Shown here: positions 1 to 64,000 of the stretch, in pieces
Layout: each line of letters begins with the position of its first letter
How positions within the stretch are numbered: the stretch's first letter is position 1
From: an uncultured Oscillospiraceae bacterium
GTDB taxonomy: Bacteria > Bacillota > Clostridia > Peptostreptococcales > Anaerovoracaceae
Assembly (NCBI GenBank): GCA_964485605.1
Contig: CAZALQ010000001.1
Coordinates: forward strand, 604-64,603
DNA length: 64,000 nt
Direction of reading: 5' to 3'
Made by a program: the position numbers and the translations under genes
Notes under the pieces: generated by a model
What the model saw: the letters and a program-made list of their open reading frames with translations, nothing else
Told to the model about the DNA's origin: nothing
Database searches by the model: none

Positions 1-261
1 GTCAGATTCTTGGCCACTTCTTCGAACCCTTCAGGATATGTCCTTTCATCTATGTGTACGAAGCGTCTTTTGGGAAATGAGCAGCCGGCAAGATGGAACC
101 GGATGCTGTGGGCATTCATACTTATGCTTTATTCTCTTGGTCTAATACTTATAGGCGGACTAAATACAGCAAAAACGTCTGCCATCATCGTAGGATTTCC
201 CCTAATGGCAGTTACTCTGGTAATGATGTATTACGTGAAAAGAAATGTTCAGTGTAATTGA
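1..261 (+). CDS. BCCT-family (betaine/carnitine/choline) transporter, C-terminal end; gene begins left of the window
   Basis: The frame is open from base 1, so the listed TTG start at 10 is internal. The last TM pair RMLWAFILMLYSLGLILIGGLNTAKTSAIIVGFPLMAV resembles the conserved BCCT C-terminus. Confidence 0.6.
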   Translation, partial: VRFLATSSNPSGYVLSSMCTKRLLGNEQPARWNRMLWAFILMLYSLGLILIGGLNTAKTSAIIVGFPLMAVTLVMMYYVKRNVQCN

Positions 262-281
262 CACTCTTACCTATATACAAT

Positions 282-304
282 AAGCGGGGCTGTTCGCCCC
301 GCTT
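282..304. terminator. GC-rich hairpin between convergent genes (probable bidirectional terminator)
   Basis: aagcggggc-tgttc-gccccgctt forms a 9-bp perfect stem. It lies between the + gene ending at 261 and the - gene ending at 463. The U-tract is weak. Confidence 0.5.
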
Positions 305-462
305 ATGACATCTCTTTTAGTTTTATAACTTCACAAAACCAAAGACAAATGCGTTGATTGCTTTTTGCTTTGCTTCCTCAGACGGCAAGTCACTGAAGCA
401 CTCCTCTTTGAATCTCTCAAAAAGACCTCTCATTTCATCTTCCATCATAACTTACCTCCCCA

Positions 463-1629
463 TCAGTATCTTCCGTATGTATCAAGTGTTTCAATCATCG
501 CCTTGAAATTTTCCGGGTTTGCATCTCTTAACCTAAGCATAGCTTTGTCCGTTGTAACCATGAATCCTCCACCGGGAGCACAGTCATCAAGCAGTTGTTT
601 TGTAAAGTCTATTGTCTTTTCTCTGCTTTCAAGACCGAGAACGCTGAGAGGCATACCACCGCAAATAGCAAACTTTGAACCTAGTTTTTCCTTAAAATTC
701 TTATAGTCCCCGAACTCCATTGAGCCTATCAGAATATCGTTATCAGGGATATCCTGCATAAGATCAAAATATGCAGTCCAGTCACCTTCAAACACGATTC
801 CACTGTATATCTCGTTGTCTATACAGTACTCAAGGGTCTCTTTGAAATACGGATGATAGAATGTCGCATAATCCTTTGGTCTTAGAAAACACGCAAGATG
901 TGTCGGCCAGAATGGGCCTTTATAATCCGGGTCTGATTTAAATCCGGCAAACACGTTTTTCATAAGATAGTCCTGGATTACTTTCATAGCATCCATTACT
1001 GCGCCGGGTCTTCTCCTTATATCAAGAGTTATACCCTTAAAATCCCTAAGATAATCAAACAGGAAATCTATCGGGTGCCCAAGCGCGCCGCTGTTCCACA
1101 TAATAGGACAACCATCAGCTTCTATCTGCTTCCACCCGGTTGCAACTGTAGCAAAAAACTTGTTCTTCTCATTAAGTGCTGTCTTAAGAGCATCAAGAGC
1201 CTCATCAGTGTTCCCTTTTGACAGTACTGAATACCTTCTTGGCATGATGTAGTCTCTTAGAAATCCCGGAAAATCCTTAATAAGCAGCGGATACTCATCT
1301 TCCTGCATAATCATTGCCGTAGCAATATTGGAGACCTGGATCCCATTATCAGAAACTGCATACATTCCACCTCCCATAGCTGCTGTTGCAGTATATGAAG
1401 ATACGTTGTTTAAGTTGAATGAGCCATCAAATTGGAACTCCTCTATTCCCTTTTTATATATAGCCGGGGTGATATCAGGTTTATCCTGATAGTAGTTCCT
1501 TAGAGTTTCCCCGTAGTATTCTATGATCCACCCATTGAGCATGAAAACACAGGGTACTTTGTCGGGCAGTTCTTTCTTTTTCACTACCTTCTTTATTCTT
1601 TCAAGTCTTGTTTGATATGTTTCAGACAT
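463..1629 (-). CDS. Uroporphyrinogen-decarboxylase (URO-D) family protein, MtaA/CmuA-like methyltransferase candidate
   Basis: 388 aa. The N-terminus TRLERIKKVVKKKELPDKVPCVF and the overall length and pattern are typical of clostridial URO-D-family proteins. Good RBS (ggaggaact). Confidence 0.5.
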   Translation of the reverse strand: MSETYQTRLERIKKVVKKKELPDKVPCVFMLNGWIIEYYGETLRNYYQDKPDITPAIYKKGIEEFQFDGSFNLNNVSSYTATAAMGGGMYAVSDNGIQVSNIATAMIMQEDEYPLLIKDFPGFLRDYIMPRRYSVLSKGNTDEALDALKTALNEKNKFFATVATGWKQIEADGCPIMWNSGALGHPIDFLFDYLRDFKGITLDIRRRPGAVMDAMKVIQDYLMKNVFAGFKSDPDYKGPFWPTHLACFLRPKDYATFYHPYFKETLEYCIDNEIYSGIVFEGDWTAYFDLMQDIPDNDILIGSMEFGDYKNFKEKLGSKFAICGGMPLSVLGLESREKTIDFTKQLLDDCAPGGGFMVTTDKAMLRLRDANPENFKAMIETLDTYGRY

Positions 1630-1647
1630 TATAAGTTCCTCCCTCTT

Positions 1648-2973
1648 TTACGGCCAATTGGGGAATAACGTTGTAAGAACGCAGCAAAGGAATGTCCCCA
1701 AACTGGTGTTTATTACTGTTGTCATAAATATGTGTTTGTAACATCTTGATAGCGGCTCCCCGCAAAGCTGCGATGTAAGTATTACCATGGAACTTGTAGG
1801 AAGCGAGTCAAGAGTTACCGATGAGTAACACGCCACTCTGTGAAGTGCCGGTAGTTTGACTCCTGCTGCAACAAATGTATCCTTAAATGCCGGTATAACA
1901 GTCTGGAGCGCCGTAAGGCCGTTACCGCAAATACATGCAACAAGTCCTATTACCAATGCCACCGTAAATATCGGCGGTCCTGATAGACCAAGAAGCGCGT
2001 TGGTCATTACATTAAATGTCTCAGAACCGGTAATGATATATCCAAGCCCTGCTACTGTAGCGCATATGATTATGGTTGGGGCGATTGTCATTGCAGCATT
2101 ACCAAGAATGTCCGGGATCTTCTTAAGTTCTATGGACTTCATTACGCTGAACATAAGTCCCGAAATCAGTGCGCCAAGAAGGAGCGTATATGTTATAAAC
2201 AGTTTAAATACATTGAATGCCACGAAAACGAATATAAGCGGAATAAGAGAAATGATCGGATTCGGAAGTCTCTTATCCGCATTGCTCCCAAGTTTCTCAT
2301 ACCCAAGATCTGCCCCGGGATTCAGTCTGTGATACCTTTTGGTCACTACCGCTATATACCCTGTGTTGATAGCCAGAATGAATACTCCGGTAATAATCCC
2401 TATGATCATTGATGCTGTTGAACTGGTCCCCAGAAGGTCCATACAAAGAACATTGTTCAGCTGAGGGGCGCCCGGCATACACTGAAGTGATGTGAGTACT
2501 ACTCCCAGAACAACAGCCGGTGCCATTTCTTTTGGAACTCTTGCTTCCTTGAGGATCTCCAATGCGATCGGAACAAGTATGAACGTGATGGGGGCTCCGG
2601 TTATTCCTCCAAAGCCAAGGATAAGACAAGGTACATAAATAGCAAGAATCGCCACAACAGGGTTTAAATGGTCGTTTTTGCCTCTGACAATCCTTATAAA
2701 CATCCTTGCAATTGAGGTTGCCGCTCCACTTTCCTGATACATCTTTCCGAAGAAACTACCTGCAAGAAAGTTGCCGGCAAGAGCCTTTACTGTGTCACCT
2801 GCCCCCACAAGAAACGAACCCGTCCAGGTAGCAACCATAGGCTGCCCCGTAACAGCGATGGCAAGGATTGAACAAAGAATGGCACATACGATGGTGTTGT
2901 AGCCCTTAAGACACAGGAACATAAACAGCGCCAGTACCAGAATTATGCCTATAGTTTGCAGCATAACAAACAC
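1648..2973 (-). CDS. GntP-like (ion-transporter superfamily) permease
   Basis: 441 aa and polytopic. AGNFLAGSFFGKMYQESGAATSIARMF resembles the GntP-family signature region. Confidence 0.5.
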   Translation of the reverse strand: MFVMLQTIGIILVLALFMFLCLKGYNTIVCAILCSILAIAVTGQPMVATWTGSFLVGAGDTVKALAGNFLAGSFFGKMYQESGAATSIARMFIRIVRGKNDHLNPVVAILAIYVPCLILGFGGITGAPITFILVPIALEILKEARVPKEMAPAVVLGVVLTSLQCMPGAPQLNNVLCMDLLGTSSTASMIIGIITGVFILAINTGYIAVVTKRYHRLNPGADLGYEKLGSNADKRLPNPIISLIPLIFVFVAFNVFKLFITYTLLLGALISGLMFSVMKSIELKKIPDILGNAAMTIAPTIIICATVAGLGYIITGSETFNVMTNALLGLSGPPIFTVALVIGLVACICGNGLTALQTVIPAFKDTFVAAGVKLPALHRVACYSSVTLDSLPTSSMVILTSQLCGEPLSRCYKHIFMTTVINTSLGTFLCCVLTTLFPNWP

Positions 2974-2983
2974 CTTCTTCCTA

Positions 2984-4339
2984 TCAGTTACCCATTACAA
3001 GGCACACTACTACGATTCCTATTATCATTGCGGACCAGCAAACAGGAGCAATCCTCTTGATAAGCTTCCCCGACTCGATCTTGCAGCTTCCGGTTATAGT
3101 AAGAACACCGGGGTTGATAGGCGTGCAGTTCGTTCCGACGCTTACAGACACAAGGATAAGACTGGCAAGCACCTCTATGGGAAGTGATATTCCTCCGGAA
3201 AGACTCGCTGCAAGAGGCGCTATGATACTAAGTGCTCCAAAGAAAGACCCGGTCACCATTGAAATGAATGCTCCAAGGAGACAGATGACTTCCACAAGGA
3301 TGACAGACGGGATATTGGCTTTGCCAAGAAGTTCTGCAATGACCTTTAATCCGCCTACGCTATTGAGAAGCGCAGCAAAACTCATAGCAAGAATTATGGT
3401 AAGACCAAGGCCCCTCATATTGTTCCCGAAGGCATCAAAGAAATCACTGAGCACCTCAGATACGACAGACTTTTTAATATTGAAGATCTTGACCAGAGCA
3501 ATTACAACAAAGAGTGAAATAATGATAGCAGTGTTAACAGACATGGATATTGTTTTTACCAGCAGCGGGCTGAAGATAACCATTAGAATGACTGGGAATA
3601 GAGGAAACAAAGCATATATTCCCGGAACCTGAGGATCTGCTATAGGTTCGATTTCTACAGGAGCTTCATCTTTTTCTTTTTTGTCTATGATCTTCGAAGA
3701 AATAACATACACAATCAACGTGATCACCAGGATGATTCCCACTATCGGCAGCTGAGTATTGACAAACCACATAGTTGAATTGATTTCAAACCCCATAAGA
3801 GATGCTGCTGTTGCTGCCGTCGGTTCCACAGGTCCGTAAGATCCCATCATATACACAAGCATGGCTGCGCATGCTGCCCCATATGAAAGTCCCATATCAA
3901 GAAGTATAGGGAAGAAAGTTCCTATGAGCAGTGCCACAAGGGCTGGGCCCGTCGCAATAAAGATCTTTAAGACTGCACCTATTACGATGACAAAGCAGGC
4001 AACGATATACGGATTTTTTATACCCGAAAGAGGCTTCTTGAGTATATAGGTAAGCTTTGTCGTTGCCTTAAGCTTGTTCATGACCTCAACATAAGAGAAG
4101 ACCAGAATAATCGTAAATGCCACTCCACCGATGTTGGAGGACAGATAGTTTGCGATGTATGCAAACCAGTCGATAACTATGTTTCCTGTGGTTCCGTCAC
4201 CAAGTACAGAACCTCCTGTAACAGTGAGATAAATGAGCAGGAGCAGGATAAGACCCGAAAGAATAACTTTTAGATCAACTTTTTTCAGTATTGCAAATAC
4301 CATTATTGCAAATACGCAAAGAGTAAAAACAAGTGCCAT
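2984..4339 (-). CDS. DcuC/YfcC-like polytopic membrane transporter
   Basis: 451 aa with more than 10 predicted TM segments. Size and hydrophobic pattern fit anaerobic C4-dicarboxylate-carrier-like proteins. RBS aaggaggtt. Confidence 0.45.
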   Translation of the reverse strand: MALVFTLCVFAIMVFAILKKVDLKVILSGLILLLLIYLTVTGGSVLGDGTTGNIVIDWFAYIANYLSSNIGGVAFTIILVFSYVEVMNKLKATTKLTYILKKPLSGIKNPYIVACFVIVIGAVLKIFIATGPALVALLIGTFFPILLDMGLSYGAACAAMLVYMMGSYGPVEPTAATAASLMGFEINSTMWFVNTQLPIVGIILVITLIVYVISSKIIDKKEKDEAPVEIEPIADPQVPGIYALFPLFPVILMVIFSPLLVKTISMSVNTAIIISLFVVIALVKIFNIKKSVVSEVLSDFFDAFGNNMRGLGLTIILAMSFAALLNSVGGLKVIAELLGKANIPSVILVEVICLLGAFISMVTGSFFGALSIIAPLAASLSGGISLPIEVLASLILVSVSVGTNCTPINPGVLTITGSCKIESGKLIKRIAPVCWSAMIIGIVVVCLVMGN

Positions 4340-4539
4340 AATAACCTCCTTTAGATTTAATTAATATTGTTTCCTGTTATCAATTCTGGAGTATAAAGTC
4401 ACTTGAGAGTCAACGTATTTTTTTATAGAATATAGATACGGCAAAAGGATATCTATTCACATAATATTTCATAAATGTGGCATATTGCAGTCATATTTAT
4501 GCTGACACACATCTAAAGCAGGTTTAGAGGTTTTTAGTC

Positions 4540-5370
4540 ATGAATTATAAAATAAGCGACCTTGCAAACATATTTGAAGTAACGACAGAATCCATAAGAT
4601 TTTTTGAAAAAAAGGGAATAATCAGCCCTAAAAGAGATGAAGAAACTGGTTACAGGATATATTCCGGGTGGGATGCGTTCAGTCTTTTGGACTGGACGAT
4701 GTATAAGAAATGTGAGTTTTCTTTACAGGAGTATCTGACTCTCACAAATACTGACTCGCTGAGTATATGCTGCAATATGTTTGATAACAAACTGGTTGAG
4801 ATAGAAACAAAGATAGAACGCCTAACAATGCTCAAAGACTGGCTTTCTTTTTGGTCTTCAGAGCTTCTGGATTTTTCCTTAAATCTTAACAAAGTCCGTC
4901 TAAGAAGAATGCCGGAGATGGTCTTCATTCCCGTCGGTACAGAACATGCGGGCGATGATCTTGAGAACTATGTTATAGATAACGATGCAATGAAACTTCA
5001 CGCCTCCCTTCTCCCCTTCTGCCTTCCCGTAATACAAACATCAGTAGCATCTCTCTACAACGAAAAAGGTAACGCTAAGATTTATAGAGGCGGAATAATT
5101 AATAAGAGTTACCTTGAAAAGATGAACGCTGATCTTTCTGCTGTAGAGCCGGTCACAATCCCATCAAGTTTATTTCTTTCATATAACGTCTGCGTCGGTG
5201 ATATCGGAGGGCTTGACTTAAGCGAGCTATACCCTATTATCGATTATCTAAACGAAAGCAAATACACCGCCTACAACGAAGTCTACGGCCTTGTTATGGC
5301 CAGAATCAAAGAGGGCAGTGTATATAAAAGATATTTTCAGTTTTTACTCCCTGTTAAGAAATACATTTAA
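4540..5370 (+). CDS. MerR-family transcriptional regulator with C-terminal effector-binding (GyrI-like) domain
   Basis: The N-terminus YKISDLANIFEVTTESIRFFEKKGIISPKRDEETGYRIYS is a canonical MerR HTH. It is followed by a coiled-coil and a roughly 150-aa C-terminal domain. Confidence 0.75.
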   Translation: MNYKISDLANIFEVTTESIRFFEKKGIISPKRDEETGYRIYSGWDAFSLLDWTMYKKCEFSLQEYLTLTNTDSLSICCNMFDNKLVEIETKIERLTMLKDWLSFWSSELLDFSLNLNKVRLRRMPEMVFIPVGTEHAGDDLENYVIDNDAMKLHASLLPFCLPVIQTSVASLYNEKGNAKIYRGGIINKSYLEKMNADLSAVEPVTIPSSLFLSYNVCVGDIGGLDLSELYPIIDYLNESKYTAYNEVYGLVMARIKEGSVYKRYFQFLLPVKKYI

Positions 5371-5374
5371 AAAA

Positions 5375-5421
5375 TCTCCAGATAAAACCGAAGCTGTCTT
5401 ATCTGGAGAAACTTATTTTTT
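5375..5421. terminator. Intrinsic terminator between convergent genes
   Basis: tctccagataa...ttatctggaga forms an 11-bp stem, followed by aacttatttttt. Confidence 0.6.
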
Positions 5422-5470
5422 GCTATGTCACATTTTTAGGCTATTTTTCTATCTAAAATGTAACTATAAA

Positions 5471-6034
5471 TTAACTTGCTTTTTTTGCTGTTGATCTGGA
5501 TACGATCCATATTACTGATATAATTGCAACTCCGATAGTTCCTACCATAGCTGGGAATCTTGGAGAGAGATTTCCTGTTACACTCTGGAGAACTCCTACA
5601 TAAGGAGCTGCTACAAAGCATCCAACATTGAGGAGTGCTACAAATACACCTGATGCTGCACTTGTTGCCTGCGGCGGGATTGTATCATTGAATTCAACCA
5701 TTATTGCCGGCCAAATCACAAAGAGGGAGATACTGCATCCGGCAATTGCTACCATGAGCGCTGCTACACTCTTTCCGAAGTATCCAAGGGCAAGGAATCC
5801 GATAACCAGTATAAGGAACACCGGAATCGTTTTGCGCTTAAGAACAGCATATATCTTTCCAAATATGAGTCCTGCAACGACACCGCCTATGTTGTACATG
5901 GATAGATTCTTTATCAGAGTTTCCCAGCCATCATAGTAATGCACTTCATCTAGAAAGATATGAGTCCCCCCGTTGTTAACGTGCGCCTCAACGGCATCGT
6001 ATACAGAACGAGTTTTAAACCACAAATATCTCAT
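5471..6034 (-). pseudogene. Chimeric remnant: AAA_14-type ATPase Walker-B fragment fused to the C-terminal half of an MFS transporter
   Basis: Residues 1-44 (IFLDEVHYYDGWETLIKNL) look like the Walker-B region of AAA_14/DUF4143 ATPases. The sequence from about residue 45 (coordinate about 5902) downward is the last 4-5 TM helices of an MFS carrier. No RBS precedes the ATG. Confidence 0.55.
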
Positions 6035-6148
6035 ATATCGTGTCTTTTATACTGCTATCATCTACAAGCGTTATCTCCTTTACCGGTTCTTCTTTAACAA
6101 CGGTTAATTGTATGTAAAAAAAGACCCAAGAGATTAAATTATCACTTC

Positions 6149-6424
6149 CTATTTCGATTCTCTGGCTATCGGAATGAGCGCTGTTATATCTATTTGTATA
6201 ATCTCTGTGTCTTTATATTTTGGATTCAAACTTGGGAATATTGATCCGTATTCGACATGACCATCTTCTTTTGAGACGTATAATGCTACATCCGAATCGC
6301 CCATACCAAAACCATAAAAATCACCTAAGTCAAAGCATTTAGAATGTGGTTCCAAGTCACCCCATCCGTCAGTCTTTCTCGAATGCTCTACAGCCATTTT
6401 TAGGGCAGTTAAAACATCAATCAT
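6149..6424 (-). CDS. Hypothetical 91-aa protein (small, possibly immunity-like)
   Basis: Good RBS (gggagg, 9 nt upstream). It lies 12 nt downstream of the stop of the SIMPL gene. Confidence 0.45.
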   Translation of the reverse strand: MIDVLTALKMAVEHSRKTDGWGDLEPHSKCFDLGDFYGFGMGDSDVALYVSKEDGHVEYGSIFPSLNPKYKDTEIIQIDITALIPIARESK

Positions 6425-6438
6425 AAAGCATGTCCTCC

Positions 6439-7077
6439 CTATTCCACATTCCAGCTTGCATGTACTCTTTCCTCAAAGGTCAGCTCTTTTGCTTTTATCT
6501 TGTCCGCAATAGAAGTTTCACCTTCATCTAACCAGATTCCATTTATCTGCCCATACAATGGTTTGTCATCACCCGCATAACGATCATTATACTTGTCGTC
6601 AAGGACGCTCTCAATTCCTGTGATGCTCTGTCCACTCGCTTCAGCAATTGCATCTGCAATCTCCCTGGAGTTTATGACCGCCTTCTTAAATATCTCCTGC
6701 TGGATCTCCCTTTCTTTTGAATAATAAAAGTCGGTATTGAGACGGACTTCGACCTTACTTTCCTTTAGTTTCTCCAGCAGTGAAGAACTAAAACCCGCAT
6801 TAAACGGCATCTTGAAGCTTATATCTCTTTCTACACAAATTAGCTGCTCTTTTCCATTATAGCTTTGCTGTCTATAGACGTGGTCTTTATCCAGGCGGAC
6901 ATTATCTGGTGTAATTCCCATCTTAACCAAAATGGACAAAACTTTTTCCGTATTTGTTTTAACACTATCAAGCGCTTTCGATGAAGTCTGTCCATCTCCG
7001 TATACTGTAATTTGATACTTAATGACATCGGCAGTTACAAACTCCTTTGCATATCCTGTTACTTTGATTGTACTCAT
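6439..7077 (-). CDS. SIMPL/DUF541-domain protein without signal peptide
   Basis: 212 aa. The opening IKVTGYAKEFVTADVIKYQITVYG and the alternating beta/alpha pattern are typical of SIMPL (YggE/BP26) proteins. No N-terminal hydrophobic segment. RBS aaggag. Confidence 0.55.
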   Translation of the reverse strand: MSTIKVTGYAKEFVTADVIKYQITVYGDGQTSSKALDSVKTNTEKVLSILVKMGITPDNVRLDKDHVYRQQSYNGKEQLICVERDISFKMPFNAGFSSSLLEKLKESKVEVRLNTDFYYSKEREIQQEIFKKAVINSREIADAIAEASGQSITGIESVLDDKYNDRYAGDDKPLYGQINGIWLDEGETSIADKIKAKELTFEERVHASWNVE

Positions 7078-7091
7078 TTCTTTTTCTCCTT

Positions 7092-7147
7092 ATAAAAAAT
7101 GACTGTGATAGATTTCTCTACCCCAGTCATTGTAAATTTTACGATTA
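7092..7147 (-). terminator. TAATCGTA box + hairpin + U-tract (attenuator-like element, minus-strand sense) upstream of the SIMPL gene
   Basis: The minus strand reads TAATCGTA-aaatttaca-ATGACTG(18-nt loop)CAGTCAT-TTTTTTAT. RBS aaggag and the ATG at 7077 follow directly. Confidence 0.5.
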
Positions 7148-7204
7148 CTGTCTCCTTGAATCTTAGTTAAGCATCTCAATACTTTCCTAATTGCGCTACC
7201 ATTT

Positions 7205-8365
7205 TCACGCTATTTTTTCCGGACTCTCGCCCCAATACAAGGTATCTTTATCAAACATAAGAATTACAGGGTGATTGTACATCATATTGATGTTTTCTAT
7301 TTGTTTTATAAAGACGTTCTCTCCCTGAAACCTTAAAGCCTTGAGATTATCTTCTATCTCTCTTATATATTCTCTGCTAACGCTTTTTAACTTTCGGCTT
7401 CCTTCCTGAATTCCCTGCCCAACTTTTGCAGCCTTTACGCCTTTGATCTTATAAACTGCTTTCCCAACCGCATTCTCTGCATCGGCAAGTCCATTAACGA
7501 CCATTTTGCCTATTGTTTTTGTCGCAAATTCTTCAAGTCTATCACAACACTTTGCGTTCACTTCATTATACTCGCTCTCAAAATTGGAGATTTTATTAAT
7601 TACGGTCTTTAGATATTCCTCAGAATTTGCTTCATGCATCACGATATCTAAAAACTCTGTAAACGAGTATAAATTGACCGCCATCTGATAGTCTTGAAGA
7701 AGCCTTAATATTTCGTCTAACTCCTTCTTTACAGCATTCCCAAAATGAATTCCTTTCTTTGTCACTCTCTGCTCTAAAAGCTGTTTGTACTGACCAATAT
7801 GCCCTAGGGTCTCCTGATTGATTTTTGAAATAGTTTTTCTTCTTGTATCTATAAACTCTTCATTCTCAATATTCATTTTGTATGCTTCAAGTGAGTTCAT
7901 AAGATACTGTACAGATCCTGCCAGCTGTGCCTCATCTTTAATCAGCAAATACTTATAAATACTCTCCTGTCTTTCCTTTATCTGTGATAATTGCATCTGT
8001 ATACTTGCGAGTGCAATTGCAGTACAAATATCTCCTACCTGGAAGGCGGGCGTCAGATCTGCTATCCCCCCGCCAACTCCTCCGTTTGCGGCTTTTATAT
8101 TGCCAATAAACTCTGTTGTTTTGCCTGCTTTTTGAAACAGCTGACCGCCGTGTGCATCAACATAATACAGCCCACTGCCACCTACTCCGTTTACTACTTT
8201 CGTCATGGCGCTGACTAATGACTCAAATCCGGAACCTAAAGATGCAATTACGCCAACTGGTATTGATTTATACGATGCCGGAACTACATGCCGCTCTAAG
8301 AAATTGTTTGCAATGCTTAAATCATCCAATGCACGTATTGCTATTTCATTATGATTATTTTCCAT
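7205..8365 (-). CDS. Hypothetical 386-aa protein: glycine-rich/hydrophobic N-terminal third plus long helical C-terminal region
   Basis: The ATG at 8365 is preceded by GGAGGTG, so the listed TTG at 8380 is less likely. Gly-rich segments include GVGGSGLYY and NGGVGGGIADL. A hydrophobic stretch VGDICTAIALASIQMQL follows, then heptad-like helices. No recognised family. Confidence 0.6.
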   Translation of the reverse strand: MENNHNEIAIRALDDLSIANNFLERHVVPASYKSIPVGVIASLGSGFESLVSAMTKVVNGVGGSGLYYVDAHGGQLFQKAGKTTEFIGNIKAANGGVGGGIADLTPAFQVGDICTAIALASIQMQLSQIKERQESIYKYLLIKDEAQLAGSVQYLMNSLEAYKMNIENEEFIDTRRKTISKINQETLGHIGQYKQLLEQRVTKKGIHFGNAVKKELDEILRLLQDYQMAVNLYSFTEFLDIVMHEANSEEYLKTVINKISNFESEYNEVNAKCCDRLEEFATKTIGKMVVNGLADAENAVGKAVYKIKGVKAAKVGQGIQEGSRKLKSVSREYIREIEDNLKALRFQGENVFIKQIENINMMYNHPVILMFDKDTLYWGESPEKIA

Positions 8366-8397
8366 GAAATTCACCTCCAATAGAAGCCTTGTAATTT

Positions 8398-8613
8398 TTA
8401 CGATGCGCCTTTTTCTACCCTGAAGTCTGTATCAACAAAGGATCCCTTTCCATCCCTTTCTACAAAGTACATTACAACCGCATAAGCAGTGTTATCTATA
8501 TATTCTTTTCTGTAGTCCGGATGAAGGAAACAAAGCCTTCTTACGAGCCTATCAAAAAGCTCCTCTTCTGTTCTTGCTATAGATATGACATTGTCGTAAG
8601 TGATCTTGTACAT
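8398..8613 (-). CDS. Hypothetical 71-aa protein
   Basis: RBS ggagag. Codirectional with and tightly packed against the 386-aa gene. Confidence 0.4.
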   Translation of the reverse strand: MYKITYDNVISIARTEEELFDRLVRRLCFLHPDYRKEYIDNTAYAVVMYFVERDGKGSFVDTDFRVEKGAS

Positions 8614-8715
8614 AGCTTTCTCTCCGAGATTATTTCTGCTCTCAAAAGAAATTATATCACATGATTTCCATATTCATCTATATGGTGTCCCCTGAATAAC
8701 TATATTGATCAGTTC

Positions 8716-10731
8716 TTACCCGGCATTCTCTTCTTCGCTCTCATTTAGTTCACCAAACTTTGGTTCTTCAACCGTATCAAGGAGATAGTTCGCTATTTTC
8801 CTTGCTTTCTCATACATTTCCCTATTCTCCATTATGAGACCTATCATCCTGTTTCCACCAGACTGACGATTTCCGACGATATCCCCTCCGCCTCTTAAAT
8901 CAAGATCTTTTTCAGCGAGGTAGAACCCATCTCCTGACTCGCAAAGAGCCTTGAGTCTTGGGTTTTCCTCTCCGCCTTGGGAAATAAGGACACAGTAGGT
9001 TTGGATATTGCTTCTTCCTACCCTACCCCTTAACTGGTGAAGCTGCGAAAGTCCGAATCTTTCTGCATTTTCTATGACCATCACCGTGGCATTTGGGTTG
9101 TTTATACCGACTTCAACGACAGTGGTGCAAAGTAGCACGTCCACATCTCCATCTTTAAACCTCTGCATCACTGCGTCTATATCTTCCTTTTTATCTCTAC
9201 CTGTAAGAGTCTCGATCTTCACTCCATATGGGTCCAGGAGACCGTGATATACTCCGGAAGCTTCTTCTATAGATAAGACGCCATCCATGCTGTCGTTATC
9301 CTCTATCATCGGGCACACTATATACGCCTGATGCCCGGCTTGTACTTGCTTACAGATAAAACGGGCAGTCCTTTCTCTTGCAGTCATACCTCCTTGAGCT
9401 TTTGCAACTCCAGTCAAGATCGGAAGCCTACCTTTTGGCATCGAGTGTATCTCGTACTGCTGAATGTTTCCATGAAGAACTGCCGTAAGGGTTTTGGGGA
9501 TCGGTGTGGCAGTAAGCATAAGGCTGTGACATCCAGGCTGACCTTTATTTATGAGCTTATCCTTCTGCTCTACGCCGAATCTTTGCTCCTCATCTATAAC
9601 AGCAAGCCTTAGATCCTTATAGATAACATCGTCAGAAATGAGGCTGTGGGTTCCTGTAACGATCCTTGCTGCGCCTGACCTTATTTCTTCAAGTACTTTC
9701 TTTTTCTCTTTTCCTTTTGTATCAGAAGCAAGGAATGCTATATGGATGCCAAGAGGCTCAAACAGTTCTTTAAAATCGCTGAAATGCTGCTTGGCAAGTG
9801 CAGAGGTCGGTGCCATGACCACGGCCTGTCCCCCTCCTCCTATAATGTCGGCTACAACAAGCTGGCAAAGGAAGGTCTTGCCGGCGCCTACATTCGCAAG
9901 CACAATCCCGTTAAGTCTTCTACCACTCTGGATAAGTTCTTCTATTTCCTTTAAGCATTTTGCCTGCCCTTCAGTTGGTTCAAAACCTGACTCCTTAAGG
10001 ACCTTATCCTTTAAGGCCTTTGTCGTGATCTGGAAGGGACTGTACACTGCAGCATTTCTTGAAGATCTTTCGACCTTGTAAGCAAAGTTTATGAACTCGT
10101 AAAGCTGCAGCTGCTCTTTTGCAGCGCTTGCCTCCATGATAGTCTTTGGAAAATGTAAATTTCTGTACATATCCTCTATAGATAAGATCTTGAATCCTTC
10201 TCTCGTCTTAGCTGTAAAAAGTTCCGGAGGAACGCACCTCATTTCCCAAGCCTTTTTGATCTTATCTATAAGATATTCTTCTGACATACCGGGTACTTTA
10301 GGGTAAACAGGTTTCACCGGCGGCATGGATCCGGAAAGACCTATTGCCACCGGGCTCTGACATTCATAGGTCTGAAATGCGAAATTATAGTTAAGATGCC
10401 CTACAAGAATAAAGGTCTTACCTATATATTTTGATAGTTCTGCATGCTTATAGCTCTGGTTAAAGAAAGTAACAGTGATCTTCTCCTCAGTGTCTTTGAT
10501 CACTCCAAAAAACCTCAGCGTTGAGATCCTGCCGTAAGATTCTCTGATATTTTTTCCAATGACTTCTATGCAGCTCAGCTTATCTTCCGGTAGGACTCCT
10601 GTCAGTTTAGAAATATCTAAAAAACTCCGGGGTGTGAGTTTTTTGATTACATCTTCCGGAGTGAATACACCTTTCTTTGCAAACTGCTTTTCTTTTGCCG
10701 GCGTAACACCGATACTTTTCATTTCCATCAT
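8716..10731 (-). CDS. recG: RecG-family DNA helicase, divergent element-borne paralog
   Basis: N-terminal OB wedge region. Helicase motifs NVGAGKTF (I), VIDEEQRFGV (II), TATPIPKTL (III) and QLHQLRGRVGR (VI) occur in RecG order. Confidence 0.75.
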   Translation of the reverse strand: MMEMKSIGVTPAKEKQFAKKGVFTPEDVIKKLTPRSFLDISKLTGVLPEDKLSCIEVIGKNIRESYGRISTLRFFGVIKDTEEKITVTFFNQSYKHAELSKYIGKTFILVGHLNYNFAFQTYECQSPVAIGLSGSMPPVKPVYPKVPGMSEEYLIDKIKKAWEMRCVPPELFTAKTREGFKILSIEDMYRNLHFPKTIMEASAAKEQLQLYEFINFAYKVERSSRNAAVYSPFQITTKALKDKVLKESGFEPTEGQAKCLKEIEELIQSGRRLNGIVLANVGAGKTFLCQLVVADIIGGGGQAVVMAPTSALAKQHFSDFKELFEPLGIHIAFLASDTKGKEKKKVLEEIRSGAARIVTGTHSLISDDVIYKDLRLAVIDEEQRFGVEQKDKLINKGQPGCHSLMLTATPIPKTLTAVLHGNIQQYEIHSMPKGRLPILTGVAKAQGGMTARERTARFICKQVQAGHQAYIVCPMIEDNDSMDGVLSIEEASGVYHGLLDPYGVKIETLTGRDKKEDIDAVMQRFKDGDVDVLLCTTVVEVGINNPNATVMVIENAERFGLSQLHQLRGRVGRSNIQTYCVLISQGGEENPRLKALCESGDGFYLAEKDLDLRGGGDIVGNRQSGGNRMIGLIMENREMYEKARKIANYLLDTVEEPKFGELNESEEENAG

Positions 10732-10989
10732 TTATAGCGATATTTGTGATATCCCGCATATCCCCTTGTTCCCTGGGATCTCAACATCGATTACCTTATA
10801 TATAGCGTCGAGCCTGCTTCCTGCCTTGATCTGCACTGCTTCATTGCAGTCATCTTCTATCGGAAACTTGAAATTCGTCTTAACGCTATATATGTCCGAA
10901 TTAGCCTTTTTAGCAATCGCAAAAGTGATCTTCTTGACCTCATCATCTTTCGTCTTAACTCCAATTTTATAAAGTCTTAATATCTTCAT
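10732..10989 (-). CDS. Hypothetical 85-aa protein, abutting the recG-like start
   Basis: RBS gaaggag. Its stop codon directly abuts the helicase start codon. Confidence 0.45.
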   Translation of the reverse strand: MKILRLYKIGVKTKDDEVKKITFAIAKKANSDIYSVKTNFKFPIEDDCNEAVQIKAGSRLDAIYKVIDVEIPGNKGICGISQISL

Positions 10990-11076
10990 TTCTTCTCCTT
11001 CTCAAAAAATTTTAGTAGTGATAAAATAGTTTTGAGAACGAGCTTTTCATAAAAAGCTTCAACTATATCTCTTATA

Positions 11077-11104
11077 CCCTCGGCCGCCGAGGGCTTTTAA
11101 TTTT
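11077..11104. terminator. GC-rich hairpin (ccctcgg-ccg-ccgaggg) with T-rich flank
   Basis: 7-bp GC stem. The T-tract lies on the + side only, so its function for the minus-strand transcript is uncertain. Confidence 0.35.
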
Positions 11105-11143
11105 CCACATCCCAAATCATCGAAAACAAGTGTTTTCCACAGT

Positions 11144-11317
11144 TTAGGCCTCTCTCACCCTCACATACTGACTCCTATATCCCTTTTTTTCAGCGTGATA
11201 TATTGCTGAATGGATACTGTCTTCTGTTGTATGACACTTCTCAGCGAGCTCCTTCGCCGTATCTGCTATACATATTGGAAGCTCAAACCTATCTTTTGTA
11301 ACCTGCATCCATATCAT
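11144..11317 (-). CDS. Hypothetical 57-aa protein (below ORF-track cutoff), HTH-like
   Basis: Hand translation gives MIWMQVTKDRFELPICIADTAKELAEKCHTTEDSIHSAIYHAEKKGYRSQYVRVREA. Strong RBS ggaggga. Confidence 0.45.
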   Translation of the reverse strand: MIWMQVTKDRFELPICIADTAKELAEKCHTTEDSIHSAIYHAEKKGYRSQYVRVREA

Positions 11318-11320
11318 TTT

Positions 11321-11467
11321 TTACTCCCTCCCAAGAAGCTTTAGTCTGCTCGATGCAACCTTGCTATTGCATTCATCGCAGCATCTACCATCATTTTTTA
11401 GAGGCCATGGGTCGTTTCCATAGCCTTCATACTCTTTCCCGCAAATGCAGCATGCCCCTCTTTTCAT
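11321..11467 (-). CDS. Hypothetical 48-aa zinc-ribbon protein (below ORF-track cutoff)
   Basis: Hand translation gives MKRGACCICGKEYEGYGNDPWPLKNDGRCCDECNSKVASSRLKLLGRE, with CxxC...CxxC motifs. Its ATG overlaps the stop of the upstream gene (ATGA). Confidence 0.45.
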   Translation of the reverse strand: MKRGACCICGKEYEGYGNDPWPLKNDGRCCDECNSKVASSRLKLLGRE

Positions 11468-12513
11468 CTCTCTTTTCCCGCATCGATATCCGTTACCCAA
11501 GATTTCGGATCTTCAAGACTTGCATCCTCTCTTTTTTCTTTTCGTCTTTCTTTCCTTTTCTCCTCGTAATATTCTTCTGGCATTCCTTTTACAAAAGCAT
11601 TGACCCATATCACACGGCCTTTAGCTTCCTTATAAAACGGACTGTCTAATCTCCTAAGATGCCCGCGTACACTGTATACGCCCTTTTCGTTTGCCCCTTC
11701 TGACTCCGGAAGTTCTACCGCGTATATCTCTCCCGGATCTTCGCTTCTTTCTTTAAGAAGCCTAAATGCAATTACCTTATTACCTTCTTCATCTCTTAAA
11801 GACGATGCTTTAATGAACCTATCGCCTTTTGGATCCTTGTTGGCCATATAAAGGAAGTCATTCGCGTTTCTAAACACGGTCCTGATCTTTTCTGCCTGCA
11901 TAAGGAAGACCTCTTTCATGCTCATGTTTTGATTCTCAAGACTTTCTTCGTATGTCTCTTCTTGTATCAGATCGCCAAAGACCCTTTTTCTTGCTGCACA
12001 TTGCAATTTCCAGTTGAGCTTCGGGGAAAACCCGTACCACTCTTCCAATGTCGGAAGATCAGCTATTTTGATCTTTCCATCCTTTTCTTTGAAAGAAAAA
12101 GCAACTGTTGTTCTGGTCTTAAACTCCGGTCTTGATCTCATGAGATCAAGCTGTTCTTTAAGGAACCTATCAGTTATCGTGTCAGCCATAATAGGTGTGT
12201 TATATGCCTTTGCAAATGAGTGCTCATCCATTTCGCGCTTTGTGTCCTCATAAAAAGAGAGCTGCTGCGACTTATCTATCCTGTAAAAGACAATGTCGTT
12301 TTTCTGCTTGGTCACCTTAACGCTTATCGGAAGAGGATCCGGAGCAAGGTTTAGTTGCACCTTGCTGTAAAAGAGCGGAAGTTTTCCCTTGATATTCTTT
12401 ATACACCACTCATTTAATCGTTTTGCTGTTTCGATATCTATATCATATATAACCACTGCTTTATTACCTTTCAAAACCAAGGGACAGATACTGAAGACAT
12501 CTCTTTTGTTCAA
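11464..12513 (-). CDS. Hypothetical 349-aa protein with Lys/Glu-rich C-terminus
   Basis: Long ORF codirectional with its neighbours. The only available start is TTG with a poor RBS, so the start is uncertain. Confidence 0.55.
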   Translation of the reverse strand: MNKRDVFSICPLVLKGNKAVVIYDIDIETAKRLNEWCIKNIKGKLPLFYSKVQLNLAPDPLPISVKVTKQKNDIVFYRIDKSQQLSFYEDTKREMDEHSFAKAYNTPIMADTITDRFLKEQLDLMRSRPEFKTRTTVAFSFKEKDGKIKIADLPTLEEWYGFSPKLNWKLQCAARKRVFGDLIQEETYEESLENQNMSMKEVFLMQAEKIRTVFRNANDFLYMANKDPKGDRFIKASSLRDEEGNKVIAFRLLKERSEDPGEIYAVELPESEGANEKGVYSVRGHLRRLDSPFYKEAKGRVIWVNAFVKGMPEEYYEEKRKERRKEKREDASLEDPKSWVTDIDAGKER

Positions 12514-12585
12514 GATTGGGGGGCTTGATATAGAGATGTGTGATTATTACAGAAAAGAAATGTCCATCCCTTTGATCTTAAGGAT

Positions 12586-12628
12586 ATTATACTATATATT
12601 CTTATTTATGTAAATAATATATTTAGAT
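12586..12628 (-). promoter_or_regulatory. Minus-strand promoter (TTTACA-17-TATAAT) overlapped by 21-bp inverted-repeat operator
   Basis: -10 at 12586-12591 and -35 at 12609-12614 (reverse complement). The operator atgTAAATAataTATTTAGAT at 12608-12628 differs by 1 nt from the copy at 52092-52112. Confidence 0.5.
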
Positions 12629-12707
12629 TAAATATATTTAGCCTATTCTTCGCCTTCCAAGGCAAACAAAAAATCGCCTATCTCAAGGCGATTGCTGTGA
12701 TGTAAAG

Positions 12708-13217
12708 TTACTTCTCCATGTTAATGCTTTTGATCAGCCCTCTTATGATATATCTCACGATCTGCTTTGCTATAAGCCACAAGACCAGAAAGCAAAGTCC
12801 CGCGATCAGAAGCCGAATCTCAGAAATAGGACCTCTGTATGTGAGAAGCAGCTCCATAGCAAGTGTAAAAGTGGCCATAAAGAAAACCTGCCTTCTTGCT
12901 GTTGCTGACTCAATACTTATTGTCATCTTTCTTGGTGGCTCCCCTTCTTCAAAAGGTGTTCCGTCTGTTCTTGCTCGTTCCCGTATTCTCCTATATTTTA
13001 ACGAGACATATCCTGCAACTATGCCGATATACGATGGCCCTAACAGATGAAGGCAATATCCGCCTATCCTCAGCTGAAGAAATGACAGTATTCCTTGCTC
13101 TAGCCAGATTACGACCATGAGCCCTGCCAGATATATAAGCACCGCTGTGGATGTTGCAGCCAACACTAGTATTGTTCCTTTTAGCTTAGGTCTTTTATTC
13201 AACTTTTGCTCCTGCAT
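12708..13217 (-). CDS. Hypothetical integral membrane protein (about 4 TM)
   Basis: 169 aa and hydrophobic. Overlaps the end of the upstream MBL gene by 23 nt. Confidence 0.5.
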   Translation of the reverse strand: MQEQKLNKRPKLKGTILVLAATSTAVLIYLAGLMVVIWLEQGILSFLQLRIGGYCLHLLGPSYIGIVAGYVSLKYRRIRERARTDGTPFEEGEPPRKMTISIESATARRQVFFMATFTLAMELLLTYRGPISEIRLLIAGLCFLVLWLIAKQIVRYIIRGLIKSINMEK

Positions 13218-14163
13218 CCTTCTCTGTTAGTTTCTGGTCTTTTAAGGCATTCGTTGTCACTGAATTTCCGTCCGTTGTAAATACTATGTCTCCTGACTTC
13301 CACGTGCCGTATACATTTCTATTCTTTGTGTACTTTATAGCATCTGCAAGCACTGTTGGGTGAGGATGATAATGATCATTGTTTGCGGCTGCCGATATGA
13401 CAAAGTACTCCATATGCTTAAATTCCTTAAGCAGCGAATTTGAAGTGTTGGATCCGTGATGTGCTGCTACTACAACTGTTGGATCAATATCATAGGCTGT
13501 AAGCTTTTGCTCCATATCGCTCTCCAAATCTCCGGTACAAAGGAAACTTACGTCCTTATATTTAAGGTACGTTACAACTGAATTGTTGTTTGGATTTTCG
13601 TTGTTATCCTCTATGTCGTAGATATTCAGAGCCGCTCCGTTAGACAGGTTTATGGTCATATCTCGGTCTTCCTCAACAGTTCCTCCGTCATTTATGGCTG
13701 CGTTCATGAAGTAATAAAAATACCCCTCATCGGACAAATCTCCGTAGATCGTATGTTTAACAGAGAAGTTTTCATATATCCTCTGAAGACCGCCTACATG
13801 ATCTTCATGACAATGAGTAGCAATGACATATTCGACTACTCCATCTGCTGCATATGGTCTGATTTTATCAGGAAGCACATCGGACCCTTCAAACGGGCCT
13901 CCATCTATAATGATCTGAGTGTCGCCCATAGATATAAGAACACAAAGACCCTGGCCTTGGTCTAGGATTGCATAAGTAAGTTCCCTTTCAACTGGACTGG
14001 AACCGGGATTATCTATATTATTGAATCCGCCCTGATCTATTTCTTCCTGCTGATTTTTGCTTTTGATCACAAGCACTGCGATTCCTGCAATTATAGATAA
14101 GATGAGAACGATTCCTATTATCTTAACTACAGGCCTTAACTTTCTTCTTTTCTTTCTTGCCAT
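13195..14163 (-). CDS. Membrane-anchored MBL-fold metallo-hydrolase (ComEC C-terminal-domain type)
   Basis: N-terminal KR-rich segment plus a single TM (IIGIVLILSIIAGIAVLVI). HxHxDH motif ATHCHEDHVGGL, plus a later AAHHGS. Confidence 0.7.
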   Translation of the reverse strand: MARKKRRKLRPVVKIIGIVLILSIIAGIAVLVIKSKNQQEEIDQGGFNNIDNPGSSPVERELTYAILDQGQGLCVLISMGDTQIIIDGGPFEGSDVLPDKIRPYAADGVVEYVIATHCHEDHVGGLQRIYENFSVKHTIYGDLSDEGYFYYFMNAAINDGGTVEEDRDMTINLSNGAALNIYDIEDNNENPNNNSVVTYLKYKDVSFLCTGDLESDMEQKLTAYDIDPTVVVAAHHGSNTSNSLLKEFKHMEYFVISAAANNDHYHPHPTVLADAIKYTKNRNVYGTWKSGDIVFTTDGNSVTTNALKDQKLTEKDAGAKVE

Positions 14164-14530
14164 ATCTTCTTATCTCTTTTTTAAAGTAGTCGATCTCTTT
14201 TCTTTTCAGCCCTGCGAGACAATACCCGTCCTCGTCCTTTGAAAGTTTCAGAAAGATCGCACTCCCAAAACAAAGCCCCGCGTCAAGAGGAAGGAATTCG
14301 GACACCCCTTTGTTATATTCCCCGCAACCATTATTCTTTGAGTAGTATACCACAAAGAACTCCAATGGCATTGCATCCGTATCATATATATAAGGAAAAG
14401 TTTCTATATCGTGTGAAAGTATCTGCCTTCCAAGATCTGAAAACTCTCCCCTGTATAGACCGTTGACCTGGATTTCATCGAGATTTTCTTCGGCAAACTC
14501 TCCGTTGGCTCTTGCGAGCAATATCTTCAT
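14123..14530 (-). CDS. Hypothetical 135-aa protein, DUF3846-like pattern
   Basis: Strong RBS aggagg. Length and pattern (MKILLAR...GSAIFLKLSKDEDGYCLAGLKRKEIDYF) recall DUF3846 proteins of mobile elements. Assignment is tentative. Confidence 0.4.
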   Translation of the reverse strand: MKILLARANGEFAEENLDEIQVNGLYRGEFSDLGRQILSHDIETFPYIYDTDAMPLEFFVVYYSKNNGCGEYNKGVSEFLPLDAGLCFGSAIFLKLSKDEDGYCLAGLKRKEIDYFKKEIRRYGKKEKKKVKACS

Positions 14531-14694
14531 GTGTATCTCCTCCTGTTATCTGTATTTTCTATGATAAATTATATGGATAAGATCAGAAAAATCTCCCGAA
14601 GTTCAGAGAATTTCTTCAAAAAATATAAAAAATCTAAATATTTCATTTATAATGTGAAATATAGGTAAGATCCGAAGTATACGGAGGCAATACA

Positions 14695-15303
14695 TTGATA
14701 CAGAAACTTCATTTCAGAAAAGAAATTTTAGCAGACGTCGATACCAGCGTCCTAATAAAAGAAAACCTTTCATATCAGATCATCTCAAAAGCAAGATCCG
14801 GCATGTCTCTCGCACTAGATGATTTACTTAAGTTTGCAGAACATTTTAAAACAAACATCAGTTATCTGTTTTGTCTTACCGAAGACAGTTCTCCTTTGGA
14901 CTATTATACGCTCGACGAGAGAAGATTCAGATTCAACTCGATAAAAGAGGAACAAAAAGAAAGGTCCCGTGTCGTATCGATCATTGAGGCCACTGGGATC
15001 AGCTCTGCAACTCTTACTAAGATCACAAAAGGTGATTTGCCAAAGAAACTTGCACCTTTATTTAGCTATGCAGAATATTTCGGAGTCTCCCTTGATTACC
15101 TCTACGGTCTTACATACAAAAGGCAATGGGGAGAGCCTTATACTCCCCCTCCTTTAGGCTCTGTTATCTCGTTTGTACAAAATGGGACTCCCTGCTTTGC
15201 TGTAGTCACTCTCAATGGCAGGATCAAAACGACACTTGGAAACGAATTTTCCATGATCGATTTTTGCGAAAAACGAATAAATTATGTGGAGGTGGTAAGG
15301 TGA
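14695..15303 (+). CDS. Putative DNA-binding protein with two XRE-like HTH repeats
   Basis: TTG start with RBS ggagg. Two similar segments end in ...FAEHFKTNISYLFCLTED and ...YAEYFGVSLDYLYGLT, typical of XRE HTH C-terminal ends. Confidence 0.55.
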   Translation: MIQKLHFRKEILADVDTSVLIKENLSYQIISKARSGMSLALDDLLKFAEHFKTNISYLFCLTEDSSPLDYYTLDERRFRFNSIKEEQKERSRVVSIIEATGISSATLTKITKGDLPKKLAPLFSYAEYFGVSLDYLYGLTYKRQWGEPYTPPPLGSVISFVQNGTPCFAVVTLNGRIKTTLGNEFSMIDFCEKRINYVEVVR

Positions 15304-16520
15304 AACGCAAAGCTCTTGCCGTGCTTTTATCTTTATCTCTTCTTCTTTCCTTTTCGGCATGCGGAGCCCCTAAGAAAGAGGAGCCTGCCATAGAACAAGG
15401 TGGATTCAACCCAGTCACTGTTTCAGAAAAGACAGAAAAAGACTACAGTGAAAAGAACACCTTCACACAGCTTGATGAGCCCTTTGGTTTTGAATATAAA
15501 GAAATATGCCTCCCCCGATCCCATCAAAGATTCATGGTTCCCAATATAATGTCTGTATCAGTAATCACTGCAAGGCACCTTAAAATGACTATGACTGGTG
15601 GAGATGCTTTTGGATCTAAAGATATAGACTTTCATCTTCATCTTAAGACGCCTGTACAAGATCAGGGGGTGTTCACCGGCTATACGCCGCCATCTACAAT
15701 ATCTTCTTCTCTTAAAACGTTTAATAACGAGCTTATCTATACTTCCTTTGCTATAGGAAATGATAATTACCGGTTTGACACTGTTCCGGATATTTCTGCT
15801 CGGATGCTACCTTCGATATCAAATGGAGACAACGCCTGCTATTTTGAATTTGAGGATCCTTCCCTTCTTGGTGATAAGAACTCCTCCACTCTTGCCGGCT
15901 ATAGTGCCCTAGTTTTTGCATACACGTTTGATGGTGTTGATGCAATATGGTATAGCGTTTTTCCAAAGGAATCTCTTGAAAATGTGAAAAAGCTTCTTAC
16001 CTATATCGTATCAACCGTCAAATATGAGATGTTCGAAGACAGGCCTTTTTCTTCCGTTTCTCTAAACAACTTTGACTTCTGCGTACCACCAGATGCAGTC
16101 CTTAAGACATACGGGACATCATCCTTCTATCAGGTCCCATATTTAAAAAGTCTAAGTTCCTATGCTGGTTTCGGGGTCGGAGTATTCGATTATTCTGCCT
16201 GCGAAAAGGCAAGGTTCAATAACATCTACTTAATGTTTACAGGTGTAGATAGTGACGAAGGATCAAGTGTATATCGCTATGGACACGAAGACAACGTAGA
16301 CCTCAACGGCAACATGGCAGAGTTTTGTGACACTTATTACGCCAACGTTAGAAATCCCAATGGAGATTCCTTCTTCCTTCAGGGTTCTCAGGTGATATTC
16401 AAAGTATATAAGTTCGGTAGCCAAGCTTTTATTGTCTTTGATAAAGACGATATGTTCACATATCACTTTGATGAGTTTAAGGCAAAATGTTTAAACTCAA
16501 ATTTTAAACATTCAAATTAA
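15300..16520 (+). CDS. Lipoprotein of unknown function
   Basis: The GTG at 15300 overlaps the upstream stop. The signal peptide VKRKALAVLLSLSLLLSFSAC carries a lipobox. The listed start at 15126 is rejected. Confidence 0.6.
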   Translation: MKRKALAVLLSLSLLLSFSACGAPKKEEPAIEQGGFNPVTVSEKTEKDYSEKNTFTQLDEPFGFEYKEICLPRSHQRFMVPNIMSVSVITARHLKMTMTGGDAFGSKDIDFHLHLKTPVQDQGVFTGYTPPSTISSSLKTFNNELIYTSFAIGNDNYRFDTVPDISARMLPSISNGDNACYFEFEDPSLLGDKNSSTLAGYSALVFAYTFDGVDAIWYSVFPKESLENVKKLLTYIVSTVKYEMFEDRPFSSVSLNNFDFCVPPDAVLKTYGTSSFYQVPYLKSLSSYAGFGVGVFDYSACEKARFNNIYLMFTGVDSDEGSSVYRYGHEDNVDLNGNMAEFCDTYYANVRNPNGDSFFLQGSQVIFKVYKFGSQAFIVFDKDDMFTYHFDEFKAKCLNSNFKHSN

Positions 16521-16527
16521 ATACATA

Positions 16528-16579
16528 ATCTAAATATCTTATTTAGATTATTGACATTGTTTCTCCTTTGAGGTATAAT
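16528..16579 (+). promoter_or_regulatory. Operator inverted repeat + consensus sigma-A promoter
   Basis: ATCTAAATAtctTATTTAGAT (16528-16548) is followed by ta and then TTGACA (16551-16556), a 17-nt spacer and TATAAT (16574-16579). Confidence 0.65.
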
Positions 16580-16630
16580 TTATATGCTTAAAACACAGCA
16601 ATTTCAAGGCTTTAAAGGAGATAATCAATA

Positions 16631-17242
16631 ATGTTAAAAGAGAATTCACAAATCATCAAAATAGATGCCAAAAACGTTTTTCTTGACGTAAGAGAGGCAT
16701 TCGTAATAGATAGGGTCGTGCTTCAGTTTAGAAGATATGACCAATCTCTTTCAAAGGGGAACAAAATCACTCAGTCTATAGATTATTATCTTTCCCTTGA
16801 AGATTTCGCATATCTTTGCTATGTTTTTTATAGTGGAGGGATAAATAAGATCCTGCAAAAGCAAAGTTATGTAAACTACAGTGGTTCCGTAAAAAACGGA
16901 AAGGTCATTTCAAGAATACTTAAGATCGAAGGTGGACAGGACGACAAATTTTTTGTAAAGGCCCAGTCGGGACCGGGAAAAAAGACCGCAACCGGTGCAA
17001 TTTCCCCAGTATTCGGTGACAAACCCGATACAGAAATAGTAATAAAACTGTCCTCAGAACAAATAAAGAAGTTTGGTCTTGCTGGCGAGCGAGCCTTAAG
17101 GATCCGGGACATGTGGGTCGCAATGGGAGTTCTTGACGAAAAATGTGAAGCTCTCCGGTTCAAAAAGATAGAATTCGAAGAGCCCATAAGAAAAATCCCG
17201 GCTCCGGTATATGAAGGCTCTGCAGCTCTTGACCTGTTTTAG
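16631..17242 (+). CDS. Hypothetical 203-aa protein
   Basis: RBS aaggag. First gene of the operator-controlled operon. Confidence 0.6.
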   Translation: MLKENSQIIKIDAKNVFLDVREAFVIDRVVLQFRRYDQSLSKGNKITQSIDYYLSLEDFAYLCYVFYSGGINKILQKQSYVNYSGSVKNGKVISRILKIEGGQDDKFFVKAQSGPGKKTATGAISPVFGDKPDTEIVIKLSSEQIKKFGLAGERALRIRDMWVAMGVLDEKCEALRFKKIEFEEPIRKIPAPVYEGSAALDLF

Positions 17243-17257
17243 GAAGCAGAGGAAAAA

Positions 17258-17443
17258 ATGCCTAATTTAAAATCAAGAAGACTCAAAAAAACACAGTATG
17301 CTTACAATAAAGTACCCCTTGAAGATGCTGTGTTTTTTGATGCGGAAAACGGAGAAGAAAACTACTGGACGTCATTGACTGACGAGGAAAAAGACAGCTT
17401 GATATACAGCGGTGAAGAATTTACATATGAAGAACAGCCATAA
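17258..17443 (+). CDS. Hypothetical acidic 61-aa protein
   Basis: Short ORF with a modest RBS, codirectional with its neighbours. Confidence 0.4.
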   Translation: MPNLKSRRLKKTQYAYNKVPLEDAVFFDAENGEENYWTSLTDEEKDSLIYSGEEFTYEEQP

Positions 17444-17479
17444 AGAGAAGAGGTACCTCTCTCTGAAAAAGATTCTTTT

Positions 17480-17875
17480 ATGACAAACGAAGAGGAAGAA
17501 TTGGGTGAGGATCTAGGAGATTATGATCCAAAACAGCAAAAAAAGCTCAAAAAAAAGCAGAAGGCTGTCGAGAAACTTCGCAGACAGACAGACAAGAAAA
17601 TGCGAAAGCTCTCAAAAAAAGACTTTGAAAAAACAAAAAAAGGGTCCTTTTCCTTATTTGAAGAATCTCAGGAAACTGAGGAAGAAGTACGGCGAAGAAA
17701 ACTGTACGAAAGGATCAATGCAGACGGCTACTACAATGTGATCCATCCAATCGACTATGAAGAAAAACTAGAAAAAAGCAGACTTGGAATGTCAAAAACA
17801 AAGCTATTTGTTGCTTTGGCTCTTCTTGGTTCTGTTGCTCTTATAGTATTTGGTTTACTTTATATACTTAATTAA
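17480..17875 (+). CDS. Hypothetical Lys/Glu-rich protein with C-terminal TM anchor
   Basis: 131 aa with C-terminus LFVALALLGSVALIVFGLLYIL. Weak RBS. Confidence 0.4.
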   Translation: MTNEEEELGEDLGDYDPKQQKKLKKKQKAVEKLRRQTDKKMRKLSKKDFEKTKKGSFSLFEESQETEEEVRRRKLYERINADGYYNVIHPIDYEEKLEKSRLGMSKTKLFVALALLGSVALIVFGLLYILN

Positions 17876-17877
17876 TT

Positions 17878-20094
17878 ATGACCGTAGTATTCAGCAGAAA
17901 ATTTGAAGATATCGCAAGGATCACAGCGGGCCTTTGTGGTCTTCCTCTTGATGGCCGAAAATTGACTCTTTCGACAGTTGATAAAAAAATAGGTAAAGCC
18001 TTAAGTTACTATAAGGATTTCGGATACATCAGCCTATTTTCGGCAGTTATAAACCAAAAAATTGAAACTATATTTACCTGGGGAGACGATCTGTTTGAGA
18101 CCCACACCCTTTTTGATGAGAACAGAATTCCATTTCTTAAAAAGGTCTTGAAGGAATCGGAGCAGGCAGAGAATCTAAAAGGTATCTTTACCGGAAAGAT
18201 CGATGACCTGATTTTTGCTGGCAAATCCGAAGACAACGCATACTTTAAAGATGTGCTTACTCTTTACAATATTGAAAGACCCCTGATCCGTCTTTGCAAG
18301 ATAACGGAGTTTAGTGAAGAAGCTCTTAAGACCGCTTTTTCCTCCGGTCTTACAAGCGTAACATCATCTGAAATCGCTCTGGACAAAGCCGGGTGCTACA
18401 GAAGCGCTATAGATAAGATCGACATACGATTAAAAGGAACTGTTTCATCCGTCCTTCCGACGGCGGAGTATCCAGGAATAGAAACTCTATCCGCACTATC
18501 CTATATATATCAGCAAAATAAAAAAACCATAAGTAAGGCCTCTAATGACAGTACTTACAAAATTGCAGTTACCGGTAACTTTGCCGGAAGAAACTTCGTT
18601 CTTTCTTCCAAGCTTTCCTTTTCAAGTAAGGATTTAGCCGAAAGAGCCCTCAAAGACCTTCCTGCTGCTGCGGAAGTCATTAGTAAGGGCGGAAATACGA
18701 TTGAGAAAGAATTCCCAAAAGGGGCATTCACGAATTCCAGACTCCTTGTTGCAGCAAAAAAGGGACTTGGTTTTTCATCCGAGCAGACACTTGCAGCCCT
18801 ATCTTATCTATATAGCGGCGGATTTATAACCGACCCGCAGACAGAGTCCTCATTACTTCCAAAAAACAGTCGAAATGTACTCTTTGACAGACTTTCAGCT
18901 TTCAAAGAATCCTCCGTAGGTGATCTCCTTGCAGCTATGAAACTTCCTAACGCAAGAGATGAATACTTTTCGGAAAACGATACACATGGCATCATTATCA
19001 CAGAAAAAAAGCCTGTTATAAAAAACAAAGACGCAAAATCTATTTATAGACTTATTGTGACGGAACTTATAAAGGTCTATTATCCTCCAAGAGAAGAAAA
19101 AACATTTAAGATCACAGCAAAAGGAGGTGGCTATACCTTCTCAGGACGTGGAAAAAAACTAGTCCGTGCCGGTTTTTCTGAACTCGAAAACAGAAAACCT
19201 ATCAATGAAAATGTTCCTTTTGAAATAGAAAAAGGTAGTATGATCGCTCTAAGTTACCGTATTTCGGCTCCTGGGACCTCATCAACTCTTCCCGGTTTAT
19301 CAACAATGTCAAAATACGATTTTGGTCCCCTTCCCCTTTCCGAGCAAATAAGGATACTGTCCTCCTTAGGGCTTATCACAGTCACAAACGATAAGTACAG
19401 TATTGAAAAAAAGGCATACCCTATCCTCCGTATATTAAGACCGTGCAGCGGTCTTCTTGATGGCAAATTCATTCGTATACTCTGCTCAAACCTTGAAACG
19501 ATTTCAAACGACGATAAACAACGAAGAAAAGAAGCCGAAGATATAGTACTGTCTGATCTTGATGCCCTTATAGATTACTGGCAGAAGTCCATCCTTGAAG
19601 GACGGGCCGTAGAAGTCCCGGTACACTGCCCTGTTTGCTTATCTACGCTCAAAGAGTCCTCTGGAAGACTTCTATGTGATGATTGCGGTTTTGAAACTGA
19701 CCTGATTATCTCAGGTAGAACTATGAATATGCAAGAAATGGAGCATCTGTTCCAGGAGGGATCCACTCCCCTTATTGACGGATTCAACGGTGATTACCTT
19801 GCAAGACTTTATCTCTCGTCTGCAAAAGAGGTCTTTATTACAAGGGACTCCCAGTATTCATGCCCTGTATGCGGAGAAAAGATGCGGGTAAGAAAAAGTG
19901 ATCGTGCCTATGTTTGCAGCTGCGGATACGAATTAAGAAGGATCTATAAAGGCCATGAATTTACAAAAAAGGAACTTAGCACCCTTTTTACCACTCTTCA
20001 GCTGCCAAAAGTAAAGATAAATGAAGGAGGGGCAGCAAGAACAGTTACACTCATACTCGATAAAGGAAAGCAAGGAAGGATAACTGAGCTTTAG
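17878..20094 (+). CDS. Topoisomerase-IA (Topo III-like) homolog lacking catalytic residues; two C-terminal zinc ribbons
   Basis: GFITDPQTES occupies the place of the xITYPRTDS active-site motif (D319, codon 18832-18834). AGKSEDNA stands in place of the Toprim DxDxEG motif, and there is no N-terminal EKP motif. CPVCLS...CDDCGFE and CPVCGEK...CSCGYE form zinc ribbons. Confidence 0.7.
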   Translation: MTVVFSRKFEDIARITAGLCGLPLDGRKLTLSTVDKKIGKALSYYKDFGYISLFSAVINQKIETIFTWGDDLFETHTLFDENRIPFLKKVLKESEQAENLKGIFTGKIDDLIFAGKSEDNAYFKDVLTLYNIERPLIRLCKITEFSEEALKTAFSSGLTSVTSSEIALDKAGCYRSAIDKIDIRLKGTVSSVLPTAEYPGIETLSALSYIYQQNKKTISKASNDSTYKIAVTGNFAGRNFVLSSKLSFSSKDLAERALKDLPAAAEVISKGGNTIEKEFPKGAFTNSRLLVAAKKGLGFSSEQTLAALSYLYSGGFITDPQTESSLLPKNSRNVLFDRLSAFKESSVGDLLAAMKLPNARDEYFSENDTHGIIITEKKPVIKNKDAKSIYRLIVTELIKVYYPPREEKTFKITAKGGGYTFSGRGKKLVRAGFSELENRKPINENVPFEIEKGSMIALSYRISAPGTSSTLPGLSTMSKYDFGPLPLSEQIRILSSLGLITVTNDKYSIEKKAYPILRILRPCSGLLDGKFIRILCSNLETISNDDKQRRKEAEDIVLSDLDALIDYWQKSILEGRAVEVPVHCPVCLSTLKESSGRLLCDDCGFETDLIISGRTMNMQEMEHLFQEGSTPLIDGFNGDYLARLYLSSAKEVFITRDSQYSCPVCGEKMRVRKSDRAYVCSCGYELRRIYKGHEFTKKELSTLFTTLQLPKVKINEGGAARTVTLILDKGKQGRITEL

Positions 20095-20097
20095 TGT

Positions 20098-20251
20098 TTG
20101 ACTTAAAGTTAAATTCAGTGTAATATACCTATAGTTTATATTTTACTATTCTGGCGGCTTTAGCAAGCCGGATATCATCTGTTAAAAACAACTGTTAATC
20201 GTAGCACACCTTAAGGAAGGTATTTATACCTTTCTTGCGGTGTGTTTTTTT
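20098..20251 (+). promoter_or_regulatory. Module A: promoter TTGACT-17-TAATAT, conserved structured leader, intrinsic terminator
   Basis: -35 at 20098-20103 and -10 at 20121-20126. P1 hairpin CGGCTT/AAGCCG at 20155-20170. Conserved block GGATATCATCTGTTAAAAACAACTGTTAATCGTA at 20170-20203. Terminator at 20205-20251. Confidence 0.6.
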
Positions 20252-20282
20252 ATTTTGCTAATCGAGAATAGGAGGAAATGTA

Positions 20283-20594
20283 ATGCTCGAAATTAACCAA
20301 ATCTCCCTAACGGGAGAAATCGTCAGTGGCGAAAAAAACGACAAGGGTCTCTATCTTAAAGTCAGGCAAATGGTCGGAGGAAAGATGGAAACAATCTTCA
20401 CAGTCTTTGTTCCATCCAAAGCAAACCCAACCGCTCAGAACTTCAGGGAAAAGGACCTGGTACTCATCAACAACGGCCTTATCTATAGGAACGCAGAAGG
20501 TGAAGTCACCATCAGAGTCACCCGCTCTGACCAGCTTCAGATGATAAAGAAATGCCTTGATATGGGGCAGATCTCCGCAGAAGAAGTATTTTAA
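20283..20594 (+). CDS. Small OB-fold, SSB-like protein (candidate)
   Basis: 103 aa. The N-terminus INQISLTGEIV resembles the first SSB strand. RBS ggagg lies 7 nt upstream. Assignment is tentative. Confidence 0.4.
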   Translation: MLEINQISLTGEIVSGEKNDKGLYLKVRQMVGGKMETIFTVFVPSKANPTAQNFREKDLVLINNGLIYRNAEGEVTIRVTRSDQLQMIKKCLDMGQISAEEVF

Positions 20595-20608
20595 GTTAAA
20601 GCATTCAA

Positions 20609-20661
20609 TGTTAATCGGAAAACAGATCGCAGCCATAAATGATTGGCGGCGTTTTTGTTTT
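20609..20661 (+). terminator. TGTTAATCGGA box + imperfect hairpin + T-tract between the OB-fold gene and the AAA gene
   Basis: cgcagcca-taaatgat-tggcggcg pairs at 7 of 8 positions and is followed by tttttgtttt. Confidence 0.4.
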
Positions 20662-20679
20662 CAGGAAGGAAAATTAATA

Positions 20680-22626
20680 ATGGAACAAATCAAAACAGAC
20701 GCCTCTCTTTGGGGGTGGAAAAGTAAAACCGCTCTTGTACATCCTTTTGATCTGGTTGCAGACAAAAATGGACTCCCTGGCTATATCTTCAGGACAGGCA
20801 CTCCTGCAGGCAGCAGTATACGGCCGATCCCAGATTATATTAAGGCATTGGTCTACTATACTACTAGTTCAAACAGGCGCGAGGAAACAGGCTATGATCT
20901 GCCCGTGCCGGACCATCTTGCAATAGGGACGAAATCATTAAAAGGGTCCTCTGAGACAATCTTTGTCGAGTACAGGGAAAAACCCGGGGTCCCAACTGAC
21001 TGCATCATGTTTACCCTGGACACCGGCGAACTTAAAGGATGCCGCATCCACACAAAAAGCATTGAAACGGAAAGTTTTCGTCTTCAAAACCCCATCACAG
21101 GGGAAAAGGACGGAACAGCCGTATTTCTTGCTGTTCTTGTACGCGCTCTTTCCCATCCGGAAATGTCAAAGACCCTTCTTGATTGCATTAGTCAAATAGA
21201 AGGTATTCGAGATATTATTGCACCTCCGGGCAGTATAGATAAGATCTACAGGGGATATCTCTTAACCGCATGTGCAGAACTCTATGATGCATGCTGTATT
21301 TCAAAAGATCTAAACCTTCAGTGGCCCGATTCCGGAAGAGCGATTCCAAAGATCACAAAAAAGGACATCAGCAAGGGAATCGCATGTCCCTCTCCTGAAA
21401 AGGTACTTCTCGGCGAGTTTGAAACCCTTATCCCGACTGACGAAGGCGAAAGCATCGTTTTTCAGCCCGAAAAGTATAAAGGGAAGCTATTCCCAGGAAG
21501 AGTATACACAGAAGCTGAAAAACGTCTTATTCCATCTCTTCCCTCTGACTTCTTTGTTACAAAGCAGCTTATTGACATCCTTGATTCTGTTCTTGAAACA
21601 AAGGACGACTTTAAAGCAGCAAAAATCACACAGATTCTTTTGGAGGGTTCAGCAGGATCAGGTAAATCAGCCTCAGCAAGAGCTATATGTGCCATTTTCG
21701 GTCTCCCTATGGAGGTCTACACCTGCGGGGATAGAGACACTAAAGAGGAGATGGTACAGGTCATCATGCCTGACGTCTCTTCGTCTGACATAAAAGAAAT
21801 TTCGGAGAAAGAGAAGAAGCTTCTTGAAACCTTTACGAGAGAACAGGATACAGGAGATTTCGACGAATCTCTAAGACTTCTTGGTCTTCCGACTTATGAG
21901 GAATGTAGGCTTGACGCAGCCGTAGCCTTTGAGGAGATCACCGGTAACTTTGACGAATCTGTCGACACATCCGATGTTTATAGACTCGCCGTTGACAAAG
22001 CTTTATCTTCGGTGAAAAGTCTTATCAGAAAGATTCCTTCTTCTCAAGGTGTTAAGTATAAGAGCATAAAGTCTGCGATTATAAGGGCGATAGAACACGG
22101 ACACTGCCTTGTGTTTGAAGAAGTCGGAAATCTGCGTGATGCAGGTGCCCTTTCTTTCTTTAACGACGTATTCGACAAGGAAGGCACAGGTATCATCAAT
22201 ACAATGTACGGTGATATCAAAAGGCACCCCGACTTCATGATGATCGGAACAACAAATCGACCGGAAGACCCTGGCGTTCATGTAATGAACCCTGCATTTA
22301 GGTCAAGATTTCAGTATTTCGCAACATTTGATGATCTGTCCACTGAAACTCTTATGGGCATCGTCGAAAAAAAATGCGAGATTACAGATCCCGACCTTCT
22401 GAGAAGCATTGTCGAGGTCTACCAAAGAGCTGAGCAGGCAGGAAGAGATGTAGGCGCACATGCATATTTGACAATGAGATCCCTTTATCCGTTCGCAATG
22501 GCTATAAAAAGAGGCAAAGACCCTCAAAAGAGTTTTTGTCACTATATACTCAATGCCATTACTACGGTGCAGGATCAAATGGACGATATAGAATCCTCCA
22601 TTTCAGACTGCGCTCTGTTCCAGTAA
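20680..22626 (+). CDS. AAA+ ATPase (MoxR/CbbQ-like AAA_5 core) with about 330-aa unknown N-terminal domain
   Basis: The ATG at 20680 follows aggaagg. Walker A is LLEGSAGSGKS, Walker B is CLVFEEVGN, followed by PAFRSRF. The listed start at 20557 is rejected. Confidence 0.7.
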   Translation: MEQIKTDASLWGWKSKTALVHPFDLVADKNGLPGYIFRTGTPAGSSIRPIPDYIKALVYYTTSSNRREETGYDLPVPDHLAIGTKSLKGSSETIFVEYREKPGVPTDCIMFTLDTGELKGCRIHTKSIETESFRLQNPITGEKDGTAVFLAVLVRALSHPEMSKTLLDCISQIEGIRDIIAPPGSIDKIYRGYLLTACAELYDACCISKDLNLQWPDSGRAIPKITKKDISKGIACPSPEKVLLGEFETLIPTDEGESIVFQPEKYKGKLFPGRVYTEAEKRLIPSLPSDFFVTKQLIDILDSVLETKDDFKAAKITQILLEGSAGSGKSASARAICAIFGLPMEVYTCGDRDTKEEMVQVIMPDVSSSDIKEISEKEKKLLETFTREQDTGDFDESLRLLGLPTYEECRLDAAVAFEEITGNFDESVDTSDVYRLAVDKALSSVKSLIRKIPSSQGVKYKSIKSAIIRAIEHGHCLVFEEVGNLRDAGALSFFNDVFDKEGTGIINTMYGDIKRHPDFMMIGTTNRPEDPGVHVMNPAFRSRFQYFATFDDLSTETLMGIVEKKCEITDPDLLRSIVEVYQRAEQAGRDVGAHAYLTMRSLYPFAMAIKRGKDPQKSFCHYILNAITTVQDQMDDIESSISDCALFQ

Positions 22627-22702
22627 TTAAGTGAATTGCGAAACAAAAACCCTAAAACTTCAGTTACATATTGTTTTAGGGTTTATGTTTCAAGGAGGAA
22701 AA

Positions 22703-24817
22703 ATGAAACTCAAAAAAGAACAACTTAATAAGTTTATAAACTCGTACCGTTTTGCAAGCTTTCTAACTATGAAAGCAAAGGCTATACATAAGGAATTTCG
22801 TATTGCAGATGCTGAAGTTGTTATCGAAAGAAACCCAGACCCGGGATTTGTTGCCTATACGGACAATGTTCGTTATCACTTAAACCTGGGGAACAGGGCT
22901 TTTTTTGAAGGTCTTGATGATGAAGGAGTCGTTTCACTTTCATGCGGAGTACTCCTTCATGAGATAGGACATAGACTGTTTAGCTGTTTTACCGCTTCTT
23001 CCATATGGCAGACATCGATACGTGCAGCCCGGTTTTATCCGGAAGATCCGAAAGTATCCGGAAAGGAATACGAATATCTTTTAGAGATAAAAGACATGTT
23101 GGAGGATAAAAAACTCGCCGCTACTCTTGCTACTACGGTCGGCTGTCAGCTGTATAACGTCCTTGAAGATGGGAGAATCGAAGAATTGTGTCTTGACTTC
23201 TGCGGTAATCACCACACCCTTTATTCCGGACTCATTCTAGCACGATCAAGGCAGTTCAAAAACTCCGTTGCATTCGAAGAATGTAACGAGCTCTTTCGAA
23301 CTGATGATCCAATGAAACGGCTTTCCGCCATCATTTCTCTTATGTTGTTTTATGCAAGATTTACTGATGTGAAAGACCTCCCGGAAGACGGGGAAGACAC
23401 TGATCTATACCGCTGTTTTGAAAAGATCACGCCTTGTATAGATGAGTATCTAAATGCAAGATCTCAGGTTGAGCTTTGCAACGCCATGAATATCATTCTC
23501 ATCTCAATATGGCCGTATATAAGGGATCTTTTTAAAGATGATGAAAAGAAAGAAGGAGAAAATACTTCACCCTCGCCTGAACCGGAAGACAAAGAAGAAA
23601 AAACCTCAGAGGAATCTGGTTCTTCCGAAGAAACGATGGGGGGAGACTCATCTTCCTGTCTAGGTGCATCAAAAAGTCCTGGACTTACAATATCTAAAGA
23701 AGCCTTGGAAAAACTGGAATCCGTATTTTCCGGACTCCCCTCTACGGGTTTTGATCTTCCAGGAAGAGGAACAGACGATAGCAAAATGTCATCACTCCTT
23801 GACCAGAGAATGCCAATAATGAGAAACGATGTCATCACCACGGATGGTTCTGGCGAGCTTATCTATGCCGAGCAGGAAAGAGACTCCCAGACAGAACTTG
23901 ATGTCCGCACGGTCCTGAGGAAGATCGGTGAAGAACAGCGAGATGACGAAAAAGAAGAACTTCTCAAGAAAAGCATTGAAGATTTTGAAGGGAATATAGA
24001 TTTTCCTTCGATCCACAAAGGAGTTGACTGCAAAATCGTAAGAGAAAAGGTCTCAGAGAAGGACAGGATTGATTATCTTTCTATATCTAAGCCACTAAGG
24101 AAAATCGCAGAGCAAATCGCAAGAAAGTCGACCTTTCTTGAAGAAGAAACTGCATCTTATGAACTTAGGAATCGATATAGTGGCACTTCCCTTAACCCTG
24201 CATCTTTCGCCAGGGAAGATTATAAGATCTTTAAGAAAGACGTAGAGTTAGACCCTGAAACCAGCCTTAGCGTTGCCGTACTGATTGATGAATCTGGATC
24301 CATGCGCGGTTATTCCAGATCAGAAGCAGCCAAAAGAGCTGCAATACTTCTTTATGAATATTGCGACATTATGAAGATCCCTGTATGCATGTACGGGCAC
24401 AGCACAGAAGGCCGATATGTAACACTTTACGCATATGCCGATTTTGAAAAAAAGGACCCTGCTGACAGATATAGATTGATGAAGATCGATGCAAGATCCG
24501 AAAACAGAGACGGTTTCGCATTGAGATTTTTGAAGGAGAGGATAAAGAAAGAAGACTCTCTTGAAAAGATCCTCATTGTCATCTCCGACGGTCAACCGGC
24601 AGACTCTGGATACTTTGGAAGTGCAGCATATAAAGACCTTTCCGAAATTACGAAAGAATGTGAAAACGAAGGAATCTTTCTTATTGCTGCTGCTATCGGC
24701 AATGATAAACCAACAATAAAAGGTATCTATGGTGAACGGCACTTCCTTGATATCTCAGATCTTGATACCCTTCCCATAACCCTCACTAAACTTATTAAGG
24801 CACATATCAAAAAATAG
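22703..24817 (+). CDS. HExxH metallopeptidase-like N-domain + acidic linker + C-terminal vWA domain
   Basis: The ATG at 22703 follows aaggagg. Motifs are LLHEIGHRLF and the MIDAS sequence VLIDESGSM. The arrangement resembles DUF2201-type partners of MoxR ATPases. Confidence 0.7.
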   Translation: MKLKKEQLNKFINSYRFASFLTMKAKAIHKEFRIADAEVVIERNPDPGFVAYTDNVRYHLNLGNRAFFEGLDDEGVVSLSCGVLLHEIGHRLFSCFTASSIWQTSIRAARFYPEDPKVSGKEYEYLLEIKDMLEDKKLAATLATTVGCQLYNVLEDGRIEELCLDFCGNHHTLYSGLILARSRQFKNSVAFEECNELFRTDDPMKRLSAIISLMLFYARFTDVKDLPEDGEDTDLYRCFEKITPCIDEYLNARSQVELCNAMNIILISIWPYIRDLFKDDEKKEGENTSPSPEPEDKEEKTSEESGSSEETMGGDSSSCLGASKSPGLTISKEALEKLESVFSGLPSTGFDLPGRGTDDSKMSSLLDQRMPIMRNDVITTDGSGELIYAEQERDSQTELDVRTVLRKIGEEQRDDEKEELLKKSIEDFEGNIDFPSIHKGVDCKIVREKVSEKDRIDYLSISKPLRKIAEQIARKSTFLEEETASYELRNRYSGTSLNPASFAREDYKIFKKDVELDPETSLSVAVLIDESGSMRGYSRSEAAKRAAILLYEYCDIMKIPVCMYGHSTEGRYVTLYAYADFEKKDPADRYRLMKIDARSENRDGFALRFLKERIKKEDSLEKILIVISDGQPADSGYFGSAAYKDLSEITKECENEGIFLIAAAIGNDKPTIKGIYGERHFLDISDLDTLPITLTKLIKAHIKK

Positions 24818-24888
24818 TTTTATGTCAATCGTATTATTTTGCCAAAGGGAGATAAGCCTCCCTTTGGCAACGAAAAAGGAGATCCAAA

Positions 24889-25359
24889 ATGGGATATGAT
24901 TATCTAAAAGAAATGGATGTTGACATGGATAAGGGAAAAATCGTTCTTACGACACGTGAACCCCTTGCCGGTCCGGGAAACTGGGAGCGCTGGATTTTTA
25001 AACCGACCCAGCCAATATTTGAAGTAAGGCTTGCAGAGCTTACAAGAGAGCTCTTGAGCGGAAGGTTGGTTCCACTTCAGACATGTAACCATCAAGCCTT
25101 GTTTTCAATGCTTGCTAAAGCTCTTTGCTCTCTTTCCGTATCACTTTATAATTATAGCGATCTTTATAAAGATTTAAATGAAAAGGTGTTTATCTACTTT
25201 GTGGCGAAAGCGATAACGATTCCCTACTTTAAGGGTATTGAAATTGATATGGATAAGATAGTGCTATATATAAAAGAGACACTTTCCCCGAATTTTTATA
25301 TGTCATATATTGATGTAATTCATAAAAACACTGCTAATGAAGTAGTGAAAGGTGCATAA
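24889..25359 (+). CDS. Hypothetical 156-aa protein
   Basis: RBS aaggag. Last gene before a strong terminator. Confidence 0.6.
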   Translation: MGYDYLKEMDVDMDKGKIVLTTREPLAGPGNWERWIFKPTQPIFEVRLAELTRELLSGRLVPLQTCNHQALFSMLAKALCSLSVSLYNYSDLYKDLNEKVFIYFVAKAITIPYFKGIEIDMDKIVLYIKETLSPNFYMSYIDVIHKNTANEVVKGA

Positions 25360-25381
25360 ATCAATATATCGGATTTTTCTT

Positions 25382-25410
25382 CAGGCTGCTGATTGCAGCC
25401 TGTTTTTTTT
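25382..25410 (+). terminator. Intrinsic terminator
   Basis: caggctgc-tgatt-gcagcctg followed by T8. Confidence 0.8.
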
Positions 25411-25419
25411 GCGCTTTTA

Positions 25420-25576
25420 TTGACATCTTTCCATAGATAAGATAATATATCTGTAGTTTATTTTTTTACATTCCATCAGCACACTATGTGCAAGGTGGAT
25501 ATTAGTCGTTAAAAAACATGTTAATCGTAATGCACAGTAAACAGGGCCTTTGGGTCCTGTTTCTGTGTATTTTTTT
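25420..25576 (+). promoter_or_regulatory. Module B: promoter TTGACA-17-TAATAT, conserved structured leader, intrinsic terminator
   Basis: -35 at 25420-25425 and -10 at 25443-25448. P1 is CCATC..GCACA-cta-TGTGC..GGTGG at 25473-25498. The block GGATATTAGTCGTTAAAAAACATGTTAATCGTA follows. Terminator at 25532-25576. Confidence 0.6.
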
Positions 25577-25598
25577 GTTAATCGCAAAGGAGGAAAAG

Positions 25599-25835
25599 AT
25601 GAAAACAGGAAAAGGCTATCTCAGGAGATTGCCGGATGGTTTTTCAAAAGGAAGCTATTTCGGTTTTACCCTGAAAAAAAACTTTCTCTATGGAGAATCA
25701 GATGTCGGCACGCCTATCGCGTGCTGTGTGGATAACCCAGACGGAAAGTGTTATCTGTATACTTATTCAGATAACATATGGCAGAAATCTGACGTGGAGT
25801 TCAAAGATGTTCTCAGTCTGATCTGCGAAAACTAA
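25599..25835 (+). CDS. Hypothetical 78-aa protein
   Basis: The ATG at 25599 follows aaaggagg. The listed start at 25518 would cross the leader terminator and is rejected. Confidence 0.5.
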   Translation: MKTGKGYLRRLPDGFSKGSYFGFTLKKNFLYGESDVGTPIACCVDNPDGKCYLYTYSDNIWQKSDVEFKDVLSLICEN

Positions 25836-25862
25836 TCTTTTTGTTATTTATCGTGTATAGGC

Positions 25863-25925
25863 AATCGCAATACGCACTTCTTATGCAGTAAAAGAAAAAA
25901 CTGCACGCACGGGAAGTGTTTTTTT
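25863..25925 (+). terminator. CAATCGCA box + bulged hairpin + T7
   Basis: cacttc..tgcag-loop-ctgca..gaagtg is followed by ttttttt. It lies between the 78-aa gene and the next gene. Confidence 0.4.
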
Positions 25926-25995
25926 GTTGCCTGAATCGACTCTTTACCACCGGAAAGGAAGGCTTTCACGGCGCTTAAAGAGTAAGGAGGAAAAA

Positions 25996-27126
25996 ATGGA
26001 ATCAATAACTATCAAAACTAAAACTTCCTTTGATGAGTTCAAAGGAATGCTCGAAAACATCGAGGAAAACGATATCTGGGAAACCAGATTCGAAAAAGAC
26101 CTGAAGGTTAAGGTCGATGACGGGGATTTTAAACTCTGTACGGGAGATGAGGAATACGCGATACATAGTCTTGGCATTCCCTCTATTCTTGACAGGGCTG
26201 GTGTAAAGGGAATACTCTCTTCTTCTCTACTTAAACCAGAGACCGAAGACAAAGAGCTTCTTGCAACAGTAATCAACCTTGGCCTTGGACATTTTGGAGA
26301 CAAGTCCTGCACGGTACTGATAAGAGAAGGCTCGATCATGGCTGTCCACGGCAGCCAGTATTCCATTATGCTTCAAAGTGAAGGAATGGGTATCATTAAC
26401 GACGCCCTTCTGTCACGCTTTGAGAATGCAGAATTTGTAGAAGGTTCTTTTACCTACGAACATACTCCTGCCGTTTACAGAGTAGCAAGACCAGGTGATG
26501 ATCTTTTCTCAGAGTATGAAAAGGCCTGGAAAACAGCCGGACTATCCACAAGAGATCTTAATCAGACCTCTGCTTATGTAAAGGTGGATACTTCGGATGT
26601 CGGAGAAAGTTGTTTTTCTTTGACGCCGTATCTTGTGATTAAAAACAAATGGATGCCGCTTTCCAAGTCTCTTCAGGTAAAACACAGAGGAAAAAATGAA
26701 GCTGCAATGCTTAAAACCTGTGTTAATAACTGTTTTTCCGTTTTTTCTGAGTCATTTTCAAAGGAGATCCCAAAACTAATGACAATGACCCTCACCTACC
26801 CGCAGCAGGCCCTGGTGAGAATAATTACAAAACTTGGGATAAATCTTGCAGGGTCTCTTGGCCTTGCCGAAAACCTAATACAGAGTTTTGAACGAAAGTA
26901 TGACACATACTCAACAACAGTAAATGAGTATGGCGTCACTGTCCCGTCTGATGATAGGGATATCCTTACAGCGTTTGATGTTTACTGTTTCTTTCTTGAG
27001 ATGCAGTATTCCGCGGATTTCCTTAAACTGTCCGAAATGACTAGAGTAAGAATTATTGAAAAGCTCTACACAATTCCAGGACTTGATTGGGAAAAACTTG
27101 ATCAAGACGGATCAAGATATCTTTAG
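25996..27126 (+). CDS. Hypothetical 376-aa protein, DUF932-like (tentative)
   Basis: The ATG at 25996 follows aaggagg. Size and context fit the DUF932 proteins common in transfer leading regions. No firm motif. Confidence 0.35.
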   Translation: MESITIKTKTSFDEFKGMLENIEENDIWETRFEKDLKVKVDDGDFKLCTGDEEYAIHSLGIPSILDRAGVKGILSSSLLKPETEDKELLATVINLGLGHFGDKSCTVLIREGSIMAVHGSQYSIMLQSEGMGIINDALLSRFENAEFVEGSFTYEHTPAVYRVARPGDDLFSEYEKAWKTAGLSTRDLNQTSAYVKVDTSDVGESCFSLTPYLVIKNKWMPLSKSLQVKHRGKNEAAMLKTCVNNCFSVFSESFSKEIPKLMTMTLTYPQQALVRIITKLGINLAGSLGLAENLIQSFERKYDTYSTTVNEYGVTVPSDDRDILTAFDVYCFFLEMQYSADFLKLSEMTRVRIIEKLYTIPGLDWEKLDQDGSRYL

Positions 27127-27137
27127 GAGGAAAGAAA

Positions 27138-28301
27138 ATGACAAAAGAAAGAAAAAGGATCGGCACCTCTAGAATCCAAATCCTAGGGTCTTTTAAGGAA
27201 CTCGACGAGAAACTCGAAAAAAAGGAGATATCAAGAGAGGAATATGACAATATTTTCTCTCTTTCCCGCGTTCATGGTCTTTGCGGCGATATTCACCCCT
27301 TCGCCCTCGGCGGTTCAGACAGTGCTACTGTTCTTGGGATATCTCCCTGGAATGCGCCTTCCGATCTTCTTAAGGAAAAGATGGGGTATACCGAAAAGAA
27401 GATTACTGATAAGACTCGCTATCTTTTCTCTAGGGGGCATATCTACGAAGGTGCTATTAGGGAAGCTTTTTCTCTTATCAGCGGCCTTAAAACAGACGAA
27501 TTCCCTTATCAGGTAGTAAATGACCGCTGGCCCCACTGTGTGGCAAATATAGACGGCGTTGTCTTTGAGGGAGATCAAATGGGAATCCTTGAAATAAAGT
27601 CGACCGACTTTGGAACAGGATCATATAAGGCCTTCTTTGAGTATGAAGAGGTTCCTGAATACTATTTTTCTCAAATACAGTTCTATATGCAGGTTCTCGA
27701 AAGAGATTTTGCATATATCGTATGTGCCAAAGATTTCTCAAAGTCTGGCATGAAGTATTACAGGATCGAACGCGACGACGAATTCGGTGAAGAACTCATG
27801 TCAAAGATGGAAAACTTTGTTGACCGAGTCATAAAGCATATCCCTATTGATGACAGTATCGTTTCATCAGAAAAACTAATAAAGAGAAAACTCATCGAAT
27901 ATTGTGGGAAAGGTGACCCTAAAAAAGCTTCAATCAAGCTTGATAAATCCCTGGCTGATGTTTTTCGCTTATATGACTCACTAGATGCCGAAGTCCAAAC
28001 CCTTTCATCTGAGGTAAAAGAGAAAAACTCTGATATTGCAAAAAAAAAGAGACAAATGGAAGGACTTAAAGACAAGATAGCATATGAACTCAAAGACGCA
28101 GTTTCCGGGGAACTTATCATCGGTAACGAAGGATGGAGCATAACATCTCCGGCTGTTAAAGGTAACGATTGGGGACCCGGAGCAAAAGATTACATCAGAG
28201 AAACATACCCCGAAATTTTCGACGATGTTGCGCTTGCTTGCCCTCAAAAAAGAAAGTTATCCATTGTTAAAATCGAAAAAGGAGAAAAAAATGTGTCCTA
28301 G
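27138..28301 (+). CDS. YqaJ-type (lambda-exonuclease-fold) recombination exonuclease with C-terminal extension
   Basis: LGGSDSATVLGISPWNAPSDLLKEKMGY and ILEIKS match the YqaJ viral recombinase signature. Confidence 0.65.
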   Translation: MTKERKRIGTSRIQILGSFKELDEKLEKKEISREEYDNIFSLSRVHGLCGDIHPFALGGSDSATVLGISPWNAPSDLLKEKMGYTEKKITDKTRYLFSRGHIYEGAIREAFSLISGLKTDEFPYQVVNDRWPHCVANIDGVVFEGDQMGILEIKSTDFGTGSYKAFFEYEEVPEYYFSQIQFYMQVLERDFAYIVCAKDFSKSGMKYYRIERDDEFGEELMSKMENFVDRVIKHIPIDDSIVSSEKLIKRKLIEYCGKGDPKKASIKLDKSLADVFRLYDSLDAEVQTLSSEVKEKNSDIAKKKRQMEGLKDKIAYELKDAVSGELIIGNEGWSITSPAVKGNDWGPGAKDYIRETYPEIFDDVALACPQKRKLSIVKIEKGEKNVS

Positions 28302-30561
28302 TATAGATGCATGCTATTCCTGGACTCTATACGAAAACTCCGGTTACAAGATCATCCGCTACAAAGCGGATGATCCTGTGATCCTTCCCGACGGGAGAAA
28401 AGTGAACTATATAAACGCTGGCGGGAATGACTGCCCGGATATTAAAGGTATAACCTATCGCCTTAACGGAGATTTTAAGGAGTATCAGGACAAAAAAACA
28501 GGAAAAAATGAATACACTTTTTCGCTAAAGAGCTATGAAGAGCTTATCCCTTCTCAAAAGGAAGGAGTAATATCTTACCTTCAATCACTTGACGGCGTGG
28601 GAGAAAAAACTGCAATAGATCTCTTTGACTACTTCAGTTTCTCTGTTTTCGGGATAATTGAAAAGAATCCTGAAAGACTATCAGAAGTACGAGGTATAAG
28701 TCATACCAAGGCTATGAAGATATCAACTTCCTATTCCAAAAGAGTATCTAAAAAGGCCTTCTTTCAATATCTGTTCAATTATAATCTCTCAGAAAGTATG
28801 ATCTCTAAAATAATGAGATCTGAAACAACCGGAGATATAGATAAGATAAAAGAAGACCCATATCTTATAATAGAATGTGGAGTCCCTTTTTATACTGCAG
28901 ACAGGATCGCAAAAGACGAAAATATCCTAGAGAATGACGAAAGAAGGATTTCGGCAGCCATTCTGGAAGTTTTAAAACAGAGCGAAGAGGGAGGGTTCTT
29001 ATTTGGAAGTTCAAAATACCCTGAATTTGTTTATGACAGATTCTTAAGAAGACCTATCTACAGGTTTCTGAATTCTGAAGAAACAAATGTCACCGGGAAT
29101 ACTTATCTTCCCTACCCTATTCTTTATCTCAAAGTACTTTTGCTTCTTGACTACCCTATTAGCGAGTCATCAATAAAGAAAACCTTATCTATACTAAAAG
29201 TAAGAGGAAAAATACACTACATAAAAGGAATAGATATTGACGATACTTTCGTCTTTCTAAAAGAAACCTTTGATGCTGAATACTCCTCTGCAAGTAAGAT
29301 AAAAAGTCTTTTATCTTCAGACGTAAAGAGTGTTGATCACTTAAGCGAACGGATTGCGAAAGCTGAAGGAGATCAGGGATTAAGACTCTCTATTGAGCAG
29401 CGAAATGCTGTTATCACTTCCCTGTCCAATCCTGTGTCTATAATCACAGGAGGTCCTGGAACAGGAAAGAGTTCAATCCTAAAAATCATAGTTGATGTAT
29501 ATAAGGGAACATTTCCAAGGAACGAAATATACCTTGCATCCCCTACAGGCCAAGCTGCAAAAAGAATGCACGATGTAACCGGTCTTAGAGCTGAAACGAT
29601 ACATTCACTTCTTGGGATAAGACCTGATTGTGATTACACACCCTTCTTTACTCTTCAAGATTCTCTGGTCGTTATTGATGAGACTTCAATGATAGGAACT
29701 AAGCTTCTTTCAGATCTCCTTCTATCTATAGGAAAAGGAACCAATCTAATCTTTGTAGGTGATCCTAATCAGCTGCCATCAGTAGAAGTTGGAAACTGCT
29801 TAAAAGAGATGATTTCATCTGGAATCATTCCTGTGTCAAGACTTACTAAGACTTTTAGAACAAAAGATGGTTCACTGATTGCTGTTAACGCTGCAAGAAT
29901 AAAGAATAAAGAGATATCTTTGGATTATTCTGACGAGTTCCAATTCATAGAAACATCAAATGATTCCGAAACTGTAGATAAGATCAAAGAAATATACAAG
30001 TCTTACGTAGATGAAATTGGGATAGATAATGTGATAGTCCTCTCCCCTTTTTATAAGTCTACTTTGACTGGAGTAAAATCTCTTAATAACTTACTTAGAA
30101 GTACTATTAGAGGAGACCTTTCAAAAACGAAAAGTTATACACACCTCGGAGTTACTTACTACGAAGGAGACAGGATTATGTACATTCATAATCAAGGAAA
30201 TCTTACAAATGGTGATATAGGCTATATCAGCAAGATATCTTATATCTCAGGAAAACCAGTCGTGGTCATTAAGATTAATGGGTCTGAAGAAGAGATATCT
30301 GGTGACTATCTTAGCTACATAAGGCTTTCTTTCAGTCAGACAGTCCATAAAAGTCAGGGCCTTGAGTATAAAGTGGTCGTCATAGCACTATCTGAAGCTC
30401 ATTCTATACTTCTAAGTAATCCCCTTATTTATACGGCGATGACGAGATCTAAGTTAAGATGTATATGCATTGGAAGTCATGCGGCCCTAGATAAGGCCAT
30501 ACTTACTGACGCCACGTGCGAGCGAAGAAGTAAATTTGGAAATTTCCTGAATAATCTTTAG
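28291..30561 (+). CDS. recD2: RecD2-type SF1B DNA helicase
   Basis: N-terminal HhH (LQSLDGVGEKTAIDLF). Helicase motifs GGPGTGKS, VIDETSM, GDPNQLPSV and SQTVHKSQGLEYKVVVI. The ATG at 28291 follows aaaggag. Confidence 0.8.
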   Translation: MCPSIDACYSWTLYENSGYKIIRYKADDPVILPDGRKVNYINAGGNDCPDIKGITYRLNGDFKEYQDKKTGKNEYTFSLKSYEELIPSQKEGVISYLQSLDGVGEKTAIDLFDYFSFSVFGIIEKNPERLSEVRGISHTKAMKISTSYSKRVSKKAFFQYLFNYNLSESMISKIMRSETTGDIDKIKEDPYLIIECGVPFYTADRIAKDENILENDERRISAAILEVLKQSEEGGFLFGSSKYPEFVYDRFLRRPIYRFLNSEETNVTGNTYLPYPILYLKVLLLLDYPISESSIKKTLSILKVRGKIHYIKGIDIDDTFVFLKETFDAEYSSASKIKSLLSSDVKSVDHLSERIAKAEGDQGLRLSIEQRNAVITSLSNPVSIITGGPGTGKSSILKIIVDVYKGTFPRNEIYLASPTGQAAKRMHDVTGLRAETIHSLLGIRPDCDYTPFFTLQDSLVVIDETSMIGTKLLSDLLLSIGKGTNLIFVGDPNQLPSVEVGNCLKEMISSGIIPVSRLTKTFRTKDGSLIAVNAARIKNKEISLDYSDEFQFIETSNDSETVDKIKEIYKSYVDEIGIDNVIVLSPFYKSTLTGVKSLNNLLRSTIRGDLSKTKSYTHLGVTYYEGDRIMYIHNQGNLTNGDIGYISKISYISGKPVVVIKINGSEEEISGDYLSYIRLSFSQTVHKSQGLEYKVVVIALSEAHSILLSNPLIYTAMTRSKLRCICIGSHAALDKAILTDATCERRSKFGNFLNNL

Positions 30562-30575
30562 TGTAATCTCATCTT

Positions 30576-30605
30576 ATGAGTCCTCTATTTGAGGGCTCAT
30601 TTTTT
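30576..30605 (+). terminator. Intrinsic terminator
   Basis: atgagtcctc-tattt-gagggctcat followed by ttttt. Confidence 0.7.
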
Positions 30606-32016
30606 ATATCTCGTATGTTGTTATTTCTTCACAATCCCCCTGGATGATGGCATTCCATATCATCCTTCTGCAGAATGCAATAGGATATTTGGGTTGACTT
30701 ATGTTTGCCGCCTCTTTATAAATTTCCTTTGTTCTCTCCATAAGGGTCATTATTGTTGGATTACCGGTAATGTAGTCTTTTGATATGAACTTTGATACCC
30801 CTCTTCTTATGTCTTCGCTTGATACAACAATATTCTCGTACTCTTGGCCTTTTCTGTCTGATAGCATTGATGTAAGTGCTGATTTAAACAATTCTGGGAA
30901 AGACTTATTAAAACCTTCAAGAGATGAGTATAAATCTTCATGCCCGGCATAAGTACATAATAGATCAACAGCAAGTTTTATTAATTTTTTGTTATTAAGG
31001 TACTCCTCAGGAATCTCATTGAATGAAGATATCTCAGAAAGAATTTCATCCTTCCCTCTCTCCTCTTTTGTTATAGTTTCGTTAGAATGAGAGATAGATT
31101 GTTTATTATATATACTGTTTTTTATAATATTATTATTTTTAGCTTCCGGAATTTGCGTTTCCGATGTTTGCACTTCCGTTTTTTGCGCTTCCGAAAAATC
31201 AACGCACGGTGACTCAGTTATATTAGAGCTTTCTTTTGAATCCTCATTTTGCGCTTCCGGAATTTGCGCTTCCGGAAAATCAACGCACGGTGATTTTATA
31301 ATATCCCCTTCTTTTTTATTCGGAATAACAGGGTTTTCGTTTATTGTATATAGACAGCTGCCGAATTTCCCGCCAGAGGTTGTTTGGGTAACGGTTATAA
31401 GTCCATATGAAGTAAGGGATTTCATATAAGTTCTATATGCACTGTCTGAAATATGAAGAAAATACAAAATATCCTTTTTCTTAGGAAAAGCTGTGTTACC
31501 GGATCCTGCAAATGAGCAAAAAAATGCATATAGTGCCTTTTCTTTCAGGTCTAGTCTGCTATCAATCATCACAGCTTTTGGAATGGTGCCATACCCTCCA
31601 GCTTTTATGCCCTCGGTCAGAACTCTGTCTTTATCGGCATGTAGGTTGTCATAAGAAAGTGTTTTGTATTTTTTGGGGCAAGAAATAAGAGTGTATATAT
31701 TCTTCTGAAATCCATGGCCATTACCGCCGAGATTTCTCTTTTCAACGGAGATATATCCCTCAGTTTCTAGGACCTTAAAATATTTAAAATATGTTTCTTT
31801 GTTTATCTTCAGATCATGGACTATCTTTTCCCAGCCAGGAAAAGCAGTGTTGCCAGATCCGGCATAAGAGTAAAAGTAAGCACATATCCCTTTAGAAGCA
31901 ATTGGAAGCTTATCGTCAATCATTATAAGTTTTGGGATAATGCCAAATCCTTTAAAATTGACCCCTTCTACCCGTAATTCATCTATAAAATTGTCGAAAA
32001 TGTCCATATTATTCAT
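30604..32016 (-). CDS. Rep-like protein with two tandem winged-HTH (HTH_36-like) repeats, repetitive linker and C-terminal domain
   Basis: The segments FGIIPKLIMIDDKLPIASKGICAYFYSYAGSGNTAFPGWEKI and YGTIPKAVMIDSRLDLKEKALYAFFCSFAGSGNTAFPKKKDI are duplicated. The start is uncertain: ATG at 32016 or 32007, with the listed TTG at 32064. Confidence 0.55.
   Translation of the reverse strand: MNNMDIFDNFIDELRVEGVNFKGFGIIPKLIMIDDKLPIASKGICAYFYSYAGSGNTAFPGWEKIVHDLKINKETYFKYFKVLETEGYISVEKRNLGGNGHGFQKNIYTLISCPKKYKTLSYDNLHADKDRVLTEGIKAGGYGTIPKAVMIDSRLDLKEKALYAFFCSFAGSGNTAFPKKKDILYFLHISDSAYRTYMKSLTSYGLITVTQTTSGGKFGSCLYTINENPVIPNKKEGDIIKSPCVDFPEAQIPEAQNEDSKESSNITESPCVDFSEAQKTEVQTSETQIPEAKNNNIIKNSIYNKQSISHSNETITKEERGKDEILSEISSFNEIPEEYLNNKKLIKLAVDLLCTYAGHEDLYSSLEGFNKSFPELFKSALTSMLSDRKGQEYENIVVSSEDIRRGVSKFISKDYITGNPTIMTLMERTKEIYKEAANISQPKYPIAFCRRMIWNAIIQGDCEEITTYEI
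31142..31293. repeat. Iteron-like direct repeats / TTCCGGAA palindromes inside the Rep-like gene
   Basis: The unit TTGCG(C/T)TTCCG(G)AA occurs at least 6 times. The 25-nt repeat cttccgAAAAATCAACGCACGGTGA at 31188-31212 recurs at 31269-31293. Confidence 0.6.
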
Positions 32017-32229
32017 CGGATAGTATTGACACTTTCGCCCCGATTTTCTATAATTGAGGTACAAAAAACCAGAGCGGTGAAGAGCCGCACATAAAATAAA
32101 TTGAATAACAAAGAATTTGGGAGAAGGAACAAGTTGCAGCTTGATCCTTTTTTCTTTGTCTTTAATGCATTTTAATCATAAAATCGGATAATTGTCAATA
32201 AAAAATCAAAATGTTCCTAATACCCGCAC

Positions 32230-32258
32230 TTGAACACACCTTGTTTTGATGGTATAAT
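32230..32258 (+). promoter_or_regulatory. Sigma-A promoter TTGAAC-17-TATAAT for the partition operon
   Basis: Hexamers at 32230-32235 and 32253-32258. Confidence 0.55.
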
Positions 32259-32279
32259 TTTGACTAAGGAGAGATTTAA

Positions 32280-32852
32280 ATGAGTCAAAATATCTTAAAA
32301 AGAAGCATAGAAAGGATGCAATCAACCGTCACAGACGGGGAAAAACAAAAGGAACTTGATACATTCCAAGAAGTATTATCTGATGCTATGAGGAAAAAGT
32401 CAATTAAAACCGCAAGAGAGTTTGAAAGATACCTTTTTAAAGCCGGAATAGACTATATCAAGTTTAGAAGAATTGCGGAATATAAACAGGGAGTTGTTGT
32501 CCCTCCTTTTGAAAAAGCAAAAGTGATGCTGGATTCACTTGAGTACGATATTACAGAAGATAAGCTTATAAGAATACTGAGTAATAGTAAAAAGAGTTTA
32601 AGCAGCACAAAGGAGGAGATGGCCGGAGGACAGAGCTTTAGAAAAACTAAAAGCGTTACTCTGAATTATAAGATCATCGACAAAACAAAAGACGCAGATG
32701 CAGTTAATACGATCATTGAGGAAAGAATAGAGGAACTCTTTGGAAATAAGAGTAGTTTTTCAGCCTATATAAACCTACTGATCAAGAAGGATTATAACGA
32801 ATATATACTTAATAGAGAAAAAGTTGAGGAGGAATTAAAGTATGACGACTAA
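32280..32852 (+). CDS. Partition-operon leader protein, C-terminal RHH-like segment
   Basis: 190 aa. The C-terminus KSVTLNYKIID...SSFSAYINLLIKKDYNEY resembles CopG/ParG-type RHH. RBS aaggag. Confidence 0.45.
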   Translation: MSQNILKRSIERMQSTVTDGEKQKELDTFQEVLSDAMRKKSIKTAREFERYLFKAGIDYIKFRRIAEYKQGVVVPPFEKAKVMLDSLEYDITEDKLIRILSNSKKSLSSTKEEMAGGQSFRKTKSVTLNYKIIDKTKDADAVNTIIEERIEELFGNKSSFSAYINLLIKKDYNEYILNREKVEEELKYDD

Positions 32853-33876
32853 TATAATCGCATGTATTAATCAAAAGGGAGGTGTAGGTAAAACTACTAC
32901 CGTTGCAAATATAGGTTTTTCTCTTGCGAATATGGGGAGAAAAGTACTTCTTGTTGATTTCGATGCACAAAGCTCCCTCACCTACTATTTAAATGTTGGA
33001 GTTGGTAAAGAAGGATATGACGAGAATGCATATATTTATGGGATGCTTGATCTTTTGGTAAAGGATTTGGATGATCCCGATTATATGACTGACGAGATAG
33101 AAATGAGCACATGGGAAGAGTTGATTGACAAATGTGTTTGCACTCCTACTTATTGGGCAAGAGAAGAAAAAAAAGACGTGAGGAAACCCTTTGGTTTTGA
33201 TCTTATTCCTGCTTCTATACTTCTAACTGATTTTGAATTATATCTAATAAAAAATCATATGGATGGAAACGAAACACTTCGCTTAACCAGGGTACTTAAT
33301 AAGGTCCTTGAGTACAGGGACTACGACTACATCATAATAGATTGCAACCCAACAATATCGATACTCAGTCTAAACGCAGTAGCTGCTGCTACAGCAGGAT
33401 GCGTGATTCCCACCAATCTTGATCTCCTTAGTACAAAAGGAGTTGTTAATCTATTAGACAACATAGCCGATATTCAGACAGCACTTATGTTTATGCGGGA
33501 TGAAGACGGAAATATCATAGGTGAAAAGTGGATGGTTCACTATGGTGTTCTGGGAGTTGTTCTTAATCTATATAAGAATTCTAGAGTTATAGATACAAAA
33601 ATAGAAAACGATCTTAAGATGTATTACCCGATCAAGATATTTGAGTCCCAAATACCAGAATCAGCATATGCAAAAAGAGCGTTGTTTGGTGGGCAAATTT
33701 ACTCTCAGATCTACAAAAAAGCAAAAGATGCATATGATAAATTAGCTAAAGAAATTGAAAATCAGATTATAGAAAAGGAAGAAATATTTCAAAAATACGG
33801 AAAACAAGCTTTGGTACAACGAGTTGGTGAAGTAAATCTTGACATGGATTTAGAAGAGGAGCATGGAGATGAGTAA
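32842..33876 (+). CDS. parA: ParA/Soj-family partition ATPase
   Basis: Deviant Walker A INQKGGVGKTTT and IIIDCNP. Overlaps both neighbouring genes. Confidence 0.85.
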   Translation: MTTNIIACINQKGGVGKTTTVANIGFSLANMGRKVLLVDFDAQSSLTYYLNVGVGKEGYDENAYIYGMLDLLVKDLDDPDYMTDEIEMSTWEELIDKCVCTPTYWAREEKKDVRKPFGFDLIPASILLTDFELYLIKNHMDGNETLRLTRVLNKVLEYRDYDYIIIDCNPTISILSLNAVAAATAGCVIPTNLDLLSTKGVVNLLDNIADIQTALMFMRDEDGNIIGEKWMVHYGVLGVVLNLYKNSRVIDTKIENDLKMYYPIKIFESQIPESAYAKRALFGGQIYSQIYKKAKDAYDKLAKEIENQIIEKEEIFQKYGKQALVQRVGEVNLDMDLEEEHGDE

Positions 33877-35032
33877 AAAAGAAAATGCACATAGCGTTGT
33901 TGACGGTAGTGCTAGAAATACATCAGCTCGTTATATTAACAATGTGTTCAATCCTGGCGGAAACCAGGGCCAAACCAGTCAAAAAAAGAGCCTTTCAAGA
34001 TTTTATGATATGTCAATTGATGATATCACACCCAGGCCTATCAACAACTTCCGTCAGTATCAGATTGAAGAGTTAGCAGATACAATACATAGAGATCACG
34101 ACATTCTTCTCCACCCAATTACAATTATCAGACCATCATTCCTTTCTGAGGATAGCGATGTAATAAAAGCGTTTAAAGAAAAGAATGTTGATATTTCGAC
34201 TGTAAAATATATGATTGTAAGCGGCGAAAGAAGGTATCATGCGTGGCAGCTTTTAAGAGAAAGAGAAGCTAAGGCTATTGAGGAATCTGGAGCAAATAGG
34301 GGTAATAAGTTTGATTTTATTCCAGTCAAAGAGCTTACTTCTGATGACGCAGTAATAGAAGAACTTCTTTATGAAGATGCAAATAACTCTGCAAGAGAAT
34401 TATCGCCTCTAGAAGGGCTTCTTCACATTAAAAAGGTCATAGAAGAGGTGGTAACACCTGAAGACAAAGCCAGAGCTGTCCATGAAATGAAAGAGGCAGG
34501 TTATGACAAATATGCAGATATGGACATTCCTAAGGATATATATAAAGCAGCGAGAAAATTCAATCAAGCAAAGTTTTGTCACTATCATTTGACCAAAGAA
34601 ATGAAAGTCGAAAACTGGGGTTTTAAGAATGTTGAGTCGGATCTTAGCATTATTAATAAGTGTGTTCCAGAAGTAGTAGAAGCGATACTTAAAGAGGGAT
34701 TTGCAATACGTAATGCAAGACTTCTCACATCAATAGATGCGGATGCTCAAAGAAGGCTTCTCGCCCTTTGGAGAAGAGAGGGATTCACAGATTTTGATAA
34801 CGAAGTTAAGAAAGTTAGGTCCGCTGGAAAGGCAGAGTCGAAAAGAGAAGTAACAAAAAGTGTTGCAAAAAAGAAACTAAAAAGTCTTATTAAACAAGTA
34901 GAAAAGTATCAAAAGGAGTTTGAGAACCTTTCAGAAGAGATTTCAAAAGGAGGAAAGTCCTATACTGAGAACATCGTAGTCGTTATGAAAAGATGTAGAG
35001 AGTCATTAGAAAAAATAGAAAAAGAACAATAG
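33863..35032 (+). CDS. parB: ParB-like (ParB/Srx nuclease-fold) partition protein
   Basis: The motif IVSGERRYHAWQL is present. Located directly after parA. Confidence 0.7.
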   Translation: MEMSKKENAHSVVDGSARNTSARYINNVFNPGGNQGQTSQKKSLSRFYDMSIDDITPRPINNFRQYQIEELADTIHRDHDILLHPITIIRPSFLSEDSDVIKAFKEKNVDISTVKYMIVSGERRYHAWQLLREREAKAIEESGANRGNKFDFIPVKELTSDDAVIEELLYEDANNSARELSPLEGLLHIKKVIEEVVTPEDKARAVHEMKEAGYDKYADMDIPKDIYKAARKFNQAKFCHYHLTKEMKVENWGFKNVESDLSIINKCVPEVVEAILKEGFAIRNARLLTSIDADAQRRLLALWRREGFTDFDNEVKKVRSAGKAESKREVTKSVAKKKLKSLIKQVEKYQKEFENLSEEISKGGKSYTENIVVVMKRCRESLEKIEKEQ

Positions 35033-35041
35033 TTAAACGAG

Positions 35042-35068
35042 CCGCTCATTAATATTGAGCGGTTTTTT
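35042..35068 (+). terminator. Intrinsic terminator
   Basis: ccgctca-ttaatat-tgagcgg followed by tttttt. Confidence 0.8.
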
Positions 35069-35596
35069 AAACAAAAATTAAAAACTTAAAAAGATGGATG
35101 GAATTGAAATACCGCTAAAATAAACGACCAACCTAACGCGTCAGGTTGAAACGTAACAAACCATATAGAGACAGCTTTTAGTATTGATATATCAACAATT
35201 CAAATTGAAAAGTCTAAAAAAATTTGTACATAGTTTTGTGTTTTACCCTCTAAAAACCATTGTAATCAAAAACATAAAAAATCCTATGTTTTTGGTCTTA
35301 CAATCAGTGACAGAATGTCGAACATTTTGACATCCTATCTGATCCGTTTTCCTGTAATCTCTAGCTCGTATAATAAGGAGTGTTAGGCCGGTCAAAATCT
35401 TTCCTATAGGCGAGTGGGTCGCATGATACTTAAACCTTTTAATTCTATAAGGGGGGTAATAGTTATCTGTAGTTGAAATAAAGGGAAAACCGCCAAAATG
35501 CGAGGAGTTGTCCTTGTAAACGTAAAGTTATTCGTGAACATAGATATCTTTCGCCATTTCGCCTATTTTTCGCTCTGCGCGGCATCTAACAAACTG

Positions 35597-35747
35597 TTGA
35601 CATACATTCATTTCGTGATATACTCAAGATACAGTTAATTGTTTTACATTCCGTTTGCATGTGCAGGACGGATATCATCTGTTAAAAATTTTGTTAATCG
35701 TAACACACTAAAGAAAGGTGCGAGCCTTTCTTCCAGTGTGTTTTTTT
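35597..35747 (+). promoter_or_regulatory. Module C: promoter TTGACA-16-TATACT (TG-extended), conserved structured leader, intrinsic terminator
   Basis: -35 at 35597-35602 and -10 at 35619-35624. P1 is CCGT..GCA-tg-TGC..ACGG at 35651-35671. The block GGATATCATCTGTTAAAAATTTTGTTAATCGTA lies at 35670-35703. The terminator at 35703-35747 has perfect stems. Confidence 0.65.
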
Positions 35748-35780
35748 ATTGTCTATTCGAAAACAGGAGGATTAATCGTT

Positions 35781-36800
35781 ATGACAGACAAGAAAAAACA
35801 GATTCGCTATGGCGAAAACTATGATGTGTTTTCACATCTCAGCAATGCTCAAAAAGAGGATGGGAAGCCAGCCTATGAAGTGTACCAAGTAGACGGTGTA
35901 CTTCAGACTTATGACTCGCCAGATGGAAAAGGAAGATTCCTTTATGTTCCAGTCTATACCATTGACGGCAACACTATGAAGGACTGGTTCCACACTGTGT
36001 TTAAAGATGGCCGTGTCGAGACCATAAGGCATACTGCTCCGGCTGTTTATGATCAAGATCGTAAGATATGGGTTGAACCGCCAGAGGTTGTAGAGGTAAG
36101 ACTTTATAAGAACATGGATGATGAACACTATCTTGCAAACGGTTTTGCTAAAGTGCAAATCGTCGAAGGAAGTAAATATCCAGAACTACCCTCGGCAGCA
36201 ACAATGGCATTTAAAAATGCTATGTCAAATGCAGGTTTTGGTGTCGATATAGACTGGGAGACAGTTTACAAGAATGCTCCGAAGTTCTTCCATGTAACCG
36301 AGTCTGACGAACCTGCTCTATATGTTCCGGTAAATACTACATCGCCAGGGACTAAAGCAGTTGAGTTTGATGAGAGTGCACACGAAATACCAATGGCGAG
36401 GACAGAAGAAAAGACAGTAAAGGAAAGTGTTTTAGAGGGGCAGACCTCTCTTGATCTTTCAGATCCCCTTCTTGCAGCATTGTCTTCTTCAGGGAAAGAG
36501 CATTCGATTTCGGAAGAAGAACTTGCAGGAACAAAAGGACCTACTGCGGCTTCTGAGACAGAAGAGAAAGCTGAGGTGCTTGGCACAAAAATGACGAAGG
36601 AAGATGCTCTTGATACAGTCTTCTTTGCAGTCAATAAACAGAACATGCTCATCTACAATAACAAAACATTCAGAGAAAATCTGGAGCAGTATCCTGAAGA
36701 TTTTAGGAGTCTTATTGAAATGATAGCTTTGAAGCAGGATATCTACAAAAGGTGGATCGCAAATGATGTTCTAGAGGCGGCTGAGGCACTGACAGCGTAG
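35781..36800 (+). CDS. Candidate Rad52/Sak-like single-strand annealing protein with acidic C-terminal tail
   Basis: The ATG at 35781 follows aggagg. AATMAFKNAMSNAGFGVDI resembles the Rad52-family A..A.KRA...FG.G motif. Assignment is tentative. Confidence 0.35.
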   Translation: MTDKKKQIRYGENYDVFSHLSNAQKEDGKPAYEVYQVDGVLQTYDSPDGKGRFLYVPVYTIDGNTMKDWFHTVFKDGRVETIRHTAPAVYDQDRKIWVEPPEVVEVRLYKNMDDEHYLANGFAKVQIVEGSKYPELPSAATMAFKNAMSNAGFGVDIDWETVYKNAPKFFHVTESDEPALYVPVNTTSPGTKAVEFDESAHEIPMARTEEKTVKESVLEGQTSLDLSDPLLAALSSSGKEHSISEEELAGTKGPTAASETEEKAEVLGTKMTKEDALDTVFFAVNKQNMLIYNNKTFRENLEQYPEDFRSLIEMIALKQDIYKRWIANDVLEAAEALTA

Positions 36801-36828
36801 TATTACGGAGTATAGGAGGCTCCAATCA

Positions 36829-37899
36829 ATGGCAAGTGAAGTAACTTTAGAACTCGTATTCGACTTGCTACACATAACAGAAGGTGATGTCAGAAGAAAT
36901 CAGACTGATATCACCTGCCCTGTTTGTGGCAATGGGAGATCAAAAAAATTGAATGTGAACTTTGAGAAAGGCGTATTCCATTGCAATAAGTGCGGAGTTG
37001 GTGGTGGTGCACTTGCTTTTTGGGGTCTCATGAGGGGACTAAACACAACTGATGGAAAGGAAATAGCCAAAGACTATTATGCTTTTATCGGTGAGAGTCC
37101 AGAAAGGAGAGAGGTAACTCTAAAACCTCGTCCTAAGAGGGAACCCCAAAAAAACAACCTTGCTCCGATCTCTACACGAGATACCACATATAAAAATCTT
37201 TTGTCACTTCTATGTCTTTCAGAAGAGCACAAAAAGGACCTTTTAAGAAGAGGTTTTAGCGAGGATGAAATCAAACGATCTGACTACCGTTCTTATCCTC
37301 AGACAGGCCTTGAAGACATCTGCAGGAGACTTCTTGCTAAGGGCTGTATCCTCACAGGTGTGCCAGGATTCTTTATTAACGAAAAGGGTAACTGGTCACT
37401 AAGAAAACTTGGTGATGGTTACTTGATTCCTCAAAAGAATACGAAAGGGCAGATCCAAGGATTCCAGGTAAGGAGGTCATCAGGAAACATCCGTTATCTG
37501 ACTTTATCTACAGATGGATATAAGCAGGGTGCACAAGGCAAAGCGTATATGCATTTCGTAAAGGGAAGCAGGGGAGGAAACTCCTTTGTCATCACTGAAG
37601 GGCCCCTGAAAGCAGACCTGATAAATAAGTTTACAGGTTTCTCAGTCTTGGCTCTGCAGGGAGTCAATGCGGTATCATCCTTTCCTGCAGCCATAACATC
37701 TCTTAAGAATCAAGGGTATGAGATGGCCTATGTAGCATTTGATATGGATCTTACAACAAACGAGACCGTTCAAAAGGCATTAGGCAGGATGGAAGAGCTG
37801 CTTGATGAACAAAGCGTTCCGTATAAAACAATGTTCTGGAATACGGAATACAAAGGTCTGGATGACTGGCTTCTAGCAAAGACAAAGCACGTCATCTAG
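36829..37899 (+). CDS. DNA primase: CHC2-like zinc finger + Toprim domain
   Basis: CPVCGNGRSKKLNVNFEKGVFHCNKCGVGG, followed by FVITEGPLKAD and VAFDMD. Confidence 0.7.
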   Translation: MASEVTLELVFDLLHITEGDVRRNQTDITCPVCGNGRSKKLNVNFEKGVFHCNKCGVGGGALAFWGLMRGLNTTDGKEIAKDYYAFIGESPERREVTLKPRPKREPQKNNLAPISTRDTTYKNLLSLLCLSEEHKKDLLRRGFSEDEIKRSDYRSYPQTGLEDICRRLLAKGCILTGVPGFFINEKGNWSLRKLGDGYLIPQKNTKGQIQGFQVRRSSGNIRYLTLSTDGYKQGAQGKAYMHFVKGSRGGNSFVITEGPLKADLINKFTGFSVLALQGVNAVSSFPAAITSLKNQGYEMAYVAFDMDLTTNETVQKALGRMEELLDEQSVPYKTMFWNTEYKGLDDWLLAKTKHVI

Positions 37900-38046
37900 A
37901 AAGAGGTAACAACTCAATATCGATTTCCCTTCCGGGAAAGAAACGGCAGATATGCCTAATCTGCTAAATCTTATACCGGAGGGGATGGGCTCCCTCCGGC
38001 GTGAAGCCAGGAACGAAAACCGGCGTAGCTCAAGGAGGAGCACCAA

Positions 38047-38478
38047 ATGGAAAATATCATTTTTATCACCGAGACATGGGTCAACGACAGCCGCAAAAGA
38101 AGAACGTATAATCAGAATAACCTTTATAAGGAGATGTCAAAGAACAAGTTTGGAGACATTCTTATAGAGTTTGAAGATCTGACTTTTTCCGGTCGTGGAG
38201 CGATCGACATCAAAGCTCTCATTAGATGGAGAGGATTCAGTCTTCTCAACATGATGAATGCACTGGTTGCCGTAGAAGAAAACAAACATGTCGCAAAAAG
38301 ATATAAACTTGGAGAGGGATCAACACTTATGGATCTTTATAATAATGTGCCGATGTTCTCAACGATCCATGCTGTATCGAAGGTAAGATTTAAAGACGAA
38401 ATAACCGTAATCGAATTCGAGCTGATAAAAGACGGAACAAAATCTATCTATATCAACAAAATGTTTAATGTCATCTAA
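38047..38478 (+). CDS. Hypothetical 143-aa protein
   Basis: Strong RBS aaggagg. Last gene of operon C. Confidence 0.55.
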   Translation: MENIIFITETWVNDSRKRRTYNQNNLYKEMSKNKFGDILIEFEDLTFSGRGAIDIKALIRWRGFSLLNMMNALVAVEENKHVAKRYKLGEGSTLMDLYNNVPMFSTIHAVSKVRFKDEITVIEFELIKDGTKSIYINKMFNVI

Positions 38479-38495
38479 CGATTATTCCAAAGGAA

Positions 38496-38534
38496 AAACC
38501 CGAGATATCCCTGCGCAAGGATCTCGGGTTTTTC
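38496..38534. terminator. Bidirectional intrinsic terminator
   Basis: aaacccgagat...atctcgggttt forms an 11-bp stem with A/T tracts on both sides. Confidence 0.8.
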
Positions 38535-38536
38535 TA

Positions 38537-38875
38537 TTAAAGCGTGTCAATCGCTAGACCAATACTTTTGATGTTCGAATTAATGCCACTTTTAAAAAAC
38601 TCAATAGGTACTGAATCTGTCCCGTGCTTGTAATTGTACGTAAATACAAGCCGGTCATCATATACATAGATCGAGTTTAAAAATGTATCTATAACTTCTT
38701 TTTGGTATTTCTTGTCGTCAATGTCTCCGTACTTAAAACGATTGATCCATGATATCAGTTGTTCTTTTGTGTATATAGGACGTTCGATCATAGACTTATT
38801 AATTGATGCTCTGATGCGTTTTCGCTCATTTCCCAGAGAAAGAGGAAATGGAATGTGAGACATATCGCCGCACAT
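38537..38875 (-). pseudogene. C-terminal remnant of a large serine recombinase
   Basis: DKKYQKEVIDTFLNSIYVYDDRLVFTYNYK matches the typical C-terminal tail of clostridial serine recombinases. The catalytic N-terminal domain is absent. Confidence 0.45.
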
Positions 38876-38902
38876 TCCTTTTTTTGGAAATTGCCGAGTA
38901 GT

Positions 38903-40369
38903 TTACTCTCCCGCCTCCTTGTCAATCAGCATTTCCAATGAAAGCAGGATATCTATTCTTCTTTTTGGATCAATGAAACACTCTTCAGGAACAATGTCAT
39001 ATATCTTATCAAGGCGATACTTCAAGGTGCTCTTATGAATGTTTAAGGCTTCCGCAGTTCGACTGTAACTACGGTCGCACAACAAATATATGAAAATTGT
39101 AGATGTTAAGATGCCTGTACGGTCTTTCTTTTTAAGCAGGCGAATCTCGTCTGCCAGATATTCTTTAGCAGGAAGATGCTCTGAAAAAACTAATTCCATG
39201 TGTTTCGATAAGTTTCCGCGGTAATAGGATATTTGTTTGTCGGATACTTCTATCGCTACTGATGCCTGTCGATAATACTCTGGCAGTTTAGTGAAGTCTG
39301 TAAACTCCAGAGAACATCCCACTCGCAGTTTTTCTCCATAAACAAAACGACAAAATGCATCAAAGCGATACTTGTCCATACCTGAAAGAACCTCATGATA
39401 TAAAATGACAATGACACTGTTTTCATGTGCGACAGTATAACTATATCTGAATAGAGTGTTGATTATGTAGATGATATGAGGATGGTCTTCGGCAATATCC
39501 GCCTGAATTGCGGAACTGAATAACAGCACCTGAAAAAGTTCACTTTTTTGATCGGATATCATTTTTTTGTAGTGATTCAGGACTGTCGGATCATTTTTGC
39601 TTCCGACAATATACTCGATCGGCAATCTGTTAGGCATAGTTTCCCGCAGTATTTTCTCCTGAAGAACTTTACTGATATAAGATGCAAGCATCTCCGCAAG
39701 AAACAGATAACTATCGTTGATCTTTTTTTCTCTTATATGAATATGCAGATAACCGAAAATTTTCTCTTTAATAAAAATCGGTGCAACCATGATATCGCAA
39801 TAAGGACTGGGTACGATCATGGGCTTATCTATTTTTTTGCCATTGTCTAGCTTATGAAAGTCTTTACTCGCTTCCAGATCTTTCGGAGAGAGATATTTTT
39901 CATCAGAGACCTTTACCCAATAGAAATCCAGTAGTTCTTTCTCGTGACTTCCCGAACCTATCAGGCGCAAGGAATTATCATATACTGTGATCGAGTTTTC
40001 GAATAAACCCAAGCTTGCGTTGATCAGGCTGTTGATATCACCATTATCCATGAAAGCCTGCATCAGTTCCTTCTCCCAGTTGAGAAGTTTTGTGAACGTG
40101 TGATGAATAACATCCAGCACCTCAAGCAAAGTGCCGTTCGTTACCAGAATACCATTCTTGACACGAACTGCCTGATCAAAGACTATTACCGGATGTTCCG
40201 TAACTGTCTTTTTTTCTGGACAGATATATAAAACACTATCATTCAAAAAACTATCACTTTGAGAAGCAATTCGGTAATCAGAAACGGAAAGATCCTTATT
40301 ACCGACAAGTGTACATGTCAGTCCCTGTTCTCTGATTGCGTTTGAAATATAATTGAGAGTAATATTCAT
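38903..40369 (-). CDS. PucR/CdaR-family transcriptional regulator
   Basis: The C-terminal HTH RTAEALNIHKSTLKYRLDKI and the 488-aa length are typical. RBS gagggagg. Confidence 0.75.
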   Translation of the reverse strand: MNITLNYISNAIREQGLTCTLVGNKDLSVSDYRIASQSDSFLNDSVLYICPEKKTVTEHPVIVFDQAVRVKNGILVTNGTLLEVLDVIHHTFTKLLNWEKELMQAFMDNGDINSLINASLGLFENSITVYDNSLRLIGSGSHEKELLDFYWVKVSDEKYLSPKDLEASKDFHKLDNGKKIDKPMIVPSPYCDIMVAPIFIKEKIFGYLHIHIREKKINDSYLFLAEMLASYISKVLQEKILRETMPNRLPIEYIVGSKNDPTVLNHYKKMISDQKSELFQVLLFSSAIQADIAEDHPHIIYIINTLFRYSYTVAHENSVIVILYHEVLSGMDKYRFDAFCRFVYGEKLRVGCSLEFTDFTKLPEYYRQASVAIEVSDKQISYYRGNLSKHMELVFSEHLPAKEYLADEIRLLKKKDRTGILTSTIFIYLLCDRSYSRTAEALNIHKSTLKYRLDKIYDIVPEECFIDPKRRIDILLSLEMLIDKEAGE

Positions 40370-40589
40370 GAGACCTCCCTCAAATACAGCCTCTAAGGCA
40401 CTTTTTCAGCACTTTGATAGAATAAACAGCAAGTTGAACAAGTGTTGTATAGTATTAAATTGAACTGTGAGTTCAATAATTCGCTTTCATTTTCGCATAT
40501 TCAGATTGAGGAATGCAAGAAATTCCAGCTTTAAAATATGTATAGTAATAACTTTTCTTTTCATTTCATACAAGTAAGGAGGGTTTAAT

Positions 40590-41468
40590 ATGATCGATGA
40601 AAAAAAGGATGTTACGCTGGAAGATCTCGGATGGGATAGAGTTCCTCTCTGGATGGAAGGCAAGCCGTTAACCGAACTTATCAGTCTAAAAGGCCGAACA
40701 GCATTGGTTACCGGTGCTGGAGGCATTGGTTTGGGCAGAGATATCGCAAATGCTTTGGCAGGCTTAGGCGCTGAAGTTGTTCTTGTCGATATCTTGGAAA
40801 GCGTTCATGAGACAGCTGAGCAGGTTGCGAAGAAATGGAATGTTAAAACTCATAGTCTTGTCTGCGATCTGACGGATTTTGATGCAGTGGGTGAAATGTT
40901 TGAAAAAGCTTATGAGATGATCGGAGGGAAACTGGATATTCTGATTAATAATGCTAATTTTAACAGGGCTGCTCAGGTACAGAACTATACGGCAGAGGAT
41001 ATCAGGATCAGTACTGAAGGGCCATATCTCACCCAGGTAAACTGCTGTGTTCATGTCAGCAAACATATGATCGCGAACCGTTCCGGAAAGATCATCAATA
41101 TCGGCACCGAAGCTTCCCGTAAGACAAGCAATCCCGGTCTTTTACTGTATGCTGCAGCTAAGGGCGGCGTACTCAGCTTAACCAGATCTTTAGCTGCTGA
41201 ACTGGCACCATATGGTATCCAGGTTAATGGCGTTGCTCCAGGGGTAATGATGCATGAAAGACTGCGCGGTTATTTTGCTATGGAGAACCCGCCAGAGCAA
41301 TTGATTCTTGCGAAAAAGTCAATTGCGGAGTCTGCAGGTGAAACAATGGTAAAGAGAGTATCTATCCCCTGGGAGGTGGCTAATACTGTTGCTTTCTTAT
41401 GCACGGATGCATGTTCTTACATCTATGGACAGATGATTATGAACGGCGGTGGAATCACTGCTCCATGA
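40590..41468 (+). CDS. Short-chain dehydrogenase/reductase (SDR)
   Basis: TGAGGIGLG cofactor-binding motif, NNAN, and YAAAKGG (YxxxK). Confidence 0.85.
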   Translation: MIDEKKDVTLEDLGWDRVPLWMEGKPLTELISLKGRTALVTGAGGIGLGRDIANALAGLGAEVVLVDILESVHETAEQVAKKWNVKTHSLVCDLTDFDAVGEMFEKAYEMIGGKLDILINNANFNRAAQVQNYTAEDIRISTEGPYLTQVNCCVHVSKHMIANRSGKIINIGTEASRKTSNPGLLLYAAAKGGVLSLTRSLAAELAPYGIQVNGVAPGVMMHERLRGYFAMENPPEQLILAKKSIAESAGETMVKRVSIPWEVANTVAFLCTDACSYIYGQMIMNGGGITAP

Positions 41469-41677
41469 TTTAAGCATCAGAAAAAAGGTTCCGGATAATT
41501 TTCAGGATCTTACGCAAAGTAAGTGAAATGAGTCTGAATGAGGGGGACATTCGAAAGAGTGTCTCCTTTTTTCTAATCACAGTAAACAAGGGCTAAATTA
41601 TTCTGTATAGCCATATTTTTAGCTTTATAATTAATAGGGCTATGGTATAATTATATTAGCTATATCAGGAGGCACTT

Positions 41678-42207
41678 ATGTCTATTTCCAAATCTTACAA
41701 TAAGCAGAATGGTGTTACTTACGTCTATGAGGTTATTGAGAATTACTGGGACAAAGAAAAGAAACAGTCACGCAGTAAAAGAAAACTGATCGGTAAGATC
41801 GATCCGGCAACCGGCGAAATCATCCCCACCTCTCCCAGAGGGAGATCTAAGAAATCTGAAGATACTTCGGATTATAAGTCCTTGTATGAAAAGGCACAGA
41901 AGGAACTGGCCGGCAAAGACAAAAGAATTGCTGAACTTGAAGAAACGCTCAGAGATTATCTGAAAGCCGAGATAAAGACGCTGGATGAAATGGAGTCTTC
42001 ACTGAAACAGCGCCGCATAAAGGTTGAATCACTGCTTCATAATAAGCTTGGGTGAACATCATGGCTGAAATGACCCTTCCCAAAAGGGACATGGAATCCG
42101 TTTCTGCCGGTATTGAAATAGAAGATATTACTGAATTGATGTTCGGAACTGTTCTTGAACGATGTCGTGGAGAATCCTATTTAGAAATGAGACACAGGAT
42201 AAATAAA
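41678..42207 (+). pseudogene. Possible truncated IS transposase N-terminal fragment (two short frames)
   Basis: KQNGVTYVYEVIENYWDKEKKQSRSKRKLIGKIDPATGEIIP resembles IS1634/IS4-like N-termini. There is no DDE domain. A second 48-aa frame runs 42061-42207. Confidence 0.3.
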
Positions 42208-42607
42208 TGAGATTATTACAATATGTGATTAAGATGGCCATTTTTTGACGCGCAGAACCATTATTGGAAAAACCCAGCGAGACACTGAAAAAGACTGCAG
42301 GGAAATTGGAGATTAATCCAGAAAAGATAAAAGACCCAAAAAAAAGGGAAAGAGCAATTAAATATAAAAAAAGGAAAAATAGCTTTTGGGGCAAAGTGTT
42401 TAGCAAAAGATGGTCTCCTGAAAAGAGACTATTTATCTTTATTTCAATCATGGTGATTATTATACTCACTATTATTTTTGGGAGATAAATGTATGTGATC
42501 AAAAAGAATAGTTTTTTATAGTTGTCTGATTGTATCAACAAAAAAAACAAATCCGAATACCGTCCTTGTGACGAAGAAATTCGAACTTGTTTCACTTGGT
42601 AGAGGAG

Positions 42608-43171
42608 CTACATTTTTATAAACAATTTGATTTTTGTATCTAAATCGGTAAGTTCATCTAAAAGGTTCCTAAAGAATACAACCTGATCATATTCACTTTT
42701 TTCATAAGTGACACTGAGGTCCAAATGACTCTTGAGATCTTCTAGTGTTTCGTCCATATACAGACTGCCCTTGCTCATTCTAACCTTTTCTCTTGCATCT
42801 CGTGATACACTCTGCTGATAATCAAGGTAGTCAAATGATATTGTGACTGTTCCCCTGTCTAGTGAAAGAGTCACTGCATTTAACGGAAGATCATAGAGAG
42901 TATAGTCTCCGGTCTCGTCGCTTGAAAAATCGATGGTATAAATCTTAATCCTGTCACCTTCAAAGGACACTTTGATGGATGCAAAACCATCCTTTCCGTA
43001 AAAGCATTTTGAACTCACTTCTGACATTTCCTTTTCTGTTAGAAGGAAGTAACTCCGATCTCGTTTCGTTATGAGAACGCCGCCGTGTTCATTTGCCGTG
43101 TTAAGAACGGTACCGAAATTTCTGTTAGCTTCTGTTGCAGTTATAATTTTGTATTTGTTTAGCATAGTCAT
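42608..43171 (-). CDS. Phd/YefM-like N-terminal domain fused to an unknown about 130-aa domain
   Basis: ITATEANRNFGTVLNTANEHGGVLITKRDRSYFLLTEKE matches the Phd/YefM antitoxin fold pattern. Confidence 0.5.
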   Translation of the reverse strand: MTMLNKYKIITATEANRNFGTVLNTANEHGGVLITKRDRSYFLLTEKEMSEVSSKCFYGKDGFASIKVSFEGDRIKIYTIDFSSDETGDYTLYDLPLNAVTLSLDRGTVTISFDYLDYQQSVSRDAREKVRMSKGSLYMDETLEDLKSHLDLSVTYEKSEYDQVVFFRNLLDELTDLDTKIKLFIKM

Positions 43172-43311
43172 CTCCCTTTTGTGAGTATAATATAACCTAT
43201 AATGTGAATTAAGTCAAGATAAATACGTATAAAAATATGAATAGTACGTATTAAATATTGCGTAAGGTGTAAATAGTCTTACATTTTGCCCACAACGATA
43301 AATGCATTATG

Positions 43312-43352
43312 TTGACCTTTTTTTGAAATGTAAATATAATGTTTATTTAGAT
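43312..43352 (+). promoter_or_regulatory. Promoter TTGACC-17-TATAAT with TATTTAGAT half-operator just downstream
   Basis: Hexamers at 43312-43317 and 43335-43340. Half-site at 43344-43352. Confidence 0.5.
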
Positions 43353-43375
43353 GACATGATATTGAGGAGTCCAAA

Positions 43376-45892
43376 TTGAAAGACCTATATACACAAGACA
43401 TCGTCGAAGTATCAGACATTTTAGACAACGGAACCATTGTGACGACAGACGGTAGATACGTCACCATAATGGAGATATTGGCACAGAATTTTGTTAATAA
43501 AGACGGGTCTGAGCAGGGAAGGATAATCAATAACTACCTGCGGTTTCTTGTTAAATTCGGAAAAAACGAGAAAAACTTCCGGATCAAGATTGTCAACCAG
43601 GCTATGCAAACAGACAGCTATACGCAGCTTTTTAAAGATGCGCAAAGTGAGGAAACAAACAGCTCTGTCAAGGAAATGATCAAGGATCACATTGACTTTG
43701 TTAAGCAGGTTTCTTCAGGAAACGCTATAGACAAAAGGTTTTATTTGATTTTTGATTACGATCCTAAAACGAGAAAAGGGACAGACAGCAGCACTCCACT
43801 TGAACAGATCTTGCTTGATATCGAGAATTCAAAGGAGATTGTCAGATCATACTTTAAGGAAATGGGGAACCCTGTAAAGGAGTTTGAAGATCCATTTATT
43901 GATGTAACTTCACTACTCTACAACTACTTCAACAGGGATTTCATGTTCAGCAGGCCTCTTAATACCAGATATGCAAGGATCCGAAAAGACTATAAAACGG
44001 TCTATGGTATAGAGGGGGATGAGGATCTGCCGTTGATGGATATAAGAGACCTTATTGCTCCAAGGTCAATAATAGATGTAGATGAGGAGTACTTGGCAGT
44101 CAACTCAAGGTACTACTGTCACCTTTATATAGAGGCAAATAACTATCCGAAAAGCATTTCACCTTTTTCCTGGATCAATGATATATCAGCTCTTGGCATA
44201 GGCTTTGATGTTGATGTCTTTTACGAAAAGTTAAGTAGGAAAGAGTCCCTTGAAAAATTGAAGTGGATGAAAAAGCTTACAGTTCCCAGAGCATCGGAAG
44301 CGAGGATGGATGATGAAAACTACATGGACGTAATGGCAGCCGACGAATCCGTACGCTTCTTTCAGGAAGCTCTTAAAGGAAATCTTGGTGATTCCGAAGC
44401 ACAGGATATGTACCAGATGTATACGCTTATCACCGTTTCCTCATCAAGTAAAAGCGGCTTAAAATATGCTTTGGATGCACTCGAAGACATTGCTATCAAG
44501 TATGACTGTACGATCATGATCGCCAAATATCTTCAAAGAGAAGCCTTTATGTCGGCAGCTCCCTGCGGGAACCTGGATGCAAGACTTAAACCTGTGATGC
44601 ATCATAATGTATCTACAGCTGCTGTTGGAGCGGCATATCCCTTTACATCCCTCACGCTTTCAGATAAGGAAGGTGTTGTTCTTGGTCTTGCTCCTGGTGC
44701 AGACGGACTGATAACATATAACAGTTTTGATCCAAGATACACTAACGGAAACCTTGTTATTCTTGGGAAAAGCGGTGCGGGAAAAACATTTACTCTTTCC
44801 GCGTATACAACAAGACAGCGTATGCTTGGCGTACAGAACTTCATTCTTACACCTAGCAAGAGTGAAGAGTTTATTCCTATATGCAATGCTCTTGGCGGGA
44901 CGTTTGTAAACGTAAGCCCTACAAGTATCACCAGGGTCAACCCCTTTGATATATTTCCAATGGATTCGGTGACGAATGATCTTCTTTATGAAAGATCCGG
45001 CGATGAGAAATCTTGGCTGTCAGAAAAGGTAAGCAGGTTGAAGATATTCTATAAGTACTTCATACCGGACATGCTTGATGAAGAAGCAGCGACGATGGGC
45101 AGGATAACGGAGAAGATATATAACGATAAAGGCATAACGACCAACAACAGATCGATTTATACAAAGAAAGACCGAAACGTTAAAAAAATGATGCCGACCT
45201 ACGCCGATTTATATAGAGAGATCGAAAAAGAGGTCAAAAAGAAGATGTTAAGGCCCAAGTTTAGAGATGTCTTTGCACAGTTTGTTACTGGCGTTTATAG
45301 GGAGATGAACGGTCAAACTAATGTTGACCTTGATAACAAGTATATTGTGTTTGGTTTTGACTCTTTCAACAACAACAGCGGAATGCTGGCCCCTATGATG
45401 TATATTGTATTGGAATACGTTATGGGAAAAGTAAAAGAGGATAAAACGAAGGCAAAGATTGTATCGCTTGATGAGGGGTGGAGGTTACTTGATGATAGAT
45501 CCCCCGAAGTTGCTACATTCGTAGAAGAAACTTGGAGAACGATCAGAAGTTATAGGGGTGCCGGAGTGTTTGCAACGCAAAGTATCGGTGACTTTTTCAA
45601 CGCGGGAAAGGCAGTAGCAACAGCTGTGCTTAATAACTCAGATGCCCAGATCCTCCTTGGCGTTCAATCTACGGAAATAGAAGAGATACAAGAAAGACTG
45701 CATCTTTCAGATCAGGAGGCTTCGATGCTGCTGTCTTTTGATAAAGGACAAGCACTTCTGTGTGCCGGCGAAAACCACCTTCCAATAAGGGTGATTGCCT
45801 CAGAAAAAGAAAAGTATCTTTATTCAACTGATGCAGCATCACTTAATGCGAAACTGAAAAAGATCAAAGAAGAAAGGGATAGAAAAAAATGA
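43376..45892 (+). CDS. virB4: VirB4-family conjugative ATPase
   Basis: 838 aa. Walker A LILGKSGAGKTFT and Walker B IVSLDEGWRLL. TTG start after gaggag. Confidence 0.8.
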   Translation: MKDLYTQDIVEVSDILDNGTIVTTDGRYVTIMEILAQNFVNKDGSEQGRIINNYLRFLVKFGKNEKNFRIKIVNQAMQTDSYTQLFKDAQSEETNSSVKEMIKDHIDFVKQVSSGNAIDKRFYLIFDYDPKTRKGTDSSTPLEQILLDIENSKEIVRSYFKEMGNPVKEFEDPFIDVTSLLYNYFNRDFMFSRPLNTRYARIRKDYKTVYGIEGDEDLPLMDIRDLIAPRSIIDVDEEYLAVNSRYYCHLYIEANNYPKSISPFSWINDISALGIGFDVDVFYEKLSRKESLEKLKWMKKLTVPRASEARMDDENYMDVMAADESVRFFQEALKGNLGDSEAQDMYQMYTLITVSSSSKSGLKYALDALEDIAIKYDCTIMIAKYLQREAFMSAAPCGNLDARLKPVMHHNVSTAAVGAAYPFTSLTLSDKEGVVLGLAPGADGLITYNSFDPRYTNGNLVILGKSGAGKTFTLSAYTTRQRMLGVQNFILTPSKSEEFIPICNALGGTFVNVSPTSITRVNPFDIFPMDSVTNDLLYERSGDEKSWLSEKVSRLKIFYKYFIPDMLDEEAATMGRITEKIYNDKGITTNNRSIYTKKDRNVKKMMPTYADLYREIEKEVKKKMLRPKFRDVFAQFVTGVYREMNGQTNVDLDNKYIVFGFDSFNNNSGMLAPMMYIVLEYVMGKVKEDKTKAKIVSLDEGWRLLDDRSPEVATFVEETWRTIRSYRGAGVFATQSIGDFFNAGKAVATAVLNNSDAQILLGVQSTEIEEIQERLHLSDQEASMLLSFDKGQALLCAGENHLPIRVIASEKEKYLYSTDAASLNAKLKKIKEERDRKK

Positions 45893-46479
45893 TGTCAAGA
45901 GAAGTTCTCCAGATACATGGAGCCAAGGAATTGATAAATCTGATAGAAACTTTTGATGCCCTGCCTAGAGAAGCCCTGGATAAATTCTTTAATCCATACG
46001 AACTGCATACACTTCAGACTATAAGCGATGTGACAGCATATAATTATGTGTTTTATGATGCAAACGAAGATATAGTTATGAAATATAAAGGGGTTTCTCT
46101 ATCTTCCGTAAGGACAGCCTGTTTTGAGACCATCTGTGCAATGGCTAATGGAAAGAGATTCAATGTAGCAAAGACCCTGCTGCAGGGGTTTGATTATGCA
46201 TTCATTATAGAGGGAGATGAAAATATATATCAAGTTATGTATTTCGGTTCAGATGGCCCTGAAAAGCTTGCCTTGTATAATACAAGTATAGACTCAAATT
46301 GTGGATATATCCCAGTCTTTGTTTTCGTTAATTCCGGGACGGAGGATCTTTACCGTAGAAACGAAAAAGGAGAAGAATATCTCATTCCAAACGGAGAGTA
46401 CTATATCTCTAAAGTGTCTATTAACGGCCGGACAGGTAATGCAATAGTATCTAAGGAAGAGGGCAAAACTTGCGAGTAG
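45889..46479 (+). CDS. Hypothetical 196-aa transfer-region protein
   Basis: ATGA overlap with virB4. Confidence 0.55.
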   Translation: MMSREVLQIHGAKELINLIETFDALPREALDKFFNPYELHTLQTISDVTAYNYVFYDANEDIVMKYKGVSLSSVRTACFETICAMANGKRFNVAKTLLQGFDYAFIIEGDENIYQVMYFGSDGPEKLALYNTSIDSNCGYIPVFVFVNSGTEDLYRRNEKGEEYLIPNGEYYISKVSINGRTGNAIVSKEEGKTCE

Positions 46480-47114
46480 AAAGCGACATAAAAACAGAAG
46501 CCAAAGACATCCTGCAAAAGAGCGAGGATGTCTTTTCCGCTGCAAGTGATCTTTATACCGGTATTGAGACAGACAGACCATATAAGGTTAAGGAGAATAT
46601 TATAGCGGTTCTAAAAAAGGCGGAGACACTATATCTGAAATCTAGGGAACTGTCGATCTATCTCAGGGAAAAAAATGATGATCAGTCCTTTCCGGCGGCA
46701 ACGAGTCTTGGATCTCTGAAAGTGTTTTCTGAGAGAGCGTATTTATTTACACTGCCGCCAATGAGGTCAGTAAGAAAGAAAAAAGAGACCCTTGGCCTTG
46801 GAGACGTACTAAAAAGCGAGGTCATTTCGCTTGTAAAAAAAGCAAAAGATGAGGGCTTCACCATTAACCAACTTGATCATCCTGTAGTACATTTTGTACA
46901 TTGTGTCAGCAGAGAGAGTATAGAGAAAGGAATGGTGACTGATGCGGATAATCTTGATTCAGCTAAAGTAGTTGATGGTCTGCAGTCAAGTCTAATTATT
47001 AAAAATGATACAGTGCTTTCGATCACCTTGGTCCATGAAGGATTCATAGGAGAAGAAGATAAAACTCTTCTTTATGTGTATGAGAAAGGCTATCTTGAAG
47101 ACTTTAAAAACTAA
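46470..47114 (+). CDS. Hypothetical 214-aa transfer-region protein
   Basis: TTG start after aaggaagaggg. Overlaps the upstream gene. Confidence 0.5.
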   Translation: MRVESDIKTEAKDILQKSEDVFSAASDLYTGIETDRPYKVKENIIAVLKKAETLYLKSRELSIYLREKNDDQSFPAATSLGSLKVFSERAYLFTLPPMRSVRKKKETLGLGDVLKSEVISLVKKAKDEGFTINQLDHPVVHFVHCVSRESIEKGMVTDADNLDSAKVVDGLQSSLIIKNDTVLSITLVHEGFIGEEDKTLLYVYEKGYLEDFKN

Positions 47115-47119
47115 CAAAA

Positions 47120-47173
47120 CCCCCTACCATTTTTACTTTTGATGATGCTTGTGGAAATGGTAGGAGGTTTTTT
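47120..47173 (+). terminator. Intrinsic terminator
   Basis: cctaccattt (22-nt loop) aaatggtagg, extended by GC pairs, followed by tttttt. Confidence 0.7.
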
Positions 47174-47274
47174 ACCTTCAAACCCTTGAAAATGTGCTGT
47201 TTTGTAGGATAATGAAGTAAAAGAATAAAGTTTAAATATTTTCAATAAAAAAAATTTAACTTAGAACACATTTA

Positions 47275-48546
47275 ATGGACTATATCGTAGGAACAATAAA
47301 AGAGGATTTACTTGCAACTATCGGAATGGTAGGTGAGATTGATTATAAGTGTTATATGGATGGGGTTTCGTATAACACTAATTTTTTGAGATTACAAATA
47401 AGGAATCTCGTAAAGCAGGGTATTCTTCTAAAGACGCAGGTAGATGCAGCAGGAAAAAGAAACAAATCCCTAAGGCTGTCAGTTCCAGGCGGACACGAAG
47501 CACTAAGCTCATATGCGACTGAACTAGCTGCACATCTAGATCTCCTTGAAAGGACCGGAGATCCCGCAGGCAACTACATCCATCTTTACAAAGGAAATTC
47601 TGCATACCGTGAGAAGCGTTTTTTAAAGGCAGCCGGAATGCTTAAACTTATATCCCTTCCATACTGTGATATCGATTTCATTAGGACATCATTTGAAGTT
47701 GATTACCGAAAAGGATGGAGCAAGACTGACCCTAAGATATCAGAAGAAGGGTATTCAGTATTTAATGCGGACGGAAGTGTTCGAACATTGGAAGAAATTC
47801 TTGAGCATATAAGATATAAAGAAGACAATAATCTGCATTTTATATCTTCAAGGGTGATCCTTAAAAAGTTTCAAGAAGAAGCGTACTTTTTTCTAAAAGA
47901 AATAAACAGGACAGCCTCTATAGGAGCGCTTGTGAAGGGAGTTAAACTATTTCCTGTTTACTACACACCTGCTATTAAAAAAGGTTGGAAGCATTCGTCA
48001 GAGGCAACTTACTTATCATACTTAAGAGAAGCTTTAAGAACCAGTGCCCCCTGCAGTCAAACAGACTGTGATCCTTTTTTTCTTCTCGAAAACGTATCTG
48101 AAATAAAGGACTGTCTAAATAGTACTGGTTTAGGAGCACAAATAGATAAGTCTATATCCTTGGGAAATACCGCTTATCTGATTCCGACTGATATAAATTA
48201 TGGAAACGTGCTGCTTCTAGCCTTAGATAAAGCTTTAGAAGAAGAGATTCTTAAATCCGTCTTAGGACTAGATTATATTGAAACCACAATTGACTATAGG
48301 ATTGGAGAAATAGACAGAGTTCCAGTTTACTCGCTTCTAGATTGCGATCTAAGAAAGATGCAAAACCTTTTGGCATCAGGAGCAACATCCGGCGCATATC
48401 TTATCATTCATCAGTGGCAAGAAGAACTGGCCGCAGAATTCTATCCTGAAACCAAAAATACGATCATACTTACAGATAAGGCTGTCACAGATTTTATCTA
48501 TAGCGATAAAAGAGAGGAAGACAATTCAGATGAAAATTACTTCTAA
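47275..48546 (+). CDS. Hypothetical 423-aa protein with N-terminal wHTH (replication-relaxation-like) pattern
   Basis: LRLQIRNLVKQGILLKTQVDAAGKRNKSLRLSVPGGHEAL resembles a wHTH. No RBS at the listed ATG, so the start is uncertain. Confidence 0.5.
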   Translation: MDYIVGTIKEDLLATIGMVGEIDYKCYMDGVSYNTNFLRLQIRNLVKQGILLKTQVDAAGKRNKSLRLSVPGGHEALSSYATELAAHLDLLERTGDPAGNYIHLYKGNSAYREKRFLKAAGMLKLISLPYCDIDFIRTSFEVDYRKGWSKTDPKISEEGYSVFNADGSVRTLEEILEHIRYKEDNNLHFISSRVILKKFQEEAYFFLKEINRTASIGALVKGVKLFPVYYTPAIKKGWKHSSEATYLSYLREALRTSAPCSQTDCDPFFLLENVSEIKDCLNSTGLGAQIDKSISLGNTAYLIPTDINYGNVLLLALDKALEEEILKSVLGLDYIETTIDYRIGEIDRVPVYSLLDCDLRKMQNLLASGATSGAYLIIHQWQEELAAEFYPETKNTIILTDKAVTDFIYSDKREEDNSDENYF

Positions 48547-50803
48547 AAAAATCGTCGGCGAAACAAAACGGTTCCTTTCTTTTGAACTGATCATAGGAAT
48601 ACTATCTTCGGTCCTTATATGGGTAATGTCGGTTTACATCTGGTATGGAATTTATGTAATGAAAATAATAGGTCAGATGGATGCAGAAAGGGTAAGCGGG
48701 CTTTTTAAGATAGCTGGAAAGATGCTAAGAGACGCACCGATCGTATTCATCCTGATTACGATATTATCCTTAGTATTAGGCTTTGCTATCGGGGCACTAG
48801 CTAGGAAGAGAAAGAGAATTCCTGACAAGAGGGGCGATATCATATCTCCTAAAAGCAGAAGACGCCCAATGGATAATGAAGAGCTTAAGACCGTATTCGA
48901 ATTAAGGGATGAAAAGGATCTTGAAGGATTAATACTTGGTGTCGATGAAGAGACTGGTCTTATAATCACTCTCCCAGACAAGCCCATCGACTACAACAAA
49001 GCTCCGACCAACGAGATGTTGATAGGCTTTGGACCTTCAGGAACAAGAAAGACATCCGGCATAATACTCCCTAACATTTATCAGTTTTTAAAGGAAGGAA
49101 GACCTCTTTGCATAACTGATCCTAAAGGGGAGATCTATAGAGATACGGTTGCCGCAGCCAGATATTATGGATATAAGATCCACATTCTCAATATAATAAC
49201 TAACCGCGGTGAACATTCTGACGGCGTCGATATACTAAAGCCAATAAGAGACGCTTCGGATGAAGAAGCTAATGCTCTTATCCAGATGATAAGAAACGTC
49301 ATTCTTGCAAATACCGGAGATGGGAAGCAGGATCTGTTCTGGAAAAGATCAGCTGAGAACTTTCTTGATTTTATCCTTACGCTTGTAACAAGGGTGGCAT
49401 CCTTCAAGCAGACATACACTGTAACATCAGGCGGAAACAAGTACTCAAAGAGGTTCCCGGAAAATGGGGCCGGAGAATTCCGGACATTCTACACCCTTTA
49501 TGAGCTTTTAAAACTTTCGGACGAAGATCTGATCAACCTTGTCGAGCAAACGATCGATGAAAAAGATATGGATAAGATAAGGGGTGCATATGTCAACTGG
49601 AAAGGAAACAGCCAGCATGGTCAAATAAAGGTGTCCCTTGCGACTCAGCTGAATATCTTCAACAACCCGACCCTTTGCAAGATTTTATCTGAACCAGAAA
49701 TAGATCTTGACAGGATAGCGACAGAGAAGGCTGTGATCTATCTTGAATGTCCGGATGGACCATCCCCGCAGGCATGTGTTTTGTCAATGTTTACAACCAT
49801 GCTCTTCCACAAGCTTGAAACATACGTTGATGTGGAAAGACGGGGAAAGGGTCTTGACAAGTCATATACAGTTATCTTTGAGGAGTTTCCGAATATCGGA
49901 CGTATTCCGGATGTAAGCAGGTATCTTGCTACTTTCAGGTCAAGAAAGATCACTTTAATGATGTTCTTCCAAGACCTTTCGCAGATGAAGGATTTATATA
50001 GCACACCGGAAAGACCTCTGGAGTGGGAAGCAATGCTCGATAACTGCTCCATAAAACTTCTGTTAGGCACCGGTGATGTTCCCACAGCTGAAAGATTTGA
50101 AAAATTATGCGGTAATATGACGGTTATAGAACAGTCCCAAAGAAGAACAAGGAACATCTTTACAAGATTCCTTTCTTCTGCAGAAGAGACACAGACAATA
50201 ACCGAAAGAGAAAGACCTGTCTACTCGGCATCCGAACTTTTAGGAGACATGTTCCCGGTAAACAAGATTCTTATCCTCGTTACGCAGCATAATCCTCTTA
50301 TGGCTGAAAAGTACTATAGCAAGAGACATCCTCTTTACAGACTCAGGTTTGAAGCGGACGACGGAGGAGTGTTAGAAGATGTGGACCCTACTATACATAT
50401 ACCCGCCTGGAGACTTAGAGAACTCTCATCCCAAAGGAATCAGATAGTGGGAAGAGGTTATGATCCTGGCGAAAAGGTAATGAGGATCCGGTACTTTGAA
50501 AACTATGATCTGCCGGAGGAGATACCGGAGGAAGAAAAAGAGGAAAACCGTTTCAAGAAAGTGATAGAGCACATTCTCTTTGAAGATGAACCTGAAATCA
50601 AAAAAAGAAAAAGGGTAGTAAGTAAAAGGTCTTTTAAGGATTTCGAAAGAGAAGATGAAGTTCCTCTGCAGTCACTGGTTAAAGAGCTGACAGAAGACCG
50701 TGAAGAAGATATAGATGAGAACGAGGGGTATGACGCTGCTTTAGGAGATATAGATGAACGTGACAAAAAGGCAAGCGCTGTGTTTGACGATTATGATTGG
50801 TAG
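48530..50803 (+). CDS. virD4: VirD4/TraG-type type IV coupling protein
   Basis: N-terminal TM helices and Walker A GFGPSGTRKTSG. The 757-aa length and acidic C-terminal tail also fit. Confidence 0.8.
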   Translation: MKITSKKIVGETKRFLSFELIIGILSSVLIWVMSVYIWYGIYVMKIIGQMDAERVSGLFKIAGKMLRDAPIVFILITILSLVLGFAIGALARKRKRIPDKRGDIISPKSRRRPMDNEELKTVFELRDEKDLEGLILGVDEETGLIITLPDKPIDYNKAPTNEMLIGFGPSGTRKTSGIILPNIYQFLKEGRPLCITDPKGEIYRDTVAAARYYGYKIHILNIITNRGEHSDGVDILKPIRDASDEEANALIQMIRNVILANTGDGKQDLFWKRSAENFLDFILTLVTRVASFKQTYTVTSGGNKYSKRFPENGAGEFRTFYTLYELLKLSDEDLINLVEQTIDEKDMDKIRGAYVNWKGNSQHGQIKVSLATQLNIFNNPTLCKILSEPEIDLDRIATEKAVIYLECPDGPSPQACVLSMFTTMLFHKLETYVDVERRGKGLDKSYTVIFEEFPNIGRIPDVSRYLATFRSRKITLMMFFQDLSQMKDLYSTPERPLEWEAMLDNCSIKLLLGTGDVPTAERFEKLCGNMTVIEQSQRRTRNIFTRFLSSAEETQTITERERPVYSASELLGDMFPVNKILILVTQHNPLMAEKYYSKRHPLYRLRFEADDGGVLEDVDPTIHIPAWRLRELSSQRNQIVGRGYDPGEKVMRIRYFENYDLPEEIPEEEKEENRFKKVIEHILFEDEPEIKKRKRVVSKRSFKDFEREDEVPLQSLVKELTEDREEDIDENEGYDAALGDIDERDKKASAVFDDYDW

Positions 50804-50819
50804 AAAGGATTATTAAGAT

Positions 50820-52082
50820 ATGTATAGAGCTAAACTTGAAAAGATGAAGAAAAAGCAGCTTCTAGAAGAAGCCGATAAGTTTCCAGGCAGAGCTGATGTC
50901 AAAGACTCAGATACTATTCCTGTTATTATCGACAAGCTGGTCCTTGCAGACATAAGTAAGCCAAGCAAGATCGAGCAGTATAAAACGGCTAAAACAGAAG
51001 TCTCTGGTTTTACAAAGCAATATGGCGATGACTATGAACTCAGCACGGTTGGTCTTATCTCGGAAGAGGAGCTTTTATCTCCGGAAGAGCGTGCAGAAAG
51101 AGAACTTAGAGATAACTATGCAAGGCCTGACAGTTCACCGCTTAAGGCAGTTATCACAGGATATGAAAAGATGCTCGCAGATGAAGGAGAAGCATTCTTC
51201 GTCATTCATGCAAGCTATGGTGAAGCACAAAGAGAGATCCTTGTTCCTTTCGAAGAGTATGTCCTGGAAGTTAGATCTGAAGTCGTTAAAAGACTTGCAT
51301 CAGAGAACGCCAATAGGGCGAATGATAATGCATGCGAGACTGTTGATCCTAAGAAGATGTCCGACAGAGAAATAAGGACATACATCGAAAAAAGAGCAGG
51401 AACACACTTTAACTTTACAGTGACCGATGTTGACGAGGATGAAGGTGGATACATACTCGGATCGAGAGTCAAGGCTGCAGAAAAAGATAAAATAATGTGG
51501 CAAAGAGTCGTAGGAATCGGGGCACATAAAGGAGAATATCTCATAAGAGAGGGAAGGACTATTACATGTGAGATCATGGCGGTACTTCCTTATGGCATCT
51601 ATGTAGATATTTATGGATATGAATTCTTTGTTCCTAAATGTGAACTGGAATATATTCAGCGAATTAACCTCACAGGGAAATATAGACCTGGTCAATATAT
51701 AAAGCTGCTTATAAAAAGTATAACAAGAGACGAAAAAGGCCATTTCCTAAAGGCTGCTCTTTCAAAGATCGACCTTAATACAGGGAAAACCCCTCAACAG
51801 GACGCTGCAGAAAAACTCAGGAAAAATCAGATCGTATTCGGGACTGTAATAGACAGAGAAATGGATCTGAAAGGAAAAGTCAGATATTATGTACTGTACC
51901 GTGGATGTCTTCAAATTGCATGTTACCTTGACGACAGGCTATCTATAAACGTAAAGATTGGAGATGAAGTTAAGATCAAGATCTCTGAGTCGATACCGGA
52001 AACAGGACAGGCAAGGGGATATATTCAGCACGTGACTCCGAACTTCGAGGCCATAGACCCTAAGAATTGGAGTGACTTATAA
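50820..52082 (+). CDS. Protein with SAP/Rho-N-like N-terminus and two S1-like RNA-binding domains (tentative)
   Basis: LEKMKKKQLLEEADKF at the N-terminus. GRTITCEIMAVLPYGIYVDIYGYEFFVPKCELEY and NQIVFGTVIDREM... resemble S1/OB motifs. Confidence 0.45.
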   Translation: MYRAKLEKMKKKQLLEEADKFPGRADVKDSDTIPVIIDKLVLADISKPSKIEQYKTAKTEVSGFTKQYGDDYELSTVGLISEEELLSPEERAERELRDNYARPDSSPLKAVITGYEKMLADEGEAFFVIHASYGEAQREILVPFEEYVLEVRSEVVKRLASENANRANDNACETVDPKKMSDREIRTYIEKRAGTHFNFTVTDVDEDEGGYILGSRVKAAEKDKIMWQRVVGIGAHKGEYLIREGRTITCEIMAVLPYGIYVDIYGYEFFVPKCELEYIQRINLTGKYRPGQYIKLLIKSITRDEKGHFLKAALSKIDLNTGKTPQQDAAEKLRKNQIVFGTVIDREMDLKGKVRYYVLYRGCLQIACYLDDRLSINVKIGDEVKIKISESIPETGQARGYIQHVTPNFEAIDPKNWSDL

Positions 52083-52091
52083 ATGTATTTT

Positions 52092-52143
52092 ATCTAAATA
52101 ATATATTTAGATTATTGACATTTCTTTTATTAAGTGTTATAGA
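52092..52143 (+). promoter_or_regulatory. Operator inverted repeat + promoter of the sigma-factor gene
   Basis: ATCTAAATAataTATTTAGAT (52092-52112) is followed by ta, TTGACA (52115-52120), a 17-nt spacer and TATAGA (52138-52143) with TG extension. The geometry is identical to 16528-16579. Confidence 0.65.
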
Positions 52144-52192
52144 TAAAACAGAGAAAGGTTTTATCTATGATAAACCCTTAAGGGAGATGCCA

Positions 52193-52738
52193 ATGAAAAC
52201 TATAGATAAGGAAAAACTTATAGAAGAAAACCTCGGGCTTGTAGGATACACGCTTTCGCTCCTCAACGTAAGAGAACTCTTAAGAAAAAATGATAGGCTT
52301 ACCTATGAGGATTTATTCCAGGAAGGTTGCCTTGCTCTTTGCAACGCAGCTATGGCATATGACAGCAAAAAAGGAGCCTTCTCTACACTTGCAGTCATAA
52401 GTATAAAGAGGCATATTATTGGACTTGTTAGGAAGGAATCCGGGAGCAAAAGATATGCACATAGCAGCGCTATATCAATCGAGACAGAAGAAGGGATTTC
52501 TCTTCTTGACAAGCTTCCCGGGAAGACAGTATCTGACATGCTCTCATATACAGCTCTAAAAGAGGAGGTTTTAAAAAAGGCAGAAGAACTAGGTGTCTGC
52601 TCAGAAGCCAGAGCAATGATCTATTCTCAGGAGGAAAAGATCACCCTTGCAAAGGCATGCAGGGAACTTGGTCTTATCTATAAAACGACACAAAAAAGAA
52701 TACAGAGACTAAAAAAAGTTTTGACAAGTGAGGCGTAG
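52193..52738 (+). CDS. Sigma-70-family RNA polymerase sigma factor (small, regions 2 and 4)
   Basis: Region 2 is DLFQEGCLALCNAAMAYDSKKGAFSTLAVISIKRHI. The region-4 HTH is ITLAKACRELGLIYKTTQKRIQRLKK. The ATG at 52193 lies 7 nt after gggag. Confidence 0.75.
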   Translation: MKTIDKEKLIEENLGLVGYTLSLLNVRELLRKNDRLTYEDLFQEGCLALCNAAMAYDSKKGAFSTLAVISIKRHIIGLVRKESGSKRYAHSSAISIETEEGISLLDKLPGKTVSDMLSYTALKEEVLKKAEELGVCSEARAMIYSQEEKITLAKACRELGLIYKTTQKRIQRLKKVLTSEA

Positions 52739-52916
52739 CTGCTTTATACTTAACGATAGCAGGCGATCTTATTGGCGCCCCCGCTAAATCATTTGTTAAA
52801 AATCAGTGCAAAATTGTAACATGAAATTCTCCAATACTGAATAGAATGTTCGGTTTTGCCTACTATGTGCAGATAACAGAGATAGGTCAAAACTTAAGGC
52901 CTATCTCTTTTGTTTT
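52721..52916 (+). promoter_or_regulatory. Module F: promoter TTGACA-18-TATACT, about 160-nt leader with ATCATTTGTTAAAAA box, intrinsic terminator
   Basis: The box at 52788-52802 matches ATCATCTGTTAAAAA of modules A and C at 14 of 15 positions. The terminator is agagatagg...cctatctct followed by tttgtttt (52878-52916). Confidence 0.45.
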
Positions 52917-52976
52917 GCAATTACATATAAAGGAACAAATAATCATCAACACTTAATACGAAAGGAATAAGAAAAA

Positions 52977-53264
52977 ATGAAAGAACTTTTAACCACAATG
53001 ATGACATTCGCACTCACGCCGAATATCAAGAACGACACTCTAAGAAGAATAGCTGAAAAGCTCCTTGAACTCAGGGGAGACATTATTGCAATCGCCAGCG
53101 TTATAGCAGGGGTGTCATTCCTTATCACGCTTATATTCAACTTTATCCTTCCGGGAGGAGACTCAAAAGAAGGATGGAAGAGAGTTAAGACAATCCTTAT
53201 CGCATACGCATGCGTTGTAGGTGTAACCCTTATCTTTGGGTTTGTAGACGGACTTCTTGCATAA
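52977..53264 (+). CDS. Small two-TM protein, VirB2/TrbC pilin-like (tentative)
   Basis: 95 aa with two hydrophobic helices. First gene of the T4SS structural block. Confidence 0.4.
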   Translation: MKELLTTMMTFALTPNIKNDTLRRIAEKLLELRGDIIAIASVIAGVSFLITLIFNFILPGGDSKEGWKRVKTILIAYACVVGVTLIFGFVDGLLA

Positions 53265-53346
53265 GTAATTTCTATTATATAAGGGCGACGTCATTATATT
53301 TTGGACGTGCCCTTTTGTGCTTTTTAAAACGGAGCAATAGTAAATC

Positions 53347-55275
53347 ATGACTTGGATATTGGAAGAAATAGTAGAAGTAGTGCTAAAGTGGATCGTAGAT
53401 ATCATGAATGTTCTTTTATCTGCATTTACTTCAGTAAACTTCGATATAGGGTATTCTCCAGAAGAAGGTGTCACTGGATTCTTTGACCAGGTTTTTCCCA
53501 TGGGAGACTGGCCACAAGTTTTTCTTGTCATGGGAGCAGGGATTGCTGTAGTCATTGCTTTAATAAAATGGTTTCAGGTTTTGATGCCATCAGTTGATAA
53601 TGACAGAGAATTGATGAGTCCAATGAAGACGGCTTCAAATCTTGCGGTTTCTCTAATTTTGGTAGTTTCCTCGTATCCCTTGTTCATTTTATTTGAAACT
53701 GCAATCAAAAATGCATGCCAGGAACTTGGAATAGTTATGGGGTTTAGCAGTGATGAGGTAACGATAGCAAGCGGTTGGGAAACTTCCATGTTTGCCGATA
53801 CGTATGGGGACCACATGGGGATAGCGAAGACTATCATAGTTCTTACATTTATGTTTGCTCTTCTTACACAGTTCATCAGAATGCTTTTTGAGTTTTACTC
53901 AAGATACATCCTTTTAGGGGCATTCTTCTATTTAGCACCACTTGGATGCGCAACCTACGTTACTAAAGGACAAAGCAGGGCATTTTCAAGCTATATCCAG
54001 TCAATTATGTCGACATCGCTGCTCATGATACTGGATCTGTTTTTCCTCAAGATTTTTGTAACAGGATTTGGGAAGGTGTTTTCTGCAAATTACTCGTTCC
54101 CGGCATTTGTTTCGACCGAATACGAGGTAATTGAATATGAGAGCCAAGCATATTTTGCAAATCTTTCGGACTTTATTATAAAGATGGCCCTACTTATAGG
54201 ATGGCTTTATATAGGCACAAATGTGGATAAGTATGTAAGAGAACTTGGCATTGCAACCCCTCAGTCTGGAGGCGGACTTGGGGGCTCGATTCTAGGTGGT
54301 GTGGCGGGAACTGCCACAGTCGCAAGATTGGTAGAAAGGGGAGTGTCGGCGGCTGCAAGGCTTGGGGGCCGTATAAGCAGCGGAGTCAAATCCAACAAAA
54401 TTGATTCAGAAGTTTCTTCCGGAATGAAGGGAGATCCAGCGAGTATGACGCTTCCAAAAGATTCTGTTTCTTCAAATCCTGCCAATAGAAATCCGGAAAC
54501 AGGAGAACTTAAGCCTGAAGCAAAATATTCTTTCATGGGTCCCGATAGTTCCTTAAGAGGACAGGAGGCAAGAGGAAAGGATGCAGTAGATCTTGCAAAA
54601 TATACAGGGACAGATCTACATTCAGATGCAATCAAGAATCAGCTAAGTGGTTCAGAAATGTCAAATACTGTTGCATCGGATGGAAAAGTAGAATTTAGAG
54701 ATATGGAAAATCAAGCAGTTGCGGCTATATACAACGAGAGCTGGACACCTGCAGATGGAGGCGGATCCATAAGGACCGGCATCAGCGAGCATGGAGATCC
54801 TTATTATATGGCTGCGACAAAAGAGATGATCCAAGATGATGTAAAGATGAACCTTGACTGGATCAATGACGCAAGGCAGACTCTCGGAATCTCAAGAGAT
54901 GCTGTCCTTACTGCGCAGACAGATAGCGAAGGCCAGTATACAGGCAACATTATACAGCTCGACAAGGGTGGCAACGTAGAAAGAGTCTTTTGCAATTCAG
55001 GGTATTCGGCGCTCAGTGAATATAAGGGCATAGAGGATATATCCGTAGTATCTATGGGTGAAACGAGAAACGGAGCCTCACTAGAGATGATCATACCAAG
55101 TCCGGAGAAAGAATTCGATGAAGGTAGTCTCAGAACAAGGATAGCAGCCAATGCATATGATATTGTCGAGAGATATTCTGCACAGGACTATGCGGGCTCC
55201 AAGGATCTTCAAAGTTCCATGAGAAAAAACATAAAATCACAAAACCCCGGAATCGGTAATAGAAATAAGAAGTAA
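53347..55275 (+). CDS. VirB6/TrbL-like polytopic membrane protein with long soluble C-terminal region
   Basis: About 6 TM helices in the first 300 aa, then a Gly-rich segment (GGGLGGSILGGVAG) and a hydrophilic tail. Confidence 0.55.
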   Translation: MTWILEEIVEVVLKWIVDIMNVLLSAFTSVNFDIGYSPEEGVTGFFDQVFPMGDWPQVFLVMGAGIAVVIALIKWFQVLMPSVDNDRELMSPMKTASNLAVSLILVVSSYPLFILFETAIKNACQELGIVMGFSSDEVTIASGWETSMFADTYGDHMGIAKTIIVLTFMFALLTQFIRMLFEFYSRYILLGAFFYLAPLGCATYVTKGQSRAFSSYIQSIMSTSLLMILDLFFLKIFVTGFGKVFSANYSFPAFVSTEYEVIEYESQAYFANLSDFIIKMALLIGWLYIGTNVDKYVRELGIATPQSGGGLGGSILGGVAGTATVARLVERGVSAAARLGGRISSGVKSNKIDSEVSSGMKGDPASMTLPKDSVSSNPANRNPETGELKPEAKYSFMGPDSSLRGQEARGKDAVDLAKYTGTDLHSDAIKNQLSGSEMSNTVASDGKVEFRDMENQAVAAIYNESWTPADGGGSIRTGISEHGDPYYMAATKEMIQDDVKMNLDWINDARQTLGISRDAVLTAQTDSEGQYTGNIIQLDKGGNVERVFCNSGYSALSEYKGIEDISVVSMGETRNGASLEMIIPSPEKEFDEGSLRTRIAANAYDIVERYSAQDYAGSKDLQSSMRKNIKSQNPGIGNRNKK

Positions 55276-55322
55276 GTAGAAATAAAAAAACAGATTTAAC
55301 AAAGGAAAGGAGGGAGATGTAT

Positions 55323-57317
55323 ATGCCGGATGACAAAATGTATGGATCGGTAGAAGAAGGCGAAAGATCTGCAAAAAAAGTATTATCAGGTATAGGAAAC
55401 GCAACAGGAAGCGTTTTGAAATCATTGATCCCTCCCAAGTACTTCGCAATTTTTATTGGTGTGATTGCTCTGTTTCTCCTTGTAGTCATAGTTGCTCAGA
55501 CAGCAAACGGCGTTCTTGGGGGATCGATCCCTATTATACCAAGAGGAGTAAGGGTAGAGAAGTTAAGTGGCCTTATTACAGATAAGAATACCTCAATCAA
55601 TAATATAGAGGAGCTCACCTCAGTTATAAGAGCAAGGCAAAAGAAAGATTATGATGCTTGCATAGAAGAACTGAGAAGGATCTGTTATATAAATGATCTT
55701 GATTTCGATATGTCAATGAGCTTTCTTAACACCGAGACAGTGATCACCTATGCAGATGAAGCAGACCAGAACTTAGACGATGTAATAGAAGAGGTAAAGA
55801 TCCCTGATGCACTGAATGAGCAGAAGAGAAATATATGTGCAAGGCCTCAGGAAGATTATCCGGTACATAGCGATATAACAAAGGTCCCTAACAGGTTTTC
55901 AAAAACGACAAGAGGACTTTTTATCTTTGCCACAGGAGTGTCATCAAGTGCAGACTATATAGCGGCCATGCCTTCCTATTTTGGCCCTGTTGGAAGCAGA
56001 TTCAAAATTACCGATTCGGAAGGAAACTCTGTAACGATTCTAAAGGGTTCTAATATAGCTGACGAGAAGACTTACAACGGTCTTGGCAGATATGCGTCAG
56101 AAGATGCGATCTTCTATCTCATTGGAACAGAAGATATGTGGCCTTCATATCGTAGCAGTGTGAATTACATTCTAGGCATTAAAAATATAGATAAGATAGA
56201 AAGGCTCCATTCTCAGTTCTCATCTGTAACAGTTATCCAGTCAGGATCAGATCTTAAGCTCTTGTCCGCATTCTCTGTATCTATAGGTAACGGGCAGCTG
56301 ACAAGAGAAGACACACCGATAACGGTTCCGCCAGAACCGGGTCCAACGCCAGGGGTTTATTATTATCCGATAGGCGCTTATGAAAAGTCGGTTTTTTATA
56401 ACAACAAAGGAGAAGAAGTTAAAGGCCTCGTTATTAACAACGGAGGAATTAATTATATAAAGACATTAGAAAACAAACTTGCTGCATATAAGGGAGCCTT
56501 TTATTCGCTCGATTATGATAGGGACGGTAATGAGGTTCATGTCTACGAGCATATAGAATATGAGACCGTCTATACGGAAGTCTGGGACGAGGCTAGAGAA
56601 CGCTACTATACCAAGATAGAACAGATAGAGCATATTACAAAATACTGCAATCCGGTTCTTAAAGAAAGAAGCTTCTATTCAGTCGCACTTGAGGCATTTG
56701 AGCTTAACCTTAACGATATCTACGTAAACTCCTGTCAATGGGAAGAAGTAGAAGAAGGAAATACAAAGAAGATGGTCCCTGTTGGGACTGACTATATAAC
56801 TAACCTTGACGCAGTCAACCAGATGACGAGAACGACCTCCGCGCTTTTATATAATTCAGGAATTGGAAGTGGAGTCATAATTAATTCTGATTTTTCCGGG
56901 GCATTTGAGTGGCCAATGCCAACAAGTAGATATGTCACATGTCCTTTTGGTTATAGGACAGGACTTTATGCAGGGTTTCATAATGCCATAGATATAAGCT
57001 GCCCTGCCGGATCACAGGTAGTGTCACCGGAGGCTGGTATAGTCATATCTACAGGATACGACTATGCCGGAGGTAACTTTATGTATATACAGTTTGACAA
57101 CGGATGGGCAGCAGAGTTTATGCATCTTTCTTCTTTCGTGGCCCATGAGGGACAAAGGGTGCAAAGAGGAGAAGTTGTAGCTCTTTCGGGAAACACGGGA
57201 GCCTGGACAACTGGAGCACATCTTCATTTCATGCTCTGGGACCCGGTCCTTAAAAACTGGACGGATCCACTGCCTTATGTAGTAAAAAACGAGTCAGAGA
57301 TCATAAGATTATATTAA
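55323..57317 (+). CDS. Membrane-anchored cell-wall hydrolase with C-terminal M23 peptidase domain
   Basis: HNAIDISCPAGSQV and GNTGAWTTGAHLHFML match M23 motifs (HxxxD, HxH). One N-terminal TM. An alternative ATG lies at 55317. Confidence 0.8.
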   Translation: MPDDKMYGSVEEGERSAKKVLSGIGNATGSVLKSLIPPKYFAIFIGVIALFLLVVIVAQTANGVLGGSIPIIPRGVRVEKLSGLITDKNTSINNIEELTSVIRARQKKDYDACIEELRRICYINDLDFDMSMSFLNTETVITYADEADQNLDDVIEEVKIPDALNEQKRNICARPQEDYPVHSDITKVPNRFSKTTRGLFIFATGVSSSADYIAAMPSYFGPVGSRFKITDSEGNSVTILKGSNIADEKTYNGLGRYASEDAIFYLIGTEDMWPSYRSSVNYILGIKNIDKIERLHSQFSSVTVIQSGSDLKLLSAFSVSIGNGQLTREDTPITVPPEPGPTPGVYYYPIGAYEKSVFYNNKGEEVKGLVINNGGINYIKTLENKLAAYKGAFYSLDYDRDGNEVHVYEHIEYETVYTEVWDEARERYYTKIEQIEHITKYCNPVLKERSFYSVALEAFELNLNDIYVNSCQWEEVEEGNTKKMVPVGTDYITNLDAVNQMTRTTSALLYNSGIGSGVIINSDFSGAFEWPMPTSRYVTCPFGYRTGLYAGFHNAIDISCPAGSQVVSPEAGIVISTGYDYAGGNFMYIQFDNGWAAEFMHLSSFVAHEGQRVQRGEVVALSGNTGAWTTGAHLHFMLWDPVLKNWTDPLPYVVKNESEIIRLY

Positions 57318-57331
57318 GAGAGGAAATATAG

Positions 57332-57670
57332 ATGAAACGGGATTTCAGTTATCCGATATTTCAAAATATCGAAAGTGGAGGCGGTCTTTTTGGAGGCAGA
57401 ATCAAAACAAGAAACGCTATCGAGGCTCTTTTGGCATTCATTCTTGCGTTCTTTATTTTAAAAAAAGTTTTGTTTTTCCTTTCGGATAAACTATCTGTTG
57501 TTGTTGCTTTCGTCATGGCTTTTGCTGCTGCAATATTCTTTGTTGCAGGCATAGATGGAAGATCCATAACAGAGCACCTTATGCTTAAATTCAGGTACAG
57601 GTCACACAAAGGTAAATATTCACTAGGCATGCCTGTATTAGATGAGGAGGAAAATGATGAGAAAGAATAG
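57332..57670 (+). CDS. Small two-TM protein (PrgI/VirB3-like, tentative)
   Basis: 112 aa with two adjacent TM helices. Located in the T4SS operon. Confidence 0.45.
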   Translation: MKRDFSYPIFQNIESGGGLFGGRIKTRNAIEALLAFILAFFILKKVLFFLSDKLSVVVAFVMAFAAAIFFVAGIDGRSITEHLMLKFRYRSHKGKYSLGMPVLDEEENDEKE

Positions 57671-58577
57671 ATTGTCTTATTTGTTCTCGCTTTTACTGGT
57701 TATAGCCATGCTTTTAGGAATGCTTACTTCATGTGGATCATCTCGCAAAGTTGTAGATCTGGGACCATATGTGATAATACACTCAGAATATGATCGCTGG
57801 GGACCGGCAGAAGGATATCCCGTTGAAGGGTATGCAGAGGAGTATCCAGGAATTATGATTGCAGATCTTCAAAAGAGTCTAGGCGGGGAGGAATGGATTA
57901 AGAAGATCATCAAAAAGGCGGAAAAAAAGACAGGTTATAAGTATGACATAGAATATCCAAGCCTTGGGAATTTTTATGACGTGATCATCGAGATAGAAGG
58001 AAGAGGATCAGTAGTTAGTATTGAGAATTTTCATGAGATAGAAGGAAAAAGGGCGGAAACAGATGGAGTAAATGTTTTTACGAGGGCATATAACGGTGAT
58101 GTTATAACGGTAAAACTAACAGAGGATAATGATTTCGAAGCATATGAAACCGACAAACAAGTAAAGGCTTTTTATGATGAAGTCTGGGATCTGATTGGTG
58201 TCGAGTTTATACCATACTCATACACAGTTAATAATTATTATTCTCCTGTGAATTCAGTCGATGTGCTACCCAATAATATTGCAGAATATGCAAAGGAATA
58301 TATAGAAAAGGAAACAGAATGCAGTCGGTTTGATGTTTCAGGAATATATGCACCTAAATATGGAGAAGAGCTGAGATCTATGTGTGTGTTGGGCACATAT
58401 ATTAATTCATCAGGAGAAGAGATAAATAAATCGTTTATTCTTTATGAAATTTTTTGTACAGAAGGCGTCGGATTGTGTGCTGATGAAATCAAGGAGGATT
58501 ACCTCAGTTACGATGCCAGATTATATAATGTCAAAGAATATGCACCAGAAGGATACTGGGTCATCTATGAGAAGTAA
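57654..58577 (+). CDS. Lipoprotein
   Basis: The signal peptide ends in the lipobox LGMLTSCGSS. The exact start is ambiguous (57642, 57654 or 57657). Confidence 0.6.
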   Translation: MMRKNRLSYLFSLLLVIAMLLGMLTSCGSSRKVVDLGPYVIIHSEYDRWGPAEGYPVEGYAEEYPGIMIADLQKSLGGEEWIKKIIKKAEKKTGYKYDIEYPSLGNFYDVIIEIEGRGSVVSIENFHEIEGKRAETDGVNVFTRAYNGDVITVKLTEDNDFEAYETDKQVKAFYDEVWDLIGVEFIPYSYTVNNYYSPVNSVDVLPNNIAEYAKEYIEKETECSRFDVSGIYAPKYGEELRSMCVLGTYINSSGEEINKSFILYEIFCTEGVGLCADEIKEDYLSYDARLYNVKEYAPEGYWVIYEK

Positions 58578-58589
58578 AGGAGCGGATTT

Positions 58590-59402
58590 GTGAAAAGAGT
58601 TTTGTCTGTTTTTTTAATTATCGCTAGCTGCATTGTCTTTAGCTCCTGTGGAAAGAAGGAACCTGTCATCTCCGATGACGGGTCTATGCTGTATCTTACA
58701 TCAGAGCAGGTAGGCCAATACGACCTTAAAGGACGCGAAGGGTTCTTTGTTCTTAACGAAGACCTTACCTTCACCCCGCTTGCATCAGCCTTTTCCGGCT
58801 TTTCAAGGATCGCAAAGGAATCGGATCCAACAAGGTACCTTTGGTATACAGATAACAGCATAAATGTATCATCCCTTATTCCAGTTCTGTCTGGAAGCAA
58901 AAAACTTGTTATCCTTGGGAACTCGTCAAACACAGTGCCTCAGACTGTAACTCTTGAGAAGTATTCCTTTCTAGGGCCTACAGTAGGGATGCATATTTTT
59001 ACTGACACAGCAGGAAAGATGTATATTATACCGTCTGATCCACTTAGCACTTCAGATGCGGCAAAGATTCAAGGATATAGTTCCGAACGATCTTATACGG
59101 TTTTATCTATAAACGGATCTGAAAAACTACCACTTGAAAATGTAGATAATAATCTTGAAATGATACTTGGCTTGGATGAAGGGAAGCATTATATTTTTGA
59201 CTTCTATATAGGAACTAAGTATCAGACGATTACCGTAAAGGCTGACGCGAAGGTCTTCCAGTCAGCGGAAGTAAATCTACTTGATAATCCGTATACTATG
59301 ACAAAGGACGGATACTTTATCATTAACCTTCCTGACAATCTGGAAGAAGGCTACTACTTTGTAAACAGTTCAGGACTATTCTACTATAAGGGAGGCAATT
59401 AA
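58590..59402 (+). CDS. Lipoprotein
   Basis: GTG start after aaggag. Lipobox VFSSCGKK. Confidence 0.6.
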   Translation: MKRVLSVFLIIASCIVFSSCGKKEPVISDDGSMLYLTSEQVGQYDLKGREGFFVLNEDLTFTPLASAFSGFSRIAKESDPTRYLWYTDNSINVSSLIPVLSGSKKLVILGNSSNTVPQTVTLEKYSFLGPTVGMHIFTDTAGKMYIIPSDPLSTSDAAKIQGYSSERSYTVLSINGSEKLPLENVDNNLEMILGLDEGKHYIFDFYIGTKYQTITVKADAKVFQSAEVNLLDNPYTMTKDGYFIINLPDNLEEGYYFVNSSGLFYYKGGN

Positions 59403-59403
59403 T

Positions 59404-60054
59404 ATGGGAATCACGATAAACGATATTAAAAGAAGCAAAGGTATTATCCCAAAACAAGAGGACAATGAACCTATCCCCGGGCAAATCGAAATCAAGCCTA
59501 AAAGACCTAATGTGTTCTCAGAGTTCATGGTCGAGCCTGTAGTCCTGCAAAATATTGAAGATGCAGATTCCTTTATTGCTGAGGATGAAGATTTAGAACC
59601 GGAGATTACTGACGAGAATGACAAAAGCATTGCAGCTGAGGTGGTTTTTAAAGATGTTTTGGAATCTGGTTCAAAGGATGAACCTTCGGAAAGCAAAGTG
59701 CCTGAAGAACGCGTGATGGTCCCGAGGAAACCAAAGAAACTTGAGAAAAAACATCATGAACCTAAAGGTATTACACCAGCTGGAAAAGGCCTAACTTCTG
59801 TACTTGGTGGTGCTAAATTAGATGTAAATGAAGCAGAGTATGAAGGTGTTCTCTTTGATGAAGAAGACAGAGAAGAGGATCTGGGCGTTTTTGATTCTCT
59901 TCCAAGAAAAACTATAAATAAAGATGAACAGACCGCCGACTTTGGGGTTCTTCCGTTTTTGTCTCTTGACGAGGGAGTGCAGGAAGTACACTTCAAACTG
60001 GGCATCTACGAAATATCCGGATTCCTAAAAGTAGAAAAGAAATACGAAAAGTAA
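59404..60054 (+). CDS. Hypothetical acidic 216-aa protein
   Basis: RBS agggagg. Begins 1 nt after the upstream stop. Confidence 0.55.
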   Translation: MGITINDIKRSKGIIPKQEDNEPIPGQIEIKPKRPNVFSEFMVEPVVLQNIEDADSFIAEDEDLEPEITDENDKSIAAEVVFKDVLESGSKDEPSESKVPEERVMVPRKPKKLEKKHHEPKGITPAGKGLTSVLGGAKLDVNEAEYEGVLFDEEDREEDLGVFDSLPRKTINKDEQTADFGVLPFLSLDEGVQEVHFKLGIYEISGFLKVEKKYEK

Positions 60055-60285
60055 CAACAATTATCTGATATTAAAAATTTTACAGATTTAGGGATACATT
60101 TATTAAATATATGCATATAAAACATAATGGGAATAAGATGTTAAATATAACATCATTTTAGGCGATATAGATAACATTCGAGTATATAAATATCATATTT
60201 GGAGATGACTATAAAAACCAAACCGGGGTATTGCTAAATTAGAAAATAACTATTCATTTGTGACAGACAAGGGGAAGTGAGATAC

Positions 60286-62310
60286 ATGCCGAAAAAGAAA
60301 AAGATAGAAACTGAAGAAGTAAAAAAAATCGAAGAAGCTGTAGCAGCCGGATCCGAAGAAAAGATCACCCCTGAAGAGGTTGTAAAACCTGAATCTACAG
60401 ATAACATCACTGAGTCAGAAAACACAGATAAGACCGAAGAGATTTTATCTACAGATTCAAAGATTGAGCGTTCCTATGAGCCCGCCCAGGCGCCAGAAGA
60501 TCATGAACCAGAAGAAAAGATGACTGAAGAAGTAAGCAGTGACACATCTGAGAATGCTACAGAGGAATCAGAAGATAGCGCGGAAGAGCCTCCAAAGAAG
60601 AAGGGCAAAGGCTGGATAATTCTTCTCATACTTTTGCTTGTCTTAGGAGCTGGTGGCTACTACGCATATACTCAAGGGTATCTTGATAAGTGGCTAAATC
60701 CTGATGCAAGTACACCTGAGGAAGTCTGCACCGATATGGCCAAGGAGCTTCTTGAGGCAAAAACGCTTGAGGAATACCTGGAACTTGGAAAGAACTCGCC
60801 TCTTGAGACAAGAGCTAACTGGTTCTACAAAGAAGAAGCAAAGAACAGTAAGCTCGACGCATACAAAGATATCATCGATGTCACATCCGAAAAGCTTAAG
60901 TATAAGGTCGGAGCAGCAACTCTTTCAGAAGACGGAAAGAGGGTAACGGTTTCCTTTACCATTACAGGTAAGAACTTAGAACATGTACCCATCGATGCTG
61001 CAGCGACAGTTGAGATGGCTATCAAGGCAAGGGAGACCCTAAACGGCCTTAGGTCTTCTTTGGGAGCTTCTGTCATTAACTTCAACAGCAGCCTGCCGGA
61101 CAAAGACAAAGAAGAAAAGAGCATTACTGCAGCAGATCTTCTTACGAAGGAGGTGCTGCAGAGGGCTATAGAAAATGTCGATGACATTCTTACAGGTAAA
61201 GTAAACGAAGGCAAGGCCGATAAGGATAAGATCACTCTCACAGAAGAAGAGCAGGAAAGCTATGCACAGAGAAAAGCTTACCTGGAAGCACTTCTTATAG
61301 ATGCTGATGCCGTTTCAGTTCTTACAGGTGAGACAGAAAGCATCCGCCTTTCCGATAAAGAGATCGAAGATCTTTATTTCAAAGCTCTCCTTGAGGAAGT
61401 CAAGAAACAAATAAAAAAAGCTGACGATCTTAAGGCTGAAGTCAATATGTATTTCGAGCAGGATACTGAAGGACAGTGGCAGTTTGCCGGCATGGATACC
61501 ATTGACTACAGCAAGGTATTCTTTGCGAATCTCCTTGGTGGATCCGAAATGGAAAGAGAAAGGGTCAAAGGCTTTGCAGGTGATTCGGATGTAACAGAGT
61601 TTACCGAGGACATCAAGGGAAGCATCCCTGACCTTCTTCTTGCAGCCAAAGCTCAGCTCGACGAGGAAAAGGCAAAAGAGAAGGAGAAAGAAAATCAGGG
61701 TGATGAGAACCAGGGCGGTACCACACCGGGCGGAAATACTAATCCTGGAGGCTCAGGAGGTCCAAGCGGATCTGGTGGCTCCGGCGGAAGTGGAGGTTCC
61801 GGCGGTTCCGGCGGATCATCCGGTGGCTCAGGTGGAAGCGGCGGCTCAGGCGGTTCCGGTGGTTCCGGAGGTAGCGGTGGATCCGGTGGAGGAGGCGGAG
61901 GAAGTACAACTCCAACACCACCCCCACAGCCGGTACATACTCATACATGGGACCCGTATATCGTATCAGTATCTCATCCCGGTGTAGGACACTATGAGAA
62001 CAGAATGACCCAGCAGGCTTGGGACGAGCCGATATATGGTGAAAAAGTAAAATGTAATGCATGCGGAGAGTTATTTAATACAAGTACGGAGGCTGCACAC
62101 CACTGTGTAGATGCTCATGGTGGCGGGAATTACTCCGTTGTATGGGTCGTCATCGACTACACTCATCACGATGCGGTCTACGAAGACGTCTGGGTTTGGG
62201 ATCAGGAACCGTATAACGAAGATGTGATCAAGTATTACAAGTGCACAGGCTGCGGAATGTACAGCTACGACAAGATAACAGCGTACTATTCCTGGGAATT
62301 TGGTTTTTAA
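60286..62310 (+). CDS. Membrane-anchored protein: acidic N-tail, one TM, helical ectodomain, Gly/Ser linker, Cys/His-rich C-terminal domain
   Basis: The ATG at 60286 follows ggggaag. TM segment GWIILLILLLVLGAGGYYAY. Also CNACGELFNTSTEAAHHCVDAH and CTGCG. Confidence 0.65.
   Translation: MPKKKKIETEEVKKIEEAVAAGSEEKITPEEVVKPESTDNITESENTDKTEEILSTDSKIERSYEPAQAPEDHEPEEKMTEEVSSDTSENATEESEDSAEEPPKKKGKGWIILLILLLVLGAGGYYAYTQGYLDKWLNPDASTPEEVCTDMAKELLEAKTLEEYLELGKNSPLETRANWFYKEEAKNSKLDAYKDIIDVTSEKLKYKVGAATLSEDGKRVTVSFTITGKNLEHVPIDAAATVEMAIKARETLNGLRSSLGASVINFNSSLPDKDKEEKSITAADLLTKEVLQRAIENVDDILTGKVNEGKADKDKITLTEEEQESYAQRKAYLEALLIDADAVSVLTGETESIRLSDKEIEDLYFKALLEEVKKQIKKADDLKAEVNMYFEQDTEGQWQFAGMDTIDYSKVFFANLLGGSEMERERVKGFAGDSDVTEFTEDIKGSIPDLLLAAKAQLDEEKAKEKEKENQGDENQGGTTPGGNTNPGGSGGPSGSGGSGGSGGSGGSGGSSGGSGGSGGSGGSGGSGGSGGSGGGGGGSTTPTPPPQPVHTHTWDPYIVSVSHPGVGHYENRMTQQAWDEPIYGEKVKCNACGELFNTSTEAAHHCVDAHGGGNYSVVWVVIDYTHHDAVYEDVWVWDQEPYNEDVIKYYKCTGCGMYSYDKITAYYSWEFGF
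61747..61905 (+). repeat. In-frame tandem GGx/AGy repeat encoding a 53-residue Gly/Ser linker
   Basis: Encodes GGSGGPSGSGGSGGSGGSGGSGGSSGGSGGSGGSGGSGGSGGSGGSGGGGGGS from imperfect 9/18-nt DNA repeats. Confidence 0.85.
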
Positions 62311-62361
62311 TTATTTAACATACACCAACTAATCACACACATTAAGCAAAGGAAGGAAAAG

Positions 62362-64000
62362 ATGAAAAGCAAAGTATCAAAAAAGTATTTATCGATACTT
62401 CTTGCAATACTGCTGATGTTCTCATTTGCTCAGGCAGTATTTGCAGACTATCACACCGGAGCCACTGGTTCTATTTCATGGATAGACGGAAGTGGCGAGA
62501 TCTATGTTAAACAGCCGAATTTGGTGGCAACCAGTGGCGGCGGATACAACGGCGTATCAAAGCTCGTTAATGGATGGCATATTGCAGATTCCGGCAACAA
62601 TCTCTATTGTTTCATGATTACCAGAGACGGGTCTGTAGTTGGAAATGGCGGCGGAATCGTAAGCTACTGCATAGAACCAGGTATTGCCTGGCCGCAGAAC
62701 AGCTATGTTAACCAGCAGCAGATGTGGGCTCAAGGGTCAGGTTACATCGACTATGTCATAGGAAGGCAAACTTCTGACGCCGGAGCAAAACTGACAAAGG
62801 ATGAGCTCATAACCATTCTCTCATATGTAATGGGCAACGGTTATAATGGCAGATTCACGTCAACAGATCAGTTCCAGAATGCCGGAATGTATGATACCTA
62901 TGGAAAGATCGTTGCAACCCAGGTCCTTGTTTGGGAGTGCATTGTCGGTGAAAGAACCGCAGATTTCGAACATATTACTCCTGCAGGATACGGAAAGGTA
63001 TCTGACTGCATGAATGGATGTGCTGTAGAAAGTCAGGCAAGAAGCCATTATGCACAGATCGAGAAAAAGGTAAAAGCAGCACTTAAGTGTCCATCATTCT
63101 CTACATGGGATGAAACACAAACAGATGACAATACATATCAGCTCGTTAAGGACGGAGATGTGTACACTCTTTCTCTTACGGATACAAACGAGGTAATATC
63201 CTCATATGATATACAGATCAATGTGCCAGGACTTTCCGCCGAAGTAAATGGCAATACTATAACATTTACTTCTTCTGTTCCCATTGACGAAGATGTCAAG
63301 ATCACATTCAAGACAGAGGGTGCAGCCAGTTCTGTTCTGGTCCTAACACATGACGGAACTTTCTCGCAAAGTAACTCGAATCAGGACCAGATCATATCTA
63401 TGGGTGCTCCCACTTATGAGGCAAAGTCCTATCTTTACCTAGCTTCAACCCAAGGCGAAGTCAAGATCAGTAAAACTTCAGCCAACCCTGACTGCACTTC
63501 AAACAACCCTAACTATACACTCGCAGGAGCTGTATATGGTGTTTACACAGAAGGTGATGTTGCAGCCGGTACCGTATCTAACCAAATCGGTACGATCACA
63601 ACAGATGAAAACGGTCAAGGTTCTATTGTTGAAGGACTTCAGCCGGGACAGACATACTATGTAAAAGAGATCTCTGCACCAAAGGGCTTCCTCATTGACG
63701 AAAAGGTCTATCAGGTAACACCGAACGGATCAGGTTCAGCGGCAGCGGTTGTAGAATCTGTTGAAAACCCGATCAACGACCCTCTTACCATAACTATCGC
63801 AAAACAAACTGCAAACCCAGTGACAAATACCACTTCTCTTGCAGGTACTCAGTTTACGATCAAGTATTATGCTATTAGCCCAGATGAAGAGCAGACGATA
63901 GATTCTCTTGCTGCACTTTCTGCAGATAGAACATGGGTTATTGAAGTTAAAGAAAGAGTTAACGCTGAGGGCAAAACAGTATATGATACTTCATTAACAA
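62362..64000 (+). CDS. Secreted thioester-domain adhesin with SpaA/CnaB-like domains; 3' end beyond the window
   Basis: Hand translation is open from the ATG at 62362 to the window end; the ORF track omits it because no stop is reached. Signal peptide ends LMFSFAQAVFA. Thioester Cys in SYCIEPG (codon 62668-62670) and Gln in ATQVLVWE (62920-62922). A later segment is GAVYGVY...LQPGQTYYVKEISAPKGF. Confidence 0.75.
   Translation, partial: MKSKVSKKYLSILLAILLMFSFAQAVFADYHTGATGSISWIDGSGEIYVKQPNLVATSGGGYNGVSKLVNGWHIADSGNNLYCFMITRDGSVVGNGGGIVSYCIEPGIAWPQNSYVNQQQMWAQGSGYIDYVIGRQTSDAGAKLTKDELITILSYVMGNGYNGRFTSTDQFQNAGMYDTYGKIVATQVLVWECIVGERTADFEHITPAGYGKVSDCMNGCAVESQARSHYAQIEKKVKAALKCPSFSTWDETQTDDNTYQLVKDGDVYTLSLTDTNEVISSYDIQINVPGLSAEVNGNTITFTSSVPIDEDVKITFKTEGAASSVLVLTHDGTFSQSNSNQDQIISMGAPTYEAKSYLYLASTQGEVKISKTSANPDCTSNNPNYTLAGAVYGVYTEGDVAAGTVSNQIGTITTDENGQGSIVEGLQPGQTYYVKEISAPKGFLIDEKVYQVTPNGSGSAAAVVESVENPINDPLTITIAKQTANPVTNTTSLAGTQFTIKYYAISPDEEQTIDSLAALSADRTWVIEVKERVNAEGKTVYDTSLT

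Follow-up and report, generated by a model that had tools for sequence, protein, structure and literature searches.

The element and its conserved module

The window, that is, the whole stretch of 64,000 nucleotides analyzed here, comes from an uncultured Oscillospiraceae bacterium and, judged by its gene content, is a conjugative plasmid of the Gram-positive type. It encodes Rep (HTH_36), ParA, a ParB-like protein, and a DUF3854 primase, as well as the transfer-type proteins VirB4 (43376–45892), a coupling protein, and an M23 peptidase. The promoter P203 drives the gene of a 203-aa protein (16631–17242) and a long operon reaching ~30.5 kb. This operon, which stands behind an inverted repeat (dyad) at 16528, encodes, besides the 203-aa protein, a topoisomerase-like protein, an AAA_5 ATPase, VWA and YqaJ-like proteins, and a RecD2-type helicase. 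Another promoter, Psigma, drives a sigma-70-family gene (52193–52738).

Part of the window is a module conserved in five otherwise diverged elements (7205–14530 and 14695–20094 of the window; L014, L015, L016, and L018). One strand of the module carries genes for a RecG-like helicase, for an MBL-fold protein, and for a product of ~130 aa. The divergent strand carries tandem-HTH, lipoprotein-like (~405 aa), 203-like, and topoisomerase-like genes, one of each. Because the module recurs in five elements, the RecG-like region of the window is probably plasmid rather than host DNA.

The nearest PLSDB plasmids by VirB4 are Clostridia megaplasmids (Subdoligranulum, Vescimonas, and Butyrivibrio) with 26–29% identity, and the sigma homolog of Subdoligranulum sits within an operon, without a promoter dyad. 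A PLSDB megablast with the 12–20 kb part of the window gave no match. A T4CP alignment used to scan GTDB genomes hit nothing but Streptococcus loci, which are unrelated (24% identity), and scans of JGI metagenomes and IMG/VR with an alignment of the 203-aa protein gave no match, so that the family seems to be missing there. Among 5.8 billion proteins, five relatives of the 203-aa protein and three of the sigma factor were found, all of them metagenomic. By these searches, the element is rare, and the sample names of its relatives suggest a ruminant gut survey. More distant relatives of the 203-aa protein, with 28–35% identity over ~70% of the length, are found on very large Firmicutes plasmids, in hosts including Clostridioides difficile BI1, Paenibacillus polymyxa, Brevibacillus, and Clostridium perfringens; every one is annotated as hypothetical. 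A PDB sequence search with the 203-aa protein gave no significant match.

The Rfam search of the whole window found no family. A sequence of ~150 nt is present in three copies (20097–20270, 25418–25560, and 35597–35760), each with a strong promoter, TTGAC[T/A]-17-TAATAT or TATACT. Its conserved leader blocks read ATAGTTTATwTTTTAC..ATTCC and GGATATCATCTGTTAAAAA-N5-TGTTAATCGTARCACAC, and two of the three copies have a terminator-like hairpin (CACACC..GGTGTG followed by T7). It looks like a repeated small RNA or attenuator leader without an Rfam match. Two called ORFs, at 25518 and 35718, may not be genuine or may have a later start. A miniature CRISPR-like array was seen in L018 (1290–1490), in which a 35-nt repeat (ATCTACTTATAGTAGAAATTACAGGRCTCCAAACC) occurs twice in full and once in degenerate form. 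Adjoining the array (1490–2497) is the gene of a small Cas12-like nuclease, a protein of 335 aa with the domains RuvC_1 and NUC.

A dyad at several promoters of the window

The dyad ATCTAAATA-N3-TATTTAGAT is perfect at 16528 and 52092 and has one mismatch at 12608. The first-pass annotation had listed these three copies, and both the coordinates and the strings that it gave are exact. With up to two mismatches allowed, the window contains 3 sites, compared with 0.01 expected from local-composition shuffles. With up to three mismatches, 5 sites are found, compared with 0.14 expected from the same shuffles (0.21 in a first count over the window). The three strong sites and the two to three weaker ones are all located in promoter regions, and the intergenic share of the window is only ~7%. 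The copy at 52092–52112 is unchanged in three further samples of the same element. The status of the 60184–60204 match as an operator is uncertain.

Half-sites had also been claimed at 14632 and 43344. Both are present, but a single 9-mer half-site by itself occurs at chance level. The motif ATSTAAATA is found 9 times in the window, compared with 2.63 expected, and all nine copies fall within five promoter regions. From the placement of its sites, the dyad regulon would comprise at least four, and probably five, promoters (Table 1).

Table 1. Positions of the candidate regulator gene, the promoters, and the putative operators in the window
Feature	Position	Strand	Description
Candidate regulator, 202 aa	14695–15303	+	Two Xre-type five-helix HTH domains (9–58, 80–136), C-terminal beta domain (157–201)
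P203	16551–16579	+	TTGACA-17-TATAAT, 12/12 consensus (promoter scan)
Psigma	52115–52143	+	TTGACA-17-TATAGA, preceding TGt = extended −10; read by eye
P349	12614–12586	minus	TTTACA-17-TATAAT, 11/12; drives 349-aa/zinc-ribbon/57-aa operon
−10 of tandem-HTH gene promoter	14648–14653		TATAAT, fused to right arm of 14632 dyad
virB4 promoter	43312–43340		TTGACC-17-TATAAT; −10 and start overlapped by arm pair
Putative operator at P203, core	16528–16548	.	ATCTAAATAtctTATTTAGAT; perfect, spacer tct
Putative operator at P203, full extent	16525–16551	.	Perfect 12-3-12 palindrome ATAATCTAAATA-tct-TATTTAGATTAT
Putative operator at promoter of sigma-factor gene	52092–52112	.	ATCTAAATAataTATTTAGAT; perfect 9-3-9 palindrome, P203-like geometry
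Putative operator at promoter of 349-aa operon	12608–12628	.	ATGTAAATAataTATTTAGAT; one mismatch; covers −35
Putative degenerate operator at tandem-HTH gene promoter	14632–14652	.	ATCTAAATAtttCATTTATAA; 3 mismatches; left arm perfect
Possible operator at virB4 promoter	43328–43352	.	Arms ATGTAAATA and TATTTAGAT, gap 7 nt instead of 3
Weak match upstream of 677-aa gene	60184–60204	.	ATATAAATAtcaTATTTGGAG; 3 mismatches

The two perfect copies are followed directly, on the 3′ side, by the identical string TATTGACATT, as had been noted before; it starts with TA and continues with TTGACA. The dyad centre lies 13 nt before the −35 hexamer at both P203 and Psigma. With the transcription start placed 7 nt past the −10 (the starts being predicted), the centres fall at about −48 for P203, −48 for Psigma, −39 for P349, and −18 for the 14632 site, so that the earlier figure of about 48 nt for the first two holds under this assumption. 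All three strong dyad copies adjoin or overlap promoters that are close to the sigma-A-type consensus. The promoter scores were 12/12, 11/12, and 11/12, with P203 at 12/12 and P349 at 11/12. The scanner leaves out Psigma because the final A of its −10 breaks the scanner's rule, and the TGtTATAGA of this promoter is kept in a related element, B (see below). The overlap of the 12608 dyad with a minus-strand −35, also claimed in the first-pass annotation, was borne out by the promoter scan; the dyad overlies TTTACA at 12614–12609, and a terminator (12672–12693) stands upstream of P349. Two dyad copies are located 8–10 nt past a stop codon.

Several additional repeats were observed around these promoters. 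The string TATTGACAT (16549–16557 and 52113–52121), which includes the −35, matches the right arm TATTTAGAT at all but two positions. On account of this near match, the −35 region reads as a third, directly repeated arm with a spacer of 12; the string is without conservation in element B. A perfect palindrome, AATATATTTA-gat-TAAATATATT (12616–12638), overlaps the right arm of the 12608 dyad, and the two together form four alternating TAAATA/TATTTA elements upstream of the promoter of the 349-aa operon. The final codons of the lipoprotein-like gene contain a perfect 10-7-10 palindrome, AATGTTTAAA-N7-TTTAAACATT (16486–16512), 13 nt before the 16525–16551 palindrome and 16 nt before the 16528 core. 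A perfect 11-8-11 palindrome, ATAGATAAAAC-N8-GTTTTATCTAT (52139–52168), extends from inside the −10 of Psigma to ~+19. It is kept in element B (L003 3581–3609), where 9/10 positions are paired, with a compensatory change from A-T to G-C. Its role may be that of a second operator or, should transcription begin further upstream, of a leader hairpin. The 5′ leaders of the 203-aa orthologs also have a palindromic core, CAATTTCAAGG in the window (16603–16616); the same core reads TTGAAATTTCAA in element B (L001 ~1143–1156) and in element C (L009 ~52–68).

Putative operators at the same promoters of related elements

The window is referred to as element A in the comparisons that follow. Element B consists of three short contigs (L001, L003, and L013) of sample ERZ28654662, and we infer from the shared sample and the shared dyad that they form one replicon. 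L001 carries a 203-aa ortholog (76% identity), L003 a coupling protein, an S1-domain protein, and a sigma ortholog (64% identity), and L013 an ortholog of the 202-aa HTH protein (48–49% identity). A perfect palindrome of a different sequence, TTAAGAAATA-N3-TATTTCTTAA, is located directly upstream of the −35 at the 203-aa and the sigma orthologs of B. Element E (L010), which belongs to sample ERZ28654133 and is known from a single promoter, has a 203-aa ortholog with 53% identity, and the palindrome TATCCTAAATTA-ata-TAATTTAGGATA lies directly before the TTGACT of its 203-aa promoter. The distance from the dyad to the −35 is 14 nt at both B promoters and in E. No dyads of the B or E type were found on searching the window, and the similarity between copies is limited to the dyad and, in A, the −35. 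In B, both arms have changed together at more than one promoter, and B and E alike keep the symmetry, the 3-nt gap, and the register with the −35, which points to an operator that co-evolves with an element-encoded binding protein. This concerted change at the same promoters also upholds the earlier proposal of a real, promoter-linked operator common to unrelated operons.

The promoter of the tandem-HTH gene has a related arrangement. In B it contains TTAAGAAATAtttTATTTATAAT (L013 443–465), the counterpart by position of ATCTAAATAtttCATTTATAAT in the window. A and B agree in that the left arm has the sequence type of the element that carries it and the right arm runs into the −10; the first base of the −10 stands 6 nt past the dyad centre. 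A recurrent perfect palindrome was not found in L002 (element D), L015, L016, or L018. The −35 hexamers of relatives without the dyad are ATAGAC, TTGCAC, or TTGCTA; those of the dyad-bearing promoters are TTGACA or TTGACT. L009 (element C) ends 8 nt before the −35 and is uninformative for the dyad. L011 was rejected as a comparison locus, its sigma context being unrelated.

Element F (L014), a genome-assembly contig of 84.6 kb with the accession JAZUKP010000033.1, is a distant syntenic relative. Its gene order is RecG-like helicase, MBL-fold protein, and a small gene, followed on the other strand by tandem-HTH, lipoprotein-like, 203-like, and topoisomerase-like genes. No N3 palindrome was found in F. 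An unrelated, asymmetric 13-mer, GGyAAwTCrTGTw, is present in 5 copies, compared with 0.73 expected. One copy lies in the promoter of the HTH gene, and two inverted copies flank the core of the 203-like promoter, one overlapping the −35 and the other at ~+1. The 349-aa ortholog of F (37% identity, E 4e-49) is encoded in an operon whose promoter has the remaining two copies, one within the spacer of TTGACA-17-TATAAT and the other ~20 nt upstream. The 13-mer thus occurs singly, inverted at 30 nt, and in direct orientation at ~28 nt. Since the same three promoters are marked in A and F, the regulon appears to be conserved and the operator sequence to be element-specific. Going by these positions, the F sites are placed where only a repressor makes sense.

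The putative regulator and its proposed mode of action

The 202-aa protein of the conserved module matches Pfam HTH_3 (24.4 bits against a cut-off of 23, E 3.1e-5), which places it in the XRE/HTH_3 family, and PHROG 8, "transcriptional regulator" (E 8e-13, residues 26–138). Its AlphaFold2 model (pLDDT 87.8) consists of two five-helix HTH domains and a small C-terminal beta domain. A Foldseek search with this model returned single-domain Xre-type matches only (9iaq, 6jq1, 3qq6, 8qao, and 3jxb, repressors of phages and other mobile elements among them), with a probability of 0.9–1.0 and E 0.017 or worse. None of the solved structures matched over the whole 202-aa chain, and none reached E ≤0.001; PDB sequence searches gave no significant match. 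The folds of P22 c2, TP901-1 CI, SinR, DdrO, and SaPI Stl appear to match each HTH domain of the model.

The tandem-HTH gene is the only clear transcription factor gene of the conserved module and is syntenic in five elements, and its own promoter bears the element-specific site in A, B, and F. Of the proteins compared between A and B, its product has diverged furthest (48–49% identity versus 64–76% for the others). In the second recognition helix, residue 103 is A in A and K in B, and residue 107 is K in A and S in B; by hand alignment, we take these residues to be the equivalents of the base-contacting residues 29 and 33 of the phage 434 repressor. The recognition helix is no more diverged than the whole protein, with 6/11 residues identical, and polar residues are scarce in the first HTH of the B ortholog. 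Perfect palindromes suit a homodimer with identical reading heads better than two unlike HTHs in one chain, which counts against a single-chain binder. We propose, with a probability of roughly 0.6, that the dyad is the element-specific operator of an autoregulated, plasmid-encoded XRE-type repressor, likeliest the 202-aa protein.

The first-pass annotation had named three candidate regulators. The dual-HTH protein is favored by the site in its own promoter in A and B, its central position in the regulon, and its divergence. The 190-aa protein (32280–32852) was rejected as the regulator; it is an unlikely candidate because its own promoter, TTGAAC-17-TATAAT, has no dyad. It is encoded upstream of parA and, by eye, has an Xre-like HTH followed by a ribbon–helix–helix-like C-terminus. 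No family match was obtained for it, the PDB sequence search gave no significant match, and it may be the regulator of the par operon. The third candidate, a 57-aa protein, is considered below with the other explanations.

That the operator belongs to a different protein altogether, whether the 57-aa HTH-like protein (11144–11317), another small plasmid protein, or a host factor, seems doubtful, and the 57-aa protein is the main alternative to the 202-aa regulator. It has a weak sigma-region-4/HTH_36-like motif, its gene belongs to the operon whose −35 is covered by a dyad, as autoregulation predicts, and a small homodimer would suit a perfect palindrome. However, no significant family, PDB, or PHROG match was obtained for this protein, and no ortholog was retrieved for covariation. 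A host factor is unlikely, as the operator differs between close elements from similar samples and the tandem-HTH promoter carries the site specific to each of A, B, and F. The palindromes are very unlikely to act as nucleic-acid hairpins, that is, as a cruciform or as a signal by which the transcript of the upstream gene is weakly terminated or processed. A compensatory change in two arms would preserve a hairpin as well, the perfect copies fold as RNA at −5 to −11 kcal/mol (z-scores down to −5.4), and two copies closely follow a stop codon. Nevertheless, the stems are nearly all A-T and no T run comes after them, in contrast to the G+C-rich stem and T run of an intrinsic terminator, and the terminator scan makes no call. 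Moreover, the fold energy of the 12608 copy is only −1.4 kcal/mol, this copy comes after a proper terminator, the HTH promoter in A and B keeps one arm only, each copy is in fixed register with a −35 or −10 hexamer, and the 13-mer found at the same promoters of F is not palindromic. The statistics, together with the existence of three different palindromes, make chance or simple duplication extremely unlikely. The remains of a promoter cassette that was duplicated, or AT-rich DNA that resembles an UP element and has no specific binder, could account for TATTGACATT being common to two copies and for AT-rich sequence at −38 to −58, the location of an UP element. Yet the similarity ends at the dyad and −35 edges, only 0.01 sites are expected, palindromic symmetry is kept across three sequences in three elements, and some sites cover the −35, the −10, or the start, positions at which UP elements would not be.

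The remaining question is the sign of regulation. A dimer with a dual function, activating the 203-aa and sigma promoters from about −48 and repressing at the 349-aa operon, its own gene, and virB4, is possible but not favored. A site centred at −48 overlaps neither the −35 nor the −10, and activators can sit just upstream of the −35. The fixed distance from dyad to −35 (13 nt in the window, 14 nt in B and E) is typical of contact-dependent activation, the −10 of Psigma, TATAGA, is noncanonical and might need help, and Rco of pLS20 both activates and represses its own promoter (PMC4207663). The activation at −48 suggested in the first-pass annotation does not fit the other evidence, however. 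With 12/12 matches and a 17-nt spacer, P203 should need no activator; the −35 hexamers of relatives lacking the dyad are weaker, not stronger; and the orthologous promoter of F is flanked by sites at the −35 and ~+1. A centre at −48/−49 also differs from the classical activator positions, −41.5 and −61.5. A class II (CRP/FNR-like) activator site would be centred near −41.5 and overlap a weak −35; the centres here fall ~48–49 nt before the predicted start, clear of a −35 that is consensus. We favor repression everywhere, since the promoters with −48 sites already have consensus elements, the relatives without the dyad have a poorer −35, and the other sites of A and F overlap core elements; for P203 and Psigma, we infer that the −48 sites would likewise serve repression.

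In the repressor mechanism that we propose, the binding unit would be the arm wwATSTAAATA, and two arms placed head to head with a 3-nt gap would make a strong site. The distribution of the arms, the spacings in F, the lone arm at the HTH promoter, and the N7 pair at virB4 suggest that a single arm is the unit and that N3 palindromes are the strongest sites, probably through cooperative binding. If single arms are the binding unit, it is plausible that the virB4 promoter belongs to the regulon. The link to virB4 made in the first-pass annotation stands in part: the ATSTAAATA copies are all promoter-located and the 43344 half-site is the right arm of a pair, but the pair is spaced by N7, not N3. 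The repressor would cover the −35 at P349, the spacer and the −10 at its own promoter (the proposed site of autoregulation), and probably the −10 and the start at the virB4 promoter. At P203 and Psigma it would occupy about −58 to −38, flush against the −35 hexamer. RNA polymerase docks there with its alpha C-terminal domains and with sigma region 4, and the repressor could compete with the former and crowd the latter. After establishment in a host, the strong promoters would be kept low by the repressor. Upon transfer into a repressor-free cell, the promoters would be expected to fire until the repressor builds up. The specificity of operator and regulator would be private to each related plasmid, as in heteroimmune phages.

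The operator sites of KorA are located over the −10, whereas the strongest sites of the window lie upstream of the −35. In other respects, the KorA/OA system of the IncP-1 plasmids RK2/RP4, which acts with KorB and TrbA, resembles the window in placing one symmetric operator at the promoters of unrelated operons. In RP4, a single plasmid HTH repressor, KorA, uses the symmetric OA operator at seven promoters (PMC2665229). Perfect high-affinity sites and degenerate lower-affinity sites occur together (PMC2665229), as they appear to do in the window, and the regulator gene is under its own control (PMC2665229), as we propose here. The two proteins differ in that KorA has 101 aa and a 12-bp operator, whereas the candidate of the window is a tandem Xre-type protein of 202 aa with sites of 21–27 bp and a 3-nt gap, and they have no sequence relationship. 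None of the scanned window proteins matched the KorA-type family, and the 202-aa candidate matches only HTH_3 and PHROG 8. The window also differs in its Clostridia-type Gram-positive host and in having a plasmid sigma factor among the targets.

In R388 (IncW), strong promoters are under tight negative feedback by plasmid repressors (PMC3937220), and the same is predicted for the window. The burst upon entry of R388 includes establishment genes such as ssb and ardC (PMC3937220). The long DNA-handling operon behind a 12/12 promoter in the window would fit the overshooting logic of R388. The dynamics given here for the window are a prediction; R388 has six repressors, and the window has one documented operator type, with hints of others.

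ImmR of ICEBs1, an XRE-type immunity repressor, is a comparable system, and element-specific pairs of operator and repressor have a parallel in phage heteroimmunity. Like the candidate of the window, pLS20 Rco is encoded by an Xre-type HTH gene beside and divergent from the genes that it controls. Rco is autoregulated at a promoter with an overlapping divergent partner (PMC4207663). In contrast to Rco and the phage repressors, the candidate has two HTHs in one chain and a small beta domain, and its targets would be spread over ~40 kb rather than gathered in a single switch region. Neither an anti-repressor nor a protease or peptide signal was identified in the window.

A tentative further reading is that single-chain tandem-HTH proteins of ~200–300 aa with a C-terminal beta domain are an undescribed plasmid "immunity" determinant in gut Clostridia, with an operator of its own in each lineage, one arm bound per molecule, and a position at the top of a sigma/transfer cascade. 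If so, the family would be conserved beside the RecG-like/metallo-beta-lactamase-fold/topoisomerase-like module, and its lineage operators would be the palindromes in A, B, and E and the asymmetric 13-mer in F. Binding of one arm per molecule would leave the arm spacing free to vary (N3, N7, and 30 nt). The regulator would gate the plasmid sigma factor and, through sigma, the transfer genes, and it would decide cross-repression between related plasmids on entry.

Taken as a whole, the feature appears to be a sound, fairly ordinary case of plasmid "global" regulation, which would act like KorA/OA, the R388 repressors, Rco, and the phage immunity repressors. Plasmid repressors with operators at many promoters are a well-known principle, so that what is added is one more example and a new regulator family rather than a new concept. 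The operator would tie the regulator's own gene to an establishment-type operon, to a plasmid sigma factor, and probably to the type IV secretion genes, giving a testable wiring diagram for a conjugative plasmid of an uncultured gut or rumen Clostridia lineage. In addition, the natural operator variants of A, B, E, and F would provide a specificity-swap series for an uncharacterized family of tandem-HTH regulators.

Follow-up and report, generated by a model that had tools for sequence, protein, structure and literature searches.

To our knowledge, little is known of what sets the timing with which replication, recombination and priming genes are expressed on the conjugative plasmids of gut Clostridia. 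The stretch of DNA analysed here (the window, 64,000 nucleotides) covers the greater part of a plasmid-like conjugative element that measures about 79 kb, and its segment 20098-20251 raises this question: a near-consensus promoter is followed by a conserved leader and an intrinsic terminator, all ahead of the first gene. How the genes behind such an arrangement might be expressed is addressed below. The element carries maintenance genes (an iteron-containing gene for a DnaD/HTH_36-type initiator, together with genes for a ParA-family ATPase and a weak ParB-like protein), DNA-metabolism genes (topoisomerase, AAA ATPase and vWA protein, YqaJ exonuclease, RecD2 helicase, and primase at 36829-37899) and transfer genes (VirB4-like ATPase, coupling protein, and a transfer ATPase operon from 43376). 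Possible regulators are also encoded, namely an S1-domain protein (50820-52082) and a sigma factor. Ten of the plasmid proteins have no Pfam or PHROG match.

One layout, in the same orientation, is found at 20098-20251 (copy A), 25420-25576 (copy B) and 35597-35747 (copy C); both the sequence and the folds confirmed the positions and order that a sequence-only reading had given for these three regions. Each cassette runs from a sigma-A-type promoter through a 5′ single-stranded box, a hairpin (P1) and an unpaired block to a terminator with a run of seven T (T7). It covers about 150 bp at about 35% GC and specifies a leader RNA of about 115 nt. Copy A heads the genes for a 103-aa protein, the AAA ATPase, the vWA protein and a 156-aa protein; copy B those for a 78-aa protein, a 400-aa protein, YqaJ and RecD2; copy C those for a 339-aa protein and the primase. 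The cassettes are borne out as paralogous, each at the head of an operon. The first gene of operon A had been described as encoding an OB fold. Single-stranded DNA-binding OB folds are indeed the best matches of the 103-aa protein, but at E of about 0.1 and with a weak single-sequence structure model (pLDDT 62), so that this assignment is tentative. The features of the three copies are as follows.

20098-20126, plus strand: copy A promoter, TTGACT-17-TAATAT, 4 nt past the topoisomerase stop codon (20094) with no terminator between
20130-20151, plus strand: copy A 5′ single-stranded box TATAGTTTATATTTTACTATTC, with the AGTTTAT word and the TTTTAC box, kept in 4 of 4 copies
20150-20172, plus strand: copy A hairpin P1, from the fold; 8 pairs, 100% paired over four copies, 2 of them changed on both sides
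20170-20203, plus strand: copy A unpaired block GGATATCATCTGTTAAAAACAACTGTTAATCGTA, with two GTTAA repeats and the end word TGTTAATCGTA; unpaired in folds with or without the terminator
20204-20251, plus strand: copy A intrinsic terminator, foot CACAC...GTGTG, T7 at 20245-20251; -22 kcal/mol, with compensatory changes
20257-20275, plus strand: copy A second word GCTAATCG (20257-20264) and RBS AGGAGG (20270-20275), ahead of the ATG at 20283
25420-25448, plus strand: copy B promoter, TTGACA-17-TAATAT, with the terminator that ends operon A (25382-25402) just upstream
25452-25529, plus strand: copy B leader, with 5′ box (25452-25473), P1 (25472-25499) and block (25497-25529), from the fold and the covariance model
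25530-25576, plus strand: copy B terminator and T7, -25.2 kcal/mol
25576-25593, plus strand: copy B second word TGTTAATCGCA (25576-25586; GTTAATCG from 25577) and AGGAGG (25588-25593), ahead of the ATG at 25599
35597-35624, plus strand: copy C promoter, TTGACA-16-TATACT, with an upstream TG, from the sequence
35630-35702, plus strand: copy C leader, with 5′ box (35630-35651), P1 (35650-35672) and block (35670-35702), from the fold and the covariance model
35703-35747, plus strand: copy C terminator and T7, -17.4 kcal/mol
35752-35783, plus strand: copy C degenerate word TCTATTCGAA, AGGAGG (35765-35770) and ATTAATCG (35771-35778), with the ATG at 35781

The -35 and -10 hexamers found in all three copies match 9-11 of 12 consensus positions, in agreement with the near-consensus sigma-A promoters proposed earlier. 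The 5′ box has the consensus T(A/G/C)(T/C)AGTT(T/A)AT...TTTTAC(A)TTC. The block, 33-34 nt long, reads GGATAT-N5-GTTAAAAA-N3/4-TGTTAATCGTA, and in copies A-C its two GTTAA repeats form a direct repeat, GTTAA-N7/8-GTTAA. The 19 nt said to be shared by copies A and C proved to be an exact match, the 19-mer GGATATCATCTGTTAAAAA, for which 0.05 chance matches are expected even at 3 mismatches. The 11-mer TGTTAATCGTA is identical in A, B and C; with 1 mismatch allowed it has 7 matches compared to 1.04 ± 0.99 expected, a count reached in 0 of 100 shuffles. The terminator hairpins, all with T7 behind them, have energies of -17 to -25 kcal/mol when taken alone, and their conserved foot (RCACAC...GUGUG) directly adjoins the block. 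The distance from terminator to RBS, previously given as 20-35 nt, is shorter when measured from the end of the T-run to AGGAGG (11-18 nt). No antisense promoter was found within the cassettes. A leader peptide was looked for by direct reading of the sequence, and the leader contains no RBS-preceded start codon.

No further copy inside the 64 kb window was revealed by a covariance model for which A, B and C alone supplied the alignment. With the same model, a fourth copy (D), absent from model building, was detected with 93.6 bits (E = 1.5e-19) at L015 13993-14120, which corresponds to a window coordinate of about 68.5 kb and is about 4.6 kb to the right of the window's end. The count of at least three copies is thereby extended. 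Copy D precedes a gene for a membrane protein next to the transfer region; none of the four cassettes heads the transfer ATPase operon (43376 onward), and each is oriented with the genes that it heads. The label of establishment operons that had been attached to these genes is a guess. In the four-copy alignment, 96.9% of the cells in the 25 modelled pairs are paired, and shifting the 3′ partners by 1-3 columns lowers this to 34-56%. Both sides changed in 8 of the 25 pairs, which was reached in 1 of 500 shuffles; with at most four copies per lineage, this covariation is descriptive and not a formal test. The stems drift while their pairing is kept, and the 5′ box and the unpaired block are almost invariant over the four copies. 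Since the stems covary and the block is invariant, selection bears on pairing in the hairpins and on sequence in the unpaired parts. The picture of a conserved single-stranded block between two variable hairpins is therefore upheld, with compensatory changes in the stems and a block that is both unpaired and sequence-constrained. In addition, the stems contain 12 G-U cells over the four copies, each of which the opposite strand would show as an A-C mismatch. Therefore, the fold belongs to the sense strand and fits an RNA.

Folding of the whole leader gave minimum free energies of -30.6 to -41.9 kcal/mol for copies A-C, with P1 and the terminator present in each fold. When the leader was folded to the end of the block or to the terminator loop, P1 only was formed, and up to the end of the block the folding z-scores were -0.1 to -1.5, no better than those of shuffled sequence. 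No conserved partner for the 5′ arm of the terminator was found in the leader folds. Because the leader has no conserved competing structure, the regulation is not a self-contained switch. Two pairings were examined and discarded: a helix UUUUAC/GUUAAAA enclosing P1, in which copy D has an A to U change with no compensating change, and pairing of the A-rich part of the block with the U-run, which is not conserved in copies B to D.

We then compared the leaders with described RNA elements. A search of the whole window against Rfam 15 gave 0 matches at the gathering score. At E up to 10, only weak unrelated families appeared, different for A, B and C and all at or below 19 bits. Leaders A-C contain no twin-hexaloop hairpins, no RAT hairpin and no specifier or T-box sequence, and among the plasmid ORFs scanned with Pfam and NCBIfam there was no NusG/KOW, ANTAR, CAT/PRD, or Q or N antiterminator family. 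For the ANTAR, PRD/RAT, T-box and NusG-paralogue (ops/LoaP) systems, the cognate factor may be host-encoded. A riboswitch does not fit a leader with P1 only upstream of the terminator, z-scores of -0.1 to -1.5 and no competing fold. A zipper-type attenuator was likewise rejected, P1 having no extension and the 5′ box being complementary to neither terminator arm in any copy. As for a single-stranded DNA promoter of the Frpo type, a DNA fold of 20060-20290 leaves the promoter hexamers outside any long duplex. A lambda-type nut site would have a box and a hairpin, both present here, though the hairpin sequence differs between copies; the plasmid has small basic ORFs, none of them recognisably N-like. 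The layout is compatible with an Hfq-type sRNA, and no target was found in the available plasmid sequence.

The closest concept is that of EGeRS1 (pLS20) and EGeRS2 (p576/Reg576) of Bacillus conjugative plasmids, where, as here, several operons of one conjugative plasmid are under paralogous regulatory sequences whose copies are more alike within a plasmid than between related plasmids (PMC8708921, PMC6294495). EGeRS1, which blocks read-through in one orientation only, is 420-750 bp long, GC-rich, heavily structured and multi-branched, and has no constitutive sigma-A promoter; EGeRS2 has a strong promoter flanked by TTATCCCnnTTATCCC DNA operators, a ribbon-helix-helix repressor and no terminator (PMC8708921, PMC6294495). 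The EGeRS2/Reg576 operators are dual heptamers next to the -35 hexamer, sometimes also just past the start, and the repressor gene is under the same control (PMC8708921, PMC6294495). The cassettes have no sequence similarity to either, and combine a small hairpin, an unpaired block and an intrinsic terminator in about 150 bp. Their size, GC content of about 35% and promoter at 9-11 of 12 consensus positions exclude EGeRS1. EGeRS2/Reg576 was set aside as well: neither the -35 flank nor the spacer is conserved, and no ribbon-helix-helix protein was detected among the window ORFs. The conAn and cATT elements of the pLS20 family are found in the same kind of element, and there too a leader terminator precedes the first gene and terminators occur inside operons (PMC8191782, PMC13401043). 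Each occurs once, at the head of the conjugation operon; conAn is bipartite, with the ConAn1 protein and a large conAn2 RNA, and cATT lies in a 456-nt leader (PMC8191782, PMC13401043). In cATT, a long central stem is extended by complementary flanking segments, one of them part of the terminator, into an antiterminator (PMC13401043). In contrast, size, copy number, position and fold all differ here, and there are no terminator-complementary segments. conAn itself does not match a leader of about 115 nt in four copies, none of which heads the transfer ATPase operon. As no membership test placed the cassettes in a family, they were assigned to none of these, and the earlier judgement that they are not recognisable as a known riboswitch, RAT, ANTAR, T-box or put/conAn-type element stands, with neither an Rfam match nor a cognate domain. 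Overall, the cassettes match no described RNA family, while leader-terminator control marking a plasmid regulon is a known kind of system.

The core of the end word, TAATCG, recurs on the sense strand in the terminator/RBS region of each leader, where the second word of copy D reads GCTAATCGTAA, and before three internal hairpins. The sites outside the leaders are the following.

20609-20661, plus strand: internal site of operon A, TGTTAATCGGA, hairpin 20628-20651, then TTTTTGTTTT; between the 103-aa and AAA ATPase genes, with a T-run after the hairpin
24823-24868, plus strand: internal site of operon A, TGTCAATCGTA, then a strong hairpin without T-run (24841-24868, -23.8 kcal/mol); between the vWA and 156-aa genes
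25860-25925, plus strand: internal site of operon B, GGCAATCGCA, hairpin 25875-25918 and T7; between the 78-aa and 400-aa genes
35032-35068, plus strand: GTTAAACGA, a weaker word match, then terminator 35042-35062 and T6, at the 3′ end of the ParB-like gene

Terminators are thus present inside operons A and B. The hairpin after the 24823 site has no T-run, so not all word sites are terminators. Over the 64 kb, 9 of the 18 plus-strand [TC]AATCG sites are within the roughly 700 nt of leaders and intergenic gaps, three each before leader terminators, before RBSs and before internal hairpins. When the three paralogous sites were removed, [TC]AATCG was followed by a hairpin in 3 of 15 cases as compared to about 1 expected, which is only marginal. 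The operon-end terminators at 25382, 30578, 38499 and 41543 are without the word.

The plasmid family is rare: only 3-4 homologous clusters were found for the AAA ATPase and the 400-aa protein among 5.8 billion proteins. The primase has 48 homologous clusters. A metagenome-assembled genome of Anaerovoracaceae holds one relative. The layout and the operon heads at which it stands are shared by at least five related plasmid lineages, each with 2-4 cassettes and a sequence of its own; all related plasmids examined had such cassettes, which were found by reading intergenic gaps.

L009 and L020: 4 cassettes; the apex of P1 is conserved (GAAGCATTRCG) and its basal stem covaries (CTCAC/GTGAG, GCTTG/CGAGC, GCTTC/GAAGC, GCCC/GGGC)
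L009 and L020, words: TG(T/C)TAATTT adjoins the terminator in 3 of 4 cassettes, with (T/A)AATTT before the RBS
L012: 1 cassette, cut at the contig end, like L009
L022: 2 cassettes; TAGTTATTT box, covarying P1, TTTAGTT repeats, terminator foot ACACAT...ATGTGT
L021: 2 cassettes; covarying P1, then AAAATTA(G/C)TC, then terminator
L024: 2 cassettes; start TATAGTTTAT, like window copy A
L010: 2 cassettes; shorter leader without P1

In L009 and L012 the word is TTAATTT before the terminator and before the RBS alike, a matched change at the two positions that rests on essentially two lineages. In the B-type operon, the terminator after the first small gene is kept in the relatives, and each has the local version of the word before it. 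The TAGTT word also lies 5-19 nt past the -10 hexamer in related plasmids, and over 16 leaders GTTWAW occurs 23 times on the sense strand versus 3 times antisense (shuffled 8.2 ± 2.7). One cassette of L009, at 14133-14343, is an orphan with promoter, P1, block and terminator and no gene of its own; the next cassette follows it. Copies are alike within a plasmid, where they are related by descent, and differ at the same position between plasmids. This pattern is expected if the sites co-evolve with a plasmid-specific reader; gene conversion among copies could contribute to the likeness.

On the related plasmids, the A-B-C covariance model (R1) gave no significant match because the sequences are too diverged. 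The distant AAA-ATPase relatives L018 and L019 have no paralogous leaders. Public plasmid and phage records contain no DNA similar to the 20 kb region or to single cassettes, and an exact-pattern scan of a genome collection gave 0 matches. Eight exact-pattern matches in viral contigs were dismissed as chance, all being within coding sequence (VKKFVNR-type), as was one in JGI metagenomes, located at a gene start (24 bits) and without both hairpins. A near-identical plasmid from another sample (L026) carries cassettes A and B with the same scores as in the window and no new variation. The recurrent TAATCG word, the fourth copy and the same layout with lineage-specific sequence on related plasmids go beyond the sequence-only reading.

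From the anatomy of the cassettes and their comparison, we infer conditional read-through and regard the block as a putative binding platform. The reading that we favour, at somewhat short of an even chance, is that the cassettes form a read-through regulon dependent on a trans-acting factor, probably a protein. Transcription from the sigma-A-type promoter would produce the leader of about 115 nt, with the unpaired box AGUUUAU...UUUUAC at its 5′ side followed by P1, the block and the terminator. In this RNA the block of 33-34 nt has two GUUAA repeats and ends in UGUUAAUCGUA, directly before RCACAC...GUGUG and U7. By default, most transcripts would end at this terminator, as suggested by the strength of the hairpin, the U7 run and the lack of a competing fold. 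To get past it, transcription would need a factor acting in trans that reads the unpaired words, for which an RNA-binding protein is the most likely candidate. By sitting on UGUUAAUCGUA, beside or across the terminator's 5′ foot, such a reader would keep the hairpin from closing. A second UAAUCG word and the RBS come after the terminator, and the reader might also affect translation or RNA processing. With the word before internal hairpins in operons A and B and beside each RBS, one reader could act operon-wide. The copies on any one plasmid agree in their version of the word, which is UAAUCG on this plasmid and UAAUUU on that from Anaerovoracaceae; the reader is thus probably encoded by the plasmid and co-evolves with its sites. 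The S1-domain protein (50820-52082), whose structure model was uninformative (pLDDT 32), and several conserved family-less proteins are candidates only for this role. A more specific proposal, which we consider rather doubtful, is that the cassettes and their lineage-specific counterparts are the RNA half of a new antitermination system, in which a plasmid protein unlike known antiterminators would read the short words next to terminators and turn on a multi-operon DNA-metabolism regulon, for example upon conjugative entry; this would be a third type of plasmid establishment regulon.

The closest working analogies for this factor-dependent read-through are lambda nut sites and the TRAP/HutP-type readers of unpaired repeats. 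A lambda nut site consists of boxA and a hairpin, boxB. Specificity lies in boxB, which nutL and nutR have in conserved form and which is bound by the small arginine-rich N protein; N acts processively and needs no site at each terminator. As with N/nut, paralogous leader sites made of an unpaired box and a hairpin lie here between strong promoters and terminators, and their sequence is lineage-specific, as expected with a co-evolving cognate factor. Unlike in nut, the hairpin drifts, the unpaired block is conserved, and no N-like protein was found. Short repeated unpaired words close to a leader terminator are also a feature of TRAP, HutP and PyrR regulation, and TRAP has further word copies beside the RBSs of trpG and trpP, as the word has beside RBSs here. 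In TRAP, HutP and PyrR leaders, terminator and antiterminator are alternative folds, or the terminator is melted by extended binding. In contrast, the cassettes show no alternative fold, their words are different and no homologous protein is encoded.

Other explanations have to be weighed against a trans-acting reader. The terminated leaders could themselves be the product, as three or four paralogous sRNAs of about 115 nt in which the block is a seed or a protein-binding site and the operons are expressed by constitutive leak. A conserved unpaired stretch, an A/U-rich flank, a terminator hairpin and a U7 tail are indeed the typical layout of trans-acting sRNAs, and the L009 orphan heads no gene; however, all cassettes but this one are 11-18 nt from an RBS. 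Neither a complementary target nor a trans-acting antisense RNA was found in the window or in the 4.8 kb + 10 kb of flanking plasmid sequence, where the best duplexes are at background level (about -20 kcal/mol). The other copies of the word, at RBSs and internal hairpins, have the same sequence and not its complement, and a lineage-specific block would need a co-evolving target, of which none was seen. We therefore hold the sRNA explanation to be unlikely. It is quite improbable that a plasmid repressor uses the block and the 5′ box as DNA operators in the style of p576 EGeRS2/Reg576, with repression lifted briefly after transfer and the hairpins as ordinary attenuators or insulators. There is precedent for multi-operon establishment regulons with shared upstream sequences, strong promoters and direct-repeat operators (PMC6294495, PMC8708921), and the block does contain the direct repeat GTTAA-N7/8-GTTAA. 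Nevertheless, the spacing of this repeat varies between copies (12 or 13 bp), and the conserved sequence starts near the predicted transcription start and runs downstream, leaving the -35 flank and the spacer unconserved. Furthermore, 23 of 26 GTTWAW occurrences are on the sense strand, the word directly adjoins hairpins at eight places, and the distance of TAGTT from the -10 hexamer varies (5-19 nt), as would suit an RNA element more than a DNA element fixed to the promoter.

A processive mechanism would require no word at each downstream hairpin, which weighs against the leader being an antiterminator RNA that acts by itself, like put, EAR or conAn2, and modifies RNA polymerase with no specific protein so that leader and internal terminators are passed. 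Phage HK022, in which paralogous put sites closely follow two strong promoters and precede terminators, offers a possible parallel, and terminators do occur inside operons A and B. Yet the known elements are strongly structured with conserved stems and loops, whereas the leaders here have one small hairpin, conserved parts that are unpaired, and no Rfam match; we judge this explanation very unlikely. Finally, the cassette had alternatively been read as a site used as single-stranded DNA after transfer, which would be a primase start, an HUH-enzyme site or a Frpo-like single-strand promoter. A hairpin beside a conserved unpaired stretch follows the logic of such sites, and the plasmid encodes a primase (36829-37899). 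But G-U wobble pairs are frequent in the stems (12 cells), a T7 run and then an RBS follow each second hairpin, all four copies are in the orientation of the headed genes, and the -35 and -10 hexamers are of the ordinary duplex type, with no hairpin promoter when the region is folded as DNA. This alternative is disfavoured to the point of being barely credible.

For plasmids that encode mostly family-less proteins, the shared cassette sequence marks a regulon, and a compact, repeated cassette of about 150 bp makes its logic directly testable. If the terminators leak at a fixed rate, the cassettes would be an unusual form of ordinary operon insulation or tuning. A cognate factor, if it exists, would likely be a new kind of RNA-binding transcription regulator, for which the lineage-specific words would provide natural specificity variants.

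Two promoters in the window carry the inverted repeat ATCTAAATA-N3-TATTTAGAT directly 5′ of TATTGACAT. Related copies were found in the window, with a further site on L015, the locus with plasmid sequence past the window's right end:

Window 16528-16548, inverted repeat upstream of the promoter at 16551
Window 52092-52112, inverted repeat upstream of the promoter at the sigma-factor gene
Window 12605-12639 and 14615-14649, related copies
L015 about 12880-12905, further site

The promoter at 16551 shows a 12/12 consensus match and precedes the genes for the 203-aa protein, the 131-aa protein and the topoisomerase. The inverted repeat looks like a shared repressor operator, which would mark a second regulon distinct from the leader cassettes. 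On L010, a related plasmid lineage, four repeats each consist of TTTTTAC, a perfect palindrome of 14 bp (CTGCACGTGTGCAG) and a conserved tail:

L010 14701, TTTTTAC-CTGCACGTGTGCAG
L010 14835, TTTTTAC-CTGCACGTGTGCAG
L010 20497, TTTTTAC-CTGCACGTGTGCAG
L010 20599, TTTTTAC-CTGCACGTGTGCAG

Half of these four copies precede a leader cassette and the other half precede the partition genes. Instead of RNA hairpins, the repeats may be operators in the DNA or centromere repeats.

Within operon A, a GC-rich hairpin of 11 bp, devoid of a T-run, comes after TGTCAATCGTA (window 24823-24868), about 8 nt upstream of the 156-aa gene's ribosome-binding site. This hairpin resembles an element for processing or stabilising RNA more closely than it does a terminator. 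On the related Anaerovoracaceae plasmid L009, an orphan cassette comprising promoter, P1, block and strong terminator but having no gene of its own was found at 14133-14343, with the next full cassette lying directly 3′ of it. The orphan may represent a small RNA gene that stands alone, a decoy, or a duplicate undergoing decay.

In the near-identical plasmid L026, from another sample, positions 5185-5802 encode a 205-aa protein as compared to the 131-aa ORF at window 17480-17875, and the gene call for the AAA ATPase is 24 codons longer than in the window. These length differences may reflect start-site or frameshift differences. The left 12 kb of the window (1-12500) holds cargo-like genes for a URO-D-like protein, transporters, a MerR regulator and a RecG-like helicase. 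This stretch also occurs in a different sample (L013 11167-21167), where it extends to an IS605-type TnpB plus a restriction-modification pair. A 9-nt periodic repeat at window 61743-61901 codes for a Gly/Ser-rich linker within a 677-aa protein, which has no family match. A 1143-aa SpaA-domain protein is encoded just outside the window, which is suggestive of surface adhesins belonging to the mating apparatus.

Repeats roughly 15 nt long, of the TTTGCGCTTCCG type, form two clusters at window 31135-31304, within the initiator gene:

Window 30604-32064, minus strand, initiator gene

These repeats are probably the iterons of the replication origin. The replication module of the related plasmid L009 is different: it has a Rep3 initiator and iterons of 22 nt (L009 19734-20151), so this module has been exchanged between relatives.

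Follow-up and report, generated by a model that had tools for sequence, protein, structure and literature searches.

What does an operon that sets a small OB-fold protein beside a MoxR-class ATPase and a metallopeptidase-like vWA protein do for the conjugative element that carries it, and is this combination new? The four genes in question, g1 to g4, lie in a 64,000-nucleotide stretch of contig CAZALQ010000001.1 from an uncultured Oscillospiraceae bacterium (the window, to which all coordinates refer), and the original prediction had seen in them a self-contained and undescribed candidate (anti-)defence or establishment system. All four ORFs are found on the + strand where they had been predicted, with the motifs quoted for them, and their calls are identical on an independent ENA contig. 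Homologues of g1, g2 and g3 are present in other genomes, and g1 to g4 are real genes. The features of the operon are the following:

20098..20126, + strand: promoter-like site (TTGACT, 17-nt spacer, TAATAT), putative, 9/12 matches in a consensus scan
20127..20282, + strand: leader of the g1 unit (sequence and RNA folding)
20283..20594, + strand: g1, 103-aa protein with a modelled OB fold (AlphaFold, Foldseek and synteny)
20680..22626, + strand: g2, 648-aa MoxR-class (AAA_5) AAA+ ATPase (Pfam, profiles, hhalign)
22647..22684, + strand: g2/g3 intergenic hairpin, 12-bp stem AAACCCTAAAAC/GTTTTAGGGTTT (read from the sequence)
22703..24817, + strand: g3, 704-aa protein with a zincin-like domain, an acidic linker and a MIDAS vWA domain (profiles, AlphaFold, Foldseek)
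24841..24868, + strand: g3/g4 intergenic hairpin, 11-bp stem, no T-run (read from the sequence)
24889..25359, + strand: g4, 156-aa protein (homologue search, L011 neighbourhood)
25382..25410, + strand: intrinsic terminator, 8-bp stem (6 GC pairs) followed by T8 (terminator scan and sequence)

Scanning and RNA folding bear out the proposed boundaries, with a putative promoter and a leader of its own on the left of the unit and a terminator on the right, whose stem (25382-25402) belongs to the top-listed site of the scan over 14-32 kb. The 5' part of the leader contains a small hairpin and then a conserved unpaired GUUAAAAA..GUUAAUCGUA stretch, which are followed by a long terminator-like hairpin (20205-20244), a U7 run (20245-20251) and the AGGAGG ribosome-binding site of g1. 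This RNA folds with -44.9 kcal/mol (z = -4.75), matches no Rfam family and can be aligned with leaders at 25412-25602 and ~35560-35725. The promoter-like arrangement is repeated at 25420-25448, before the next transcription unit, which is opened at 25420 by a second copy of promoter and leader. Judging by the strong terminator hairpin of its leader, the g1 unit would need antitermination to be expressed.

The gene products and the conserved unit

An AlphaFold model (pLDDT 82.4, pTM 0.73) with topology b1-b2-b3-a-b4-b5 supports the OB fold proposed for g1, as do Foldseek matches to the anticodon-binding OB domains of LysRS, AsnRS and AspRS, and to Pot1, the mitochondrial SSB Rim1, Teb1 and CST (TMq 0.6-0.69). 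Among these fold matches, the tRNA-synthetase anticodon-binding domains rank with the SSBs at the top, and Pfam gave no SSB match. The g1 family is acidic (pI 4.5-7.9), and the acidic/aromatic C-terminal tail (..SAEEVF) is conserved across homologues. From its model, g1 is predicted to have an OB fold of the nucleic-acid-binding type and to bind nucleic acids.

The 648 residues of g2 are counted from an ATG; a longer ORF with a TTG start begins at 20557. The protein consists of an N-terminal extension of ~280 aa and an AAA core (281-648) with a ~100-aa insert (~365-455), and contains the motifs GSAGSGKS and CLVFEE. The MoxR-type core was recognised by Pfam (AAA_5 at 38.6 bits, over the cut-off), by PHROGs (PHROG 249 at 6e-13) and by comparison with the PDB, in which the family profile matched midasin (4e-84), CbbQ (2e-22), CobS (6e-19) and NorQ (4e-13), and the single sequence had midasin as the best match to its core (1e-29). 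Residues K329, E481, N526 and R543 are invariant, and R600 is present in 29/30 sequences. By sequence, g2 belongs to the MoxR-class AAA+ ATPases, has all its catalytic residues and is predicted to be active.

The sequence AAGGAGG lies 8 nt 5' of g3, whose product has, as predicted, an HExxH domain followed by an acidic linker and then by a MIDAS-intact vWA domain, with the motifs LLHEIGHRLF and DESGSM. Its zincin-like N-domain (residues 1-280; HExxH 86-90; N152/E155/D156/E160) is modelled with a pLDDT of ~90 and is followed by a linker (280-376) of disordered, acidic, Ser/Glu composition, a middle region and the vWA domain (~520-704), with the MIDAS formed by D529xS531xS533 and D629. H86, E87, H90, E155, D156 and the MIDAS residues are invariant in 9 homologues. 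The vWA part matches VWA and CobT_C in Pfam, both over the cut-offs, and is closest to CobT (2.8e-18) and NorD by profile, and to NorD and the MDN1 MIDAS domain by fold. In contrast, the N-domain has no significant sequence match in Pfam or the PDB, its weak matches landing on the Zn-peptidase families M54 and DUF2268. Alignments along g3 were obtained with phage CobT-like proteins (Foldseek, full length, 5e-16) and PHROG 5298 (residues 83-674). Peptidase activity of g3 is predicted from motif conservation.

While g1, the g2 core and g3 could be placed by profile and Foldseek searches, the g2 N-terminal extension and g4 gave no family, as in the original prediction; g4 matched nothing in Pfam, NCBIfam, PHROGs or PADLOC. 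Its sole homologue among the related loci examined is in the closest relative, L011, directly 3' of g3 and with 40% identity, and it is missing from all the others. The g1-g3 trio, on the other hand, is syntenic in Clostridia plasmids and ICEs, with a g1 homologue immediately 5' of the ATPase gene in L002, L003, L007, L014 and L015. Of the proposed four-gene module, the conserved unit is therefore g1 to g3, and g4 is a lineage-specific add-on outside it.

Relatives of the operon and its genomic context

By motifs and fold, g2-g3 are the Clostridia branch of a widespread phage and plasmid 'CobS/CobT-like' pair, and the claim of an undescribed combination has to be given up: the MoxR-vWA pairing has been remarked in pCAR1, R478, Rts1, SXT and R391 (PMC2642839) and, per the literature, in pAQU1; Iyer et al. 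recognised in the phage pair a MoxR-vWA chaperone fused to a metallopeptidase (PMC7824862); and the distribution of viral cobST has been reported (PMC8651126). No function assigned to the pair was found in published comparative work.

The IncC (IncA/C) plasmids encode a CobS-like MoxR-class ATPase with a ~600-700-aa vWA partner, which shares with g3 the elements AYTD, HExxHxxFTxF, NxLEDxRIE, a low-complexity linker and a DxSxS vWA domain. The hhalign probability is 98% for the IncC ATPase core against g2 281-642 and 95% for the IncC vWA protein against the g3 N-domain, although identity between IncC and operon proteins is below BLAST detection. Both elements are conjugative, and in both the pair is co-oriented with an ssDNA-binding(-like) protein gene and a lambda-Exo/YqaJ-type exonuclease gene; the window YqaJ is homologous to IncC exo. 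However, the IncC ATPase (322 aa) has neither the N-terminal extension nor the insert of g2, the IncC gene order (ATPase, hypothetical, ssb, bet, exo, DUF3150, vWA) separates the genes that adjoin in the operon, and the IncC SSB is canonical.

The phage cobST pairs (PHROG 249, PHROG 5298), matched by both g2 and g3, occur in T4-like cyanophages, Vibrio phage ICP2, Gordonia phages, haloarchaeal tailed viruses and Thermus phage P74-26. As in the operon, the two genes are adjacent and the CobT-like protein has an N-terminal HExxH, and the Gordonia phage ATPase has a long N-terminal extension like that of g2. The CobS of ICP2, in contrast, has only ~370 aa, and in ICP2-type phages CobT precedes CobS and the pair adjoins primase and polymerase genes. 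No g1-like OB gene was found beside the phage pairs inspected, and the roles proposed in phages (cobalamin supply, virion assembly) are unsuited to a plasmid.

By profile and fold, the structurally solved metallo-enzyme maturation pairs NorQ-NorD, CobS-CobT and CbbQ-CbbO have the same ATPase clade and vWA subtype as g2-g3, and their NorD/CobT/CbbO-type partners share the g3 layout of N-domain, flexible linker and C-terminal vWA domain. These pairs are the best mechanistic model available for g2-g3. In this model the hexamer serves as docking site of the vWA domain, and the linker undergoes remodelling (PMC13036017, PMC9976466); cryo-EM of NorQD places a vWA finger in the ATPase pore (PMC13036017). 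Unlike these systems, the operon has no client enzyme genes nearby and g2 has extra domains. Midasin (Rea1/Mdn1) follows the same logic, its AAA ring and MIDAS domain gripping an acidic residue of the client for extraction, but this eukaryotic ribosome-biogenesis protein joins six AAA modules in one chain of ~4,800 aa and contains no peptidase domain. The MoxR-vWA-VMAP ternary conflict systems of Kaur et al. (2020, PMC7159879) also join MoxR and vWA proteins with fused effectors, occasionally a metallopeptidase. However, the operon has a small OB-fold protein as third partner instead of their VMAP/beta-propeller gene, and it sits among the DNA-processing genes of a mobile element and not in a conflict island of multicellular bacteria.

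In the window, topoisomerase (upstream), YqaJ and RecD2 genes are co-oriented with the operon. The downstream g6, YqaJ and RecD2 genes are common to the window, L002 and L007, and the topoisomerase gene to the window and L002. L010 has an SSB-like gene (PHROG 44) two genes 5' of its ATPase/vWA pair. Type IV secretion genes (VirB4, VirD4, M23 hydrolase) are encoded ~20 kb from the operon, and a URO-D-family gene lies at 463-1629. The early-entry position that the original prediction gave the operon is putative, since no relaxase or oriT was identified for the element. Related cassettes in Peptostreptococcaceae chromosomes have DUF6530 and a different small protein in place of g1, and their flanks differ between species. 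By eye, the small protein beside this cassette resembles a GIY-YIG nuclease.

What the proposed machine may do

The reading that we favour, tentatively and as a possibility more than a probability, is that g1 to g3 form a three-part remodelling and peptidase machine with an ssDNA-associated client, which would aid establishment of the element, or counteract defences of the host, through removal of a host protein. If the analogy with NorQ-NorD, CobS-CobT, CbbQ-CbbO and midasin holds, g2 would assemble as a hexamer onto which the g3 vWA domain docks; ATP hydrolysis by g2 would pull the g3 linker, and the MIDAS site would grip an acidic residue of the client. The context suggests that this client may be a protein on the single-stranded DNA intermediates of the element, that g1 may recruit the machine to ssDNA or provide with its tail a MIDAS or SSB-partner ligand, and that the client would be cleaved by the zincin domain or freed by the ATPase. 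As a committed guess, the host target could be e.g., an SSB-bound factor, a defence sensor or a nuclease, and the outcome the establishment of the incoming or recombining element.

A link to ssDNA metabolism recurs in the context: g1 upstream of the ATPase, ssb-bet-exo in IncC, YqaJ, the SSB-like gene of L010 and the phage primase and polymerase. Since the Peptostreptococcaceae cassettes lack g1, this link of the module is not universal. Indirect hints of a host-directed role come from SXT, whose transfer does not require s073 (not mapped to the vWA gene), one of the most divergent core genes (PMC2791158), and from a phage MoxR ATPase, which may or may not be akin to g2, required against the predicted defence DS-28 (preprint 10.1101/2025.11.20.689424).

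The same context could also reflect, although we find this rather doubtful, an accessory chaperone that loads, recycles or matures the recombination and replication proteins of the element itself (YqaJ exonuclease and its partner, RecD2, topoisomerase, primase) and attacks no host factor. Characterised MoxR-vWA pairs are maturation factors of a specific partner enzyme (PMC9976466, PMC13036017), the co-oriented topoisomerase, YqaJ and RecD2 genes are all kept in L002 and the last two in L007, the IncC ATPase and vWA genes bracket ssb-bet-exo, and the ICP2-type pair has its primase and polymerase neighbours. However, conservation of a zincin-like active site points to proteolysis more than to plain chaperoning, and the Peptostreptococcaceae chromosomal cassettes have no recombination genes. 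Deletion of SXT bet, exo, s067, s068 or s070 reduces transfer at most 10-fold (PMC2791158), a small effect that neither links nor unlinks the pair and these genes.

That the operon is defence, exclusion or abortive-infection cargo, in which the ATPase-vWA pair senses an invader and the peptidase is the effector, is unlikely. The ternary conflict systems, some with vWA-fused peptidase effectors, provide a precedent (PMC7159879), and the Peptostreptococcaceae cassette, with its GIY-YIG-like small protein, sits in varying flanks as mobile defence cassettes do. Nevertheless, PADLOC matched no defence model significantly to the operon and lends the defence part of the original prediction no support, and a VMAP or beta-propeller third component is missing. 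Moreover, the family is a core pair in lytic phages (cyanophages, ICP2-type, Gordonia), where a host-defence role is unlikely, and the operon lies amid DNA-processing backbone genes and not in a cargo island.

Less credible still, and very unlikely, is a part in building a large structure, in which the products would chaperone assembly and act as a processing peptidase; in this case the structure is the conjugative type IV secretion apparatus encoded in the window. For the phage pair, Iyer et al. proposed a role in the assembly of jumbo-phage virions with peptidolytic processing, and their paper cites a MoxR-vWA system in tail development of the Acidianus two-tailed virus (PMC7824862). Against this reading are the distance of the operon from the secretion genes and its position within DNA-processing genes, the occurrence of the pair in phages and plasmids, which have no structural apparatus in common, and in chromosomal cassettes with no virion or T4SS genes nearby, and the dispensability for transfer of SXT s073, with the mapping caveat given above.

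Finally, a genuine CobS/CobT or NorQ/NorD chelatase motor that boosts the insertion of cobalamin or another metallo-cofactor in host cells, as the customary 'auxiliary metabolic gene' annotation has it, is largely refuted and highly improbable: despite the likeness of the g3 vWA domain to CobT and NorD and of the g2 core to CobS and NorQ, the URO-D-family gene in the window and the proposal of Liu et al. that viral CobST hijacks host CobN (PMC8651126), g3 reaches 26.7 bits where the CobT equivalog cut-off is 759, g2 matches no CobS or NorQ equivalog model, the CobT N-domain family is undetected in 11/11 g3-family members tested even at E = 10, an invariant HExxH zincin motif being found instead, 38 ORFs of the window scanned with Pfam include no CobN, nor or other chelatase-client gene, and the neighbouring genes belong to DNA metabolism. 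A true cobaltochelatase or NorQD module was rejected on these equivalog and gene-content grounds, in line with the original prediction. In all, 'cobalt chelatase CobS/CobT' is a misleading label for what is, in phages and conjugative plasmids, a pair of a motor ATPase and a protease-like adaptor.

Organization and setting of the operon

The operon lies on the plus strand of a Clostridia-type conjugative element. Its four ORFs are located where the original prediction had placed them, the motifs quoted there (GSAGSGKS and CLVFEE in g2, LLHEIGHRLF and DESGSM in g3) are all found, and the four gene calls are reproduced on an independent ENA metagenome contig.

Features of the operon and its boundaries (window coordinates)
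20098-20126, left of the operon: promoter-like site
20205-20244: long leader hairpin followed by U7, 5' of the g1 ribosome-binding site (folding z = -4.75)
20283-20594, + strand: g1, predicted OB-fold protein, 103 aa
20680-22626, + strand: g2, predicted MoxR-class ATPase, 648 aa from ATG (a longer TTG ORF starts at 20557)
22703-24817, + strand: g3, putative zincin-vWA protein, 704 aa, with a strong AAGGAGG ribosome-binding site
24889-25359, + strand: g4, accessory protein, 156 aa
25382-25402: right-hand terminator, 8-bp stem with 6 GC pairs, followed by T8

With a promoter-like site and leader hairpin on the left and a real, strong terminator on the right, the operon is a bounded and self-contained unit, as had been proposed. 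Because the leader terminator lies between the promoter and the genes, expression of the operon probably needs antitermination. The same promoter-leader-terminator unit is repeated in the element, with copies at 20098-20251, 25420-25575 and ~35600-35717 (the third motif near 35692), and stands ahead of at least three transcription units, the copy at 25420 opening the unit that follows the operon. Its elements are a promoter, a ~110-nt leader in which the stretch GUUAAAAA..GUUAAUCGUA is conserved and unpaired, and a 19-20-bp terminator hairpin with a U-run behind it. No Rfam family reaches its gathering threshold on the leader, and the exact leader motif was not found 5' of the g1 homologues in other loci; the repeated unit looks like an antitermination or attenuation signal common to the units of this element. 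A sigma-70/ECF-type sigma factor encoded among the transfer genes (52115-52738) may be relevant to the promoters from which the repeated leader units are transcribed. Within the operon, perfect hairpins occur between g2 and g3 (12 bp, 22647-22684) and between g3 and g4 (11 bp, 24841-24868), neither of them followed by a T-run; they may serve in RNA processing or stability, or as partial terminators.

The window encodes VirB4-like and VirD4-like ATPases, an M23 hydrolase, ParA, ParB and a DnaD/HTH replication-type protein; no relaxase or oriT was identified in it. At its left end (463-5370) are genes of metabolism and transport, encoding a URO-D-family protein, permeases of the GntP-like and DcuC-like types and a MerR regulator, which are either cargo or chromosomal flank. 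The operon sits in a long co-oriented DNA-processing block that runs from a topoisomerase fragment through g1-g4 to a 78-aa gene, a 400-aa gene, a YqaJ exonuclease and a RecD2 helicase. The fragment, a type IA topoisomerase homologue located just 5' of the operon (17878-20094), has only a central Topoisom_bac match and several C-terminal zinc ribbons, with no Toprim match. Downstream of the operon (25599-30561), the YqaJ ORF shares 77 nt with that of RecD2, and the 400-aa protein (g6) occupies the spot expected for a single-strand annealing protein; g6 belongs to no family and is not detectably related to Bet or DUF3150 of the IncC conjugative plasmids.

Domain composition of the encoded proteins

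The domain calls of the original prediction, i.e., an OB-fold g1, a MoxR-type g2 and a g3 that combines HExxH, an acidic linker and a MIDAS vWA domain, were all upheld. By structural modeling, g1 is an OB fold of the nucleic-acid-binding type. AlphaFold modelling with six homologues gave a confident prediction (pLDDT 82, pTM 0.73) of classic OB topology, and Foldseek aligns the model (TMq 0.6-0.69) to class IIb aminoacyl-tRNA-synthetase anticodon domains, Pot1, the mitochondrial SSB Rim1, Teb1 and CST. g1 does not match the bacterial SSB sequence family, no SSB match appearing in Pfam, NCBIfam or PHROG at E up to 0.1; in fact, g1 falls in no family of any library searched. The g1 family has a conserved C-terminal tail, G-E-x-S-A-[EK]-E-x-F, which we take to recall the acidic partner-binding tip of bacterial SSB.

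Judged from its sequence, g2 is a MoxR-class AAA+ ATPase of the AAA_5 / CbbQ-CobS-NorQ-midasin clade. It matches Pfam AAA_5 with 38.6 bits (cut-off 22), and the profile of its 30-member family matches midasin (4e-84), CbbQ (2e-22), CobS (6e-19) and NorQ (4e-13) in the PDB. Walker A, the Walker B glutamate, sensor 1, the arginine finger and sensor 2 are all intact: G323, G328 and K329 (Walker A), E481 (Walker B), N526 (sensor 1) and R543 are invariant in the 30 members, and R600 is kept in 29 of them. The catalytic glutamate of Walker B (residues 476-481) is invariant; the first acid departs from the canonical D-E, being Q in 24 of the 30 members (hhhh-Q-E), while g2 itself has E-E and the IncC ATPase (L029 9902-10870) has N-E. 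The N-terminal extension of g2 (residues 1 to ~280) matches no Pfam family in any of the 30 members and likewise has no sequence match in the PDB. It is unrelated to DUF6530 and to the 302-aa neighbour of the IncC ATPase, and the idea that it arose by gene fission or fusion with the latter was thus rejected. A word-indexed protein search returned only two relatives of g2 and 11 of g3, but the g2 family is larger by a full HMMER scan, in which 35 cluster representatives fall below 1e-30; among the matches listed, many proteins of 600-660 aa match g2 including part or all of the N-terminal extension. The g2 family is small but real.

Three regions stand out in g3: a confidently modelled N-domain (1-280), a disordered Ser/Glu-rich linker (280-376, with 22 D/E and 18 S) and the vWA domain. 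Nine homologues all retain H86, E87 and H90 of the HExxH motif, N152, E155, D156 and E160 of a downstream N-x-x-E-D-x-R-I-E helix, and the MIDAS residues D529, S531 and S533 (DxSxS) and D629. The nearest relatives of the vWA domain are CobT and NorD by profile, and NorD and the MIDAS domain of MDN1 by fold; vWA matches also dominate the Foldseek search of the PDB with the whole model. In the model of the N-domain, three strands precede the HExxH helix. Pfam searches with 11 such N-domains gave weak, scattered single-member matches to Zn-peptidases (M54 0.0012, DUF2268 0.009), and the N-domain profile has no sequence match in the PDB, CobT chains included.

A conserved trio and its relatives in phages and plasmids

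A genome scan with the narrower alignment, two broader ones being too divergent for it, places the related loci in Oscillospiraceae, Anaerovoracaceae, Senimuribacter, Metaclostridioides, Paraclostridium, Terrisporobacter and other Peptostreptococcaceae. A megablast search of a plasmid collection found no near-identical DNA. In every related locus the ATPase gene lies 5' of the zincin-vWA gene, and the two adjoin except for small genes in two of the gene orders (L003-L006 and L010, described below). With the g1 profile, a g1 homologue was found immediately 5' of the ATPase in five independent loci, namely a Rep3 contig (L002/L012), a Tn916-type ICE (L003/L004), L007, L014 and L015, and g1-g3 are thus kept together in related elements. 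The fourth gene behaves differently: g4 has no family in any library searched (including Pfam and PADLOC) and is unrelated to DUF6530, and its sole homologue, with 40% identity and in the same position, is in the closest relative (L011), being absent from the other related loci. All genes of the four-gene operon originally proposed are present here; the conserved unit is a trio with a variable fourth gene. Conservation extends to the flanks in some loci. The Rep3 contig L002 shares with the window the upstream 203-aa gene, 131-aa gene and topoisomerase (to the last of which L008, L014 and L015 have weaker matches), and L002 and L007 share the downstream 400-aa gene, YqaJ and RecD2, to which L002 adds the 78-aa gene.

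Other versions of the cassette differ in their small genes. In Tn916-type ICEs of gut metagenomes (L003-L006), which have Tn916-like Xis and Int, the gene order is OB, ATPase, 225-aa gene, zincin-vWA; a few kb 3' of this cluster, homologues of SecG, SecE and SecY (e.g., L003 15219-16975) form an element-encoded accessory Sec translocon. A chromosomal cassette of Peptostreptococcaceae (L016-L020 and L026, e.g., L018 7445-12043), the flanks of which vary between species, encodes a 117-aa protein, DUF6530, the ATPase and the zincin-vWA protein. The 117-aa protein looks GIY-YIG-like by eye and shows no relation to g1. Since DUF6530 also precedes an AAA-vWA fusion without zincin domain on the Enterococcus faecium plasmid p114-2 (L009 9983-12723), it seems to serve the ATPase-vWA family as an alternative small partner.

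The combination of an ATPase and a zincin-vWA protein had been considered undescribed, which does not hold: g2-g3 belong to a recognized, functionally uncharacterised family of phage and plasmid pairs annotated as CobS/CobT-like. Profile searches link g2 to PHROG 249 (CobS-like, annotated 'porphyrin biosynthesis'; 6e-13) and g3, over residues 83-674, to PHROG 5298 (CobT-like, annotated 'cobalamin biosynthesis protein'; 8e-13). Phage CobT-like proteins in BFVD align with the g3 model from end to end (5e-16), with matches in uncultured siphoviruses, haloarchaeal tailed viruses, Gordonia phages, Thermus phage P74-26 and Lactococcus phage KSY1, and those phage proteins that were translated carry an N-terminal HExxH, as g3 does. 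CobS-like ATPases occur in ~500 phage records and ~1,900 plasmid records, half of the latter conjugative, including the clinically important IncC resistance plasmids. On the IncC plasmid pVC211 the gene order is ATPase, hypothetical, ssb, bet, lambda-exo, DUF3150 and VWA protein, the last of which repeats the motifs of g3 (AYTD, HEAAHVRFTDF, NVLEDCRIE, a low-complexity linker and DMSSSM). By hhalign, the g3 N-domain matches the IncC VWA protein (probability 95%, E = 2.6e-8) and the g2 core (281-642) the IncC AAA ATPase (probability 98%, E = 3e-13), and by phmmer the window YqaJ matches the IncC lambda-exo family (E = 3e-6). Gene neighbourhood, N-domain motifs and linker, and phage profiles and folds thus all agree with those of the mobile-element pair of CobS-like ATPase and zincin-vWA protein. 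A third lineage is seen in L010, an unverified 'Bacteriophage sp.' from human faeces (MT835792.1), which encodes a 603-aa ATPase, an 88-aa HTH protein and a zincin-vWA protein 30% identical to g3; two genes 5' of this pair there is an SSB-like gene (214-915, PHROG 44). Given the OB, ssb and SSB-like genes found with the pair in the window family, IncC and L010, respectively, a known or putative ssDNA-binding protein accompanies the ATPase-vWA pair in three separate lineages.

The pair has been noticed before. A MoxR-like ATPase and a vWA protein were reported as conserved in pCAR1, R478, Rts1, SXT and R391 (Miyakoshi et al., PMC2642839), and the same pair is listed for pAQU1 (PMC4036041). The operon is therefore not a new kind of system. 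What is new here is a Clostridia (Gram-positive) branch, the large N-terminal extension and insert (residues 365-455) of the ATPase, and the dedicated OB-fold partner.

Possible function and significance of the module

A mechanism can be sketched by analogy from what is observed: the domain identities, the conserved catalytic sites, the synteny of the trio and its homology to the pairs of phages and IncC. The best mechanistic template for g2-g3 would be NorQD, for which cryo-EM shows that a finger of the vWA domain enters the ATPase pore and that the ATPase remodels the NorD linker (PMC13036017). On this template, g2 would form a hexamer onto which g3 docks via its vWA domain, the MIDAS site of g3 would grip an acidic residue of a client, and ATP hydrolysis by g2 would remodel either the g3 linker or the client. 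The genomic context suggests that this client may be associated with the ssDNA intermediates of the element, and the putative zincin domain of g3 would then cleave it. Our tentative guess is that, by removing a host protein, the module would help the element to establish itself. That g1-g3 would constitute an ssDNA-targeted AAA+ peptidase machine, stripping or cleaving from the incoming single strand of the element a host protein such as an SSB-associated factor, an immune sensor or a nuclease, is in itself rather unlikely. A 2025 preprint describes a 'MoxR ATPase' gene of phage Bas54 as required against a predicted defence system (10.1101/2025.11.20.689424). In SXT, deletion of s060-s073 lowers transfer >100-fold, mostly due to s063, and loss of bet, exo, s067, s068 or s070 lowers it by 10-fold at most; s073, cited here by its s-number and not as a counterpart of the ATPase or vWA gene, is dispensable for transfer and among the most divergent core genes (PMC2791158).

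The main rival to removal of a host protein is that the module is an accessory chaperone for the recombination or replication proteins of the element itself, which is possible though doubtful. The exonuclease, helicase and topoisomerase genes around the operon can be set beside this reading. A defence or exclusion system is improbable. PADLOC weakly matches the AAA core of g2 (PDC-M37B 1.4e-4, IetA 0.037) and gives no match for g1, g3 or g4, so that a known defence system was rejected. Nor does the operon fit the MoxR-vWA-VMAP ternary conflict systems, there being no VMAP or beta-propeller component beside the pair: g1 is predicted to be an OB fold, and Pfam finds neither domain in g4 or in the genes that flank the operon. 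Still less probable is a chaperone for T4SS assembly; the VirB4-like and VirD4-like ATPases lie in the same element, and for the phage MoxR-vWA pair, in which a metallopeptidase is fused to the vWA protein, a role in assembly of the virion has been proposed (Iyer et al., PMC7824862).

A metabolic module of the CobST or NorQD type, which the original prediction had named as a finding that would overturn it, is not what the genes encode, the equivalog scores being far under cut-off and no client genes appearing among the ORFs scanned. g3 scores 26.7 bits against the CobT equivalog TIGR01651 (cut-off 759), over profile positions 489-568 only, g2 matches no CobS model in NCBIfam, and the CobT N-domain family is not listed for any of the 11 g3-type N-domains at E up to 10. 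Neither CobN nor cobalamin pathway genes were found in the related loci or among 38 window ORFs searched with Pfam (ten also with NCBIfam). Similarly, NCBIfam gives no NorQ or NorD match and there are no nor genes among these ORFs, the vWA fold alone being in common. A true chelatase motor, for which the kinship of g2 to CobS could speak, is therefore very remote. The conserved zincin motif, the gene adjacency and the dedicated OB-fold partner favour, as the more plausible role of the pair, DNA-linked remodelling and peptidase action over a metabolic function.

CobS/CobT-like pairs are very common and routinely annotated as cobalamin or porphyrin biosynthesis genes, a label for which no experiment was found in the literature. 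The IncC plasmid repeats the association of the pair with an ssDNA-binding protein and an exonuclease, and the recurrence of this neighbourhood argues against the 'cobalamin' annotation. If the reading as an ssDNA-targeted machine is true, the phage and plasmid 'CobS/CobT' genes, including the cyanophage core pair and the IncC-type backbone genes, would not be cobalamin auxiliary metabolic genes but an establishment or anti-defence device common to mobile DNA. A defined function for the pair would correct thousands of annotations, and could reveal a step common to phages and conjugative elements in their establishment in a new cell.

Follow-up and report, generated by a model that had tools for sequence, protein, structure and literature searches.

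The window, by which we mean the whole 64-kb stretch of DNA analyzed here, carries a conjugative element with genes for a VirB4-like ATPase, a coupling protein, an M23 peptidase, ParA/ParB, a DnaD/HTH_36-type protein, a topoisomerase, a DUF3854 primase, an S1-domain protein, a sigma-70-family factor and an HTH protein. Three co-directional operons for DNA handling each start with a leader: operon A encodes a 103-aa protein, an AAA ATPase, a VWA protein and a 156-aa protein, operon B a 78-aa protein, a 376-aa protein, a YqaJ nuclease and a RecD2 helicase, and operon C a 339-aa protein and the primase of the DUF3854 type. Of the labels that an earlier note had given to operon B, YqaJ and RecD2 were confirmed, but "DUF932-like" found no support, as there is no Pfam match to DUF932. 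A Pfam search up to E=10 with the 376-aa protein and four orthologues returned a single, unrelated match (E=0.11), and a homologue search with this protein returned only the protein itself. The left 11 kb of the window looks chromosomal or like cargo; the genes between 463 and 10731 code for a RecG helicase, DcuC/GntP-type transporters, a MerR regulator and a URO-D-like protein and have the look of host chromosome or cargo. The core shared with related elements starts at about 12.6-14.7 kb, therefore the element is possibly integrated, or else a plasmid with cargo.

Leader B, one of the three copies, spans positions 25420-25601 on the plus strand. Its promoter (25420..25448) consists of a -35 box TTGACA (25420-25425), a 17-nt spacer and a -10 box TAATAT (25443-25448), and is followed by the start region with an AU-rich 5' segment (25449..25472), which is conserved as (T)GTAGTTTAT...TTTTACATT and contains a TAGTTT-type motif seen again in related elements. 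The next part is a hairpin termed P1 (25473..25498, CCATC.GCACA-cta-TGTGC..GGTGG), and this is followed by a conserved block, GGATATTAGTCGTTAAAAAACATGTTAATCGTA (25497..25529), which is mostly unpaired by prediction and comprises the sub-segments UGUUAAUCG and GGAUAUCAUCUG. The 3' part of the block is the motif TGTTAATCG, which directly abuts an intrinsic terminator, ATGCACAG.AAACAGGGCC-tttg-GGTCCTGTTT.CTGTGTAT (25530-25570), with a stem of about 19 bp, a tetraloop, a dG of about -27 kcal/mol and a run of seven T at 25570-25576. A second copy of TGTTAATCG lies directly 3' of this T-run (25576-25584), followed by the RBS AGGAGG (25588-25593) and the ATG of the 78-aa gene (25599), the first gene of operon B.

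The two other copies are built in the same order, i.e. sigma-70-type promoter, an AU-rich 5' end of about 20 nt in the RNA, P1, a block of 33-34 nt, a terminator with U7, RBS and ATG. Leader A (20098-20285, plus strand) has its promoter at 20098-20126, P1 at 20151-20171, the block at 20170-20203, terminator and T7 at 20204-20251, the motif copy TGCTAATCG at 20256-20264, the RBS at 20270-20275 and the ATG at 20283; in leader C (35597-35783, plus strand) promoter, P1, block and terminator with T7 are found at 35597-35624, 35651-35671, 35670-35702 and 35703-35747, and RBS and ATG at 35765-35770 and 35781. A repeat search and direct reading agree on exactly three copies in the 64-kb window, all on the plus strand. 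A covariance model built from the three copies detected no further one with filters switched off, the next match reaching 18 bits (E of about 0.4), and a scan of the window for a sigma-70-type promoter followed by a hairpin with T-run and by an RBS with an ORF of at least 50 codons returned the same three sites only. All three promoters are near-consensus, and all three leaders contain a stem of -20 to -27 kcal/mol followed by T7, as expected of an intrinsic terminator.

P1 together with the terminator is the minimum-energy fold in 3/3 copies (RNAfold), with z-scores of -3.5 to -5.1 against dinucleotide shuffles. An RNAalifold analysis, which the earlier note had suggested for an expanded alignment and which we ran on the three copies, yielded 25 consensus pairs with 96% of the cells paired, compared to 29-56% when the 3' partners were slid by 1-3 columns; both sides had changed in nine pairs versus 0-2 with slid partners, and the observed values were matched by 1/500 column shuffles, statistics that are modest as they come from three sequences. 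As a terminator must be a hairpin anyway, it is P1 alone that is informative beyond the mere presence of terminators. All of its eight pairs are kept (100% paired), two of them with double changes, at a mean pairwise identity of only 50% and with essentially unrelated apical sequences, and its loops vary as well (UAGC, CUA, UG or AUGU). The claim that P1 differs between the copies and nevertheless pairs is thereby borne out, and the same is true for the terminator stems, which copies A and C carry as quoted in the earlier note and which show 63% identity. The block between both hairpins, which had been described as constant, is with 86% the best conserved segment of all, ahead of the 5' segment (75%), the segment after the terminator (73%) and the promoter (69%), so that it is under tighter constraint than the promoter within the three copies. 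Its mean predicted pairing probability is 0.33-0.42, compared to 0.66-0.74 for P1 and 0.80-0.87 for the terminator. Conservation and mostly unpaired predicted state would fit a putative sequence-specific recognition segment.

We also searched for related elements. No plasmid or phage record matched in a megablast of 11 kb, and identical proteins were found in metagenome contigs only. From AAA ATPase and primase homologues we arrived at syntenic relatives, termed L005/L010 (from an Anaerovoracaceae MAG), L006/L011, L012, L014, L015 and L019/L020; relatives of the AAA ATPase on the genome contigs L008 and L009 were discarded as not syntenic, and none were present in viral contigs. At least six related elements from metagenomes have a promoter, a short leader and an intrinsic terminator in front of the equivalent operons, whereas such units are absent from L016. 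Leader sequences are similar within one element and strongly diverged between elements: our covariance model (R1) reached only 16-22 bits on the relatives, and a model from L005/L010 (R2) recovered its own three copies and a partial fourth one, with no match in the window. An alignment of leaders across elements is unreliable. The partial copy (L005, 14183-14262; 37.9 bits) lies just upstream of leader B', has its own, different terminator and looks like a decaying tandem duplication. The three leaders of L005/L010 have a two-tier P1 with the outer stems ACTCAC/GTGAGT, GCTTG/CGAGC and GCTTC/GAAGC around a conserved inner GAAG/CTTY helix, and this supports P1 independently. As the L006 leaders have no P1, this hairpin is not universally needed. 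Paralogous sites that are uniform within an element and orthologous sites that drift are the pattern expected of co-evolution with an element-encoded reader. Two further features were observed in these relatives. Upstream of the promoters of the operon B and C leaders in L006 (14700, 14835) and L011 (8325, 8569) there are two copies of a perfect palindrome, TTACTGCACRYGTGCAGTAA, which has no counterpart in the window, and in L012 (743-790, 8875-8920) a second hairpin with T-run (GGYCTTGCAGGAWYCTGCAAGCC TTTTT) directly after the first terminator forms tandem terminators.

The repeated GTTAA half-sites of the block could also be read in DNA, and the hairpins would form in ssDNA as well. The conserved unit could thus be a signal at the DNA level, with the block as operator or roadblock or with the hairpins acting in ssDNA during conjugative transfer or lagging-strand priming in an ssi/sso-like manner, and a conjugative element with primase, topoisomerase and HTH protein is in line with this idea. 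However, the spacing of the GTTAA repeats is 12 or 13 nt depending on the copy, and this variation by one nucleotide fits poorly with a site in dsDNA, a dsDNA operator leaves the covariation of P1 unexplained, and the window has a separate and clearly palindromic operator system. Furthermore, U-tract, promoter and RBS all belong to the sense strand and are arranged precisely as in a leader. We regard a signal in DNA as very unlikely. This also qualifies the proposal of the earlier note that selection acts on RNA or ssDNA structure plus an unpaired recognition segment: selected pairing and a conserved block predicted to be mostly unpaired were both recovered, but the ssDNA version is disfavored by the layout of promoter, sense U-tract and RBS.

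The combination of hairpin, conserved segment and terminator resembles the expression platform of a riboswitch, and zipper-type attenuators, in which an upstream stem is complementary to the terminator at nearly equal energies (cATT, pLS20 family), are located upstream of many conjugation operons of Gram-positive bacteria (PMC13401043). A self-contained device of this kind would sense a metabolite, a tRNA or the translation of a leader peptide, and the L015 leaders with their long enclosing helix would suit it. The folding energies speak against it. When the 3' arm of the terminator was blocked in the folding, the most stable alternatives reached -15 to -17 kcal/mol compared to -33 to -41 kcal/mol for the terminator conformers, a gap of 18-25 kcal/mol; the alternatives are unlike between the copies, and the complementarity that defines a zipper is absent. 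Rfam gave no match at gathering thresholds across the whole window and only noise at E up to 10 (best 10-19 bits versus thresholds of 33-140). The rapid divergence between related elements is also unlike that of ligand-binding aptamers. An 8-codon frame (ATG TGC ... TAA) is present in copies B and C, but copy A lacks the start codon, which led us to reject a leader peptide, and by direct reading no copy has a Shine-Dalgarno sequence for this frame. As there is no competing fold, no Rfam match and no start codon in copy A, the riboswitch, leader-peptide and zipper readings are unsupported, and we consider such a device extremely improbable.

Established antitermination signals were compared in the same way. 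Targets of ANTAR or CAT-PRD (RAT) proteins do not fit, as the hairpin loops comprise 2-4 nt and the window ORFs that were scanned with Pfam contain neither an ANTAR nor a PRD domain; the model for the bglG cis-regulatory element scored 13-17 bits versus a threshold of 80. For an RfaH/LoaP-type NusG paralogue with an ops-like site no NGN or KOW domain was detected in the Pfam-scanned ORFs of the window, which is part of a longer source contig. By sequence reading, GGATATCATCTG agrees with the G-10/Y-1/G+1 pause pattern: in GGAUAUCAUCU^G a G is found at -10, a pyrimidine at -1 and a G at +1, with the end of P1 at -10/-11, and we infer that the first 12 nt of the leader B block may fit such a pause. 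A weak mini-hairpin of 5 bp (UGUUA-AUCG-UARCA) can form in copies A and C only. Long-range pairing of the 5' AGUUUAU with UGUUAAUCGUA is predicted by RNAfold for copy C only and would need mismatches in A and B, and we discarded it as unsupported; an enclosing helix is present in the leaders of L012 and L015 and is the long one mentioned above in the latter. A trans-encoded antisense RNA was discarded, as no complementary site in the window rose above background.

The core of the block is TGYYAATCG. The pattern TG[TC][TC]AATCG occurs eight times on the plus strand of the window and never on the minus strand, and TGTTAATCGTA with at most one mismatch matched seven times versus 1.0 expected, a value equalled in 0/100 shuffles. 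The sites on the plus strand comprise the three in front of the leader terminators as well as 20256, 25576, 20609, 24823 and 38545. Those at 20256 and 25576 are positioned just after the T-run and 8-12 nt upstream of the RBS, and leader C has a degenerate form there. At 20609..20661, between the 103-aa gene and the AAA ATPase gene (likely ATG at 20682), the motif TGTTAATCGG precedes an internal terminator (20628-20661), and at 24823..24870, between the VWA gene and the 156-aa gene, TGTCAATCGTA is followed by a 13-bp hairpin without T-run. Operon B has a second terminator 3' of the 78-aa gene, located in front of the 376-aa gene (25861..25925; terminator 25874-25925) and preceded by the degenerate motif GCAATCGCA. 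The exact block pattern GATATN5GTTAAAAAN3-5TGTTAATCG was not found in genome and viral collections, its sole match in metagenome contigs is a chance hit inside the coding sequence of a signal peptide, and the motif strings gave only unrelated primers in the literature. In 15 leaders from six elements the pattern WGTTWAW, chosen after viewing the sequences, occurs 21 times in sense and twice in antisense orientation (shuffle mean 6.1, maximum 15), whereby copies within one element are not independent.

We sorted the intergenic plus-strand terminators by what comes next, which does not depend on the motif: those with an RBS and a gene directly behind them formed the same-operon class, those with a new promoter or a convergent gene the operon-end class. 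All five terminators of the same-operon class (20245, 20652, 25570, 25919, 35741) have the motif 0-10 nt upstream, in one case in degenerate form, in contrast to none of the four operon-end terminators (25403, 30600, 35063, 38529), which are ordinary hairpins of 8-10 bp. By our own count the Fisher probability of this partition is about 0.008.

The location of the internal terminators after the first small gene of operons A and B, which is also observed in L005 (9935-9985) and L006 (9955-9985) and is conserved in the relatives for operon A, implies that the 103-aa and 78-aa proteins are likely in excess over the downstream enzymes. This is the pattern expected if stoichiometry is tuned, and it would be compatible with the absence of any switch, i.e. 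with leaky and unregulated termination at constitutive partial attenuators that set the ratio between a highly expressed first small gene and lower expressed later genes. UGYYAAUCG beside the hairpin would then be an endonuclease processing site, with RNase Y-type cleavage 5' of the stem-loop that leaves a protective 5' hairpin on the downstream mRNA, or a translation-related element near the RBSs, which would agree with the motif in front of the hairpin without U-tract (24823) and just upstream of two RBSs (20256, 25576). However, U7 terminators of -20 to -27 kcal/mol in front of the first gene would waste most of the transcription from near-consensus promoters, and P1 as well as the conserved first half of the block (GGATATCATCTGTTAAAAA) would have no explanation. 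We judge a switch-free arrangement to be quite unlikely.

A different explanation starts from the position of the leader, directly after the promoter and before the first terminator, in operons with further internal terminators. P1 and block might fold on the nascent RNA, bind their own polymerase and make it resistant to the leader and internal terminators with no dedicated protein, in the style of HK022 put, EAR, Tn916 canT or conAn2. In HK022, a put RNA is made of two neighboring stem-loops and acts on RNA polymerase in cis with no protein involved, and the two put RNAs are paralogous copies with retained pairing. The leaders are likewise short paralogous copies between promoter and terminator whose pairing is kept by compensatory changes. 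Multi-terminator operons with RNA antiterminators are established in Gram-positive conjugative elements (PMC8191782, PMC11658703). In general, conjugative elements of Firmicutes have long co-directional operons with many terminators and are controlled after initiation (PMC8191782, PMC11658703, PMC13401043), and in this respect conAn of pLS20, canT of Tn916 and cATT resemble the situation here. These RNAs comprise 260-600 nt (conAn2 260-600 nt, canT 341-452 nt), are present once per element at the head of the transfer operon, and conAn2 follows the conAn1 gene, whereas the leaders reach their terminator after about 75 nt, are found in three copies per element at the head of DNA-processing operons and are never located downstream of a gene within their own transcript, so that we did not assign them to the conAn2/canT class. 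Compared to the two stem-loops of put, which lacks a conserved single-stranded block, only one conserved but variable hairpin (P1) is predicted in the leaders, none in L006, and the block is predicted to be unstructured. A motif repeated before every internal terminator would be superfluous for a processive RNA and suggests local rather than processive action. In addition, the operon-end terminators do not belong to the long-stem resistant type that has been described (PMC10325885). Taken together, we think that a processive RNA acting in cis is unlikely.

We favor the interpretation that the leaders are factor-dependent antitermination leaders that form a small regulon and gate the three DNA-handling operons, and assign it a probability of roughly 0.45. 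By default, most transcripts would end as an RNA of about 120 nt at the leader terminator, and read-through would need a trans-acting factor, which is most likely element-encoded. This putative factor would recognize the block, whose core UGYYAAUCG immediately adjoins the terminator's 5' arm, and would prevent or bypass the formation of the terminator hairpin. Through the motif copies that precede the internal terminators, this factor would be able to open these as well, and the three DNA-processing operons would be switched on together. P1 and GGAUAUCAUCU^G may act as a hairpin-stabilized pause that gives time for the loading of the factor. The motif after the T-run near the RBS in leaders A and B, degenerate in C, is unexplained by antitermination. 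More tentatively, and with considerable doubt, the leaders could be part of a compact and hitherto undescribed antitermination system of mobile elements, in which a hairpin-stabilized pause would hold the polymerase and an element protein of no known antiterminator family would bind the UGYYAAUCG signal next to every terminator that has to be opened. One factor would then exert local control over leader and internal terminators across the whole regulon, and signal and factor would co-evolve as a specificity pair between related elements, as is the case for N/nut in phages.

Candidates for such a factor were sought among the proteins of the element. Neither a NusG/KOW paralogue nor a Q, N, ANTAR or CAT-PRD domain was detected in the Pfam-scanned ORFs of the window. 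The coupling-protein gene is followed by genes for a protein with an S1 RNA-binding domain (420 aa) and the sigma-70-family factor (207 aa; 50820-52738), and this pair, which is unusual for a transfer region, is also present in the Anaerovoracaceae element (L010, 18696-20988). That the S1-domain protein, conserved beside the coupling-protein gene in the window and in L010, might be the factor is a guess that makes it a candidate only. Searches of PHROGs, NCBIfam and PDB sequences gave weak matches of this protein to ribosomal-protein S1 repeats in NCBIfam as the sole result. The 203-aa protein p203 (16631-17242) shares 61% identity with its counterpart in the L005 element, compared to 30-56% for all other proteins, and had no match in Pfam, PHROGs, NCBIfam or PDB sequences; p131, p103 and p78 gave nothing in PHROGs, NCBIfam and PDB sequence searches. 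AlphaFold models from single sequences were unusable, with a pLDDT of 33 for p203 and 32 for the S1 protein.

By analogy, the nearest functional counterparts of the unit would be the protein-dependent antitermination leaders of Firmicutes and the logic of lambda N/nut or Q/tR', though the unit lacks the features that define either class. HutP/hut, GlpP/glpD, LicT-SacY/RAT, PyrR and the ANTAR targets share with it a constitutive promoter, a short leader and a site that is common to the several operons of a regulon, as well as an RNA segment adjoining or overlapping the terminator's 5' arm; this segment is protein-binding in these systems and putatively so here. In contrast to them, the leaders have no match to RAT, ANTAR dual hexaloops or UAG repeats, a search of the window revealed no cognate protein domain, and the site is located on a mobile element, is specific for this element and recurs at internal terminators and near RBSs. 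The nut site of lambda consists of boxA followed by the boxB hairpin with a conserved loop and acts together with the N protein. Both N/nut and Q with PR'-tR' resemble the present arrangement in the default termination of a short leader from a strong promoter, in paralogous sites within one mobile element, in a specificity that varies between related elements and in a possible promoter-proximal pause for loading. Unlike in boxB, the loop of the leader hairpin is not conserved and the conserved part is single-stranded and located 3' of the hairpin; neither an N-like nor a Q-like gene was found in the window, and on all these grounds we rejected membership in the N/nut class.

The leader family is real and uncurated and would belong to the post-initiation controls of Gram-positive conjugative elements. 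Such control by terminators, attenuators and antiterminators is emerging as a general route to silence the costly genes of these elements, and so far it is known from few large RNAs that head transfer operons, to which the leaders would add a small, multi-copy signal of the regulon type over genes for DNA processing and replication. The host elements are a poorly known group from uncultured anaerobic Firmicutes. With a size of about 120 nt and a 9-nt motif that marks exactly those terminators that have to be passed, the unit is easy to test and could be a genetic part, and finding the factor could reveal a new family of antiterminator proteins.

Besides the leaders, the window has an operator-like palindrome, ATCTAAATA(n)TATTTAGAT, which directly abuts a consensus TTGACA-17-TATAAT promoter at 16528-16579 and 52092-52141, i.e. 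in front of the 203-aa/131-aa/topoisomerase operon and of the sigma-factor gene, with a related copy at 12605-12639. These operators look like a second regulon apart from the leaders, possibly read by the HTH_3 protein encoded at 14695-15303. Tandem 15-nt repeats of the TTTGCGCTTCCG type (31135-31304; five copies and an 81-nt duplication) inside the DnaD/HTH_36-like gene on the minus strand (30604-32064) resemble iterons, so that a replication origin could be located there. A Gly/Ser-rich repeat with a period of 9 nt (61743-61901) within a 677-aa ORF (60277-62310) probably encodes a flexible linker.
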